From Planctomycetota bacterium (GTDB lineage: Bacteria > Planctomycetota > UBA1135), in contig JAKVCF010000002.1 in NCBI GenBank assembly GCA_022447335.1, positions 1 to 40,254 on the forward strand: DNA of 40,254 nt, in the 5' to 3' direction. Positions 1-40,254 of the stretch are shown here, piece after piece. Within the stretch, counting starts at the first letter, position 1. Each line of letters opens with the position of its first letter. The translations under genes were made by a program, and so were the position numbers. The notes beneath the pieces were generated by a model that saw nothing but the letters and a program-made list of their open reading frames with translations, did not search any database and was not told the origin of the DNA.

Positions 1-1
1 T

Positions 2-430
2 GAGTTCCGTGTCCTAGAAAGTATGCGTGTGGCTGTGGGAGCTGTCGCAGCCGAATGGAAAAATGCGCCAGAGTTGCAGCTCGAGGAAGGCCCGCAACCC
101 GAAACCCCCGAAGCTATCGCGCGCGGTGAAGCGCTCTACCTAAGTAGTAAATCAAACTGCGCACAGTGCCACGGCGCTGATGGCAAAGGTCGCGGACTTG
201 GTGCCTGGAATGCTGAGAGTGGCTGGATCCTACGCGACGTCTGGGGCAACCCCATACGCCCTGCCGACTTCACTTACGGCTCTTATCACGGGGGCGGCAA
301 GCCCAAAGAGATCTACCGCAGCATTGCGCTCGGTATCGCTGGCACTCCCATGCCCGGTTATGCCGGCGTACTGGGGCCGAGTGAGATCTCAGATCTCACT
401 CATTACCTACTTTCGCTGTCGGATCGATGA
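2..430 (+). CDS. c-type cytochrome (class I-like), probably 5'-partial
   Basis: The frame is open from the window edge, with no stop before the ATG at 23. It has a haem-binding CAQCH motif and a downstream GIAGTPMP region typical of the Met-ligand segment. No signal peptide follows the ATG at 23, although c-type cytochromes need export, so the true N-terminus is probably upstream of the window. The stop overlaps the next start (ATGA at 427-430). Confidence 0.7.
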   Translation, partial: EFRVLESMRVAVGAVAAEWKNAPELQLEEGPQPETPEAIARGEALYLSSKSNCAQCHGADGKGRGLGAWNAESGWILRDVWGNPIRPADFTYGSYHGGGKPKEIYRSIALGIAGTPMPGYAGVLGPSEISDLTHYLLSLSDR

Positions 431-1329
431 GCCAGATCAACGCATCCCGCGCCCTGCACCTTTGGGCAATCACCACACTTGCTATGACCATTGTGCTAAC
501 CGTCGGCCTCGGCGGCGTGGTGACTAGCACCGAAACCGGGATGGCCTATCCGACCTGGCCAAATATCAACGCGCAAGGCCTATTTAATTTCTTTTACGGC
601 AGCCTTGCGGAAGACTACGGCACTGGCTCCGCGCTGGAGCACACTCATCGACAGGCTGGCGCACTGGTTGGCATGCTGGCAATCGGGTGCCTGATCGTGG
701 CCCTGTGCAGACGCAAGGAACTGGTTCGGATGTCTGCGCTGGTTCTTGCGCTGATCACTACACAGGGGGCGCTCGGCGCCTTTCGTGTGCTAGGTAATAC
801 ACAAAGCGGAGCAATCATTCACGCTGTCGGCGCACAAGTCGTAATTGTCGCGTTAGTCGTCCTGGTAAAGCGCAGCAATCCACAATGGACAGGCTTTGCG
901 CCGAGCGCAAACAGCCATAGCCCAGAAGGCCGGCTCCGATTCTGGGCGGACTTCGGCCTCGTGCTCCTTTTTTTCAATCTGCTTGCAGCTGCTAGCCTGC
1001 GCCATAAGGCCGGCGCTTTCTCGGGCCACTTGGTACTGGCGCTGACGGCAAGCTTCGTGCTGTTCGTCGCGTCCTTCCGCGCGATGCACGACTTCCACGA
1101 CCGCAAGCGCCTGATCCGCGCGGCTAGAGGTGTAAACCACACGATCGGCCTACAACTGGGACTCGGGTTAGCCACATGGGCCTTCCTCTTCGGCCCCCTG
1201 GCCGAACAGTTAGCCGATGAGCGCACCCGTTTCCTGGTCCAAACCGGCCTGGCTTCCAGCCACCTTGTTCTGGGCGTAGTCCTGATGGCCGCTGCCACCA
1301 ACCTCTCCCTCGAATCCCGGCGCGCATGA
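427..1329 (+). CDS. ctaA: haem A synthase (COX15/CtaA family)
   Basis: This is a 300-aa polytopic membrane ORF. The N-terminal GLGGVVTSTETGMAYPTWP segment and the His-containing helix EHTHRQAG are typical of COX15/CtaA. It lies directly upstream of ctaB, with 4-nt ATGA overlaps at both ends. Confidence 0.8.
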   Translation: MSQINASRALHLWAITTLAMTIVLTVGLGGVVTSTETGMAYPTWPNINAQGLFNFFYGSLAEDYGTGSALEHTHRQAGALVGMLAIGCLIVALCRRKELVRMSALVLALITTQGALGAFRVLGNTQSGAIIHAVGAQVVIVALVVLVKRSNPQWTGFAPSANSHSPEGRLRFWADFGLVLLFFNLLAAASLRHKAGAFSGHLVLALTASFVLFVASFRAMHDFHDRKRLIRAARGVNHTIGLQLGLGLATWAFLFGPLAEQLADERTRFLVQTGLASSHLVLGVVLMAAATNLSLESRRA

Positions 1330-2207
1330 CAGCGACTGCCAAATCCGGATTTGGGGACTGGCTCACCCTATCAAAGGCGCGCATTCAGTCCGTTTCCCTG
1401 ACAGGTGCACTGCTATGTGCTTGGATGGCCTCGGCAGGCACGCTACATCTAATTGATGCGCTACATCTAAGCATTGGACTAACCGCAATGAGCTGCGCAA
1501 GCGCCGCGCTCAACCAGATTATCGAGATTGACATCGATGGAATGATGGCGCGTACGCGTGACCGGCCCTTGCCAACCGGCCGGATCAGCATGCATCAGGC
1601 GCGCGCCTTTACAGCAGTAACGGGTATCGGCGGCGCAATCTGGCTTGCAGCTTTTCTCAACCCACTGACGGCTTGGCTCGGAGTGATCATGCTGATCACC
1701 TATTGCTTTGTGTACACGCCGCTCAAGCGCGTGACAGCTTTGAATACGGTAGTTGGCGCGATCCCAGGCGCGATGCCATTGCTGATCGGCTGGGCGGCTG
1801 CAGGCCAGGGCCTCAGCCGCATGTCAGGGATAATCTTCGCGATTCTCTTCCTCTGGCAGTTCCCGCATTTTCTTGCTATCGCCTGGATGTACCGCGAAGA
1901 CTATGAGCGCGGTGGGCTAAAGATGCTACCTAACTCAAGTTCGAGCAGCGCAACAGCTCGCCAGTCTATTCACTATGCGATCGCGCTCTTTGTGATCTCG
2001 CTCTCGCCAGTTCTAATTGGCTTTGCCGGGAAACCCTACTTCTACGGCGCAGTCACACTGGGGCTTGCCTTCCTTGCTTGCGTCATTCAGTTCAGCATCA
2101 GCCACACAGAGAAGCGCGCACGTGCAGTACTGATATCTTCAATCGTTTACCTACCGTTGCTGCTCGCGCTTCTGACTTGGGACTACAGCCAACTTCGTGC
2201 CGGATGA
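1326..2207 (+). CDS. ctaB: protohaem IX farnesyltransferase (haem O synthase)
   Basis: The UbiA-family motif region ALNQIIEIDIDGMMARTRDRPLPTGRIS and a multi-pass membrane profile match CtaB/CyoE. It has ATGA overlaps with ctaA upstream and with the MFS gene downstream. Confidence 0.9.
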   Translation: MTATAKSGFGDWLTLSKARIQSVSLTGALLCAWMASAGTLHLIDALHLSIGLTAMSCASAALNQIIEIDIDGMMARTRDRPLPTGRISMHQARAFTAVTGIGGAIWLAAFLNPLTAWLGVIMLITYCFVYTPLKRVTALNTVVGAIPGAMPLLIGWAAAGQGLSRMSGIIFAILFLWQFPHFLAIAWMYREDYERGGLKMLPNSSSSSATARQSIHYAIALFVISLSPVLIGFAGKPYFYGAVTLGLAFLACVIQFSISHTEKRARAVLISSIVYLPLLLALLTWDYSQLRAG

Positions 2208-3562
2208 ACGAAGTCCGCTCTCGATCAATTCTCGGCCTTGTCTTCTTGACGGTGTTCCTTGACATCGTCGGGTTTTCAATCATCTTCCCACTCTTCCCGG
2301 AGATGCTCGATTACTACTTCTCGGCTGAAGGGGCAGAGAGCTTCATCGGACGCGTAGTAGACCGGCTACAAGAATTTGCGGGGGAGGACCGTAATGCAGT
2401 TCAAACTCTATTCGGCGGCCTACTCGGTTCGGTGTACGGCTTGCTGCAGTTTGTCTTCGCGACGTTCTGGGGCGGCCTATCGGATCGCATCGGCAGACGA
2501 CCTGTTCTACTGATCACACTGAGCGGCACGGTGCTGGCTTACATACTGTGGTCTCTATCTGCAAGTTTCTGGGTCCTCATATTTGCCCGCGTACTCGGCG
2601 GCGCCATGGCGGGAAATATTTCAACTGCATCAGCAGCTGTCGCTGATACGACGAGTAATGAGAACCGCGCAAAAGGCATGGGTATCGTCGGCATGGCAAT
2701 CGGCCTGGGCTTTATCCTGGGGCCAGCGCTTGGCGCGATCTTCTTTGCGCTAACTAAGCCGAACGCTGGGGCTGAAAAGCTAGCTCGCTTAGGCGAGACC
2801 AGCGCCTTCGGTGCGCATCCATTCACCGGGGCCGCGATTGCCAGCTGCGTACTTGCGCTCGCCAACCTGCTCTGGGTCGCTAAACGTTTCCCAGAAACGC
2901 TCCCCCCCGAACGCCGCGGACAATCGCAAAGCAACCGCAGCTTGAATCCCTTTGCTCGACTACGCACTCTGGCCTTCCCCGGCGTGATACGTACTAACCT
3001 GGTCTACTTCCTCTACCTGACCGCATTCGCCGCGATTGAATTTACGCTCACTTTCCTCGCAGCTGCACGATTGAATTATGGCCATACCGAACTCGCGCAG
3101 ATGTTTGTCTTCGTCGGCTTCGTCATCGCCTTCGTACAAGGCGGACTCGTACGACGCTTTGCCCCCCGCTATGGCGAAGCGCGGCTCGCACGATTTGGCC
3201 TAGCTCTTACGTTGCCGGGTTTCGTGCTAATCGGTCTCGCCAACAACGGCAGCATGCTCTACAGCGGCCTCGCCTGTATGGCCGTGGGCAGCGCCTTCGT
3301 CATGCCTTGCTTATCTGCACTTGTGTCGCGCTATTGCCCGCCGGATCGTCAAGGCCTTGCACTTGGCACTTTCCGCTCCATGGGAAGCCTGAGCCGTGCA
3401 ATCGGGCCAGTGATTGGCGCTCTACTGTATTGGCGCTTTGGTAGCGCATCCCCTTATTGGATTGGGGCTGGCTTCCTGCTAATCCCACTTAGCCTAGCGC
3501 TGGCTTTGCCACCCACCCCTACTCGGGGAAGCGCTGGCAACAAAACTGAAGCCATGCAATGA
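2204..3562 (+). CDS. MFS transporter (DHA1/TetA-like)
   Basis: The ORF track starts at 2078, but its first 42 codons overlap ctaB. The ATG at 2204 overlaps the ctaB stop (ATGA). The MFS loop signature GGLSDRIGRRPVLL is present, and the protein is hydrophobic and multi-helical throughout. Confidence 0.85.
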   Translation: MNEVRSRSILGLVFLTVFLDIVGFSIIFPLFPEMLDYYFSAEGAESFIGRVVDRLQEFAGEDRNAVQTLFGGLLGSVYGLLQFVFATFWGGLSDRIGRRPVLLITLSGTVLAYILWSLSASFWVLIFARVLGGAMAGNISTASAAVADTTSNENRAKGMGIVGMAIGLGFILGPALGAIFFALTKPNAGAEKLARLGETSAFGAHPFTGAAIASCVLALANLLWVAKRFPETLPPERRGQSQSNRSLNPFARLRTLAFPGVIRTNLVYFLYLTAFAAIEFTLTFLAAARLNYGHTELAQMFVFVGFVIAFVQGGLVRRFAPRYGEARLARFGLALTLPGFVLIGLANNGSMLYSGLACMAVGSAFVMPCLSALVSRYCPPDRQGLALGTFRSMGSLSRAIGPVIGALLYWRFGSASPYWIGAGFLLIPLSLALALPPTPTRGSAGNKTEAMQ

Positions 3563-4674
3563 CTTCTGAAAATCAAACCCTCGCCACATTGCATGAAGCC
3601 GCTGCCGAAGTCGGCCTCGTGGTGCGAGCAACTCAGAAAGTCGGCGCTTTGCCAAATACCACACGCACGCGCCTGCGCCAATGGGCATTAGATGGACGTG
3701 CAGGCGAGATGGATTACCTCGTCAGTAACACGCCTTTACTTGAAGATCCTCGTGCATGGAAGAGCTGGGCAAAAAGCATGGTGATCGTTGCGCTGCCTTA
3801 TGCGCGCGAGGCAGGAAGTTTTCGCGGCGGTGGGCGCGTGGCTCGCTATGCGATGGGTCGTGATTACCACAACCTAATCGGCAAACGCCTCATACGCCTC
3901 GGTAAACGCTTGCGCACCGCAGGCCTGGCCGATGATTTTCGCGCGTGCACTGATGCTGCTCCTATTGCTGAGCGCGAATGGGCGATTGAATCACGCGTAG
4001 GGTGGCGCGGCAAAAATACACTGGTCCTCGATCCGGAATATGGGCCTTGGGTCCTACTCGGCGAGCTACTAGTCGACCAATATCTTCCCGAATACCGCGC
4101 GCCAAAATCTCGTTGGGCAAGCTGTGGCACCTGCACACGCTGCTTGGAAGTCTGCCCCACCGGTGCTCTCGACTCGGCTTGGTCTATCGCTGCGCGGCTC
4201 TGCCTCTCTTACTTGACGATCGAGTTGAACGGCGCGATCCCGACCGAGCTCCGCTCAGCGATGGGCGAGTGGGTATTTGGCTGCGACCTCTGCCTCGAAG
4301 TCTGCCCCTTTGGCGACCAAGCCGGCGATCACTCTGAAGAATGGGGGCGCCTAGAGGCTTTTGATCAACTACGCCTTGAAGATCTACTCAGCCTCGACGA
4401 AGCATCCTTCTTACAGTATTTCCAAGGAAGCCCAATACGCCGACCGGGCAGAGCTGGCCTAGCCCGCAACGCTTGCGTGGTGCTGGGCAATCTAGGCCGC
4501 GGCGAGGCCGAGCTGGCGAAAGCTCTCGAAACCCATGATGAGCCACTGGTCCGAGGTCATGCCGCTTGGGCGCTAGGCCAAATCGGCGAGAGAGCCGCTC
4601 TACAAGCGCGCTGGAGCCTCGAGTCAGATAGACAGGTCCGCAGCGAGATAGAAGCCGCACTAGAAGCCTGTTGA
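3559..4674 (+). CDS. queG: tRNA epoxyqueuosine(34) reductase
   Basis: It has two ferredoxin-type clusters (CGTCTRCLEVCP and CDLCLEVCP) and a C-terminal HEAT-like segment (VRGHAAWALGQIG), which is the QueG architecture. It has an ATGA overlap with the MFS gene. Confidence 0.85.
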   Translation: MTSENQTLATLHEAAAEVGLVVRATQKVGALPNTTRTRLRQWALDGRAGEMDYLVSNTPLLEDPRAWKSWAKSMVIVALPYAREAGSFRGGGRVARYAMGRDYHNLIGKRLIRLGKRLRTAGLADDFRACTDAAPIAEREWAIESRVGWRGKNTLVLDPEYGPWVLLGELLVDQYLPEYRAPKSRWASCGTCTRCLEVCPTGALDSAWSIAARLCLSYLTIELNGAIPTELRSAMGEWVFGCDLCLEVCPFGDQAGDHSEEWGRLEAFDQLRLEDLLSLDEASFLQYFQGSPIRRPGRAGLARNACVVLGNLGRGEAELAKALETHDEPLVRGHAAWALGQIGERAALQARWSLESDRQVRSEIEAALEAC

Positions 4675-4756
4675 GAAAAAATCAACTTTATATGCTTGTC
4701 AATTAGCGGGTGACACCACCCGACCACGCCTCATTTCACATCCAAGTTCCTAAAAA

Positions 4757-5080
4757 ATGCTTGTAACAAAAAGGATTTCTGCTGGAGATTTGGCAACGCA
4801 AAGGCCCTATTCCTCATATGTTTTCTGGGGAGGTCACCAATCCTCCAGCTCTTTCGACCCTCAATTGGTCCAGAAAATGAACCCGAGCGTCCACTACTAC
4901 AACGCCAAGAAATACTGCCCGAGCTGTCGGGAGTACGTCCGCTATCTCCAGAGCATCGATGACTCGTTCTGCGTCGCGTGCGGGTCCAAGGTCCGGCTCT
5001 TCAGCTCCGCGGATAAGAAAGCATTCCTCGAAAGCATGAAAGCGGAAAAGGCTGCGAAGAAAAACAAAAGGGTTTCCTAG
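4757..5080 (+). CDS. small zinc-ribbon protein, function unknown
   Basis: The longest ORF is 107 aa. The ATG at 4877 would give a 67-aa product. It has a CxxC...CxxC pair (CPSCREY...CVACGSK) and a Lys-rich tail. It sits in a locally AT-rich islet and is followed by a strong intrinsic terminator. I saw no SD in front of either ATG. Confidence 0.5.
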   Translation: MLVTKRISAGDLATQRPYSSYVFWGGHQSSSSFDPQLVQKMNPSVHYYNAKKYCPSCREYVRYLQSIDDSFCVACGSKVRLFSSADKKAFLESMKAEKAAKKNKRVS

Positions 5081-5139
5081 AACCTATAAGCCAACTAACC
5101 GATAAGTCGGCAACAGAGCTTGGGAAGCGGCCGCCGGCT

Positions 5140-5181
5140 GCTCCCGAGTTGCGCCCCGCCCCGCGGGAGCGCATTTTTTTT
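5140..5181 (+). terminator. Rho-independent terminator of the small zinc-ribbon gene
   Basis: A GC-rich stem can form in either of two registers: GCTCCCG (5140-5146) with CGGGAGC (5164-5170), or GCGCCCC (5151-5157) with GGGAGCGC (5165-5172). It is followed directly by A plus a T8 run (5174-5181). Confidence 0.75.
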
Positions 5182-5192
5182 GCCCTGACCGA

Positions 5193-5711
5193 TCACCCTG
5201 GCCCATCGAATCCGACATTTCGATCGCTGGCGTTCGCCTCGGCGAGCCGCTTGAGCAACTCCTGAGCACGCGGCTCCGCCGTCTCACGCGGGCCGATCCG
5301 CCACAATCCCTTTGCTTTGAGTTGGGGGCCTCCCTCAAGAATCATCAGATTGACGCCCGCGATGCGGATCACCATCTCCTGATCGCGCAGCGCGCTGGAG
5401 TAGACCCCCCAGTCGGCGAGCTCGCGCTCGGAGAGCTCGACACGAAGTAGCGTTTCGGTACGCATCATCTCGACCAGCACCTTCGTGGTCTCCCAGCCGC
5501 GGCCTGTCCGAACCTGAACCGTGCGATCGCCAACAATGACCCTCTCTTTGCCACTATTACCACTATTGACCACTGGGAGCGTCCAGATCACCGGGCCGGT
5601 CATGGCCGCGCCCTCGTCATCCTGTGGAGTGTCGCCGCAACTTATAAGCAAGTTCATGCAGGCCAAAAGCATGGTGAGCGGAAGAACGCGAGTCGTCACG
5701 GAAGCGTACAT
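5193..5711 (-). CDS. hypothetical lipoprotein
   Basis: The N-terminus MYASVTTRVLPLTMLLACMNLLISCGD has a signal peptide with a lipobox-like LISC. I recognised no family motif. Confidence 0.55.
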   Translation of the reverse strand: MYASVTTRVLPLTMLLACMNLLISCGDTPQDDEGAAMTGPVIWTLPVVNSGNSGKERVIVGDRTVQVRTGRGWETTKVLVEMMRTETLLRVELSERELADWGVYSSALRDQEMVIRIAGVNLMILEGGPQLKAKGLWRIGPRETAEPRAQELLKRLAEANASDRNVGFDGPG

Positions 5712-5717
5712 CGCCTA

Positions 5718-6368
5718 ATGCTACGCTCGCTGAGTAAAGACGCCATGCCGCGCCCGCCCTTCCAACTGTGCCTGTTACTCAGCCGCGAGTTATGCCTCCT
5801 CGACCCGCTGCATGTCTTGCGGGAATCCGTCGCCGGCGGAGTGGATTGTGTGCAACTGCGAGAGAAGGAAATGAGCACCATAGAGCGACATGCTTGGAGT
5901 TTGCAGCTCATGGACCAATGCCTTGACCTACGGATTCCGTTAATCGTGAATGACGATGTTGAGGTCGCCGCCGACATCGGCGCGCACGGAGTGCACCTCG
6001 GACAAGAAGACTTGCCCGTACATAAGGCACGCAAGCTTCTTAGGCCCAATCAGTGGATTGGCCTTTCGACCCACAGTCTGGAGCAACTCGACACAGCGGC
6101 TGACCAGGGTGTGAACTACGTCGGCTACGGGCCAATCTACCCAACCGGCACGAAAAAATATAAACACGGTCTTGGGCCAGATTCTGTGATGAATGTGCTG
6201 CCGCATGCGCGCGTTCCCGTAGTCGCGATTGGCGGCATCAACACGGAAAACGCAGAGTGCATTCCCGAGCGAGCTGCGCTAGCCGTATCCTCGGCGATCT
6301 GTGCCACCGACAACCCGCGTGAGGTTGCGGCTGCGCTGCGCGCGCGCAGACCTATTGACACGCCGTAG
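5718..6368 (+). CDS. thiE: thiamine-phosphate synthase
   Basis: It carries the motifs VDCVQLREKE, HGVHLGQEDL, GYGPIYPTGTK and VVAIGGI, typical of ThiE. An alternative start is the ATG at 5745 (MPRPPF...). Confidence 0.85.
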   Translation: MLRSLSKDAMPRPPFQLCLLLSRELCLLDPLHVLRESVAGGVDCVQLREKEMSTIERHAWSLQLMDQCLDLRIPLIVNDDVEVAADIGAHGVHLGQEDLPVHKARKLLRPNQWIGLSTHSLEQLDTAADQGVNYVGYGPIYPTGTKKYKHGLGPDSVMNVLPHARVPVVAIGGINTENAECIPERAALAVSSAICATDNPREVAAALRARRPIDTP

Positions 6369-6380
6369 GCCTAGGCACAC

Positions 6381-6872
6381 TTATTCGATCGCTTCGGCAA
6401 GGACACTCGCACCCACTTCACTTCCACTCGAAAGCTTAACTGCGCCGCGCCAAGCGGGCGGGTCGACCGGGCGAACACCGGTGCGCGTGAAGGGGCCTAG
6501 CACTACTTTGTTTAACTCCAGTGGAACCACAGCGCGTGCCTCACGCAAAGAATCGTCGAGAATCCCTGCAGTGCCTCCGTCAACACCAGACCACTCGCCG
6601 CTGATATCAACGTCGAGAAACAATCGCCCGTAAAGCATGGTAGGCCTCCGCTCATTTGGAAGGTCTTCATCGATCAAAAGGTGTACCTCGGCAGAAAGCG
6701 ACCGTGCGGATCGCTCGCTATTCCAGGTGTAAGCTTCGTTGTGTAATTCGAGACGGAAGCCCTCGCCTTGATAAATCAAGCGTGCAGGTAAGCCACTATG
6801 TGCAAGCGAAATCTCTCCCTCACTCCCACAGGATGAGAGGGTGTATAACGCAAGCCAAGCGAAGGTGCGCAT
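6381..6872 (-). CDS. hypothetical lipoprotein, translationally coupled to the M20 peptidase
   Basis: The signal/lipobox-like N-terminus is MRTFAWLALYTLSSCGSE. Its ATG (6870-6872) overlaps the TGA of the upstream peptidase gene by 1 nt (TGATG on the minus strand). Confidence 0.5.
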   Translation of the reverse strand: MRTFAWLALYTLSSCGSEGEISLAHSGLPARLIYQGEGFRLELHNEAYTWNSERSARSLSAEVHLLIDEDLPNERRPTMLYGRLFLDVDISGEWSGVDGGTAGILDDSLREARAVVPLELNKVVLGPFTRTGVRPVDPPAWRGAVKLSSGSEVGASVLAEAIE

Positions 6873-8305
6873 CAGACTTGACGCAGGCAGTGATCATGCA
6901 AGACCTGAGCGACGCAAGCGGTCAACTTCTTGCCAGTCGGAATATGCAAGAACTCATTCGGCCCATGCGCATTCGAGGCTGGGCCGAGCACGCCGGTAAT
7001 GAGAAATTGTGCCCTCGGGAACTTTTCACCGAGCATGCCCATGAAGGGGATCGATCCACCTTCTCCCATGTATGCCGGCGGGTTTCCGAAATGCGCCCGC
7101 GAGGCATTAGCTACTGCTTCTTCCAGCCATCTGGCAAGCGGCGGAGCATTCCAGCCATTAGCGCCTTTTTCGGCGTGGAACTCGACTGTAGCACCACATG
7201 GAGAACTGCTTTCTAATACCTCCTTGACCGCGCGTGTACACACTTCGTGATCCGCGGTAGGCGGCAACCGAAAACTCAGCTTTAGCGCACTGAAAGGACG
7301 GAGCACATTGCCAGCATTCTGCAGCGAGGGGAAGCCTCCCGTGCCTGTGTAAGAAATAGTCGGCCGCCAAGTGCGATTCAGTACCAACTCAGCAAGGTCT
7401 TCGTGCATCGCCTGCGCGCCCTCGACAAATGGAAACTCTGTATAAACTGTCTCGCCCAGAGTATCGGCACAAACCTTGGCCTGATCGATACGCTGCTGCG
7501 GAATCTCGACGTGGAAGGAATCGATCAATACCTCACCGCTAGCCGCGTCTTCAATACGATCAAGCAATTGGCGTAGCACACGCATGCTCGAAGGCACAAT
7601 GCCCGAAGCCCCTCCCGAGTGCACGCCTTCGTGCAGTACATCGACACGCAGATCCCCCGCAATCATGCCGCGCAAACTGGTGGTTGACCACAGGCGCTCG
7701 TAGTCGCCAGCGCCCGAATCAAGGCAGACCACCAAGCTGATCTCACCGATGCGGTCGGCGAGGTGGTCAATGTAATACGGCAGATCTGGCGATCCAGACT
7801 CTTCACAAGCCTCGATCAGTACCACGCAGCGCTGGTGACGGCCGCCGTACTTCTTCAATGCCTCGATTGCGGTTAACGAAGCATAGGCTGAATAACCATC
7901 GTCGGCCCCGCCACGGCCGTAGAGCTTGTCACCTTCAATCTTTGGCTCCCAAGGGCCAAGGCCTTCGCGCCACCCCGTCATCTCAGGCTGCTTGTCAAGG
8001 TGGCCATAAAGCAACGCGGTGTCGTCGCTCTCGCCTGGAATCTCCATCAGGATCACCGGGGTTCGGCCTGGCAGCTGAATTACTTCTACTGTCAGCCCCT
8101 CGATATCGCGCCGCTTGCACCAGCCCGCGATCTGATCCACAGCTTTCTGCATATGCCCGTTGGCTTCCCAATCGGGGTCGAACAGCGGTGACTTGTTGGG
8201 AATGCGGATGTATTCGACGAGTTCGGGGACGATTTCCTCATCCCAAACACGGCTCACAAAGGAACCCAGGGCCACTGAATCGAGTGAACTGGTCAAGGCG
8301 CTCAT
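6872..8305 (-). CDS. M20 family metallopeptidase (dipeptidase, CNDP/Dug1-like)
   Basis: The pattern YGHLDKQPE...GRGGADDGYS...EACEESGS, followed by a dimerisation-domain-like middle region, matches M20 dipeptidases. I chose the start at the ATG at 8305 (MSALTS...). The ORF track extends to 8392, which would overlap the divergent transporter gene. Confidence 0.8.
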   Translation of the reverse strand: MSALTSSLDSVALGSFVSRVWDEEIVPELVEYIRIPNKSPLFDPDWEANGHMQKAVDQIAGWCKRRDIEGLTVEVIQLPGRTPVILMEIPGESDDTALLYGHLDKQPEMTGWREGLGPWEPKIEGDKLYGRGGADDGYSAYASLTAIEALKKYGGRHQRCVVLIEACEESGSPDLPYYIDHLADRIGEISLVVCLDSGAGDYERLWSTTSLRGMIAGDLRVDVLHEGVHSGGASGIVPSSMRVLRQLLDRIEDAASGEVLIDSFHVEIPQQRIDQAKVCADTLGETVYTEFPFVEGAQAMHEDLAELVLNRTWRPTISYTGTGGFPSLQNAGNVLRPFSALKLSFRLPPTADHEVCTRAVKEVLESSSPCGATVEFHAEKGANGWNAPPLARWLEEAVANASRAHFGNPPAYMGEGGSIPFMGMLGEKFPRAQFLITGVLGPASNAHGPNEFLHIPTGKKLTACVAQVLHDHCLRQV

Positions 8306-8373
8306 CCTTTCAGGATACTCGCGCGCCCGCTTCTCTCCCTCGGGCGAGCGGGCGATGCTAGCTTCTTGCACCC

Positions 8374-10146
8374 ATGGCCGCCGCCCCGTCACCCCCCGAA
8401 TCAGAGCTCAAGCCGGATCCCTTTATGAAGGCCCTGGGATCCTTTAGTGGCATCTACTGGATTGCCAACTGGATGGAGCTAGTCGAGCGCTTCGCCTACT
8501 ACGGCGTTCGCGTCGTCCTGCCCGTCTTTATGGTCGAAGCGATCAGCGAGGGCGGCCCAGAATTTACACACATCCAAAAAGGCACTGTGTACGCCCTCTG
8601 GGCACTGGTTCAGAGCTTTGTGCCGATTTTCACAGGTGGCTTCGCAGATCAGTATGGCTACAAGCTGAATATTGTGATCGCGACGGTGCTGAAAATGATC
8701 GGCTACGTGCTGATGGGCTTCTGCATTCAGCTAAGCGACATGATGACAGGGACCCCACTGGCTGAAGCGCGAGCTGCGGGGACGGATCTCACTTACCCCA
8801 TCTTCTTTGCTGGAGCAATGTTCCTAGCAGCAGGTACCGCGATCTTTAAGCCGGGTCTACAAGGCTTGATCGCCAATCAGATGCCGAAGCGCAATGCCGC
8901 CTTCGGCTGGGGACTCTTCTATCAGATGGTCAACATCGGCGGCTTCATTGGGCCGCTTCTGGCAGGCTACCTGCGCATTCTCGAATGGGAATACGTCTTC
9001 CTTGCGTGCACCATCGGGATTGCGCTGAACTTCATCCCGCTGTTCTTTTTCAAAGAGCCTGCCCACCATGGTGAAGAAGAAGAAGAAGCCCGCTCGGTCT
9101 CGCGCGTGCTTTGGGATGCGGTTTGCGGATTACTTGAGCCCCGCCTCTTTTTCTTCACGATTGCATTCGCAGGCTTCTGGCTGATGTTCTACCAGTTGTT
9201 CGACATCCTGCCGAACTTCATCGATGACTGGGTCGACTCGCGTGCGGCGGCAGACATGCTCATGGGCATCTTCGGCGAAAGCGGCGTCCCTGTGGGCGAG
9301 GGCCCAAACGAGGGCAACCTGACTCAGGAATGGATGATTAACTTTAATGCGTTCCTGATTAGCATCTTTGCCTTTGCGATGGGCTACATCACCGGCAAGA
9401 TTCGCTCACTGACAGCCATCATTGTTGGCATCGCAATTTCAGCCGGAGCCATATACATGCTTGGCATGTCAATGAGCGGCTGGTGGATCCTTCTCGCAAT
9501 CGGCATTTTCTCACTCGGCGAGATGAGCGCGTCGCCGACCAAGATGCGCTATCTGGCATCGATCGCACCGGCAGGCAAAGAAGGCCTGTATATGGGCTAT
9601 GTCAACTTCACGGTTGGCATCGGCTGGTCGATCGGATCGATTGTGGCAGGCAACCTATATGAAGAGGGGGGTGACAAGATCAACTTGGCACGGAACTATC
9701 TCGCCGAGAATGGTTACATGACCAAAGCAGCCGCCGACGAGCTGGATCGGGGGAAAGTACTCGATGTGTTCACACAAACGGTCGAAGGCAACCCCGACCC
9801 ATGGGAAACACGTGAGCTCCTCTGGAATGCCTACGACCCAGAGGGTATGTGGCTACTGTTCACGGTCATCGGCCTAGCTTCGATGGTCCTCATAATTATC
9901 TACGACAAGATCACGTCCGCCGCTGATCGCAACCCGAGTCACAGCTTCAATACCAAGGGCCACATCTGGGTGCGTGGCGCGCTGGTCCCCATTATCGGCG
10001 CCTTCCTTTGGACCTGGATTAGTGGTGGCTCAGAAACTTCATTGGCTATCAAGGTCCAGTGCGTCATGTTTAGCCTGCTGATGTTTGCGACCTTCGTACA
10101 TGAATCCGAGCCGGATCATCCAAGCAGCCCGGACCCCGCGACTTGA
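8374..10146 (+). CDS. proton-dependent oligopeptide transporter (POT/PTR2 family)
   Basis: It has the POT signature ELVERFAYYGVR near the N-terminus and is a multi-pass membrane protein with a large acidic central loop. An alternative start is the ATG at 8425 (MKALGS...). Confidence 0.8.
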   Translation: MAAAPSPPESELKPDPFMKALGSFSGIYWIANWMELVERFAYYGVRVVLPVFMVEAISEGGPEFTHIQKGTVYALWALVQSFVPIFTGGFADQYGYKLNIVIATVLKMIGYVLMGFCIQLSDMMTGTPLAEARAAGTDLTYPIFFAGAMFLAAGTAIFKPGLQGLIANQMPKRNAAFGWGLFYQMVNIGGFIGPLLAGYLRILEWEYVFLACTIGIALNFIPLFFFKEPAHHGEEEEEARSVSRVLWDAVCGLLEPRLFFFTIAFAGFWLMFYQLFDILPNFIDDWVDSRAAADMLMGIFGESGVPVGEGPNEGNLTQEWMINFNAFLISIFAFAMGYITGKIRSLTAIIVGIAISAGAIYMLGMSMSGWWILLAIGIFSLGEMSASPTKMRYLASIAPAGKEGLYMGYVNFTVGIGWSIGSIVAGNLYEEGGDKINLARNYLAENGYMTKAAADELDRGKVLDVFTQTVEGNPDPWETRELLWNAYDPEGMWLLFTVIGLASMVLIIIYDKITSAADRNPSHSFNTKGHIWVRGALVPIIGAFLWTWISGGSETSLAIKVQCVMFSLLMFATFVHESEPDHPSSPDPAT

Positions 10147-10195
10147 TGAAGAGACCCTCTCCTGGCCTGAAGCTGCCAAGGAGACCAAATAGCGC

Positions 10196-10750
10196 CTACT
10201 CCTCGCCGTCCCAGACCGCATCGCTGCCCTGGACCGGCTGACCCGCGTGGACCGTCGGGGTCGCGGCGGGCTTAGACACTTCGTATGCCGGGCCCGGGCT
10301 GAAGGGCGGTAGTGGCGCCGGATCGTCTAACGGCGGCGAATCGCGGCGGAATCTGTCTATTGAAATCTTGCCTGCACCGGTGAAGAGTATTGCGAGAAAG
10401 GCTGCCAAGTAGAGACCCGCAAGTTCCCAGCCCGGCCCCCCAGCCGAATCACGGAAGGGGTGATCAAGATGGACCATGTAAATCGCGACGCCCATCGTGC
10501 CAGCGCAAGCAAGCGCCGCTGTGCGAGTCAGAAAGCCAAGCGCAACCAGCAACCCGCCTACCAGCTCGGTGATCTTAGCCAAATAAGCCCAAGCTTCGGG
10601 CGCGGGCCAACCCCGGCTAGCCACAAGCCCCGTCAGGCCTTCCATGCCCCCTTCAATCACAAATAGCGACTGATAGCCGTGCACAGCAAAGCCAAGGCCA
10701 AAGGTTAGCCGCAGAATCAGAAAAGCGATGGACTGCATCTTTGAGTGCAT
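10196..10750 (-). CDS. DoxX family membrane protein with Pro-rich C-terminal tail
   Basis: The regions MQSIAFLILRLTFGLGFAVHGYQ and GGLLVALGFLTRTAAL resemble DoxX. It starts 10 nt after the upstream BNR gene stop, so the two are probably co-transcribed. An alternative start is at 10738. Confidence 0.7.
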   Translation of the reverse strand: MHSKMQSIAFLILRLTFGLGFAVHGYQSLFVIEGGMEGLTGLVASRGWPAPEAWAYLAKITELVGGLLVALGFLTRTAALACAGTMGVAIYMVHLDHPFRDSAGGPGWELAGLYLAAFLAILFTGAGKISIDRFRRDSPPLDDPAPLPPFSPGPAYEVSKPAATPTVHAGQPVQGSDAVWDGEE

Positions 10751-10760
10751 CCTACCCGTG

Positions 10761-13370
10761 CTACTGGCCTACGACGGCGCGCAATCCGTGGCTGAGTGAC
10801 CAACCGCCAGCCTGTCCGGCGTCTTGGAGTACCGCCTGCAGGAAGAACTCCTTCCCCACTAGGCCTGCCACATTTGGCACGCCCAGCGAAACCGAGTCAT
10901 CGCCGGAAGCAGTGGTCCGTAAGTTGAACTGAAAGACCTGCTTACTGAGGTCAACAAAAACCACCCCACCGAGGTCTGATGTCTCCGCTGCCGCTCGAGA
11001 GATCACCAGGAAGCCCCGGGCATTCGGCAAGCCACCTTGTACGGTCACCTGAAGCGTCGTGCCAATTAGCGGCTGTGCGCTCGCACGCAGTTGTAAGTGA
11101 TTCGGTTCACCGCGCAACTCGCCATAGGGAAAGAATCCGGGCGTGCCGGGCGAATAATCCCAAACTCCGCGGCCGTAAGTGCCGAAACGAATGATATTGC
11201 GCGAGGGCACTGCTTCGACAGACCAGTACAAAGTGATCGGGCCATCCGGACCCAGAATGTCATTCCACTGGCGCTCGATCGGATCCCATTCCCAAGCGCC
11301 CGACTCGGTGCCCAAGTACATACGGCCACTGCCATCTGGAGCCTCAACCATGCAGTAAGCCAAAGTGCGCGGAAGATTCTGACTTCGATTGCGCCAAGTA
11401 ACTCCACCGTCATCGGAGTAACGGACAGCGGCGGTCGAGTATCCCGAGCCCGCAATCCAAACCTCGTTGGGGTTGCGTTCGCTGGCAACAATGGTCGTGC
11501 CGTAAAAGTAATGTGCGCCCGGCCCAGTATCAGCCGATTGCGTCCAATTAACCCCACCATCGGTCGACCAGAAAATCTTCCCATCCGATGTACACGCCCA
11601 AGCTAGATTCGGATCGATCGGCGAGAACTCGAGACTAGTTAGGGTTCCTTGGAAATCAAAGTTGGTGTGCTGCACTGGCGCCCAACTCGATGTGCCGCTA
11701 CGCGTGTAACGCCATAGATTGCGGCCGCAAAGGTAAAAGGACTTCTTGTCCGTGGGGTCTGCAATCATGAAAGGTAGCCACTGCCCACTGAAGCCGTTCG
11801 GAAAGTCAACTGTGTGCAATCGTGGATCGGCCTCGCCTTCCTGAACGAGTACAAATCCTGGATAATCGCTGTAAACCAAATCATGGCTGCCATCCGAACT
11901 ACTGATGTGGCCGTAATCACCTGAAATCAGTTGGTCAAAGTCAGCGTAAGGCCCAGGTCGCCCATGCGGCGCTGGCGTAACCGCCCACTGATAACCCTGG
12001 TCTTGCGAGCCTGCGGCAATCACGTCGGGATTGCGACGACTAGTCCAAGTGGAGTAGTACTGACTCACCCCTAACGTCTGCATGGACAGGTTGCGCACCG
12101 TACGCAAACGATCGACGCTCTCATAAGTACCCCCATGCGTATTGATGAACCACCGCTCGCCGTATCCCGTAGCAACGTCTGGCAGTACATGTATAGACAT
12201 AACATCTGCGTGCAGTTTGCCTAGAGGATCGCTGTAGTACTCACCCCAACCATTGACCGTCTGGAAACTCGAACCTGAATCACGCGAGAGATACATGTTG
12301 ACACCACCGTATGCAATCAGCTTGGTGGTTTGCGTCCCGGTAGAGAAAGCATCCCACATGCCGGGTAGATCATTGGGGTGTGCCCAACTACTGCCACCGT
12401 CTTCGGTGCGCCACAGCTCCCACGTATCCGAGTTGTTCTGCTTGACTGCCAAACTGAATACTAGGCCCGGCCCGCCTGCTTCGTGACCTCCGAGGTAGAC
12501 CTCTTGCGCGAAAAAGGGCGCTTTAGCGCCCTGCACCGCCCAGTTACTACCAGCATCGCTCGAGCGCAACAGGCGATCGTCATCGATCAGATAGACGTCA
12601 CCCAACTGATCACGCGGCGTCCAAATATCCGGCGTGTATCCGCTCAAATCGCGCAGTTCGGCCCAGTTCGCGCCAGCGTCCGTCGACCGAAATAATCGCC
12701 ACCCATTACGGCGACCCAGTAACAGTAGGGTCTGGCTCGTATCGTCAAGCTTTAGGAGACGACGCGTCGATGTAAGGTTGTCTAAACCATTCGGGAATTG
12801 CCATATGCCACCACCGTTGTCGCTGTACATAACTGTGCCACCATTGGCACGCACTAGCGTCGGCTGCCCGGGCCCATCGATCACGACCAACTGCTGAGCG
12901 CCGCCGTAAACGTGATCGCTGATCGGGGTCCAGTCATCACCGCTAGTCGGCCCCTTCCAGACTCCACCTAGTGCCGAGCCCAGGTAAAGCGTGCTGCCAT
13001 CTGCGCTTCGCGTCGAAGTAAGTATGTTGCCCGCTTGGTTGCGAGAGCCAACCTCGGTCCAACTGCCCGAAGTCGCAACGCCGGATCGCTGCATCAATCT
13101 CTTGCGCTCCGCCGCTGCGCGCGCGTTCTCTGCTTCAATGACTCGCCAATCCGCGCCGGGAGCGATGCGGTGTCGCTGCTCCATCCACTCACGGCGCCTC
13201 TCCTGGTTATCCTCCTCATCCTGCCCCTCGGCAACCTCCGGGTCGCCGCCAGTCGGCGAAGGCAACAAGGTCGCACGAGGCTCGGCGAAAGAAGTTTTCT
13301 GACAAGCGCCCACTACGAGCAACGGGAACCCAAACAGTAAAGCTCTATACAATTTTTGGAGGCTGCTCAT
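10761..13370 (-). CDS. large secreted lipoprotein with BNR/Asp-box repeats (beta-propeller, Ycf48/sialidase/GH74-like fold)
   Basis: It has a lipobox (LLVVGAC) and at least six SxDxGxxW/F boxes: STDAGANW, SSDAGSNW, TEDGGSSW, SRDSGSSF, STDGGVNW and SDDGGVTW. Confidence 0.7.
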   Translation of the reverse strand: MSSLQKLYRALLFGFPLLVVGACQKTSFAEPRATLLPSPTGGDPEVAEGQDEEDNQERRREWMEQRHRIAPGADWRVIEAENARAAAERKRLMQRSGVATSGSWTEVGSRNQAGNILTSTRSADGSTLYLGSALGGVWKGPTSGDDWTPISDHVYGGAQQLVVIDGPGQPTLVRANGGTVMYSDNGGGIWQFPNGLDNLTSTRRLLKLDDTSQTLLLLGRRNGWRLFRSTDAGANWAELRDLSGYTPDIWTPRDQLGDVYLIDDDRLLRSSDAGSNWAVQGAKAPFFAQEVYLGGHEAGGPGLVFSLAVKQNNSDTWELWRTEDGGSSWAHPNDLPGMWDAFSTGTQTTKLIAYGGVNMYLSRDSGSSFQTVNGWGEYYSDPLGKLHADVMSIHVLPDVATGYGERWFINTHGGTYESVDRLRTVRNLSMQTLGVSQYYSTWTSRRNPDVIAAGSQDQGYQWAVTPAPHGRPGPYADFDQLISGDYGHISSSDGSHDLVYSDYPGFVLVQEGEADPRLHTVDFPNGFSGQWLPFMIADPTDKKSFYLCGRNLWRYTRSGTSSWAPVQHTNFDFQGTLTSLEFSPIDPNLAWACTSDGKIFWSTDGGVNWTQSADTGPGAHYFYGTTIVASERNPNEVWIAGSGYSTAAVRYSDDGGVTWRNRSQNLPRTLAYCMVEAPDGSGRMYLGTESGAWEWDPIERQWNDILGPDGPITLYWSVEAVPSRNIIRFGTYGRGVWDYSPGTPGFFPYGELRGEPNHLQLRASAQPLIGTTLQVTVQGGLPNARGFLVISRAAAETSDLGGVVFVDLSKQVFQFNLRTTASGDDSVSLGVPNVAGLVGKEFFLQAVLQDAGQAGGWSLSHGLRAVVGQ

Positions 13371-13439
13371 AGGAAAAGGCGCGGCTTATCGCCTCAGCGA
13401 CGCTGACTGTAGGCAATTCTATCCGGTTTCACGCTGGCT

Positions 13440-13457
13440 GGACTCGACTTCGAGTCC
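13440..13457 (-). terminator. perfect palindrome/hairpin just after the glycosylase stop (candidate terminator without a U-tract)
   Basis: GGACTCGA-CT-TCGAGTCC lies 11 nt downstream of the TAA at 13469-13471 (minus strand). No T-run follows, so it could equally be a protein-binding palindrome in the BNR gene promoter region. Confidence 0.3.
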
Positions 13458-13468
13458 GCTATCACACA

Positions 13469-14113
13469 TTAAGTTCGCACTTCGTCGACGACGCGCCAAA
13501 GCGTCCATGCAGCCTGGGTCCTAAACGGAGACCAGGCCGCCGCACGTTGCTCTAGCTTCTTGGCAGTCGGGCGTCGCTCAAGTCCATCAAGAATGCGCAT
13601 ACCTTCCTGTAAACCCAAATCAGCAGGCGGCAAAACATCGAGGCGACCAAGCTTAAACATCAGGAAGACTTGCGCTGTCCAGGGGCCGATGCCGCGCACC
13701 TGCACAAGATGGTCGATGACCTCCTGATTATCCATGCTGCTCAAACTACGTAGCCGCAGATCGCCTTCGACTACGCGTTGCGCGAGGTCACGTATTGATG
13801 CCAGCTTGTTACGCGACAGGCCGGCGCCACGAAGCTTCGCCTCTGGTAACGCAAGCAACTCTTCAGGTGAAGGTGGGCGACGCCCCGGGGTCAACGCCGC
13901 GTAGCGCCCCCAAATCGTCGAAGCTGCGGCCCCCGCGAGTTGCTGAAAGACGATGGAACGTGCGAGGTAAACGAAGTTTGATTGGCGTGCGAGCGGTCCA
14001 ATAGGAAAGTCCGGCATAGGGTCTAGCCGACACACAGCATCGGCCATGGTTGGATCAACCTCGCGGAAGTGCGCGAGAGCGCGGCGACGCTGCGTCGACG
14101 CCTTACTTGGCAT
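13469..14113 (-). CDS. DNA-3-methyladenine glycosylase II-like (HhH-GPD superfamily)
   Basis: It has the helix-hairpin-helix segment VRGIGPWTAQVFLMFKLGRLDVLPPADLGLQEG with the catalytic-type Asp. I chose the start at the ATG at 14113, which overlaps the upstream gene stop (14103) by 11 nt. Confidence 0.75.
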   Translation of the reverse strand: MPSKASTQRRRALAHFREVDPTMADAVCRLDPMPDFPIGPLARQSNFVYLARSIVFQQLAGAAASTIWGRYAALTPGRRPPSPEELLALPEAKLRGAGLSRNKLASIRDLAQRVVEGDLRLRSLSSMDNQEVIDHLVQVRGIGPWTAQVFLMFKLGRLDVLPPADLGLQEGMRILDGLERRPTAKKLEQRAAAWSPFRTQAAWTLWRVVDEVRT

Positions 14114-15689
14114 CGTCCGCAGCGGCCGGAGCAGCCGGAGCGGGCTCTTCTTTCGGCTGCAGCACACCTTCCCACCAACCGGTCATCGCAGCTCCACGAT
14201 CTGATTCGATGTGCAAACTCGGCGGATCGACAATGCGATCCGGATACTTTTGCTCGAACTCGGTCATGATCTCACGCAATCTCTCTTCACCAGCCTGATG
14301 CGCCAGGACAACAACCACGGCCCCTGCGCCGGCCCCAGCCAAACGACCACCGAACAAGCCGGCGTCACGGCCAGCCGACTGGATCTGCGATAAAATATCA
14401 TTGACCGCATCGTCCTGAATGCCGCACTTATCACGTAGCGAGCGATTCGAAGAGCCGAGCACCTTACCTGCTTCGGATAGGTGATCTTCACGCTTCGTGC
14501 GCGCATACTCAGCAAGTTGCTCGACGAAACGATGTACGCGGCCCGATTCGCGCATCTGGTGCTCGGATAGGGCACGCTCGCGGAACGGGCGATCTGGATC
14601 CACCATCTCAGCGATCTCCGGCTCATCTTTTGAAAAGTTCGCTAACCAGTCAGCGCCACTTTCACGCGCTGGCACAAAGCTGCGTAAACCGCCTTCGAAC
14701 TCCTTCGGCGTGACCTGGCCCCAACCCCCGTACTGCGGCTCCTTTTGCTTACGCCGCTCCTTATTCAAATGGGCCATCCCCATAGCCGCACCCGCGGCAG
14801 CAGCAATCTGGTCTTCCTCTTCAGTAATCGGATCCATCCCGAGGTCGATCGCGCCAAGGAACGTGTGATCAGGAATCGGAGCCCAGTGCATGGTCGGATC
14901 GGCGCCGTGCTCGACGAGCATTCCAGTCTGGCGTTCAGCGAGAGCACAAGTAATTGCATCGGCCAGCGGTATACGAACCTTCATGACTTCCTTGGCTCCG
15001 TGCACGATGGCGCGCGCTAAGCGAATGCCGTCAACGCGCTTCTTGTCCAGGCCGGTCGAAGCCTTAAAGGCCATTGCCGTCGAGGTCATCATGGCCACGT
15101 CACCACCAAAGCCATTGAGCACCGGCAGGCGCGACCAGACCACGAGACTGAAGCCGAACTTAGGCGTGTTCAGCTGATGCGTGCGACGGAGGCCGATCAT
15201 GGTGGCCATCATCCGAATCATCCAAGCGCTGCTATCCGTCTCCTCAAACAGCGCCTCGAGTACGGCTTGGCTGCGCGGCGGCCCTTTCTTGGTGTAGATG
15301 TCCGAGATCTGGCCTGACCAATCAAGGTTTTCACCTTGTTCTCCACCGCCCAAAATCCGAATGTGGATGCCATCGTCTTCGCGGTTCTGAATCGCGCTAT
15401 AAACGGCACGTGATCCCGCGACGTGGAAGGTGGCGCTCCCGGTATGCTCGCCTGGGCCACCAATCACTTGGAAAACCGCTGGAGCGCGTGTGATCCACAG
15501 CGGAGCATCCAGCTGCAGAATGTCACCAGCACTGCTCGGAAGGAGCAATGAGAACGGCAGCAGGGAGGGGTTGAGGGCGGGTTGCGGCACGACGCAAGTC
15601 TGCCGCACGAGACCTGTGCGCGGCTCGATCTCTTTATGCCCTCGCGGGGCAAAAAACGCAAGTCTGAGCCTGGCCCCAGAAAAGGGCAC
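14103..15689 (-). CDS. GHMP kinase superfamily protein (galactokinase-like, divergent)
   Basis: It has an N-terminal galactokinase-like APAVFQVIGGPGEHTG, a degenerate phosphate-loop region LNGFGGDVAMMTSTAMA and a C-terminal GGRLAGAGAGAVVVVL typical of GHMP kinases. The start is uncertain. The longest ORF begins with GTG at 15689, and in-frame GTG/TTG codons occur at 15608, 15590 and 15548. Confidence 0.6.
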   Translation of the reverse strand: MPFSGARLRLAFFAPRGHKEIEPRTGLVRQTCVVPQPALNPSLLPFSLLLPSSAGDILQLDAPLWITRAPAVFQVIGGPGEHTGSATFHVAGSRAVYSAIQNREDDGIHIRILGGGEQGENLDWSGQISDIYTKKGPPRSQAVLEALFEETDSSAWMIRMMATMIGLRRTHQLNTPKFGFSLVVWSRLPVLNGFGGDVAMMTSTAMAFKASTGLDKKRVDGIRLARAIVHGAKEVMKVRIPLADAITCALAERQTGMLVEHGADPTMHWAPIPDHTFLGAIDLGMDPITEEEDQIAAAAGAAMGMAHLNKERRKQKEPQYGGWGQVTPKEFEGGLRSFVPARESGADWLANFSKDEPEIAEMVDPDRPFRERALSEHQMRESGRVHRFVEQLAEYARTKREDHLSEAGKVLGSSNRSLRDKCGIQDDAVNDILSQIQSAGRDAGLFGGRLAGAGAGAVVVVLAHQAGEERLREIMTEFEQKYPDRIVDPPSLHIESDRGAAMTGWWEGVLQPKEEPAPAAPAAADDAK

Positions 15690-15697
15690 TTATCATC

Positions 15698-15726
15698 CTT
15701 AAGTGTATTTAATGTATAGACTTAAG
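15698..15726. repeat. AT-rich inverted repeat between the sulfatase-like and GHMP-like genes
   Basis: CTTAAGT (15698-15704) and ACTTAAG (15720-15726) are exact reverse complements around a 15-nt AT-rich spacer. This is the most AT-rich spot of the region. Confidence 0.4.
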
Positions 15727-15826
15727 GGCTATGCAGATAGTCTGAATCACGTTTGAGAAATCCGCCCGAAACCTTGGTGGGACCGTGACTTCCGCCGATC
15801 TGGCTCGGGGAAGTGCTCTGAACAGC

Positions 15827-17233
15827 CTATTCACCACCCTCTTCTTCGCCATCGGCGTAGCCCAGCCGCTCAAGCATGGCCCGTTCAGCCTCGCTCTGTT
15901 CGACTTCGCGCAGCACCGCCCGGTCGCTAATGCCCGCCTCAGCGAAGCGGCGCAGCGCAACCCCCAACTTCTCATGGATTTCGGGTTGATCCTGGACTGC
16001 GACGGGGCTTTGCTCGAGCGGATCCGCCTCAATATCGAACATGCTGAGTTGACCTTCCTCATTGAGAATCATTCTCCAGCGCTTGTGATTCACCCCCCAG
16101 ATGTCGAGTGGTCGGAATTTACTCTTACGTCGGTGCGCATACAACAAGCGCTCCTCCAGCCCCTCGCTGGCGACCCCGGTGAGAAGTGGGGCCAAACTCT
16201 TCCCTGAGGTTTCGACTGGTGGGGCCAGCTGTAAATGATCGAGAAGTGTTGGCAGCAGATCGTGAATTCCTACTGGCGTGGCAATGCGGCCGGCCTGCAC
16301 TCCTGGGCCGCGCGCCATGAGCAGGATGCGATTCAGCTCGGCATGCATCTGGAAACTATGGCCAATACCACCGTGTTCGCCGAACTCTTCACCGTGATCA
16401 GAAACCACGATGACTAAGGTGTCTTTATCCCAACCCCAGGACTTTTCGAGAGCAGCAAGATGTTCGTCCATGAAACGCAGCTCGCTGCGATAAGCCTCGG
16501 CTGCCTCCTCGGCCTCACTGCGAGTCTCGCCCGGGTCAGACTCTCCGCCGCTCGATGGCTGATACCACGGAGCGCGCTGGTTGTAAGGCTTGTGTACATC
16601 CATGTAGTGGAGATAGAGAAAATAGGGCTGGTCGCCTTGAGTGAGCGGCTCCCGCCACGACTCAATCCACTCCGTAACTTCGTTGGCTGTACCTTCTGGC
16701 CGCACCTGAAACTCTTCGAAGCCTCGATCGAAGCCAATCTGCGGTCCGATATTCGGGTTGGTCGCAATGCCAAAGCAGCGATAACCAAACTCTCGCAAGT
16801 ACTGCGGCAACAGCACCATGTCCGGCGCGAAAGTGTTGATCTTCTGACCGGTTGGCGCGCGATCCGCGACGCCTTTGTCCTCCTGTCGCTCTTTGCGCCG
16901 CGAATTGGCCATAAAGCCTTCCACAATGCCGTGCTCTGGCGGGTAAAGCCCGCTGAATAAAGAGGCGCAAGCTGGCGCCGTCCAGGTAGACGAGCTCCAA
17001 CAACGATCAAAGACCGCAGCTTGATCTGCAAAGGACCTCATCCAAGGCGAGGTCGGGCGAGCTTCTCCGTAAGCCTGTGTGTAATCGGGGCGCAACGCAT
17101 CGAGCATCAGCAGTACCACATTAGGCTGCTTTCTCCCTCCACGAAGCGCACGGGCTTGAGAAGCAAGTGCCCATGCACTCGCCCCCACTGCAGCACTGGT
17201 CTGCAAAAACTCGCGACGGGTGCTCGGGCTCAT
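15827..17233 (-). CDS. sulfatase-like hydrolase/transferase (alkaline phosphatase superfamily), Tat-exported
   Basis: The twin-arginine signal is MSPSTRREFLQTSAAVGASAWALA. The metal-site motif is NVVLLMLDALRPDY. The nucleophile region reads WTAPACASLFSGLYPPEHG, that is T-x-P-x-C where sulfatases have C/S-x-P-x-R. The motif VVSDHGEEFGEHGGIGH is also present. I chose the start at the ATG at 17233, 10 nt after the ispG stop. Confidence 0.75.
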   Translation of the reverse strand: MSPSTRREFLQTSAAVGASAWALASQARALRGGRKQPNVVLLMLDALRPDYTQAYGEARPTSPWMRSFADQAAVFDRCWSSSTWTAPACASLFSGLYPPEHGIVEGFMANSRRKERQEDKGVADRAPTGQKINTFAPDMVLLPQYLREFGYRCFGIATNPNIGPQIGFDRGFEEFQVRPEGTANEVTEWIESWREPLTQGDQPYFLYLHYMDVHKPYNQRAPWYQPSSGGESDPGETRSEAEEAAEAYRSELRFMDEHLAALEKSWGWDKDTLVIVVSDHGEEFGEHGGIGHSFQMHAELNRILLMARGPGVQAGRIATPVGIHDLLPTLLDHLQLAPPVETSGKSLAPLLTGVASEGLEERLLYAHRRKSKFRPLDIWGVNHKRWRMILNEEGQLSMFDIEADPLEQSPVAVQDQPEIHEKLGVALRRFAEAGISDRAVLREVEQSEAERAMLERLGYADGEEEGGE

Positions 17234-17243
17234 ACCTTCTAGC

Positions 17244-18347
17244 CTACGCACCAACCGACTCGGATCCGGCCTGTTCCGCTTTCCAGGCCTGCACTTCCTC
17301 GTAAAGCGCGTCGACCATATCGGCTTCCGGCACGATACGCACCTGTTCGCCATTACGGTAGAGAATGCCCTTCCCACCGCCGCCAGCAATACCTATATCA
17401 GCCTCACTGGCTTCGCCTGGACCATTCACCACGCAACCAAGCACCGCTATCTTCACTGGCGCATTTTCACCTTCGAGCTTCTCGTCGAGATCGTTCATCA
17501 ACTTCTCAAGGTCGATTTCAATGCGCCCACAAGTTGGGCAAGAAATCAGCTCGGGACTAGTAACGCGCGCACCTGTGGCCTTCAAAATATCAAAGGCCAC
17601 CGGAATCTCGAGCACCGGATCTGAGGTCAACGAGACGCGAATGGTGTCGCCAATGCCATCAAAAAGCAGTGGCGCTAGGCCTGCCGCCGACTTGGTACTG
17701 CCATAGCCTGGTCGGCCAGCCTCGGTCACACCAAGGTGCAGCGGGATATCTGACTCCCCTGCAAACTTCCGGTTCGCGTCGATCACCGTGCGAGTATCGG
17801 TCGACTTCAGCGATACCACGAGGTTGTGAAAGCCCATTTCTTCGACCGTGGCGCAATGGCGCAAGGCCGACTCGACCATGGCATCCGGTGAGGGCCAACC
17901 ATACTTCTCGAGCAGGTCCTTCTCGACCGATCCTGAGTTGACACCAATGCGCATCGCAATGCCAGCCTGCTGCGCTTCCTTAACGACTTCGCGCACCCGG
18001 TCTAAGCTCCCAATATTTCCCGGGTTGAGGCGCACCTTGTCGACTCCAGCTTCGATCGCACGCAATGCCATGCGGTGCGTAAAGTGGATATCAGCGACCA
18101 GCGGGATCGGACAGTTCGCCCGGATATCTGGGAGGGCATCGGCAGCCCGGTCGTGGTTGACCGTGACGCGCACGATTTCACAACCAGCTTCAGCCAGCCG
18201 CTCGATCTGCTCGATCGTAGCTCGGGCATCAGCGGTTTCGGTACAGGTCATGGACTGCACACGAATCGGATGGCCGGAGCCAACCTTCAGATTGCCAATC
18301 GTGACCTCGCGAGTTTCGCGGCGAGACATCTCGATATTGTAGGTCAT
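17244..18347 (-). CDS. ispG: 4-hydroxy-3-methylbut-2-en-1-yl diphosphate synthase
   Basis: The segment TREVTIGNLKVGSGHPIRVQSMTCT...EIVRVTV and the C-terminal CPTCGR plus GCVVNGPGE cluster motifs match IspG/GcpE. The start is the ATG at 18347 (MTYNIEMS...) or at 18329 (MSRRETRE...). The ORF-track extension to 18608 looks non-coding. Confidence 0.9.
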   Translation of the reverse strand: MTYNIEMSRRETREVTIGNLKVGSGHPIRVQSMTCTETADARATIEQIERLAEAGCEIVRVTVNHDRAADALPDIRANCPIPLVADIHFTHRMALRAIEAGVDKVRLNPGNIGSLDRVREVVKEAQQAGIAMRIGVNSGSVEKDLLEKYGWPSPDAMVESALRHCATVEEMGFHNLVVSLKSTDTRTVIDANRKFAGESDIPLHLGVTEAGRPGYGSTKSAAGLAPLLFDGIGDTIRVSLTSDPVLEIPVAFDILKATGARVTSPELISCPTCGRIEIDLEKLMNDLDEKLEGENAPVKIAVLGCVVNGPGEASEADIGIAGGGGKGILYRNGEQVRIVPEADMVDALYEEVQAWKAEQAGSESVGA

Positions 18348-19239
18348 GCTTCGGCATAGCTCTCTCCTCACAGCCCTGATCATGGCGGCCTCCTGCTCGC
18401 TCTTCTCCTCCAGCGACTCAGCCGGCCCGCTCCGCCTCGCCCTGATAGCCGACTGCCAGTTCGCCGACGTCGAAGCGCGCGGCATACGCCTGTATCGCCA
18501 AGCCTCCACCAAGCTCCAGGAAGCCGTCGACACGCTGGCCCCACTCGCCCCGGACGCACTGGTCCACCTCGGCGACTTCATCGACAAGGACTGGGAATCT
18601 TTCGACATCGTGGCCCCGATCCTGGGTGCGATGCCCTGCCCGGTCTACCACGTACTCGGCAACCACGACTTCGAGGTCGCCGATGAGCACAAGCTCGCTG
18701 TGCCGCGTCGGCTAGGACTCGATGCCCGTTACGCTAGAGTTGACCTACCAGGAGGCTGGCGCTTACTGATTCTGGACGGCAACGACTTCAGCTACTCGGC
18801 TTGGCCAGAGGACCATCCGCGCGCAGAAGCCTCGCGCCGCTTCCACCGCGAGGTGAGCCCGGACTCGCCGCCTTGGAATGGTGGCATCGGACCCGAACAG
18901 ATGCAGTGGTTGCGCAATGAACTGCGATCTGCAGAAGATCACGGCACTTCGACCTTGGTCGCCTGCCACTTTCCTCTTTGGCCAGACGATGCTCACAACC
19001 TCTGGAATGCGGCGGAAGTCCGTGAACTTCTCTGCGATCACAGCTGCGTGAAGCTGTACTTAAGTGGGCACAACCACGCCGGCGCCTACGCCGAGCGCGA
19101 GGCCCTGCCTTTCCTAACACTGGAAGGCATGCTCGACACCGAGGAAAACGCTTTTGCTCTACTTGAGCTGCACGGCAACAACGCCAAGCTAACCGGTTGG
19201 GGCCGCGCAACTAGCCGAAAAATGCGGCTACGTGAATGA
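18346..19239 (+). CDS. calcineurin-like metallophosphoesterase with signal peptide (ADPRibase-Mn-like)
   Basis: It carries the motifs LALIADCQFAD, HLGDFID, LGNHDF, ACHFPL and SGHNHAG. The hydrophobic N-terminus is MLRHSSLLTALIMAASC. Confidence 0.8.
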   Translation: MLRHSSLLTALIMAASCSLFSSSDSAGPLRLALIADCQFADVEARGIRLYRQASTKLQEAVDTLAPLAPDALVHLGDFIDKDWESFDIVAPILGAMPCPVYHVLGNHDFEVADEHKLAVPRRLGLDARYARVDLPGGWRLLILDGNDFSYSAWPEDHPRAEASRRFHREVSPDSPPWNGGIGPEQMQWLRNELRSAEDHGTSTLVACHFPLWPDDAHNLWNAAEVRELLCDHSCVKLYLSGHNHAGAYAEREALPFLTLEGMLDTEENAFALLELHGNNAKLTGWGRATSRKMRLRE

Positions 19240-19261
19240 GAGTGAATGAGAACCTGCGTAA

Positions 19262-20218
19262 TCAGGTGCGCAACGCTTCGTCGAAGTAGCTCTGCTCAAG
19301 CAAATAATCTTCGCGATAAGCCGTCGCAAGAAAGCGTAACAAGCGCGTCGGCGCCGCGAGTGTGGCCTCACCACTCCGATAGGAGCGAATGGACTCGCGC
19401 ACCTCTTCTTTTTCCGCCGAACGCAGTGAGTGCTTAAAGAATCCTGCCATGTGGTCGAGAACATTCTGGTGTGTGCCGCGAGTTGGGCGTTGGGCAATGC
19501 ACCGTAGGTATAAATCCTGATATTCCTCTGCAAATTTCTCCGCCTCCAGATCGGAGATCGAAGCGACAAGCTGACCGAGCGCGCGATACATCTCCACATT
19601 ATGTGCGAGCAAAAAAAACTTCTCACGCGTATGAAAGTCGACAACGTCTCCGCGCCTCCATAGCCCATCTTCGAACAGCAGTCGCAATCGTCGCACCGCA
19701 CGCACGCGGCCAAAAAAGTGTGCTTTCAGATGCGGGTCGTTGAGCCTCCCATCTTCTTCCAAGGGAAGCCAGGGCAAGCGCGCGCGCAAAGCTTCCGTGA
19801 AAAACCCGTCGCGTGAGCGATGAGTAGGTCCACCGTCTTTGTAGATCTTGACGCGCTCCATCCCGCAGCTGGGCGAACCTTTCGTAAGCACAAATCCGTG
19901 CAACCTCTCGTTGGCAAGCTCTTCAGCCTTCTCCTGTGCCCACGCCATCATGGCTTCGGTATGGTCCGCCCCCGAGTCCGTTTCGACTAGGCGGTCCCCC
20001 TGCTCGCTGGCGACAATGCGAATGGTCGGCCGCGGGGCGCCCATACCGATCCCCATCTCGGGGCAGACTGCAATCCAGTCAACGCGCTCGGTGAGCTCAC
20101 GCGTTAGAAGCCGGCTCTCCTTTGCCTGTGCGTTGTAGCGCACTGGGGCCCCAAGTAAGCACATTGAGACGCCAAGTCGGAGCGGGCGCTCCGAGATTGA
20201 TGGCAGCGGCCAGACCAT
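19262..20218 (-). CDS. DUF523 (TudS-like [4Fe-4S] thiouracil desulfidase) fused to DUF1722 (YbgA-like)
   Basis: The three Cys motifs characteristic of DUF523/TudS are present: VSMCLLGAPVRY, VCPEMGIG and GSPSCG. The C-terminal half (HTREKFFLLAHN...YRALGQLVA) resembles DUF1722. It starts 9 nt after the carH-like gene stop. Confidence 0.8.
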   Translation of the reverse strand: MVWPLPSISERPLRLGVSMCLLGAPVRYNAQAKESRLLTRELTERVDWIAVCPEMGIGMGAPRPTIRIVASEQGDRLVETDSGADHTEAMMAWAQEKAEELANERLHGFVLTKGSPSCGMERVKIYKDGGPTHRSRDGFFTEALRARLPWLPLEEDGRLNDPHLKAHFFGRVRAVRRLRLLFEDGLWRRGDVVDFHTREKFFLLAHNVEMYRALGQLVASISDLEAEKFAEEYQDLYLRCIAQRPTRGTHQNVLDHMAGFFKHSLRSAEKEEVRESIRSYRSGEATLAAPTRLLRFLATAYREDYLLEQSYFDEALRT

Positions 20219-20227
20219 CAGATCAAC

Positions 20228-21169
20228 TTAATCCTGCTGATCAAATGGCCTTATTCCGTATTCGGACTGCATCCATAACTCGAGCTCCGCCAAGGTCGGC
20301 AAGTACACCACATCCCGCACGCCGCGGCGAGCGCGCCGTGCCCCACTCCCTCCGATCAGCAAAGTGGTCTTTGGATGCAGCTCGCGGCGGAGTGAAGAGA
20401 TAACGCGATCGGTCGCCGGACCGCCCGACGCAGTCGACACACTGATCGCGACTGGTGACCGCGGCACCTCTTTCGAAACGCGCACAATTTCATCAACCGG
20501 GAGGTCCACGCCCAGCAACACCGGCTCTCGCTCATACAACGCGACCAATAAGGCCACCAGCTGCAGCCCCAGCCCATGTCGCTCACCGGCTAGAGTCGCA
20601 AGAATGACGCGATCCGATTCAGCAATATTGCGATCAGTCGCACTAACCTGCCCGCGGAATCCACGCAGTAAATCCTGTAGCACTTCGGTGAGTTGGTGCT
20701 CCTGCGCAATGGTCAATCGATCTTCTTGCCATGCACGTCCGACTTCGTGAATGAGGGGCACGACCGCATCAAAAATGGTGGTGCGCGCACCGCGGTTATG
20801 CCAGCAACGCTTCAGTTCTTCAGCTAGCGAAACGCTATCGCTGGCATAGACCATGTCCATCAGCTGGCCTACTAGCGGCCCCAAGTCGGATCCGGGCTGA
20901 CGCTGGGTGAGCTGCTCGAGCTCTTCACCTTCCAGTTTGAGCACCTTCCCCGGGCGATGGCCGTTCGCAAGAGCCTCGGCCACGCAACGCAGCCAAACCA
21001 CCTGCTCCTGGGTATAGCGCCGGTGACCTGATGCCAAGCGCACCGCCTGCGGCTTACCGTAGCGGCGCTCCCAAACACGAATTGTGTGAGGCGATAAACC
21101 AGTGGTCTCACCTACCTCCCCAATGGAAAAAAGGCTCCCGGGATCCATGTTTGCCCCTGAATCGACCAT
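20228..21169 (-). CDS. carH: MerR-family, cobalamin-binding light-responsive regulator (CarH/LitR class I-like)
   Basis: The MerR HTH is FSIGEVGETTGLSPHTIRVWERRYG. A helical-bundle Wx9EH signature (AWQEDRLTIAQEH) and the B12 lower-ligand motif ExHxxG (GERHGLG) are present, followed by a Rossmann-like segment. An alternative start is the ATG at 21148. Confidence 0.8.
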   Translation of the reverse strand: MVDSGANMDPGSLFSIGEVGETTGLSPHTIRVWERRYGKPQAVRLASGHRRYTQEQVVWLRCVAEALANGHRPGKVLKLEGEELEQLTQRQPGSDLGPLVGQLMDMVYASDSVSLAEELKRCWHNRGARTTIFDAVVPLIHEVGRAWQEDRLTIAQEHQLTEVLQDLLRGFRGQVSATDRNIAESDRVILATLAGERHGLGLQLVALLVALYEREPVLLGVDLPVDEIVRVSKEVPRSPVAISVSTASGGPATDRVISSLRRELHPKTTLLIGGSGARRARRGVRDVVYLPTLAELELWMQSEYGIRPFDQQD

Positions 21170-21193
21170 ATGACTAGATTATAACCTCAACAG
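21170..21193. promoter_or_regulatory. 24-bp divergent carH/photolyase control region with overlapping -10-like boxes
   Basis: The minus strand reads TATAAT (21183->21178), 8 nt before the ATG at 21169. The plus strand reads TATAAC (21180-21185), 8 nt before the ATG at 21194. Both start codons are symmetric about the TTATAA core (21179-21184). I recognised no convincing -35 element. Confidence 0.45.
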
Positions 21194-22690
21194 ATGCCAG
21201 CCCCATGCGAACTTCGCCGGCGGGTCCTGTGCGACCTCCCACCACACCCTGAGAGCCAATACATCCTGTACTGGCTGACGGCAACGCGCCGACTGGAACG
21301 AAACCACGCTCTGGACCAGGCCCTTGATTGGTGCACGAAGCTAAATAAGCCATTAGTAATCCTGGAATCACTGCGCAGCGACTACCGCTGGTCATGCCCC
21401 CGCCACCACCGCGTCCTACTTGACGCAATGGCCGAGCACATCGCCGCGATTGATCCGTGCAAGATCCGCTACTACCCCTATGTAGAACACGAAGCCGGTG
21501 CAGGCAAGGGACTACTCGCGGCAATGGCTCAGGATGCTGCAGTGGTCGTCACTGACCGCCATCCGGGTTTCCATTTTCCAGCCATGCTAGAAGCTGCGCG
21601 CAAGCAGCTGAAGGTGCGCTTCGAGGTAGTCGAAAGTGTCGGCCTACTACCACTCGATGTCGCGCCCGGCCCCCTGCCTAGTGCTTATGTCCTACGCCGC
21701 CGCATGCAAAAGAACCTAGCGAACTGGCTGGGGCGTACCGCTGCAGATGACCCCCTCACGGCCTATACCTGGGGGCGCGCCAAAATCCGTCCGCAGATTG
21801 AAGCTCGTTGGCCGGAAGCTACTACAGAAGAGCTCGCACCCGCCATGCGGCTCGAATCGAAGATCCCGCTCGCATACGAAGTACCCGTTACTAACTGGTG
21901 CGGCGGCACCCGACCAGCGCGGGCCTTACTCGACCGCTTCATCGAGGAGCAACTGCCCCGTTACGGAGAGCGCCGAATGGAAGCAACTCCAACAAGTGGG
22001 CTTTCAATGGCCTTGCATTACGGTTTCCTCTGCCCGTCGACAATACTCGACGCCACGCTAGCTTCCAGTGACACCAGCCGCGCCCATATCCTTCCTGAAC
22101 TGGCCAAGCGAGCCAATCTTTCACGTGGATCCCGCGCAGGCTGGTGGGGACTATCGGAGCAGGTTGAAACCTTCCTCGATCAACTCGTAACTTGGCGCGA
22201 ATTAGGTCATCGATTCGCCGACCAAAACCCTGACTGTGAGCGCTATGGGAGCCAACCAAGCTGGGCTGTAGCTACTCTCGATTCACACCGTGCGGACGCG
22301 CGCGAGTTCGCGTACACACGTGAGCAGTTTGAGCAGGCCCGCACCCATGACCCACTTTGGAATGCCGCACAACGCTGCCTTGTCCGTGAGGGTTGGATGC
22401 CCAACTATTTACGCATGCTCTGGGGCAAGAATCTGCTGACCTGGAGTCAGGATCCCGAAGAGGCTTGGGAACTCCTCTTCCATCTCAATAACCTCTATGC
22501 CTTAGACGGCCGCGATCCCAACTCCATGCGCGGGATTACCTGGGTCTTTGGCCGCTTCGACCGCCCTTTCGGCCCCGAGCGCCCCGTCACTGGCAAGCTG
22601 CGCCCGATGAGTTCAGTGAACACCAAGCGGAAAATGGCTCTGGGCGAATTTTTAGACCGTTTTAACAAAGTTGAGCGCCTGTTTAGCTAG
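21194..22690 (+). CDS. phr: deoxyribodipyrimidine photolyase, class II-like
   Basis: The C-terminal FAD-domain pattern GWMPNYLRMLWGKNLL...LNNLYALDGRDPNSMRGITWVFG...GKLRPMS...KRK parallels class II CPD photolyases. The N-terminal YILYWLTATRRLERNHAL is a diverged version of the YWMxRDQRxxDNWAL region. Confidence 0.8.
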   Translation: MPAPCELRRRVLCDLPPHPESQYILYWLTATRRLERNHALDQALDWCTKLNKPLVILESLRSDYRWSCPRHHRVLLDAMAEHIAAIDPCKIRYYPYVEHEAGAGKGLLAAMAQDAAVVVTDRHPGFHFPAMLEAARKQLKVRFEVVESVGLLPLDVAPGPLPSAYVLRRRMQKNLANWLGRTAADDPLTAYTWGRAKIRPQIEARWPEATTEELAPAMRLESKIPLAYEVPVTNWCGGTRPARALLDRFIEEQLPRYGERRMEATPTSGLSMALHYGFLCPSTILDATLASSDTSRAHILPELAKRANLSRGSRAGWWGLSEQVETFLDQLVTWRELGHRFADQNPDCERYGSQPSWAVATLDSHRADAREFAYTREQFEQARTHDPLWNAAQRCLVREGWMPNYLRMLWGKNLLTWSQDPEEAWELLFHLNNLYALDGRDPNSMRGITWVFGRFDRPFGPERPVTGKLRPMSSVNTKRKMALGEFLDRFNKVERLFS

Positions 22691-22698
22691 GCGACGAT

Positions 22699-22746
22699 TT
22701 GCGTGATATTGACTCTGCCCCTAAATTCGCTGCCCCAAAATTTAGG
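22699..22746 (+). promoter_or_regulatory. candidate sigma70-like promoter (TTGCGT-17-TAAATT) overlapped by an 8-bp inverted repeat
   Basis: TTGCGT lies at 22699-22704 and TAAATT at 22722-22727, with a 17-nt spacer. The inverted repeat is CCTAAATT (22720-22727) and AATTTAGG (22739-22746). It sits between the photolyase stop (22690) and the DUF1295 ATG (22752). Confidence 0.3.
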
Positions 22747-22751
22747 CAACT

Positions 22752-23573
22752 ATGAAACTCTCGTTTCTACCTCACAGCGTCCCAATCGTAGCCATGCCAT
22801 GGGAACACTATTTCTGGGCAGGCGCGCTGCTCGCCATCGGATTCGCGCTTCTATGGGGCGGCCTTGGCCGCGCCGGGCGCAGCGGTTGGGCGGACTTCGC
22901 CTGGGCCGTTGCAATCGGCGTGAGCGCCGCAGTCTTAGCGGAGTTGGGAAATGGCTGGGCCTACCGGAAAGTCGTGGTGGCAGCACTTGCTCTTGTCTGG
23001 GCAAGTCGACTAGCAGTTCACCTTGGCAAGCGCCTCGCTCATGAAGGAGAAGACGGCCGATATCTGGCGATGGCCGCTCGGCTTGGCGCCAGTTATCGCA
23101 CCTTCATGCTGGGATTCTTTCTCCTACAGGCTTTCATGGCTTGGGTATTCACTCTGCCCTTCTTCGTGCTGGCTCAAGATCCCACCGAAAACTTTCGAGC
23201 CATAGAGCTGCTCGGCCTTGGCCTTTGGCTGATAAGCCTCGCTGGCAACAACCTGGCAGACCGTCAGCTAGTTGCTTGGAAAGCCGACCCAGCAAACCAA
23301 GGCAAAACCTGCCGCAGTGGACTGTGGGCTTGGTCGCGTCACCCTAACTACTTTTTTGAGTGGTTAATCTGGTGCGCATACCCAGTCATGGCCATTGGCA
23401 CCGACGGCCTCATCTGGGCCGCTGGCGTCGCTGCCTTCATGTTCATAATGGTGCGCTTCGTCTCAGGCGTGCCCTTCACCGAGCAGCAGGCAGTGCGCAG
23501 TCGCGGTGACGACTATCGACGCTATCAGGAAAGCGTCTCGCCATTCTTCCCTCTCCCCCCCAAATCTTCCTGA
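22752..23573 (+). CDS. DUF1295 family membrane protein (steroid 5-alpha-reductase/ICMT-like fold)
   Basis: It has WSRHPNYFFEWLIW and a multi-pass membrane profile. An alternative start is at 22794. Its stop overlaps the next ATG by 1 nt (TGATG). Confidence 0.7.
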   Translation: MKLSFLPHSVPIVAMPWEHYFWAGALLAIGFALLWGGLGRAGRSGWADFAWAVAIGVSAAVLAELGNGWAYRKVVVAALALVWASRLAVHLGKRLAHEGEDGRYLAMAARLGASYRTFMLGFFLLQAFMAWVFTLPFFVLAQDPTENFRAIELLGLGLWLISLAGNNLADRQLVAWKADPANQGKTCRSGLWAWSRHPNYFFEWLIWCAYPVMAIGTDGLIWAAGVAAFMFIMVRFVSGVPFTEQQAVRSRGDDYRRYQESVSPFFPLPPKSS

Positions 23574-24601
23574 TGAGTACTCCGATCCAACTGGCTGAGC
23601 GCGGTCTGGTCCCTGAGTTTGCAATCCGCTGGGGCATTCGTCGCTTATTGCGCGACCGAATCCGCGAAGAAACCGCCCGCCTCTCGTCCGGCCGCGAACT
23701 CGCGCTGCAGAACTGGGTTGAGCAAATGCGTAGCAGCCAAGTGGCGCTGCACACGGGCGCAGCAAACGAACAGCACTACGAGGTCCCGCCGGACTTCTTC
23801 GAAGAATGCTTGGGCGGGCATCTTAAATACAGCTCGTGCTACTACACCACAGGGCACGAGTCGCTTACGGAGGCTGAGGCGGCCATGCTCGCGCTGACCA
23901 GTGAGCGCGCCCGTCTAGCAAACGGGCTCGACATACTTGAACTAGGCTGTGGTTGGGGATCGCTGTCTCTATGGATGGCCAAACACTACCCAATGAGCCG
24001 AATCACCTCGGTGTCAAATTCTGCCCCACAGCGCGAATTCATCGCAGCGCGCGCAGCTGAACGCGGCCTGACCAACCTCCAAGTCATCACTGCCGATGCG
24101 AATACATTCGAACCAGACAGTACATACGATCGCATTGTGTCCGTGGAAATGTTCGAGCACATGCGCAACTGGGAACAGCTGCTTGGCCGTGCATATGGCT
24201 GGTTGCGCGCTGGAGGGAAGATGTTCCTCCACGTCTTTTCACATAAGAGCTACTGCTATCCATTCGAGGTAGAGGGTGATAACAACTGGATGGGGCGGTC
24301 CTTCTTCACCGGGGGCATGATGCCTAGCCACGATCTGCTAGACCACCTCGACATCCCCTTTGAGCTCGAAGAGCGATGGGAAATCAATGGTCGCCACTAT
24401 GCGCAGACCTCGGAACACTGGCTCGAAAATCTGAACAACTGCCGCACAAAGCTGATGCCAGTGCTCGCAAACACCTACGGGCCAGAAAATGCCAAGCGAT
24501 GGTTTCACCGCTGGCGCATATTCTTCCTCGCTTGCGCCGAACTATTCGCTTATGACCAGGGCAATGCTTGGCAAGTGACACATCATCTTCTGAAAAAATG
24601 A
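23573..24601 (+). CDS. SAM-dependent methyltransferase, cyclopropane-fatty-acyl-phospholipid synthase family (short form)
   Basis: It carries HYEVPPDFFEECLGGHLKYSSCYY, the SAM motif ILELGCGWGS and SVEMFEHM. It has an ATGA overlap with the desaturase gene. Confidence 0.8.
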   Translation: MSTPIQLAERGLVPEFAIRWGIRRLLRDRIREETARLSSGRELALQNWVEQMRSSQVALHTGAANEQHYEVPPDFFEECLGGHLKYSSCYYTTGHESLTEAEAAMLALTSERARLANGLDILELGCGWGSLSLWMAKHYPMSRITSVSNSAPQREFIAARAAERGLTNLQVITADANTFEPDSTYDRIVSVEMFEHMRNWEQLLGRAYGWLRAGGKMFLHVFSHKSYCYPFEVEGDNNWMGRSFFTGGMMPSHDLLDHLDIPFELEERWEINGRHYAQTSEHWLENLNNCRTKLMPVLANTYGPENAKRWFHRWRIFFLACAELFAYDQGNAWQVTHHLLKK

Positions 24602-25551
24602 AGTCGGCTTCACAAGCGATCGTACGGTGGTTTGACTCCTGGGCAGGCGTTGATGAATCACACGACCTGCGCAATGAAATAGACTGGACGCGCGTCCTTC
24701 CCTTCATTGGCATGCACCTCGCGTGCATCGCCATAATATGGGTCGGCGTTAGCTCGGCGGCAGTTACCGTCGCGATCGGCGGGTACTTCCTGCGCATGTT
24801 TGCGATCACAGGCTTCTATCATCGCTACTTTAGTCACCGCGCCTTTGAGACCTCACGCCTGGTTCAGTTCTTGGGCGGTTTTCTCGGAGCGACCTCGACC
24901 CAACGTGGACCCCTATGGTGGGCGGCACATCACCGCTTACACCATCGCCACTCGGATGAACCTGCCGACGCTCACTCGCCAATCCAGCACAGCCTTCTGA
25001 CTAGTCATGTGGGCTGGTTTTTAAACACGGCAAACTTCCGCACGCGCACTGAACAGGTACCTGACCTGATGAAGTTCCCCGAATTGCGCCTGCTCGATCG
25101 CTTTGATGTGCTAGCTCCGGCTATCTATGCCGCGGGCTGCCTTCTACTGGGCCGCGCACTCGAAACGTGGGCACCCAACCTTGGCACGAACGGGCCGCAG
25201 ATGCTGGTGTGGGGATTTTTTGTATCGACTGTGGCCCTGTACCACGGCACCTTCACAATCAACTCACTCGCACACCTCTGGGGAAAACGTCGTTATAAGA
25301 CGGAAGACGACAGTCGCAATAACTGGCTTCTTTCGATAATCACGCTCGGCGAAGGGTGGCACAACAACCATCACTACCACCCCGGATCCGCCCGCCAAGG
25401 TTTCCGCTGGTGGGAATTCGATCCGACGTGGTACGCGCTAAAAGTGTTTGAAAAAATGGGGGTTATCTGGAATGTCCGCGGCGTACCAAAACGAGTGATA
25501 CATGCCGGGAAGCTCGCGCGTAAATCGAACCACCAGAAGAGGGCTACCTAA
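24598..25551 (+). CDS. membrane fatty-acid desaturase (Delta9/stearoyl-CoA desaturase family)
   Basis: Three His boxes are present: HRYFSH, HRLHHRH and HNNHHYH. I chose the start at the ATG at 24598, overlapping the upstream stop. The stop TAA overlaps the next ATG (TAATG). Confidence 0.85.
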   Translation: MKSASQAIVRWFDSWAGVDESHDLRNEIDWTRVLPFIGMHLACIAIIWVGVSSAAVTVAIGGYFLRMFAITGFYHRYFSHRAFETSRLVQFLGGFLGATSTQRGPLWWAAHHRLHHRHSDEPADAHSPIQHSLLTSHVGWFLNTANFRTRTEQVPDLMKFPELRLLDRFDVLAPAIYAAGCLLLGRALETWAPNLGTNGPQMLVWGFFVSTVALYHGTFTINSLAHLWGKRRYKTEDDSRNNWLLSIITLGEGWHNNHHYHPGSARQGFRWWEFDPTWYALKVFEKMGVIWNVRGVPKRVIHAGKLARKSNHQKRAT

Positions 25552-26867
25552 TGCGCATTGCCGTGGTTGGCGGCGGCGTGTCTGGACTGGTAGCCGCATG
25601 GCTGCTCGCACGTGAACACGAAGTCGTGCTGTACGAGGCCGAAAATCGCATCGGCGGCCATGCGCATACTAGTGAAGTTGACTTCGGCGACGGGCCGATT
25701 GCCGTCGACACTGGATTTATTGTCTTTAATCACCGCACCTATCCGCTGTTCCGCCGTGTACTACAGGAACTTGGCGTTCCTGAAAAACTTTCCAATATGA
25801 GCTTTAGCGCGTCGATTCCTTCACGTGGGATCGAATACAACGGCGCCAGTTTCAATAAACTCTTTGCGCAACGCCGTAATCTAATTCGGCCGTCTTTCTG
25901 GCGCATGGTTCGCGGCATCCTGCGCTTTTACAAAGAGTCTCGCGAACTACTTTCTCCCGAAGCCGCAGAAGTAGCGCTTGGCGAATACCTGCAGAAGAAT
26001 CGCTATGCTCGCGAATTTGTTGATGACCACCTAGTTCCGATGGCCGCCGCCGTTTGGTCTACGGATCGTGAGCGAATGATGGACTTCCCAGCACGCTTCC
26101 TCGTGCGCTTCTTTGACCACCACGGATTTCTCGAAGTGGATAACCGCCCAGCATGGTTCACAGTCGAGGGTGGTTCGCGCGAATATGTGGCGGCTATCAG
26201 CCGCCAACTCGGAGGCGCAGTTCGGTCGGGTACCCCGGTGAAAAATATCGCGCGGTTGCCCAAACATAGTGGCAGTAGTCACAGCATGCGCGTGACCTCA
26301 AGAGAAAGTGTTGATCTGTTCGATCAAGTCGTGCTCGCAACACATAGCGATACCACGCTGCGCTTGCTTGAAGACCCAACAAAAGCTGAGGGCGAGGTGC
26401 TCAGCGCGCTTCCTTACCAAAACAATGTGGCGCAGCTTCACTCTGATGCTTCGGTTATGCCAAAAAAACGCCGCGCCTGGGCTAGCTGGAACTATCACGT
26501 CGGCCGCAACTCGAAAGCACCACCGACCATCACTTATTGGATGAACTTATTACAAGGCATCGAGTCACCCGAGCCACTCTTTGTCACACTCAACCGGCAA
26601 GAAGAAATCGACCCGGCCAAAGTACATGGCCAGTGGAACTATGCTCATCCGCTGTACACCGCGCAAACCGTCGCTGCGCAAATGCGGCGCCTAGAGATCC
26701 AAGGAGTTGACCGCATCTGGTATGCCGGCGCCTATTGGGGATATGGATTTCACGAAGACGGAGTACGTTCCGCCGTCGAAGTAGCGCGTCGTCTCGGCGT
26801 GCCTTTCGCCGAAGACTTACCTGAACGTGAGATCGATCGGTTATTAACCATGGAGGCTGTTACGTGA
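25551..26867 (+). CDS. FAD/NAD(P)-binding oxidoreductase (amine-oxidase/phytoene-desaturase-like)
   Basis: The N-terminal dinucleotide fold is MRIAVVGGGVSGLVAAWLL...YEAENRIGGH. It sits in the gene order FAD-oxidoreductase / DUF1365 / CFA synthase that I recall as conserved across many bacteria. Confidence 0.8.
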   Translation: MRIAVVGGGVSGLVAAWLLAREHEVVLYEAENRIGGHAHTSEVDFGDGPIAVDTGFIVFNHRTYPLFRRVLQELGVPEKLSNMSFSASIPSRGIEYNGASFNKLFAQRRNLIRPSFWRMVRGILRFYKESRELLSPEAAEVALGEYLQKNRYAREFVDDHLVPMAAAVWSTDRERMMDFPARFLVRFFDHHGFLEVDNRPAWFTVEGGSREYVAAISRQLGGAVRSGTPVKNIARLPKHSGSSHSMRVTSRESVDLFDQVVLATHSDTTLRLLEDPTKAEGEVLSALPYQNNVAQLHSDASVMPKKRRAWASWNYHVGRNSKAPPTITYWMNLLQGIESPEPLFVTLNRQEEIDPAKVHGQWNYAHPLYTAQTVAAQMRRLEIQGVDRIWYAGAYWGYGFHEDGVRSAVEVARRLGVPFAEDLPEREIDRLLTMEAVT

Positions 26868-27676
26868 TGCAGGGCATCCCTGGTTGCTCGATCTACTACG
26901 GACGCGTGCGACACCGGCGATACACGCCGCGAATCCACTCCTTCTCCTACAGCCTTTTCTTAGTCGGGATCGACTTAGACCGGGCCGAAGAAGCGATGGG
27001 GGTAAGCAAACTGTTGGGCTATGAACGCTTTGCTCACTCAAGCTTCCGCCGCACTGACTACTACGGCGATCCTTCTGTAGCACTCGGCACCGCAGTGCGT
27101 AATCGCGTTGAAGCCGAATCCGGCTTCCGCCCAACGGGGCCGATTGAACTGGTCACACAGCTGCGCACCTTTGGCTACTCATTCAACCCGGTCAGCTTCT
27201 ACTACTGCTGGACGCCGGATCGCAGCCAACTACAGGCCATCCTCGTAGAGATTACCAATACCCCATGGGGGGAGCGCCACTCATACGTACTGCCCTGGCA
27301 GGCCTTAAAGGAAAAGGGCTTAAACACGCTCAGGCGCCGCAGTCAGCGCTGGGCCTTCCGCAAAGATTTTCATATCTCTCCTTTCAGCCCAATGGAGATC
27401 GAGCATGACTGGCGTTTCGCCCAACCGGGACAACGCCTTAGCGTGCACATGATCAATCGCGCATTGAACCGTAGCGCAGAGTTCGATGCCACACTGCTAC
27501 TTAAGCGTCACCCTTTCACGCGCCGTGAAGTGCGGCGAGCCCTGTTGCGCCACCCATTCCTGCCCGGGAAGTCCTTGTTCGGAATTTACTGGCAAGCGCT
27601 AAAACTATTCTTGAAGCGCGCACCCTTCCACGCGCACCCCGCTAAGCGATCCACCAAATCCGCCGAAAGTTCATGA
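26864..27676 (+). CDS. DUF1365 family protein
   Basis: It has the YYGRVRHRRYTPRIHSFSYSLFLVGIDLD N-terminal signature. The start is GTG at 26864 or ATG at 26867, and both overlap the upstream TGA. It has an ATGA overlap with the next gene. Confidence 0.75.
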   Translation: MMQGIPGCSIYYGRVRHRRYTPRIHSFSYSLFLVGIDLDRAEEAMGVSKLLGYERFAHSSFRRTDYYGDPSVALGTAVRNRVEAESGFRPTGPIELVTQLRTFGYSFNPVSFYYCWTPDRSQLQAILVEITNTPWGERHSYVLPWQALKEKGLNTLRRRSQRWAFRKDFHISPFSPMEIEHDWRFAQPGQRLSVHMINRALNRSAEFDATLLLKRHPFTRREVRRALLRHPFLPGKSLFGIYWQALKLFLKRAPFHAHPAKRSTKSAESS

Positions 27677-28962
27677 GTCAACCCCGCACTATTTCTGCTC
27701 CGGCACCTCGTGATGTCGCCGCTACCCACCCAGGCTGGCTGACACGCGTAGCGGGCAACGCCCTTTCAAAGGTCGGGCGGAAAGGCCTACTTACTCGACT
27801 GGAAAAGCTGCATTTTGGCGAGCTGACAATCGAAGAAGGTGGTCAAAAGCACCGCTTTGGGGCCCCCACAAACGACGGCCTAGCCGCAACGTTAAGTGTT
27901 CATGATTCGCGATTCTGGACTGAGCTTCTGGCTAGTGGAACCGTTGGCGCAGGCGAAGCCTATCGCCAAGGTTGGTGGGCAGCGGAAGATCTAACTCAAG
28001 TTGTTCGCATTCTTGTGCGCAACCGTGCGGTCATGGAAGACGTGGAAGGCGGCTTAGCAGCATTGGCTGCACCCCTGCGCAAGATGGCTCACTGGGCTAA
28101 CCGGAATACTATTGAGGGGAGTCGCAAGAATATCGAAGCTCACTACGACCTCTCAAATGACTTCTTCTCATTGATCCTCGATCCGACAATGACGTACTCG
28201 TGCGGGATTTATCTATCAAAAGATGCCTCGCTCGAAAGCGCCTCGATAGAGAAGATCGATCGCCTGTGCCGAAAGCTTGAGTTAAAGCCTGGTATGCGCC
28301 TACTCGAAATTGGCACCGGATGGGGTGCACTGGCAATTCATGCGGCTAAGAACTATGGAGTACGAGTCACGACCACGACTATCTCCGATCGCCAGGCTGA
28401 ATGGGCGGAACGCCGCATCACTGAAGAAGGGCTGGGTGATCAGGTCACCCTGCTGCGCAAGGACTATCGTAAGCTCGAAGGCAAGTTCGACAGAATTGTT
28501 TCGGTCGAGATGATTGAGGCCATCGGATGGCAGTATTTCGACTCGTACTTTGAAGTCATTGGCAAGCGCCTAGAAGACGACGGCCTAGCCGCCATTCAGG
28601 CCATTACGATTGCCGACCAGCATTACGAGAGCGCCCGCGCCTCCGTAGACTTTATTCAGAAGTACATCTTCCCAGGCTGTTGCATTCCATCGATCAGCGC
28701 GCTCTTAGAGTCTGCGACTCAGTCAAGCGACCTAAAGCTAATTGGGCTCGAAGACATTACGCCGCACTATGTGCGCACTCTGGCCGAATGGCGCAAGAAT
28801 ATGTTCGATAACCAAGAGCAAGTTCGAGCCCTTGGTTTAGACGACAAGTTCATCCGTACCTGGGACTACTACTTCAGCTATTGCGAAGGGGGCTTTGCGG
28901 AAAGCCAGCTCGGCGACGTCCAGATGCTCTTTGGTAAGCCACGCTACCAGGTCCCAGCGTGA
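27673..28962 (+). CDS. cyclopropane-fatty-acyl-phospholipid synthase family methyltransferase (long form)
   Basis: It carries HYDLSNDFFSLILDPTMTYSCGIY, LLEIGTGWGALAIHAA and SVEMIEAIG. Its stop overlaps the GTG start of the next gene (GTGA). Confidence 0.85.
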   Translation: MSQPRTISAPAPRDVAATHPGWLTRVAGNALSKVGRKGLLTRLEKLHFGELTIEEGGQKHRFGAPTNDGLAATLSVHDSRFWTELLASGTVGAGEAYRQGWWAAEDLTQVVRILVRNRAVMEDVEGGLAALAAPLRKMAHWANRNTIEGSRKNIEAHYDLSNDFFSLILDPTMTYSCGIYLSKDASLESASIEKIDRLCRKLELKPGMRLLEIGTGWGALAIHAAKNYGVRVTTTTISDRQAEWAERRITEEGLGDQVTLLRKDYRKLEGKFDRIVSVEMIEAIGWQYFDSYFEVIGKRLEDDGLAAIQAITIADQHYESARASVDFIQKYIFPGCCIPSISALLESATQSSDLKLIGLEDITPHYVRTLAEWRKNMFDNQEQVRALGLDDKFIRTWDYYFSYCEGGFAESQLGDVQMLFGKPRYQVPA

Positions 28963-29486
28963 ACCTCCTGGCTCTATTCTTAGTTTTCCAGGGGGCCTGG
29001 TTCGCGATCGTATATAGCGGCGCACAAGGAAACTCGGTCTGGGCGATAGCAGCAACGGCAATGGCACTTGGGCTGCTGATACGCATGTACTCAGCCCGTG
29101 GCGTACTGCTCCGCGCGACAATCGGCGCCTCCTGCGGCATTGTGCTCGACGGCACACTAATTTATTTCGACCTGACCACCTTCCCAGCGACTTGCGGGCT
29201 ACCTTTTGGCGAGGATGTCCTACCGCTCTGGATGCTCTGCCTCTGGTCGATCTTCGCAGCAATCCTGCCCTATATGGTTCCCTGGCTCGAAGGCCGACGC
29301 GCACTCGGCGTCGTCTTCGGGGCAGCCGGAGGGCCTATCGCTTACTTCTCGGCTGAAAAGTTGGGCGCCATCGAAGTCGCTGGCCTACTAGGCTACAGCG
29401 CAGTAGGCATAGCCTGGTCTGCTGCAATGGCAGTACTACCACTCGCCGAGCACAAGCCGAAAGCCTCTGGATCCTTGCGGCAGTAA
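28959..29486 (+). CDS. small polytopic membrane protein (DUF2878-like)
   Basis: This hydrophobic 175-aa ORF has a GTG start overlapping the upstream stop. The family assignment comes from its position in the cluster and its N-terminal FQGAWFAIVYSG pattern, and needs an HMM check. Confidence 0.55.
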   Translation: MNLLALFLVFQGAWFAIVYSGAQGNSVWAIAATAMALGLLIRMYSARGVLLRATIGASCGIVLDGTLIYFDLTTFPATCGLPFGEDVLPLWMLCLWSIFAAILPYMVPWLEGRRALGVVFGAAGGPIAYFSAEKLGAIEVAGLLGYSAVGIAWSAAMAVLPLAEHKPKASGSLRQ

Positions 29487-29517
29487 AGCTGCCAGGATCT
29501 ACAAATAGCTCGAGCGA

Positions 29518-29952
29518 CTACCGGCGTGAAGCTGGCAATACTGGTACAGGGCGCCGGTTTTCATCGACAGCGACATAAGTAACCTCTGCTTCGGTAACAC
29601 GAATCTCTTCACCATCTGAATCATCTTTACGCTGCACCTTAACGAGCACCTTCACTTGGACCGAAGTTCTACCTACCTTGCAAACTTGTGCGTAGAAGGA
29701 ACAAAGGTCTCCCACGAATACAGGCTCGTGGAAAACAATCTCGTTCATCGCCACCGTCACGAAGCGACGAGCTGGATTGAGCTTGCGAACTGGGACAACT
29801 CCCGCCAAGTCGATGTGCGCAAGAATAACGCCACCGAAGATCGTGCCCTGCGCATTGGTATCACGCGGCAGCAAGATCGTACGCAAGGCAAGCTCTGTCG
29901 GATAGTCGCAATCGTCGCCGCAAAGTTCAGAGCTATCGTGTATTCCAGTCAT
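29518..29952 (-). CDS. acyl-CoA thioesterase (hotdog fold, YciA-like)
   Basis: It has LLPRDTNAQGTIFGGVILAHIDLAG. I chose the start at the ATG at 29952, 7 nt after the upstream gene stop. Confidence 0.8.
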   Translation of the reverse strand: MTGIHDSSELCGDDCDYPTELALRTILLPRDTNAQGTIFGGVILAHIDLAGVVPVRKLNPARRFVTVAMNEIVFHEPVFVGDLCSFYAQVCKVGRTSVQVKVLVKVQRKDDSDGEEIRVTEAEVTYVAVDENRRPVPVLPASRR

Positions 29953-29959
29953 AATTTTC

Positions 29960-30715
29960 TCAGTTGATGTCTTCGCGGATTTGCAGATTACGGAACTCAA
30001 TCAGTGCGCCCTCGGCTTCTAGTGCCAGATAACCCGTGCTGGGCTTGCACATGAATCCGCGGTTTACTAGTACGCCATTAACCCAAAGGGTCACTTGACC
30101 GTCAACAGCGCGTAAAGCATAAGTATTCCATTCGCCCGCAGGGCGCACCACGCGCCCACTTGGAAAACTCCGCGAGCTGTTCGGATTTCCCACTTTGTAC
30201 TCACTGCCATCCTCGGCTTGGTACACAATTTCTGGATTCTCCGCCTCCATGCTCGCTTCGCCAACTGGGAAGATGTCGCCGTGCGAAGTGAACCAGTTTG
30301 ATGGCGCCCCACGATCCTTGATCCAGTTTTCCTCGTAGCCGAGGTCGAGTACCTGAATCTCGATACCCGTGCGCGGCAGTTGACCTGGTGGTAAATCAGT
30401 AAAGGCCGACTCAGGGCACCAAAGGAAAATGCCTGAGTTTCCTGCGTAGTCATGATGCTTCCACTCAACGGTTAACTCAAAATCGGAGTACTCCTTTCTT
30501 GAGCGCGCGCCCCCCATCGGCTTCCCAGTGCAGATGATGGAGTTACCTTCTTGGCGCCACGTCGTCCCGTCACCATTGACGTTGACGAAGTCTTCAAGCG
30601 TAAGATCAACCCAACCACCGCCAGCGAACTCTTTCGGAATCCCCGGGTACGGCACCGCGCAGGACGATGCGAGCACCAAAAGCAAAGCAAGTCTCAATAG
30701 AACGGGGAAAAGCAT
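29960..30715 (-). CDS. DUF1080 (3-keto-disaccharide hydrolase-like) lipoprotein
   Basis: It has a lipobox (LVLASSC). The segments TWRQEGNSIICTG...YSDFELTVEWKH...NSGIF and LEAEGALIEFRNLQI are typical of DUF1080. Confidence 0.75.
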   Translation of the reverse strand: MLFPVLLRLALLLVLASSCAVPYPGIPKEFAGGGWVDLTLEDFVNVNGDGTTWRQEGNSIICTGKPMGGARSRKEYSDFELTVEWKHHDYAGNSGIFLWCPESAFTDLPPGQLPRTGIEIQVLDLGYEENWIKDRGAPSNWFTSHGDIFPVGEASMEAENPEIVYQAEDGSEYKVGNPNSSRSFPSGRVVRPAGEWNTYALRAVDGQVTLWVNGVLVNRGFMCKPSTGYLALEAEGALIEFRNLQIREDIN

Positions 30716-30739
30716 CGGAGAAAGTGTACTTGAGTCTTC

Positions 30740-31399
30740 TTAAGGTTGAGTAATCCAGCTTTCGAGTTGACGCTGGGTCCAGCTGCTGACTTCGTCGAGC
30801 TGGCCCTGGAAAAAGTGCGTCCCCCCCTCGATTACATGTAGAGCGCCGCCATGCTGTTTGACTCGATTCATACTCGCCAGATTGACGTACTCATCTGCGC
30901 TGCCCATTAAAAAGCTGTTACGCTCTGGCCAAATCTCGCCTTGGGGCCAAGCGTAGAAATTAGTCGGCCAAGCAACGCCCATATAGCCCGCCGGCTCGCG
31001 CCCAGCCGCCGTCTCACGGATCGAGAAATCGAGGCCCACGCGCGATCCAAAAGAGAATCCCCAGACAAAGGCTGGAACATCCGGAAGTTGCTCGCGCATC
31101 CAGGCGTAGGCGGCCGCAGCATCATCGACCTCTCCCTCGCCTTCGTCGTAGCGGCCTTCGGACTGTCCCACCCCGCGAAAATCAACTCGGAGCGCGGCAC
31201 AACCAGCCGCCAATGAGCCCAGCGCGCCATGGCGCACTACATTGCTCTGACGCGAACCGCCATGCAAAGGGTGCGGGTGCAAATGGAGCACTGCCGCTTT
31301 GGGCTCCGTGTATGGCCGCTCAAAAGTCGCATGCAGCCGCCCCGCCAAACCATCCAGGAACAACCGGCGAGGCGGCTGGGTATCGAGATCGCGCACCAT
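30740..31399 (-). CDS. alpha/beta hydrolase
   Basis: It has LHLHPHPLHGGSRQSNVV, FRGVGQSEG and the nucleophile-elbow-like GFSFGS. Confidence 0.7.
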   Translation of the reverse strand: MVRDLDTQPPRRLFLDGLAGRLHATFERPYTEPKAAVLHLHPHPLHGGSRQSNVVRHGALGSLAAGCAALRVDFRGVGQSEGRYDEGEGEVDDAAAAYAWMREQLPDVPAFVWGFSFGSRVGLDFSIRETAAGREPAGYMGVAWPTNFYAWPQGEIWPERNSFLMGSADEYVNLASMNRVKQHGGALHVIEGGTHFFQGQLDEVSSWTQRQLESWITQP

Positions 31400-31457
31400 T
31401 TTTCTGATCTTTGCCCTTGCAGAGGGCTAGCCCAAGCCTGCTATTGTCGCATATACC

Positions 31458-31946
31458 GTGGAACTTGTCGCGACCCTCCTGACGGACGTCCCTCTCGACT
31501 CTCGGAGCTTTCGCGGATTACTACTCGACCTCAGTGAGTCGAGTCTCGCTGGGGCCATTGCGCCTGACGGGCTGATAGCCATCCACGCCTACGGCAACGC
31601 CGATTACGATGACTCGGTGCGTGATGTACGCGTGCGGGCGCGCCCAGCAAACACCGCACCACGCTCAGCAATGGTCGAACTGGCTAAACACAGCTTTCGC
31701 CCGGTCACTGCAATTTCAATTGAGACTTGGGGCGACGCGCCAAGCCGTGAAGACGCCTGGATTCTCTGTTCGCTTTATGCAGACCACCTACAGGGATGGG
31801 TCCTAACTAGTTATCTCGACTTCGACACCGCTGTCGAATACCAGGGCGGTGATGAGCACGGCCTACTACATGTACCGATCGGTGGCCGCCGCCGCAGCGT
31901 ACTCATCTCTGCGTCAACAATGCGTCAACTAGCTGGTGCACGCTAA
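31458..31946 (+). CDS. hypothetical protein (no recognisable motif)
   Basis: This 162-aa ORF has a GTG start, coding-like composition and no signal peptide. It is divergent from the hydrolase operon. Confidence 0.4.
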   Translation: MELVATLLTDVPLDSRSFRGLLLDLSESSLAGAIAPDGLIAIHAYGNADYDDSVRDVRVRARPANTAPRSAMVELAKHSFRPVTAISIETWGDAPSREDAWILCSLYADHLQGWVLTSYLDFDTAVEYQGGDEHGLLHVPIGGRRRSVLISASTMRQLAGAR

Positions 31947-31955
31947 ACCACAAGG

Positions 31956-33215
31956 CTAGTACATACCTGAAATCTTCTTTGGCTTGTAATCAGGGAAAAA
32001 GCCCTTCGGGGCTTTGAAGTCGAAGGTGCCGTCGAGCACAGTGTGAAAGACATCACGGAAGTCTGTCGTAACTTGTAGGTCACGGCCCTGATAGAGCTGT
32101 GCGGCCTTCAAGCCCTGCCAATCGCCATATACCTTGCCCCCCTTCACGCCACCGCCAAGCACAAACATGCCACCACCGTGGCCGTGGTCCGTGCCGCGGT
32201 TGCCATTCTCACGGACAGTTCGGCCAAATTCGGTCATGACAATAATGGTTGTCGTATCGAGCTTTGAGCCAAGATCGAAGCAGAAGGCCGCGAGCGAATC
32301 ACTCAAATCTTTTAGGCGCGTAGCGTGACGCCCTTCGGCGCCCCCCTGGTTCGCGTGATCGTCCCAACCACCGTAATCAAGCCCGGCAACCTCCAGGCCT
32401 TCCCCGGCCTTGAGCACCTTGGCCATTGCAGCAAGGCGCTGCGAGAAGCGGCCGTCCGGGTATTTGACATCAGTTTTACCTTTGGCCAGGATCTCCTGAT
32501 AGCGGCGCAGCGTTTCGATAGTCACACGGCCACTTTCGACGATGCCCGCGCCATCTTCAGGGCGCTCCATTTCACCTGACATCTGCCCAGGCATTTTTCC
32601 TGCAACTGGGCCGTCCCCGTAAAACTCTTCGAAGCGGTTGAGCGTCTTTGCACCCTTATTCCGGTCCATGCCACTGGGAACGGCTAGCACTGGAAACTCC
32701 CCCCGCAGCGAGCGTGGGAGCAGTTCTTGCATAGCCATGCCGCGGAATTCGCTGGCATCTTTAACTTGTGACTCTTGCAGGTAGCGATTCAGCCAACCCG
32801 AGCGGACCGTACGATTACCCGGCGCAGCGAACTCCATAAAATCTTGCGCGTCAAAATGGCTGCGCGTGGTGTGCGGAGACCCCACGGCGACAATCGGCGC
32901 AAGTTGCTTCTCTTTCCAGAAAGGTTCAAGCGACTGAAAAGCGGGGTGCAACCCCCAATCACGATTGAGTTGCACTAAGCCATCTTCGTCATTCATCGCT
33001 AGAGTCGGACGGACTGCAAGGTACTCATCGTCATCGCGCGGCACGATCATGTTCAGCCAGTCCGCTCCTCCGCGTAGATAAATGCACACAATCGAACGCG
33101 GGCCCTTGGGCCTGCGGCCCATTGCAAACAGCGCGCGCTCAAAAGGGTTGACGGTGGCAATCAGTCCGGCTGCAGTAGCGGACTTCAAAAAATCGCGACG
33201 GTTAGAAATCGTCAT
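31956..33215 (-). CDS. DUF1501 family protein (sulfatase-fold), Tat signal
   Basis: The Tat signal is MTISNRRDFLKSATAAGL and the C-terminal motif is TEFGRTVRENGNRGTDHGHGG. I chose the start at the ATG at 33215, 4 nt after the DUF1800 stop. Confidence 0.8.
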   Translation of the reverse strand: MTISNRRDFLKSATAAGLIATVNPFERALFAMGRRPKGPRSIVCIYLRGGADWLNMIVPRDDDEYLAVRPTLAMNDEDGLVQLNRDWGLHPAFQSLEPFWKEKQLAPIVAVGSPHTTRSHFDAQDFMEFAAPGNRTVRSGWLNRYLQESQVKDASEFRGMAMQELLPRSLRGEFPVLAVPSGMDRNKGAKTLNRFEEFYGDGPVAGKMPGQMSGEMERPEDGAGIVESGRVTIETLRRYQEILAKGKTDVKYPDGRFSQRLAAMAKVLKAGEGLEVAGLDYGGWDDHANQGGAEGRHATRLKDLSDSLAAFCFDLGSKLDTTTIIVMTEFGRTVRENGNRGTDHGHGGGMFVLGGGVKGGKVYGDWQGLKAAQLYQGRDLQVTTDFRDVFHTVLDGTFDFKAPKGFFPDYKPKKISGMY

Positions 33216-33219
33216 AGGT

Positions 33220-34791
33220 CTATTGCTGTTGGAACTCGGGGGAACCAAGGAGAAGGCCGACGAGTTGTGGGCCAAGCTCGCGGGAATCAGGGACTCGAGT
33301 TTTCTTTAGGTACTCGTCAGTCACTGTAGACAGCGCATTGCGAGTACGCTGACCGGCGCCTCCCGGAAGTAGGCGATTTGTGAGGTGATGCTGCCAGAGG
33401 CGCGGAATGCCCTGTGGCAAATCGTCGAAAAACTCGACCGGGATTTCGACGCCCTTGACCTTTCCCGTGGCCAGGTCAAGCGCAAAACCCCAACGCGTCG
33501 CCATCACGCCCGGATCGAGCCAGGCTTCAGCGACGTCATAGTAGCCAGTGGGATCATCGCAATGCAGAATCGGTTGACCCATATCGCGGAGTGCGGTCAG
33601 GCATCGATTCACTTCCTGCACTTCCGCGTCAGTTGCGCGCAGCGCGGCACAGAGGAACTCGAGCGGGGTGCGAAACTTCGTGCGAACTACTCCGGGCGAC
33701 CAAAATTCCTCACTCTTAACAATGGTGCGCACCATGTCCGGGATAAGCCCGTCGGTTTTGCGATAGACGCTGGCTACTTCCTTGACCAGCGAGCTAGGTG
33801 GCTGGTCCGCGACCAGGAGTCGGACTAACTTCATCGCAATGAACTCGGCCGTCCCCCTGTGATCGGCCAGCATTTCGACAATAGCCTCCCCTTCACCAAC
33901 GCCCCCTTTGTCACGATCCTCACGGATTTTTCTGCCAAGTACCCGCTTATCGCCTGTCACATGCATTTCTGATCGAAAACGAAAGCCCCAGCTACCTTCG
34001 CGCCTACCGTCATAGGTCCATCCAGTTAACGCCTCGGCAACCGCAATCACATCCTTCTGCTTATAAATATTGTCGACACCAAGGGTGTGCAACTCGAGCA
34101 ACTCGCGAGCGTAGTTCTCATTAAGCCCACGTTGCGCCGCAATCTCCGCCGCTTGCTCACCCGCCTCGCGCGAGTCAGTTCGCCGACGCTCGCGCCGCTC
34201 TATCTCGGCGAGCTCCTGCTTCGACGGCGGCTTGCGCGACAAATGGTTATCGAGGTAATGCAGCATCGCGGGGTGCTTTGCCGAAGCCATGAGCATCTCT
34301 GGAAAGTTTCCGAGCGCATGCCGGCGTACTACTTCGCGGTCGTAATCAGTAATCAGAAAGTCGGCTGGGCCTCCCTTCGTAAAAGAAACATTGAAATGAT
34401 TTCGCCAGAAATCTGCGAGCACCGCTTCAACCTGGCGACTTGAGAAAAGTGAGCGTAAAAAAGTCGCGCGAGTCAGCTCACCCTTCGGAATACGACGTTT
34501 CTCCCGCTCAGCTTGGCGCTCTTCCGCCGACAACTCGTTCCCACGCCGGCCCTCGAAGTCCTCGGTTATCCAGGTGTAAAGCCTGGGCGTAGACATGTCG
34601 AGAGTCTGGAAGTTGGTCAGCGCTTCCTTCATGCGAGGGTCGGATTCCTCGCCAGGAGCCAACTGCTCCTCGACCCAGTTGTCCTCACCTTCCGCAAGCA
34701 CACGTTCAACCTCAGCCTCGGATGGCCCGAAACTCAGTCTCGACAGCAGGTGGACGGCGCGATCCCGCATGACTCCCATGCTAGCGACCAA
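33220..34791 (-). CDS. DUF1800 family protein
   Basis: The N-terminal HLLSRLSFGPS and the internal HTLGVD and NENYARELLELHTLG motifs are typical of DUF1800. The longest ORF starts with TTG at 34791. ATG alternatives are at 34779 and 34770. Confidence 0.8.
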   Translation of the reverse strand: MVASMGVMRDRAVHLLSRLSFGPSEAEVERVLAEGEDNWVEEQLAPGEESDPRMKEALTNFQTLDMSTPRLYTWITEDFEGRRGNELSAEERQAEREKRRIPKGELTRATFLRSLFSSRQVEAVLADFWRNHFNVSFTKGGPADFLITDYDREVVRRHALGNFPEMLMASAKHPAMLHYLDNHLSRKPPSKQELAEIERRERRRTDSREAGEQAAEIAAQRGLNENYARELLELHTLGVDNIYKQKDVIAVAEALTGWTYDGRREGSWGFRFRSEMHVTGDKRVLGRKIREDRDKGGVGEGEAIVEMLADHRGTAEFIAMKLVRLLVADQPPSSLVKEVASVYRKTDGLIPDMVRTIVKSEEFWSPGVVRTKFRTPLEFLCAALRATDAEVQEVNRCLTALRDMGQPILHCDDPTGYYDVAEAWLDPGVMATRWGFALDLATGKVKGVEIPVEFFDDLPQGIPRLWQHHLTNRLLPGGAGQRTRNALSTVTDEYLKKTRVPDSRELGPQLVGLLLGSPEFQQQ

Positions 34792-34885
34792 CCCGGGCTA
34801 GGAGGAAGGGTTCCGAAAGACCGAAACTACGCCTCGATCCCCTTGTGCGGGCCAGCGATAGCCACTCTTGCCTGCGCAAAGCGTG

Positions 34886-35749
34886 CTACTCGGACCAATC
34901 GTAGAACCCTCGCCCAGACTTCTTGCCCAATTTGCCCGTAGCCACCATCTCTCGCAGCAGTTTCGGTGGATCGAAACGTGGGCCTAAAGTCGACGCGAGA
35001 TACTCGCTAATGCCCAAGCGCACATCGAGTCCGACGAGATCTGTGAGCTTGAGTGGCCCCATCGGGAAGCCATAGCCACGCACCATCGCAGTATCAATAT
35101 CGGCCGCACTCGCGACGCCCTCTTCCACCATGCGCATAGCCTCAAGCCCGATTGCCAGGCCCAATCGCGAACTTGCAAATCCCGGCGCATCTTTGACCAC
35201 GATGCCATCCTTGCTTAGCCGATCACTTAGCCCGCGCGCACAAGACAGCACCTCATCAGAGGTCTTCTCACCTACCACGATCTCTAGTAGCTTCATAATC
35301 GGAACTGGGTTGAAAAAATGCAGCCCGAGGAACCGCTGCGGAAAATCCAAAGCGTCCGCGATCTTATTGATCGACAAACTCGAAGTATTGCTTGCAAGAA
35401 TGGCTCGCTCAGGCGCCGCAGCCTCGACTTTGCGGAAGACAACTTGTTTGAGCTCCAACCTCTCAGGCACCGCCTCAATCACAAGGTCGCAATCGGTCAC
35501 CGCCTCTGGCAGTAAAGTCGACCCGGACACACGCGCGCGCACCGCCTCGGCGTCGACGTGGTTCATCTTGCCGCGCTCTACTCCCTTTGCAAGCATTCGG
35601 TCGATATTGGCAAGGCCCCTTGCAAGCGGCTCGTCGGCAATATCAAACAGCACAACTTCCATGCCAGCTTGGGCACAGACTTGTGCGATGCCATTCCCCA
35701 TCGTGCCGGCGCCTAGCACGGCGGCCTTCTTCAGCTCCTTCGCATCCAT
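34886..35749 (-). CDS. hbd: 3-hydroxybutyryl-CoA / 3-hydroxyacyl-CoA dehydrogenase
   Basis: It has the NAD fold KKAAVLGAGTMGNGIAQVCA plus SNTSSL and HFFNPVPIMKLLEIV. I chose the start at the ATG at 35749. Confidence 0.85.
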   Translation of the reverse strand: MDAKELKKAAVLGAGTMGNGIAQVCAQAGMEVVLFDIADEPLARGLANIDRMLAKGVERGKMNHVDAEAVRARVSGSTLLPEAVTDCDLVIEAVPERLELKQVVFRKVEAAAPERAILASNTSSLSINKIADALDFPQRFLGLHFFNPVPIMKLLEIVVGEKTSDEVLSCARGLSDRLSKDGIVVKDAPGFASSRLGLAIGLEAMRMVEEGVASAADIDTAMVRGYGFPMGPLKLTDLVGLDVRLGISEYLASTLGPRFDPPKLLREMVATGKLGKKSGRGFYDWSE

Positions 35750-35795
35750 GACGCGAAACAGGATACGCGTGCGGCGATAAGCCGGCGATAGAGCG

Positions 35796-38036
35796 CTACT
35801 CCTCGAGCTCAAGTTCGCTCAGGCCGACATGCGCCTGGCCAATCTCCCCACCATGCAATGCAGCAATGTGCACTTCGAGCTGCTTAATGCGGACCTTTTT
35901 GCCAAGGTCGAGCACGGCCTTCTCCCACGGATCACTTGGCACATCAATTTCGAAGACCTCCCGCTTATTAATAATGACCCTCAGCTTGGTCGGGCGCTGA
36001 TCGCCAGCCTGAGTCTGGCGCGTCGTCTCGGGCGTAAAACGCACGTACCGCGCACGGACGGCTTTACGCAGCTCGAGCATGACCCACGGGTCAGCGTCAT
36101 CCTTCGCACTTGACCAACCGCCAGCATACGTGCCGTCGACAAGCTTCTCGGGTTTGCGGTTGTTGTCGCGAATCGACGAAGACCGCCAGCTCAAGCCTTC
36201 GGCCCCTATTAATAAGTTACGCAATGGCGCAGTCGAAGCGGCCATCAGCTCTTGCGAAGCAACGAGGCGTACTGCGACCTGCAGCTTAGGGCTAGTGAGT
36301 AGGCCGCCCGGGGTGTCAAGCCGACACCAAATTTCCCAGCGACCCGGACGCGGGAATTGCGTGCGCAAAGTCCAGCGGCCATTGAGCTGCTCTCCACGAC
36401 CGAGATTCAACTCGAGCTGCTCTCCCACCCGAGAAGCAAAAAACTCGGACTTCGTCCCCGCCACGCGCGAATCTGCCACCCAAATAGTCATTGGCGTATC
36501 TCCAATCGCGCGCAAAACTACATCGGCATCTTCAGCTGTAGCCAACGCCGGTGACGTGCGTGTACCAGCTTCCGTTACCGCCAATGAGGTCGCCCGCTTC
36601 AAGAAGAGTAGGCTCATCGCAGTATCGCGCTCGGTGTTAGCCCACGAGTCATCGTCTTTCTGACCGTCCACCAAGAACCGCGCCCCCTCCAGATACCACG
36701 GATGCCCACCGTACGCCTCTCGCTCCATCAGCGCTCCCACGCGCTCAAGGCCATATAAGTGGAAGTAATGCCAACTCCGATTAGGCGGATTGTGGTGAAC
36801 CGCCCAGTGATTACCTAACCACAACGCCCCCTGCTCAATCGCACGCTCCGACTCCTTTCTCAATCGCGTTGGGATCTTGCTACCACCATTCTTCAGCGCC
36901 AAGATAGCCACCGTCATCCCCGCACTGGTCATCGATCCCGATGCATCCTTCCCACCTTTTCGGTAAGTAAATCCGCGCTCGTACTCGGTCGTGCCATCTT
37001 CCAGCTCGACCCGCTCTTCGGCAGTCTGCAAGTCCAGGGCGCCTTTTAAGGCGGCTTCCCAAAACTCTATGTCCACATTGATGCCGTAAGCACGCGCCGC
37101 AGCGTCGATCCCCAGACAAGCCACGACATGATTCGAAAGATCGTCCGCACCTGGATAGCCATACACACTTCCATTCGGTAGCACGCTAATCAGCCAGGCC
37201 ATAACCTCTTCCGCGAACCCCTTGTATTCATCACGGTCGGCCGCAGCCAATGCAAGCAGCGTGAACCCCGCCGTATAGGTTTTATTGAGATTACGGTGAC
37301 GCATCGAGTTAATGCCGCGCTCGATCACTGGGTGGCCCGGCGTAAGCCCGCACTTCAATAAGGCGTACAGCACGACCGGCGTAATCCCACCGGGGTAGTT
37401 GGAATGCTCTCCCCAACCTCCATCAATCATTTGGCGATCGAGTAAGTAGTTCACGCCACGATCGATAGCTGAGTCGATCGGACCCTGCAACTCAGCTAAA
37501 TCGGACTGCCATCGAAAGGATGTCCGCATACCAAAAGCAAATCGATTAGGTGGGCCAATGAGCTTGACCAAAATGTGGTTCTTGCCCATTTGCACCGGAA
37601 GCTCTATCTCGACCGTACTGCCGGCCTCGGCGATTTCGTCCGGGGTCTCAGTAATCACCGCGCCATTCAGCCAAACGCGATAGGCGCCATCGGCAACAAT
37701 TTCGACTGGAAGATTTCCAGGCTGTCGCACTTCGACTGAACGATAGAGGTAACCGACTGAAGTTTCGCGCGTGCCGGTTAGGCGCGACAGGTTGACGGGA
37801 TAGCCGCCGACTCCGTCCTGCCAGGTGATACGCCCTCCATTGTCACGCAGATACGTGCCGCGCGGATTAGGGTCGCCTCCACGCTGAATCCGTGCAAGCA
37901 TGTCTTCGGGTGGAAGCTTGGTGGCCAAACCTTCGGCTACAGAAGGAGTCGGCCAAGGGCCGACGATCTTCCAATCATCCCAAATCGGCTCACTCTGAAA
38001 GAAGAGCGTGCACAGGACCCCAAAAAGCATGTGCAC
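35796..38036 (-). CDS. large secreted multidomain protein: prenyltransferase/squalene-oxidase-like repeats plus C-terminal discoidin (F5/8 type C)-like domain
   Basis: The N-terminus is hydrophobic. AIDRGVNYLLDRQMIDGGWGE and further alpha/alpha-toroid-like repeats are present. The C-terminal KLVDGTYAGGWSSAKDDADPWVMLELRKAVRARYVRF resembles a discoidin domain. Confidence 0.6.
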   Translation of the reverse strand: MHMLFGVLCTLFFQSEPIWDDWKIVGPWPTPSVAEGLATKLPPEDMLARIQRGGDPNPRGTYLRDNGGRITWQDGVGGYPVNLSRLTGTRETSVGYLYRSVEVRQPGNLPVEIVADGAYRVWLNGAVITETPDEIAEAGSTVEIELPVQMGKNHILVKLIGPPNRFAFGMRTSFRWQSDLAELQGPIDSAIDRGVNYLLDRQMIDGGWGEHSNYPGGITPVVLYALLKCGLTPGHPVIERGINSMRHRNLNKTYTAGFTLLALAAADRDEYKGFAEEVMAWLISVLPNGSVYGYPGADDLSNHVVACLGIDAAARAYGINVDIEFWEAALKGALDLQTAEERVELEDGTTEYERGFTYRKGGKDASGSMTSAGMTVAILALKNGGSKIPTRLRKESERAIEQGALWLGNHWAVHHNPPNRSWHYFHLYGLERVGALMEREAYGGHPWYLEGARFLVDGQKDDDSWANTERDTAMSLLFLKRATSLAVTEAGTRTSPALATAEDADVVLRAIGDTPMTIWVADSRVAGTKSEFFASRVGEQLELNLGRGEQLNGRWTLRTQFPRPGRWEIWCRLDTPGGLLTSPKLQVAVRLVASQELMAASTAPLRNLLIGAEGLSWRSSSIRDNNRKPEKLVDGTYAGGWSSAKDDADPWVMLELRKAVRARYVRFTPETTRQTQAGDQRPTKLRVIINKREVFEIDVPSDPWEKAVLDLGKKVRIKQLEVHIAALHGGEIGQAHVGLSELELEE

Positions 38037-38062
38037 AGGATAACGGGGCCAACAAATTTGGA

Positions 38063-40254
38063 TCAGTCGAGTCGGACTTCACCACCTTTGCGCACAGCTT
38101 CTTCTGGCACGACCAAATTGCCCTCGCGGACGAGTTCGCCTGCTGAATCAACTAACTGCCACTTAGCATAAACCACCTCAGCGTCGCCGTTAGCCAACGC
38201 CGTGGTGTAAGGGAGGCGTAATTCGCGCGAGCCCACTGCGCGATAGAGAAAGGAGACAACCTCTCTCCCTGCAAAGCCCACCTGGACGCCAAGTTCGATG
38301 CGCAATTCTTGCCCAGGGTCGCTGTCGATGACGATCCGAGCGCCTGGCACATATTCCCAAATCAGGCCGTGCGGCTGAACTGCACCGCCGAAGAGTGGGT
38401 GCGAATCGGGAAGCGGCGAAACGTGCACTAACCGAAGGAAGCCCAAAGGGTTACGCGGGCCATCCGGGCCATCCGGATCGCCCAAGCCCGGGAAACTGCC
38501 GCCTGGCCGTGGGGTTACTCCCACCCCGAGGGCTGCGGCCATGGTGTCAAACCACGCTGGCCTGAAACTGGTGCGCTCACGCCCCTGCGCGTCTTCGAAA
38601 GTGCGGATGAAACCACCCTCTGGAAGTCCTTGGCCAAAAGAACGCTGTAGCTGATCTAATGACAAACTCATCTGCGAAGAGCGCACTACGTAACGCACTT
38701 GATGACGTCGCAGAATCTGTTCAGCTTCGGCCGGGTCCGTCGAAAGAAAGAACCTCGCAGGAGCGCGGTAGCCCTCTTCGCCGACGTAGCTCCCAAAGTT
38801 GGTCGCGACTGAGGCCATGCGCGCACGCCATTCGATCTCGTGCCCCCAGTCCCATGGCGCAAGCACACTACCTTCAGCTTCAGCGGCAGGAAGCTCCGGC
38901 GCACGATCGCCGATCCACTCGAGCAGGTGGCGTCGAGCTGTTGCGGCTGAATTACTACTGACCTCGTGAGTAAATGGCCGAGCCAGCGATTCAGTGCCTA
39001 CTAGGGCCATAGAAATGCCCGCCGCAAGTAGAAATGCAGCCCCAAAACGTGCGGGAGCTGGTCGCGCAGCATACTGAGCGCTCCACTTTGGCAAGTTGGC
39101 CTGAACGACCTTGCGCGAAAATTCTACTGCTAACCAACCATAGCCAAGCGCGGCCGGGCCCATCATTGCTTCGACAAACCGAACCTGCGAGATGGACTGT
39201 GCCCAAGAGAGCATGAGCACGAAAGCGAGGCCTGCATATTCCGGCCTTCTACCACTTAGTAACTGGGACATCCAAACAACCACAATAAAGGGTGTAAAGA
39301 ACACCCCGATCCCAGTCCAGCTTCGGTAACCATCGGTCAGACGACTCGACTCAGCAATGCCGGACATGAATTCATCCGCGCGCGATACCCAAGTAAAGCC
39401 CTCTCGTATTCCAGCCCCTGGGCCCAAGTTGAGTACGAGCAAAAGCAGCGTGACGATCACCGCTGCCCCTGGGACCATGAGGGCAGGAAACTGTCCGTTC
39501 CGACGCGGCAGGAAAACCAAAAAGCCCATCAAAAGCTCAGCGAGGTGGAACCAACTGAGGTTAACCACCATCCACGGGAAGTCCTGTTTCCAGGGACTCG
39601 CGAGCACCTCGGGCAAAACGACCACGAGCGCTGCGGCGTGGAAACACATGCCAAAAACTCGTAGCCCCGGAGCGGAAGATGCAAGGCCGCCCCTCTCGCC
39701 CGCACGAATCCAAAGAAATCCCATTGCCACTTGAAGCGCAAGCAGCCACAACAAACTTGCAACCCAACTACCAATAGACAAGCCAATCAACACTCCCGCT
39801 GCAATTCCTTTGTGCCCACTGACTTGTAAGTTAGACAGATTTTTGCGCGTCCATGAAAAGGTGCAGATCAGCAGCGCACCAAAGTTGAGCAGACTAACCC
39901 AAGCGTGATGATCGGCGATCCCCGGCACCTGATAGTGCACGGATCCATAGCACAAAGCGTAAGTCAAGCCAGCCACAGCCGCGCCAAGTTGAGATCGAAG
40001 TAGAGCTCCTGCCGCCAAGCTAAGCAACGCACAGCTGAGCAGCCCAAAGGCAAAGGGAAACCAGGTCAAGGTGCGCTCCAGAAAGGCGCGCCGCTCTACA
40101 GGATCGCCCGGAGCAAAAAGCCCAACTAGGCTGAGCGCCGCGTCGTCCGCATAAGACGGCCACGGAATCATTGCCCCCTCCGGAAAGTTCAATCGACCAT
40201 CTTGGCTGGCAATGCTCCCCTCTTCCAATGCGCGTTCAACGCGGCGCATGTGAT
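38063..40254 (-). CDS. STT3/AglB-like oligosaccharyltransferase, 5'-partial (N-terminus outside the window)
   Basis: The frame stays open to the window edge. It has a multi-pass N-terminal membrane domain with GIADHHAW (D-x-H as in archaeal AglB metal sites), SGIAES (a TIxE/SVSE-like loop motif) and APWDWGHEIEW in the position of the WWDYG motif, followed by a soluble C-terminal domain. Confidence 0.65.
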   Translation of the reverse strand, partial: HMRRVERALEEGSIASQDGRLNFPEGAMIPWPSYADDAALSLVGLFAPGDPVERRAFLERTLTWFPFAFGLLSCALLSLAAGALLRSQLGAAVAGLTYALCYGSVHYQVPGIADHHAWVSLLNFGALLICTFSWTRKNLSNLQVSGHKGIAAGVLIGLSIGSWVASLLWLLALQVAMGFLWIRAGERGGLASSAPGLRVFGMCFHAAALVVVLPEVLASPWKQDFPWMVVNLSWFHLAELLMGFLVFLPRRNGQFPALMVPGAAVIVTLLLLVLNLGPGAGIREGFTWVSRADEFMSGIAESSRLTDGYRSWTGIGVFFTPFIVVVWMSQLLSGRRPEYAGLAFVLMLSWAQSISQVRFVEAMMGPAALGYGWLAVEFSRKVVQANLPKWSAQYAARPAPARFGAAFLLAAGISMALVGTESLARPFTHEVSSNSAATARRHLLEWIGDRAPELPAAEAEGSVLAPWDWGHEIEWRARMASVATNFGSYVGEEGYRAPARFFLSTDPAEAEQILRRHQVRYVVRSSQMSLSLDQLQRSFGQGLPEGGFIRTFEDAQGRERTSFRPAWFDTMAAALGVGVTPRPGGSFPGLGDPDGPDGPRNPLGFLRLVHVSPLPDSHPLFGGAVQPHGLIWEYVPGARIVIDSDPGQELRIELGVQVGFAGREVVSFLYRAVGSRELRLPYTTALANGDAEVVYAKWQLVDSAGELVREGNLVVPEEAVRKGGEVRLD

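What the first reader, a model, noticed from the sequence alone, without database searches (positions are those of the whole stretch)
19262..29486. Ten-gene light-response island around a CarH/LitR-type B12 photoreceptor regulator
A MerR/B12-binding regulator and a TudS-DUF1722 gene run leftward. A class II-like photolyase and a seven-gene lipid-modification operon run rightward from a 24-bp divergent control region. Photolyase, ybgA-type genes, CFA-synthase-like genes, DUF1365, FAD oxidoreductase and DUF1295 are known to co-occur in other bacteria and to be induced by light or singlet oxygen. As far as I recall, the regulators there are sigmaE-ChrR in Rhodobacter and class II LitR in Pseudomonas. 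Here the whole set is compacted next to a class I, AdoCbl-type sensor, in what looks like a PVC-type genome. That would give a single photosensory switch over DNA repair, a possible thionucleotide step and membrane-lipid remodelling.
Basis: partly seen in the sequence, partly recalled or inferred. Interest (0 to 1): 0.8.

Follow-up and report, generated by a model that had tools for sequence, protein, structure and literature searches.

The report
B12 light-switch photoprotection gene island
A marine Planctomycete carries a compact ten-gene block in which a vitamin-B12 light-sensing repressor sits beside genes for DNA photorepair, tRNA de-thiolation and furan fatty acid synthesis; the block is real, but it recombines parts that are each already known.

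Summary
All ten ORFs lie at the stated coordinates, with the predicted domains and a 24-bp divergent gap.

- **Regulator.** It is a CarH/LitR homologue carrying both motifs that define AdoCbl-type (class I) members.
- **TudS-DUF1722 gene.** This is a RudS-type tRNA 4-thiouridine desulfidase, a family characterised in 2024.
- **"Lipid-modification operon".** It contains the ufaD-ufaO-ufaM triad that makes furan fatty acids, which scavenge singlet oxygen. Four accessory genes accompany it.
- **Conservation.** Four related Planctomycete contigs (regulator 62-83% identical) keep the same ten-gene order and the same 24-bp gap, while their flanks differ.
- **Wider pattern.** In 38 of 80 species-representative genome loci encoding this regulator subfamily, mostly Betaproteobacteria, ufaD/ufaO lie within 10 kb. 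The CarH-furan fatty acid link is therefore widespread, not unique.
- **Predicted operator.** I predict an inverted repeat, TGTCTA-N10-TAGACA. It is perfect in distant relatives and present at both promoters in the four close relatives. In the window it is imperfect at the divergent promoter and degenerate at the internal lipid-operon promoter.

Light control itself is inferred, not shown. The same output genes are known under class II LitR in Pseudomonas and under sigmaE-ChrR in Rhodobacter. I rate this a new member of a known kind, of moderate interest.

The parts
19262..20218 (-). RudS-type gene (TudS [4Fe-4S] desulfidase fused to DUF1722). Predicted tRNA 4-thiouridine desulfidase, probably co-transcribed with the regulator across a 9-bp gap.
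   Evidence: Pfam PF04463 at 6e-38 (profile positions 2-141 of 141) and PF08349 at 1e-31. The RudS family was characterised in PMC11417400. The stop/start spacing was read.
20228..21169 (-). CarH/LitR-family regulator with an N-terminal MerR wHTH and a C-terminal AdoCbl-binding module (four-helix bundle plus Rossmann fold). Predicted light-sensitive repressor.
   Evidence: Pfam MerR_1, B12-binding_2 and B12-binding. NCBIfam TransRegCarH at 3e-26, below its cutoff. Solved CarH structure 5c8d at 8e-20, aligned over residues 2-300. W147, E157 and H158 are invariant and H198 nearly invariant across 15 homologues. The conserved N-terminus M-x-x-P/S-G-A supports the start at 21169.
21170..21193 (.). 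24-bp divergent control region. Two -10-like hexamers overlap here: TATAAT on the minus strand (21183-21178) and TATAAC on the plus strand (21180-21185). Each lies 8 nt from its ATG, implying leaderless or near-leaderless mRNAs. The predicted operator, TGACTA-N10-TCAACA, spans 21171-21192.
   Evidence: Sequence read. The core AGATTATAA is invariant in 5 orthologous loci. The operator pattern matches with 3 mismatches here, 2-3 in the four relatives at the same position, and 0 in L003, L010 and L022 just upstream of their regulators.
21194..22690 (+). Class II CPD photolyase.
   Evidence: TIGR00591 phr2 at 1e-80, covering residues 17-489. The top solved structures are class II photolyases 8oet, 2xry and 3umv.
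22691..22751 (+). 61-bp spacer with a conserved internal promoter for the lipid operon: -35 TTGCGT at 22699-22704, a 17-nt spacer, and -10 TAAATT at 22722-22727. The operator remnant at 22684-22705 is degenerate in this genome.
   Evidence: Five-way alignment. Relatives keep TTG(C/T)AC-17-TAATTT and an operator TGTCTA-N10-TG(C/T)ACA with 2 mismatches. By my reading, the window has about 7 mismatches there, and no match was found at 3 or fewer. No terminator-like site lies between the photolyase and DUF1295 genes.
22752..23573 (+). DUF1295 membrane protein (steroid-reductase/ICMT-like fold). Accessory gene of the extended furan fatty acid operon; role unknown.
   Evidence: PF06966 at 8e-63. It co-occurs with the ufa genes in L010, L065 and L073.
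23573..24601 (+). Short (342 aa) CMAS-family SAM methyltransferase. Candidate second fatty-acyl methylase (FufM-like or UfaM-like).
   Evidence: PF02353 at 2.5e-37. FufM is described as a distant UfaM paralogue in PMC7380195. Orthologues at 51-55% identity occur in L010, L056 and L073.
24598..25551 (+). Membrane (di-iron, histidine-box) fatty acid desaturase. The start is revised to ATG 24598.
   Evidence: PF00487 at 4e-23. The ATGA overlap was read. Relatives' gene calls are 302-314 aa.
25551..26867 (+). UfaD-like FAD-dependent fatty-acyl desaturase.
   Evidence: PF01593 Amino_oxidase at 9e-27 plus NAD_binding_8. UfaD is described as an NAD/FAD-domain protein resembling phytoene desaturases (PMC7380195). 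It takes the first position of the D-O-M order.
26864..27676 (+). UfaO-like DUF1365 protein (O2-dependent furan ring formation).
   Evidence: PF07103 at 9e-76, full length. UfaO is the characterised DUF1365 member (PMC7380195).
27673..28962 (+). UfaM-like CFA-synthase-family SAM methylase.
   Evidence: PF02353 at 4e-85 and NF008686 at 2e-82. It holds the same position as R. palustris ufaM (RPA2569) after ufaD-ufaO.
28959..29486 (+). DUF2878 small membrane protein, the last gene of the operon.
   Evidence: PF11086 at 2e-24. It is conserved at this position in all four relatives.

Best explanation
This is a light-inducible photoprotection island under direct control of an adenosylcobalamin-dependent CarH-type repressor.

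**Proposed mechanism (inferred from the family).** In the dark, AdoCbl-bound regulator oligomers occupy an inverted-repeat operator. That operator fills the 24-bp gap between the two start codons and covers the overlapping -10 elements of two back-to-back promoters. Binding blocks transcription leftward (regulator plus RudS) and rightward (photolyase, probably reading through into the lipid operon). UV, blue or green light photolyses the Co-C bond, the oligomer falls apart, and both directions are derepressed.

**Products.**
- A class II photolyase, which repairs cyclobutane pyrimidine dimers and itself needs light.
- RudS, which strips photo-crosslinkable 4-thiouridine from tRNA.
- UfaM, UfaD and UfaO, which convert monounsaturated phospholipid acyl chains into methylated furan fatty acids that scavenge singlet oxygen in the membrane. 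The second methylase, the membrane desaturase, DUF1295 and DUF2878 are accessory; they may supply substrate or add a second methyl group.

**Shown here.** Gene identities, the AdoCbl motifs, conserved synteny, conserved promoter and operator-like sequences, and the cross-phylum linkage of this regulator subfamily to ufa genes.

**Inferred.** AdoCbl binding, light response, repression, the exact operator, and the lipid product.
For: **Domains and motifs.** establish them. CarH homologues are defined by Wx9EH plus the ExHxxG...SxV/T...GG motif (PMC8156234); both are present, with Ser in place of Val/Thr.

**Synteny.** Four relatives, with regulators 62-83% identical, keep the ten genes and the 24-bp gap. 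Their flanks differ through GST or histidine-kinase insertions.

**Survey.** Of 80 GTDB loci, 38 have ufaD or ufaO within 10 kb of the regulator. A full triad is present in 31, and 30 of those have the triad divergent from the regulator in D-O-M order. RudS lies next to the regulator in L003, L024, L030, L043 and L054. A class II photolyase lies next to it in L012, L031 and L065.

**Operator.**
- TGTCTA-N10-TAGACA is a perfect match directly upstream of the regulator in L003, L010 and L022, and has one mismatch in L016.
- In the four close relatives, every match with 2 or fewer mismatches falls in one of the two promoter regions.
- The half-site resembles the footprinted class II LitR hexamer TGTACA (PMC9758184). 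It also contains the ACA core of the Thermus CarH repeat nAnnTnnACAn.
- Proteobacterial members carry a related palindrome, TTGTC-N3-GACAA, 23-fold enriched upstream of the regulator.

**B12 use.** The window also encodes QueG, a cobalamin-dependent enzyme.
Against: - There is no experimental evidence for this protein or organism.
- In the window alone the operator match (3 mismatches) is no better than chance: 5 matches against 6.5 expected.
- The window's internal lipid-operon promoter has lost the operator that its relatives keep. Direct repression of that promoter here is therefore doubtful.
- The predicted operator is an inverted repeat, whereas the solved Thermus CarH complex uses tandem direct repeats. 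A search for that tandem pattern was not enriched.
- The regulator scores far below the NCBIfam CarH equivalog cutoff (92 vs 400 bits) and just below the Pfam B12-binding cutoff (28.9 vs 32.1 bits).
- In R. sphaeroides the CFA-synthase-like gene placed after ufaO (RSP1089) is dispensable for furan fatty acid synthesis. Position alone therefore does not prove that 27673-28962 is the working UfaM.
Confidence: 0.7

Rival explanations
1. Split control. The CarH-type regulator governs only the divergent pair (itself plus RudS, and the photolyase). The seven-gene lipid operon is driven mainly from its own promoter, either by another system such as an ECF sigma/anti-sigma pair responding to singlet oxygen (as in Rhodobacter) or constitutively.
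For: A conserved sigma70-like promoter lies in the 61-bp spacer. The window's copy of the operator at that promoter is degenerate, with no match at 3 or fewer mismatches. The same enzymes are under sigmaE-ChrR control in R. sphaeroides.
Against: The four relatives keep a 2-mismatch operator over the -35 of that promoter. L010 has the same seven-gene operon directly divergent from the regulator, with a perfect operator between them. No terminator separates the photolyase gene from the operon, so read-through from the light-controlled promoter remains likely. No ECF sigma gene lies in the window.
Confidence: 0.15
2. The regulator reports cobalamin availability or redox state rather than light, or it acts without B12 as Myxococcus CarA does. 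On this reading the neighbourhood reflects general oxidative stress defence.
For: B12-binding domains also occur in regulators that do not sense light. CarA binds its operator without B12.
Against: CarA lacks Wx9EH, while this protein and 14 homologues keep it invariant. All four elements of the published light-response signature are present. The neighbours (photolyase, RudS, furan fatty acid genes) are specifically light-damage functions.
Confidence: 0.05
3. The lipid operon makes something other than furan fatty acids. Candidates include cyclopropane or mid-chain methyl-branched fatty acids, or a new oxidised lipid built using the extra desaturase, methylase and DUF1295.
For: There are two CMAS-family genes, and the best NCBIfam names are cyclopropane synthases, all below cutoff. 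RSP1089, in the equivalent position in R. sphaeroides, is not needed for furan fatty acids. Four of the seven genes have no assigned role.
Against: [quoted passage not shown] DUF1365 has no other known function.
Confidence: 0.2
4. The regulator works as a classical MerR-type activator, remodelling a promoter with an over-long spacer, rather than as a repressor.
For: It has a MerR-family DNA-binding domain and a palindromic predicted site.
Against: The inverted repeat is centred on the -10 hexamers, or on the -35 at the second promoter in relatives. It is not centred on a 19-20-bp spacer. The internal promoter has an ordinary 17-nt spacer. All characterised CarH/LitR members are repressors.
Confidence: 0.05

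Closest known systems
CarH/LitR class I of Thermus thermophilus (also Myxococcus xanthus CarH and Bacillus megaterium CarH)
   Same: The domain order is the same: MerR wHTH, four-helix bundle, Rossmann B12 domain. The Wx9EH motif and the His lower-ligand motif are present, and the WERRYG recognition-helix segment is conserved. It probably represses by covering promoter elements. In Thermus a photolyase gene also belongs to the light regulon.
   Different: Overall identity is only about 30%. The outputs here are RudS, photolyase and furan fatty acid genes rather than carotenoid genes. Control appears direct, whereas Thermus uses a LitR-LdrP cascade. The predicted operator is an inverted pair of half-sites rather than three or four tandem 11-bp direct repeats.
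Class II LitR regulons of Pseudomonas putida and P. mendocina (PplR1, PmlR1/2)
   Same: The output set is nearly the same: a photolyase, the regulator itself, RudS (ybgA-type), ufaM, a FAD oxidoreductase and unknowns. The regulator is a repressor with paired TGTACA-like hexamers, one site over the -35 and one between the transcription start and the ATG.
   Different: The Pseudomonas regulators lack the Rossmann B12 domain and depend on a LOV partner for light input. The hexamer spacing is N12 rather than N10. The Pseudomonas photolyase is named phrB, whereas this one is class II by HMM and solved-structure matches; the class of the Pseudomonas enzyme was not checked here. The Pseudomonas genes are spread over several loci.
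Rhodobacter sphaeroides / Rhodopseudomonas palustris furan fatty acid pathway (UfaM, UfaD, UfaO, FufM) under sigmaE-ChrR
   Same: The enzyme families match, and the ufaD-ufaO-ufaM order is that of R. palustris RPA2571-2569. The proposed physiological purpose, membrane defence against singlet oxygen, is the same.
   Different: The regulator there is an ECF sigma/anti-sigma pair that senses singlet oxygen, not a photoreceptor. The window's operon adds DUF1295, a membrane desaturase, a second methylase and DUF2878.
RudS tRNA 4-thiouridine desulfidase
   Same: It is a TudS-DUF1722 fusion with full-length matches to both domains. The published report notes genomic association with MerR-type light regulators and photolyases.
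   Different: The characterised examples come from Proteobacteria. Light-induced expression is still only a hypothesis, even in that paper.
Vibrio cholerae MerR-like VCA0056-phr operon
   Same: A MerR-family regulator is co-transcribed with a photolyase and is required for the blue-light transcriptional response. A CFA-synthase-like gene is induced.
   Different: According to PMC9758184, Vibrio-type (class IV) LitRs have no B12-binding domain. ChrR shares the response.

Membership tests
CarH/LitR class I (AdoCbl-dependent photoreceptor-repressors) | N-terminal MerR-type winged-helix DNA-binding domain | tested here: met
   PF13411 at 4e-12 and PF00376 at 3e-10, residues 14-72. The WERRYG segment aligns to Thermus CarH.
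CarH/LitR class I (AdoCbl-dependent photoreceptor-repressors) | C-terminal four-helix bundle plus Rossmann-fold B12-binding module | tested here: met
   PF02607 scores 32.2 bits, above its cutoff. PF02310 scores 28.9 bits, just below its 32.1 cutoff. The alignment to solved structure 5c8d spans residues 2-300.
CarH/LitR class I (AdoCbl-dependent photoreceptor-repressors) | Wx9EH motif capping the adenosyl group | tested here: met
   W147-x9-E157-H158, invariant in 15 homologues. The motif definition comes from PMC8156234.
CarH/LitR class I (AdoCbl-dependent photoreceptor-repressors) | ExHxxG-x41-SxV/T-x22-27-GG cobalamin motif with the His lower ligand | tested here: met
   E196-x-H198-xx-G201-x41-S243-x-S245-x27-G273-G274, read from the alignment. 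The third position is Ser rather than Val/Thr, the only departure.
CarH/LitR class I (AdoCbl-dependent photoreceptor-repressors) | AdoCbl-dependent tetramerisation in the dark and light-induced disassembly | not testable with these tools
   This needs purified protein, size-exclusion chromatography and UV-visible spectroscopy.
CarH/LitR class I (AdoCbl-dependent photoreceptor-repressors) | Large operator of repeated 11-bp units overlapping a promoter | tested here: inconclusive
   The tandem nAnnTnnACAn pattern is not enriched (16 matches vs 13 expected). An inverted pair of similar half-sites overlaps the -10 elements and is conserved in relatives. The window's own match is weak.
Furan fatty acid biosynthesis (UfaM-UfaD-UfaO) | DUF1365 protein (UfaO) | tested here: met
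   PF07103 at 9e-76, profile positions 1-234 of 235. Family definition.
Furan fatty acid biosynthesis (UfaM-UfaD-UfaO) | NAD/FAD-domain desaturase (UfaD) adjacent to UfaO | tested here: met
   PF01593 and PF13450. There is a 4-nt overlap with the DUF1365 gene.
Furan fatty acid biosynthesis (UfaM-UfaD-UfaO) | CFA-synthase-family SAM methylase acting on vaccenate (UfaM) | tested here: inconclusive
   Two CMAS-family genes are present. Which one methylates 18:1 cannot be told from sequence.
Furan fatty acid biosynthesis (UfaM-UfaD-UfaO) | Production of 9M5-FuFA in phospholipids | not testable with these tools
   This needs GC-MS of fatty acid methyl esters.
RudS (TudS-DUF1722 tRNA s4U desulfidase) | TudS domain fused to a C-terminal DUF1722 | tested here: met
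   Both domains are full length in one 318-aa ORF.
RudS (TudS-DUF1722 tRNA s4U desulfidase) | [4Fe-4S] cluster ligands and s4U-tRNA desulfidase activity | not tested
   The Cys ligands were not inspected individually, and the activity needs biochemistry.
Class II CPD photolyase | Full-length match to the class II model and to class II solved structures | tested here: met
   TIGR00591 at 1e-80 over residues 17-489, at 272 bits, below the equivalog cutoff of 550. Solved structures 8oet, 2xry and 3umv match at 1e-38 to 9e-51.
Class II LitR (Pseudomonas type) | Four-helix bundle only, no Rossmann B12 domain, LOV partner | tested here: not met
   The Rossmann domain and the His motif are present. 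No LOV gene lies in the window.

The most novel reading that the evidence does not exclude
This subfamily of AdoCbl-CarH regulators may be the main direct light switch for furan fatty acid synthesis across several phyla, including Planctomycetota, many Betaproteobacteria and Geobacteraceae. It may also use MerR-like inverted-repeat operators instead of the tandem direct repeats seen in the Thermus structure.

In the Planctomycete clade, one 22-bp site would sit on the shared -10 of two back-to-back leaderless promoters. In Proteobacteria, two TTGTC-N3-GACAA palindromes are phased 63 or 74 bp apart, about 6 or 7 helical turns, which suggests a tetramer bridging two sites.

The extended seven-gene operon could also make a light-induced lipid beyond 9M5-FuFA, such as a dimethyl furan fatty acid built on a dedicated desaturase product.
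Probability: 0.35. Interest if true: 0.55.

Novelty: new member of a known kind. Interest (0 to 1): 0.38.

Why it matters
If confirmed, this would extend the physiological reach of B12-based photoreceptors beyond carotenoid control. A single direct switch would then cover DNA photorepair, tRNA de-thiolation and furan fatty acid synthesis.

It would also do so in Planctomycetota, a phylum in which I found no study of light responses in the held literature.

The survey result has the wider reach. About half of the surveyed loci for this regulator subfamily pair it with ufaD-ufaO-ufaM. That gives a testable prediction for many cultured Betaproteobacteria, including Caballeronia and Acidovorax delafieldii.

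The predicted operators would give defined DNA targets for an orthogonal CarH-type optogenetic repressor.

None of this overturns current understanding. It joins known modules in an expected way.

Tried and rejected
- **Thermus CarH tandem repeat.** The pattern ANNTNNACA-NN-ANNTNNACA with 2 mismatches gave 16 matches against 13.3 expected and none in the divergent gap. I rejected it as the operator model.
- **Pseudomonas class II LitR consensus.** TGTACA-N12-TGTACA with 3 mismatches gave 12 matches, none in either promoter region.
- **Generic promoter and terminator scan.** The sigma70 consensus scan of 18900-30100 gave no hits in the two control regions, and overall counts equalled those of shuffled sequence. 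The promoter calls therefore rest on my reading of the five-way alignments, not on that scan.
- **Exact-sequence look-up.** The window's regulator is not on record.
- **Rfam.** No RNA family reached its gathering threshold anywhere in the window, so there is no cobalamin riboswitch.
- **Horizontal acquisition.** GC content is flat at 0.53-0.62 across the window, so there is no compositional sign of an imported island.
- **Papers not held.** The primary papers on class II LitR (PMC7515241) and class III LitR (PMC6256028) are not in the library. I used the follow-up paper's summaries instead.
- **Literature searches.** Searches joining class I CarH with furan fatty acids, DUF1365, cyclopropane synthase or Planctomycetes found no paper making that link. 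This is absence in the held library only.
- **Inverted repeat in the lipid-operon leader.** A 9-bp inverted repeat (CCTAAATT...AATTTAGG, about 22720-22747) is not conserved in relatives, so I did not treat it as functional.

Full report
**Observation**

Running leftward:
- 20228-21169 encodes a MerR HTH followed by B12-binding_2 and B12-binding domains.
- Nine bases downstream, 19262-20218 encodes a full-length TudS domain fused to DUF1722.

Running rightward:
- 21194-22690 matches the class II photolyase model (TIGR00591, 1e-80). Its best solved relatives are the class II CPD photolyases of Methanosarcina and rice.
- After a 61-bp spacer come seven genes that overlap each other by 1-4 nt: DUF1295, a 342-aa CMAS-family methyltransferase, a membrane fatty acid desaturase, a FAD amine-oxidase-type oxidoreductase, DUF1365, a 429-aa CFA-synthase-family protein and DUF2878.

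The gap between the two divergent start codons is 24 bp. The one correction is the desaturase start. ATG 24598 forms an ATGA overlap with the preceding stop and fits the length of the relatives' genes better than TTG 24568.

**The regulator**

The best solved-structure match is Thermus thermophilus CarH (5c8d, E = 8e-20), aligned over almost the whole length.

A review from the laboratory that discovered CarH states that CarH homologues are defined by two motifs (PMC8156234). One is Wx9EH in the helical bundle. The other is the cobalamin motif ExHxxG-x41-SxV/T-x22-27-GG.

Both motifs are present here. They read W147-x9-E157-H158 and E196-x-H198-xx-G201-x41-S243-x-S245-x27-G273-G274, with Ser replacing Val/Thr. 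The key residues are invariant or nearly so across 15 homologues down to 32% identity.

The four-element light-response signature published in 2024 (GxxW, EH, GxxH, GxxxP; PMC11796333) can also be read in the sequence.

The protein is therefore a class I, AdoCbl-type member by every sequence criterion. It is a distant one: it scores well below the NCBIfam CarH equivalog cutoff. AdoCbl binding and light response remain inferences.

**The output genes**

The TudS-DUF1722 fusion is now a characterised family. RudS removes the 4-thiouridine modification from tRNA. Its discoverers noted that RudS genes often sit in light-responsive operons next to MerR-type regulators and photolyases. They proposed that removing the UVA-crosslinkable s4U protects translation (PMC11417400).

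The FAD oxidoreductase - DUF1365 - CFA-synthase trio matches the furan fatty acid pathway (PMC7380195).
- UfaM methylates vaccenate.
- UfaD, an NAD/FAD-domain desaturase, adds a second double bond.
- UfaO, the DUF1365 protein, inserts O2 to close the furan ring.
- In R. palustris the genes RPA2571-2570-2569 (ufaD-ufaO-ufaM) are necessary and sufficient for this synthesis.

The gene order in the window is the same. The shorter methylase could be a FufM-like second methylase. The desaturase, DUF1295 and DUF2878 have no assigned role.

One caveat applies. In R. sphaeroides the CFA-synthase-like gene placed after ufaO (RSP1089) is dispensable. Which of the two methylases here acts on 18:1 therefore cannot be decided from sequence.

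**Conservation**

The window's regulator has no exact copy on record. Homologues of 62-85% identity exist in marine metagenomes, and one is in an NCBI 'Planctomycetes bacterium' MAG.

I fetched four of these contigs: L001/L002, L087, L088 and L089. All show the same ten genes in the same order, with the same 24-bp gap. The flanks vary: a GST gene and an unknown gene are inserted after RudS in some, and a hybrid histidine kinase in another. The block thus behaves as a unit.

A more distant Planctomycete (L010, 41% identical regulator) has the seven-gene lipid operon directly divergent from the regulator, with no photolyase between. Another (L003) has only RudS divergent from it.

**How unusual is the pairing?**

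I scanned one genome per GTDB species with a profile of the regulator and kept the best 80 loci. I then searched them with the other nine window proteins.
- 38 of the 80 loci have ufaD or ufaO within 10 kb of the regulator.
- 31 have the full triad, and in 30 of those it is divergent from the regulator in D-O-M order.
- 26 of the loci are shorter than 12 kb, so these counts are lower bounds.
- Most carriers are Betaproteobacteria: Thiobacillus, Hydrogenophaga, Rubrivivax, Accumulibacter, Caballeronia and Acidovorax delafieldii.

In a Thiobacillus example the operon also carries glutathione peroxidase, a chalcone-isomerase-like protein, an MFS transporter, DUF3833 and a short-chain dehydrogenase.

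These proteobacterial regulators keep the AdoCbl motifs. The link between class I-type CarH and furan fatty acid genes is therefore widespread in genomes. I found no paper in the held library that describes it.

What is particular to the window's clade is the fusion of photolyase, RudS and the extended lipid operon into one block.

**Control regions**

*The divergent gap.* In a five-way alignment of the divergent region, the core AGATTATAA is invariant while the neighbouring codons vary. It contains TATAAT on the regulator's strand (21183-21178) and TATAAC/G on the photolyase strand (21180-21185). Each lies 8 nt from its ATG. There is no room for a Shine-Dalgarno sequence, so both mRNAs are probably leaderless or nearly so. 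This is an inference from the sequence; the generic promoter scan found nothing here.

*The 61-bp spacer.* It holds a conserved TTG(C/T)(A/G)(C/T)-17 nt-TA(A/G)(A/T)(T/C)T promoter. In the four relatives the DUF1295 ATG follows the -10 by 6-9 nt.

**Operator prediction**

*Proteobacterial loci.* Words enriched upstream of the regulators revealed a palindrome, TTGTC-N3-GACAA.
- It is present in 51 of 53 proteobacterial-type loci.
- It usually occurs twice, with spacings of 63 bp (14 cases), 64 bp (3 cases) or 74 bp (5 cases).
- It is 23 times denser in the 220 bp upstream of the regulator than elsewhere in the loci.

*Planctomycete, Holophagaceae and Nitrospina loci.* These lack that form but carry TGTCTA-N10-TAGACA.
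- It is a perfect match 40-60 bp upstream of the regulator in L003, L010 and L022.
- It has one mismatch in L016.

*The four close relatives.* Every match with 2 or fewer mismatches falls either in the 24-bp gap or over the -35 of the lipid-operon promoter.

*Support from known operators.* The half-site contains the ACA core of the Thermus CarH repeat nAnnTnnACAn. It also resembles the TGTACA hexamers footprinted for class II LitR. Those likewise lie one over the -35 and one between the transcription start and the ATG (PMC9758184).

*The window itself.* Here the evidence is weaker.
- The site in the gap (21171-21192, TGACTA-N10-TCAACA) has 3 mismatches, a level reached by chance elsewhere in the window (5 found, 6.5 expected).
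- The site at the lipid-operon promoter is degenerate: TAGCTA-N10-TGCGTG, about 7 mismatches by my reading.
- In this genome the lipid operon may therefore depend on read-through from the photolyase promoter. No terminator-like site intervenes. Alternatively, it may have partly escaped repression.

**Mechanism and rivals**

The best-supported reading is direct, one-tier repression by a dark-state AdoCbl-bound oligomer sitting on the shared -10 region, with release by light. I put its confidence at about 0.7.

The rivals are:
- split control, with the lipid operon answering to another system (0.15);
- a B12 or redox sensor that does not respond to light (0.05);
- MerR-style activation (0.05);
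- on a separate axis, a lipid product other than furan fatty acids (0.2).

B12 use by the organism is plausible because the window also encodes QueG, a cobalamin-dependent enzyme.

**Comparison and verdict**

The sensor is of the Thermus/Myxococcus/Bacillus CarH kind. The output set is almost that of the Pseudomonas class II LitR regulon: photolyase, the regulator itself, RudS, ufaM and a FAD oxidoreductase. The enzymes are those of the Rhodobacter sigmaE-ChrR singlet-oxygen response.

In Thermus, class I LitR already controls a photolyase, indirectly through LdrP.

The island therefore joins known modules in a way a specialist would expect. I file it as a new member of a known kind, with moderate interest (0.38). 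The parts worth following up are the cross-phylum CarH-furan fatty acid linkage and the predicted inverted-repeat operators, which differ from the tandem repeats of the solved CarH-DNA complex.

Noticed in passing
L025-L086 (for example L029 about 9850-9960, L047, L035, L084), in the regulator-ufaD intergenic regions: Proteobacterial CarH-like regulators have a palindrome, TTGTC-N3-GACAA, upstream. It is usually present twice, 63 bp apart (14 cases), 64 bp (3) or 74 bp (5), which is about 6 or 7 helical turns. It is 23 times denser there than elsewhere in the loci. This suggests a tetramer bridging two sites, an operator layout unlike the tandem repeats of Thermus CarH.
   Followed up: partly
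window 22684-22705, compared with L001, L087, L088 and L089 at 8465-8486: The operator-like inverted repeat over the -35 of the lipid-operon promoter has 2 mismatches in the four relatives but is degenerate in the window. TTTGTCTAG has become TTTAGCTAG, and TTGCACAA has become TTGCGTGA. The promoter hexamers themselves are kept.
   Followed up: partly
window 21167-21196; L001, L087 and L088 around 8436-8450: Three promoters in this clade place a -10-like hexamer 6-9 nt before the start codon, with no Shine-Dalgarno sequence. This suggests leaderless mRNAs. In the 24-bp gap the two -10 hexamers overlap, and each lies 8 nt from its ATG, giving an almost symmetrical arrangement.
   Followed up: partly
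window 3559-4674 (+): This is a QueG-type epoxyqueuosine reductase (DUF1730 plus a 4Fe-4S double-cluster domain and HEAT repeats). It is a cobalamin-dependent enzyme, so the organism uses B12. No cobalamin riboswitch or other Rfam family was found anywhere in the window.
   Followed up: no
L029 2810-9774 (-) and 11019-11651 (+): In a Thiobacillus MAG the operon divergent from the CarH-like regulator encodes glutathione peroxidase, ufaD, ufaO, ufaM, a chalcone-isomerase-like protein, an MFS transporter, DUF3833 and a short-chain dehydrogenase. A SOUL haem-binding protein gene follows the regulator. This looks like a fuller photo-oxidative stress regulon.
   Followed up: partly
L010 about 1600-6449; L073 about 1600-8100: The extended gene set (DUF1295, short methylase, membrane desaturase, ufaD, ufaO, ufaM) recurs at 45-63% identity in another Planctomycete. 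It also recurs at 36-54% identity in a Hydrogenophilaceae MAG. The accessory genes therefore travel with the ufa triad across phyla.
   Followed up: no
window 13469-19239, compared with L001 13443-19277 and L087 12702-18455: The left flank is syntenic in relatives: an HhH-GPD DNA glycosylase, an unknown gene of about 500 aa, a sulfatase, ispG/GcpE and a metallophosphoesterase. Relatives carry a GST gene, with or without an unknown gene of about 280 aa, between RudS and the metallophosphoesterase; the window lacks these. L089 instead has a PAS hybrid histidine kinase and a FIST-domain gene there.
   Followed up: no
window 17244-18608 (-): The GcpE/IspG ORF is listed at 454 aa, but the Pfam domain starts at residue 99 and relatives' genes are 361-367 aa. 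The true start is therefore probably about 90 codons downstream. The listed ORF also overlaps the sulfatase ORF (15827-17389).
   Followed up: no
window 22720-22747: There is an 8-9-bp perfect inverted repeat (CCTAAATT ... AATTTAGG) in the leader of the DUF1295 gene. It is absent from the four relatives, where the gene instead starts right after the -10.
   Followed up: partly
P0013 / L088 10001-10963: The regulator of this relative diverges abruptly through the His-motif region (GERARPG in place of GERHGLG) and then rejoins the alignment. It looks like a pair of compensating frameshifts or an assembly error, not a real B12-independent variant.
   Followed up: no

Follow-up and report, generated by a model that had tools for sequence, protein, structure and literature searches.

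Organization of the locus

The window analysed here is a 40,254-nt stretch of planctomycete DNA. ORF calls confirmed seven plus-strand ORFs, g1 to g7, at 22752-29486, and Pfam bore out every domain that an earlier sequence-only reading had given them. The features of the locus are as follows:

19262..20218, minus strand: RudS-type gene, a TudS desulfidase fused to DUF1722 (Pfam 2-thiour_desulf, 130 bits; DUF1722, 110 bits)
20228..21169, minus strand: CarH/LitR-family regulator (Pfam MerR_1, MerR, B12-binding_2 and B12-binding)
21170..21193: 24-nt spacer between divergent start codons
21194..22690, plus strand: class II CPD-photolyase-like gene (TIGR00591 phr2), first gene of the plus-strand unit
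22752-23573, plus strand: g1, DUF1295 (Pfam, 212 bits; Steroid_dh and ICMT score lower)
23573-24601, plus strand: g2, CMAS (Pfam, 129 bits), 342 aa
24598-25551, plus strand: g3, FA_desaturase (Pfam, 83 bits), ATG start
25551-26867, plus strand: g4, Pfam Amino_oxidase/NAD_binding_8
26864-27676, plus strand: g5, DUF1365 (Pfam, 255 bits, full length), GTG start
27673-28962, plus strand: g6, CMAS (Pfam, 286 bits), 429 aa
28959-29486, plus strand: g7, DUF2878 (Pfam, 87 bits), small membrane protein

From g1 to g7 the junctions read cTGATGa, aATGAa, cTAATGc, cGTGATGc, cATGAg and cGTGAa, exactly the six stop/start overlaps described earlier, and measure 1, 4, 1, 4 (or 1), 4 and 4 nt, respectively. 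The longest ORF of g3 opens with a TTG at 24568, ahead of the ATG at 24598, and g5 has an alternative ATG start at 26867. An identical overlap pattern is retained in the relatives L002, L089 and L090. Since 1-nt and 4-nt overlaps are frequent elsewhere in the window (e.g. 1329/1326, 3562/3559 and 6872/6872), six consecutive ones mark a tight operon but nothing exceptional in kind. The photolyase gene precedes g1 by 61 nt, and no terminator-like hairpin was found between 22690 and 22752.

A probable light-response neighbourhood

The regulator carries the CarH motifs RAWQEDRLTIAQEH (Wx9EH) and GERHGLG (ExHxxG), and from its sequence it presumably represses the divergent promoters until released by light. 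L002 and L090 retain the regulator gene in divergent orientation to the photolyase gene, and L089 has a cut ORF at the corresponding place. When the window was aligned with these three relatives, the spacer proved to hold a conserved element, GAC.AGATTATAA (TATAAT when read on the minus strand), which is a putative promoter or operator. The photolyase gene matched TIGR00591 phr2 at 272 bits, under the 550-bit cut-off, and its best PDB matches were the class II photolyases 8oet, 2xry and 3umv. On the divergent arm, the RudS-type gene lies downstream of the regulator, a position kept in L002 and L090; RudS proteins are tRNA 4-thiouridine desulfidases whose genes frequently belong to light operons with LitR and photolyase (PMC11417400). 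In Pseudomonas, LitR is documented to control phrB plus ufaM clusters (PMC9758184), and in Chlamydomonas singlet oxygen co-induces genes annotated as CFA synthase (CFA1, CFA2), DUF1365 and DUF1295 (PMC4067076). The regulator, photolyase and RudS-type genes, unmentioned in the sequence-only reading, explain its hint that light and dark should be compared. The region 19262-29486 thus appears to be a planctomycete light-response island, whose plus-strand unit would comprise a photolyase followed by a self-contained acyl-chain-to-furan pathway.

g4, g5 and g6 are collinear with a validated furan fatty acid pathway

In Rhodopseudomonas palustris CGA009, RPA2571-2569 (ufaD-ufaO-ufaM) together with fufM (RPA0924) constitute the experimentally defined pathway to mono- and dimethyl furan fatty acids, and RPA2571-2570-2569 are experimentally necessary and sufficient (PMC7380195). 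The g4-g5-g6 segment is collinear with these three genes, sharing the order FAD enzyme, DUF1365 protein, CFA-synthase-like methylase. The literature also agrees with the sequence-only reading on the Ufa proteins of Rhodobacter sphaeroides and R. palustris: UfaD is an FAD-type desaturase (RSP1091), UfaO a DUF1365 protein (RSP1090, RPA2570), UfaM a CFA-like methylase and FufM (RPA0924) the second methylase of Rhodopseudomonas (PMC7380195). The best PDB match of g4, a member of the FAD-dependent amine-oxidase family with a GGGVSG motif at its N-terminus, was LkcE (165 bits). Like RSP1091 and RPA2571 it lies directly upstream of a DUF1365 gene, and in this UfaD position it is presumed to be the desaturase making the conjugated methyl-diene. 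For g5, in the UfaO position and presumed to be the O2-dependent former of the furan ring, no solved structural relative was found. Orthology of the cluster genes to UfaD, UfaO and FufM is argued from domains, synteny and the literature.

The assignment of g6, a two-domain CFA-synthase-like methyltransferase, to the UfaM type was tested here. In alignments g6 was 48.7% identical to the validated Halomonas UfaM (score 794) but 40.4% identical to the Cfa of the same strain (score 448). Furthermore, g6 and Halomonas UfaM have the active-site signature SVEMIEA and LQAITI in common, where cyclopropane synthases have GMFEH and LHTI; five solved cyclopropane synthases carry G..EH and H at the SVEMIEA/QAITI positions of g6. 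The UfaM-like signature was present in all 18 sampled DUF1365-adjacent CFA-synthase-like proteins. In E. coli CFA synthase numbering, g6 and these 18 relatives show G236E, H240A (Gly in one) and H266Q, whereas G, H and H are kept in the five solved cyclopropane synthases and in Halomonas Cfa. The product of Halomonas UfaM is 11-methyloctadec-12-enoate, not cyclopropanes. By its sequence, g6 is presumed to be a UfaM-type methylase that would act on a monoene and yield a methyl-branched trans-olefin rather than a cyclopropane.

g2 resembles the second methylase, and g1, g3 and g7 are added genes

As had been proposed, both methylase types are present. g2 is a single-domain, short CMAS-family methyltransferase of the coclaurine-N-methyltransferase/LIME1-like subfamily, with an EMFEHM motif; it matched the coclaurine N-methyltransferase 6gkv end to end (219 bits, 35% identity) and E. 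coli CFA synthase at 87 bits. FufM is likewise reported to be LIME1-like (37.9% identity to LIME1; PMC10940516). g2 and g6 are 23.5% identical, against a published 26% for FufM and UfaM (PMC7380195), and the DUF1295-linked methylase encoded at the ChrR/sigmaE locus of R. tropici shares 47-50% identity with g2. With its subfamily established, g2 is presumed to be the second, furan-ring methylase.

g1 encodes a polytopic membrane protein (AF2 model, pLDDT 93.9). Its best fold match was the delta14-sterol reductase 4quv (prob 1.00, TM 0.53, E about 1e-3), followed by the steroid 5-alpha-reductases 7c83 and 7bw1 and then ICMT. The modelled fold thus looks sterol/steroid C=C-reductase-like, although the match is modest and ICMT-type methyltransferases share the fold. 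In 44 of 68 metagenomic loci the g2 homologue was immediately preceded by a DUF1295 gene, which makes g1 a conserved companion of the short methylase. In vitro, FufM methylated 9M5-FuFA unaided (PMC7380195), so g1 is not required for the ring-methylation chemistry. A C=C reductase also fits no obvious step of the published furan pathway, an observation that runs against furan synthesis by all seven genes.

g3 matched mouse SCD1 (4ymk) at 85 bits and has the His boxes HRYFSH, HRLHH and HNNHH. On this basis it is a membrane di-iron acyl desaturase of the stearoyl-CoA (Delta9) type, presumably the supplier of the cis-monoene; its regiospecificity is not readable from sequence. Homologues with 52-63% identity lie inside the cluster in 17 of the 28 loci carrying g4-g6, and also in Dyella and Silanimonas. 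Gammaproteobacteria usually make cis-monoenes anaerobically via FabA/FabB, so the desaturase in the gammaproteobacterial Dyella and Silanimonas clusters suggests that substrate supply may be an incomplete explanation. g7 regularly comes after the UfaM-type gene: its homologue holds this position in L001, L002, L085, L086 and L089, and a DUF2878 gene does so in the Aeromonas cluster (PMC10012899).

The seven-gene set is widespread

The seven-gene set is widespread, cultured Lysobacterales included, and not peculiar to the window. All seven families occur together, tightly packed, in Dyella thiooxydans ATSB10 (CP014841) and Silanimonas lenta DSM 16282 (KE386845), with 29-63% identity gene by gene to the window, as well as in many metagenomic loci. 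The usual order elsewhere is g3-g4-g5-g6-g7-g1-g2; Dyella and Silanimonas have this order, a cyclic permutation of that in the window, and neither has an adjacent photolyase or LitR gene. These two clusters carry automatic annotation only, and no published function was found for them. In R. tropici, a DUF1295 and short-methylase pair under ChrR-sigmaE also adjoins FAD, DUF1365 and CFA-synthase-like genes; in Cupriavidus such a pair adjoins a photolyase.

R. palustris resembles the window further in having a second, short methylase that shares about 25% identity with the first, and in that the stop codon of RPA0923 overlaps the start of fufM (ATGA, as read from deletion primers), as at g1/g2. 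However, its fufM is at a separate locus, whereas the window has all genes in one operon and adds a Delta9-type desaturase, DUF2878, CarH/LitR-type regulation and a planctomycete host. The R. sphaeroides sigmaE/ChrR regulon comprises RSP1091-1087 (ufaD, ufaO, a GPH symporter, a hypothetical gene and an SDR) and RSP2143-2144 (photolyase phrA and ufaM). There too a photolyase gene stands in physical linkage with that of the furan fatty acid methylase, ufaD adjoins ufaO and the two are coupled (a GTGA holds the RSP1090 stop and the RSP1089 start), and the genes are responsive to photo-oxidative stress. In contrast to the B12 photoreceptor of the window, the regulator is an ECF sigma/anti-sigma pair, and the accessory genes are the symporter and SDR, without a desaturase, DUF1295, DUF2878 or FufM-type gene. 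RSP1087-1089, although co-transcribed with ufaD and ufaO, are dispensable for furan fatty acid synthesis (PMC7380195); operon membership of this kind can thus include dispensable genes, which counts against a furan role for every gene of the window operon.

The light regulon of Pseudomonas LitR (PplR/PmlR) comprises phrB, an SDR, an FAD oxidoreductase, ufaM and hypothetical genes (PMC9758184), and akin clusters occur in P. syringae (PSPTO_1116-1121), V. cholerae (VC1118-1122) and Aeromonas. PSPTO_1118-1117-1116 have the same order as g4-g5-g6, PSPTO_1116 being the best hit of UfaM (PMC5507510). As in the window, a MerR-family LitR, a photolyase and a ufa-type cluster share one light-inducible locus, and the Aeromonas cluster ends in DUF2878. 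These clusters differ in having an SDR or NTF2 gene, in lacking the desaturase, DUF1295 and short methylase, and in that Pseudomonas uses a class II LitR whereas the window regulator has canonical CarH B12 motifs.

A probable light-controlled route to furan fatty acids

We consider it probable that the operon behind the light-sensing repressor and photolyase makes methylated furan fatty acids from ordinary membrane fatty acids, three unstudied genes (g1, g3 and g7) being added to the known pathway. Judging from domains and motifs, AdoCbl-bound CarH/LitR would repress the two divergent promoters in the dark and release them in light. Acting on phospholipid acyl chains, the O2-dependent g3 would place a cis-monoene into an existing saturated chain; g6 would add a methyl group and shift the bond, giving a methyl-branched trans-olefin. 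By homology and position, g4 would then add a second, conjugated double bond, and g5 would insert an oxygen atom from O2, closing the furan ring. A second ring methyl would come from g2, with g1 working alongside g2, and g7 alongside g6. If so, the furan product would act in the membrane as a scavenger of singlet oxygen and radicals, alongside DNA repair by the photolyase. The sequence-only reading had held a new oxidised or methylated lipid plausible. This is possible but not indicated; it is simpler to expect mono- or dimethyl furan fatty acids of the known kind, whose ring position the desaturase would set.

Alternatively, two pathways could run in parallel, g4-g5-g6(-g7) leading to a monomethyl furan fatty acid and g3-g2-g1 to a saturated mid-chain methyl-branched acyl chain. 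Tuberculostearic acid arises by a two-step methylenation/reduction route (BfaB/BfaA), which the logic of g3-g2-g1 would match. The adjacency of these genes in the window, the resemblance of g1 to NADPH-dependent C=C reductases, the variant loci L049 and L074, in which a different desaturase alone separates the short methylase from DUF1295, and 17 loci with the g1-g2 pair but no other detected cluster gene in the fetched stretch (many contigs being short) are all consistent with this. However, the commonest layout has g3 next to g4, at the opposite end of the cluster from g1-g2, and the pair shows strong linkage to DUF1365 clusters, with one nearby in 13 of the 20 loci having at least 6.5 kb on both sides. 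Moreover, FufM, the sole characterised short methylase reported of the g2 type, methylates the furan ring and not 18:1 (PMC7380195), and the g1 fold match is modest. We therefore regard parallel pathways as unlikely.

It is very unlikely that the pathway stops before the furan, at methyl-branched and/or conjugated dienoic (or other oxidised) chains, with DUF1365 not closing a ring here. DUF1365 is without a known cofactor or mechanism (PMC7380195), g5 is only 34% and 32% identical to its alphaproteobacterial R. tropici and betaproteobacterial Cupriavidus homologues, and our literature search found no report of planctomycete furan fatty acid biosynthesis, the one paper with both terms (PMC10107727) being on Chromera velia volatiles. 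Yet the DUF1365 match of g5 is strong and full length, the FAD-DUF1365-methylase order is invariant across phyla (metagenomic loci, Dyella, Silanimonas, R. tropici and Cupriavidus), and the distant DUF1365 proteins of R. sphaeroides and R. palustris both close the ring (PMC7380195). Finally, the operon might be a conventional one for cyclopropane fatty acid synthesis, with accessory genes and with cyclopropane rings made by both methylases. [quoted passage not shown] This reading is extremely improbable given that the three active-site substitutions of g6 and the Halomonas UfaM product point away from cyclopropanes, and that g2 is far nearer to N-methyltransferase-type enzymes than to CFA synthase.

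Seven overlapping genes with the domains of a furan fatty acid pathway

ORF calling identified seven open reading frames, g1 to g7, on the plus strand at 22752-29486 of the window, with the following Pfam assignments:

g1, plus strand: DUF1295
g2, plus strand, 342 aa: CMAS-family methyltransferase
g3, plus strand: FA_desaturase
g4, plus strand: Amino_oxidase/NAD_binding_8
g5, plus strand: DUF1365
g6, 27673-28962, plus strand, 429 aa: CMAS, 286 bits
g7, plus strand: DUF2878

The sequence-only reading of this DNA had described six overlapping junctions and assigned a domain family to each of the seven genes. The exact junction strings, TGATG, ATGA, TAATG, GTGA (or TGATG), ATGA and GTGA, are found in the sequence, with the stop codon overlapping the next start at all six junctions, and the domain calls were confirmed by Pfam. 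One- and four-base overlaps were also seen at several other gene pairs in the window, and the run of six is thus a marker of a tight operon and no oddity. The overlap pattern is retained in three close relatives (L002, L089 and L090).

The furan fatty acid pathway has been worked out in R. sphaeroides and R. palustris. In R. sphaeroides, UfaM (RSP2144, encoded next to the photolyase RSP2143) methylates cis-vaccenate, the FAD-type UfaD (RSP1091) produces a conjugated diene and the DUF1365 protein UfaO (RSP1090) closes the furan ring with O2, and RSP1089-1087 are not required; for R. palustris, the set RPA2571-2570-2569 (ufaD-ufaO-ufaM) has been shown to be both necessary and sufficient, and FufM (RPA0924) adds a second methyl group (PMC7380195). 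The roles that the sequence-only reading had given for UfaM, UfaD, UfaO (as the DUF1365 protein) and FufM (as second methylase) therefore agree with the published pathway.

The product of g4 combines Amino_oxidase and NAD_binding_8 domains with a GGGVSG motif, and its stop codon overlaps the start of g5, an arrangement that matches RSP1091/1090 and RPA2571/2570. Furthermore, g4 shares 43-44% identity with the FAD proteins encoded in the Rhizobium tropici and Cupriavidus clusters. The DUF1365 match of g5 (255 bits) spans positions 1 to 234 of the 235 in the profile, and its gene lies between those of the FAD enzyme and the methylase; a PDB sequence search was uninformative for g5 and returned no solved relative. 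By domain and position, g4 and g5 are thus the putative UfaD and UfaO of the operon. A 20-base degenerate pattern for the RSP1090/1089 junction, derived from primers, matched only a Chloroflexia MAG contig (L004), which holds no cluster genes, and this was discarded as a chance match.

g6 is a UfaM-type methylase by sequence

g6 is a two-domain CFA-synthase-like protein, of which residues 61-420 align to E. coli CFA synthase. Reference sequences for both candidate activities were available from Halomonas sp. YLGW01, in which ufaM gives rise to 11-methyloctadec-12-enoate and cfa to cy17:0/cy19:0, and for which the DNA of both genes is printed in a supplement (PMC12089945). As bases were dropped from the OCR-damaged supplement table, a frameshift-tolerant protein-to-DNA alignment was used and the resulting identities are approximate. 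g6 aligned to Halomonas UfaM with a score of 794 (roughly 48.7% identity over 386 residues) and to Halomonas Cfa with a score of 448 (roughly 40.4%), and was the best UfaM match within the window; g2 scored only 168 against UfaM and matched neither reference well.

The same preference was evident at individual residues. g6 carries SVEMIEAIG and IQAITI, and Halomonas UfaM carries SVEMIEAVG and LQAITI; at the signature positions within these stretches, Halomonas Cfa, the CFA synthases of E. coli, L. acidophilus and Aquifex, CmaA1 and PcaA show [GA]...EH and H. The positions correspond to G236, H240 and H266 of E. coli CFA synthase, the last of which is a bicarbonate ligand in that enzyme, and are occupied in g6 by E, A and Q. 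Thus g6 lacks the Gly236/His240/His266 set whose conservation around the catalytic Glu239 serves as a test for cyclopropane synthases; in g2, position 236 is Glu and the two His residues are present, and the protein as a whole resembles coclaurine N-methyltransferase. Among 18 sampled CFA-synthase-like proteins encoded next to DUF1365, including the Rhizobium tropici member from a ChrR/sigma-E locus, positions 236 and 266 were Glu and Gln in every one, and position 240 was Ala in 17 and Gly in one. Together, the score preference for UfaM and the UfaM signature indicate that g6, as judged from its sequence, is a methylase of the UfaM type rather than a cyclopropane synthase. RSP1089, without which furan fatty acids are still made, had been considered as an alternative counterpart of g6, but is a GPH-family symporter (PMC7074977) and so no competitor of UfaM in this respect.

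The three-position signature (G236E, H240A, H266Q) was derived in this analysis and is not a published criterion. It separates the DUF1365-linked UfaM-type methylases, that is g6 of the window and those of the comparison loci L001-L088, from true cyclopropane synthases, and could correct the blanket label 'cyclopropane-fatty-acyl-phospholipid synthase', under which annotation pipelines at present lump both kinds. NCBIfam holds no model specific to any Ufa protein.

g2 falls in the FufM subfamily

The short, single-domain g2 matched coclaurine N-methyltransferase (PDB entry 6gkv) end to end with 219 bits and 35% identity, compared to 87 bits for CFA synthase, and is 23.5% identical to g6. For FufM itself, reported identities are 37.9% to LIME1, a plant coclaurine-N-methyltransferase-like protein (PMC10940516), and 26% to UfaM (PMC7380195). 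With FufM compared through these published figures, sequence similarity places g2 in the FufM subfamily (LIME1/coclaurine-N-methyltransferase type), an assignment of subfamily and not of orthology. From the primers used for gene deletion in PMC7380195 it can be read that RPA0923 ends within the start of fufM, as g1 overlaps g2. They also give ...RLKPA as the C-terminus of FufM, which is compatible with the C-termini of the family (HHLLKK in g2 and YLLRPAG in R. tropici). The fufM junction rebuilt from these primers had no match in public genome or metagenome contig collections. Replicons of R. tropici and Cupriavidus each have a g2 homologue (47-50% identity) immediately preceded by DUF1295, and this pair adjoins FAD, DUF1365 and CFA-synthase-like genes.

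The operon was proposed from sequence to contain both methylase types, and this is supported, with g6 being UfaM-type by score and signature and g2 belonging to the FufM subfamily. The overall reading of the operon as an extended furan-fatty-acid-type pathway is likewise supported by the operon structure, the domains, the UfaM-type identity of g6, the subfamily of g2 and the conservation of the gene set.

Candidate roles of g1, g3 and g7

An AlphaFold model of g1 (pLDDT 93.9) gave as best fold matches a delta14-sterol reductase (4quv) and two steroid 5-alpha-reductases (7c83 and 7bw1), with ICMT methyltransferases close behind; the matches were modest (TM 0.40-0.53, E no better than 1e-3), and a PDB sequence search was uninformative for this protein. 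The model favours a membrane C=C reductase, and a methyltransferase remains compatible with it. g3, a candidate Delta9-type desaturase, carries the His boxes HRYFSH, HRLHH and HNNHH, the pattern of stearoyl-CoA-type desaturases (HX4H, HX2HH, HX2HH), and matched mouse SCD1 (4ymk) with 85 bits and with the His boxes aligned. g7 is a small membrane protein whose gene regularly comes next after the UfaM-type gene.

In the main rival to a single furan pathway, g3, g2 and g1 would form a route of their own, in which a desaturase, a methylase and a reductase together produce a saturated chain with a methyl branch.

The operon lies in a predicted light-response island

Three genes lie directly upstream of the operon:

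19262-20218, minus strand: TudS-DUF1722 fusion of the RudS type, directly behind the regulator
20228-21169, minus strand: MerR-family regulator with a B12-binding domain (Pfam), divergent from the photolyase
21194-22690, plus strand: class II CPD-photolyase homologue, 61 nt upstream of g1

The regulator contains the motifs RAWQEDRLTIAQEH (Wx9EH) and GERHGLG (ExHxxG; family pattern E/DxHxxG). In domains and motifs the product of 20228-21169 has the hallmarks of a CarH/LitR B12-dependent photoreceptor-repressor, with light-dependent DNA binding predicted. Proteins of the RudS family have recently been shown to be tRNA 4-thiouridine desulfidases and are noted to occur in LitR/photolyase light operons (PMC11417400). 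The arrangement of RudS behind the regulator is also found in the close relatives L002 and L090, and this position behind a CarH/LitR-type gene indicates that an enzyme of tRNA de-modification is part of the light island as well. With photolyase, regulator and RudS around it, the operon would thus make up most of an island for the response to light and UV.

The start codons of the regulator and the photolyase are separated by a spacer of only 24 nt (21170-21193), in which a GAC.AGATTATAA element is conserved in the window and three relatives; on the minus strand this element is a perfect TATAAT, located about 8-13 nt ahead of the regulator ATG. The layout points to divergent promoters that overlap, and to mRNAs that are leaderless or nearly so. 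In the spacer between photolyase and g1 (22691-22751), which showed no terminator-like hairpin, short motifs are conserved in L002, L089 and L090, namely CCTA and TTGC, the latter as TTGCACA in these relatives. The spacer could serve as a site of regulation or as an internal promoter. Consensus promoter and terminator scans gave nothing above shuffled expectation.

Related regulation has been reported elsewhere: LitR controls a cluster with phrB and ufaM in Pseudomonas (PMC9758184), and the ufa genes and a photolyase are under Sigma-E/ChrR control in R. sphaeroides (PMC3546557). The island described here would extend B12/CarH-type light control of a furan lipid pathway to Planctomycetota.

We propose the following model for the furan pathway. 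Light would inactivate the CarH/LitR-type repressor, and the photolyase and the operon would be expressed. The desaturase g3 would then generate a cis-monoene in resident phospholipid chains, which g6 would methylate; g4 would carry out a second desaturation, g5 would close the furan ring with O2, and g2 would add the second methyl group.

The gene set is conserved across phyla

A search with a profile built from relatives of g2 gave 80 metagenomic loci, which were annotated with the proteins of the window. Of the 68 loci with room for a gene before the short methylase, 44 had DUF1295 immediately upstream of it. g4-g5-g6 were nearby in 28 loci, 17 of which also contained a g3-like desaturase (>45% identity). 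The commonest order was g3-g4-g5-g6-(g7)-g1-g2, of which the order in the window is a cyclic permutation. All seven genes are present in the cultured strains Dyella thiooxydans ATSB10 and Silanimonas lenta DSM 16282, and six of the seven in the planctomycete Engelhardtia mirabilis, so that the gene roles are testable in named, cultured and sequenced carriers. Chance clustering of the seven genes is rejected because the set is conserved across phyla. A literature search found no published description of the seven-gene form.

Two loci, L049 (4088-12669) and L074 (10-4505), are variants in which the short methylase and DUF1295 flank another FA_desaturase, which is shorter than g3 and 26-29% identical to it, and a desaturase therefore appears to have been recruited into the cluster on more than one occasion. 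The L049 cluster further includes genes of the lipocalin, TMEM164 and DUF2878 families, and that of L074 a gene for a SOUL haem-binding protein; in Chlamydomonas, singlet oxygen induces SOUL genes together with those for DUF1295, DUF1365 and CFA (PMC4067076).

Furan fatty acids are potent membrane antioxidants for which only four bacterial synthesis enzymes have been defined. The locus exposes a widespread candidate extension of this pathway: in a large share of bacteria the furan enzymes travel with a conserved desaturase, DUF1295 and DUF2878. DUF1365 and the two kinds of methylase also have homologues in plants. A bolder proposal, which we consider improbable, is that the desaturase, DUF1295 and DUF2878 are no accessories but parts of a distinct, bacterially widespread seven-enzyme pathway, with either a lipid undescribed in bacteria or a furan-regenerating DUF1295. 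One possibility under this proposal is a product such as furan fatty acids with the ring position set by the dedicated desaturase; another is that DUF1295, acting as a membrane ene-reductase, turns the dioxo-ene oxidation products of furan fatty acids back into these acids, which, if true, would make the system a catalytic, repairable singlet-oxygen sink.

The R. tropici CIAT 899 plasmid pRtrCIAT899a (L088, 1677-9927) and a Cupriavidus plasmid (L087) carry ufa-type clusters with the DUF1295 and short-methylase pair. One of the two plasmids is conjugative, and its cluster adjoins ChrR/sigma-E, TspO and IS elements. This plasmid location indicates that the pathway is horizontally mobile.

The window itself is planctomycetal, its best named matches being Planctomycetota MAGs. 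A DUF1501/DUF1800 gene pair at 31956-34791 (minus strand) fits this assignment, such pairs being typical of Planctomycetota. Convergent to the operon, at 29518-31399 (minus strand), are genes for a YciA-like acyl-CoA thioesterase, a 3-keto-disaccharide hydrolase-family protein and an alpha/beta hydrolase; this trio follows the operon in L089 as well, not in L002, and probably reflects plain synteny and not function.
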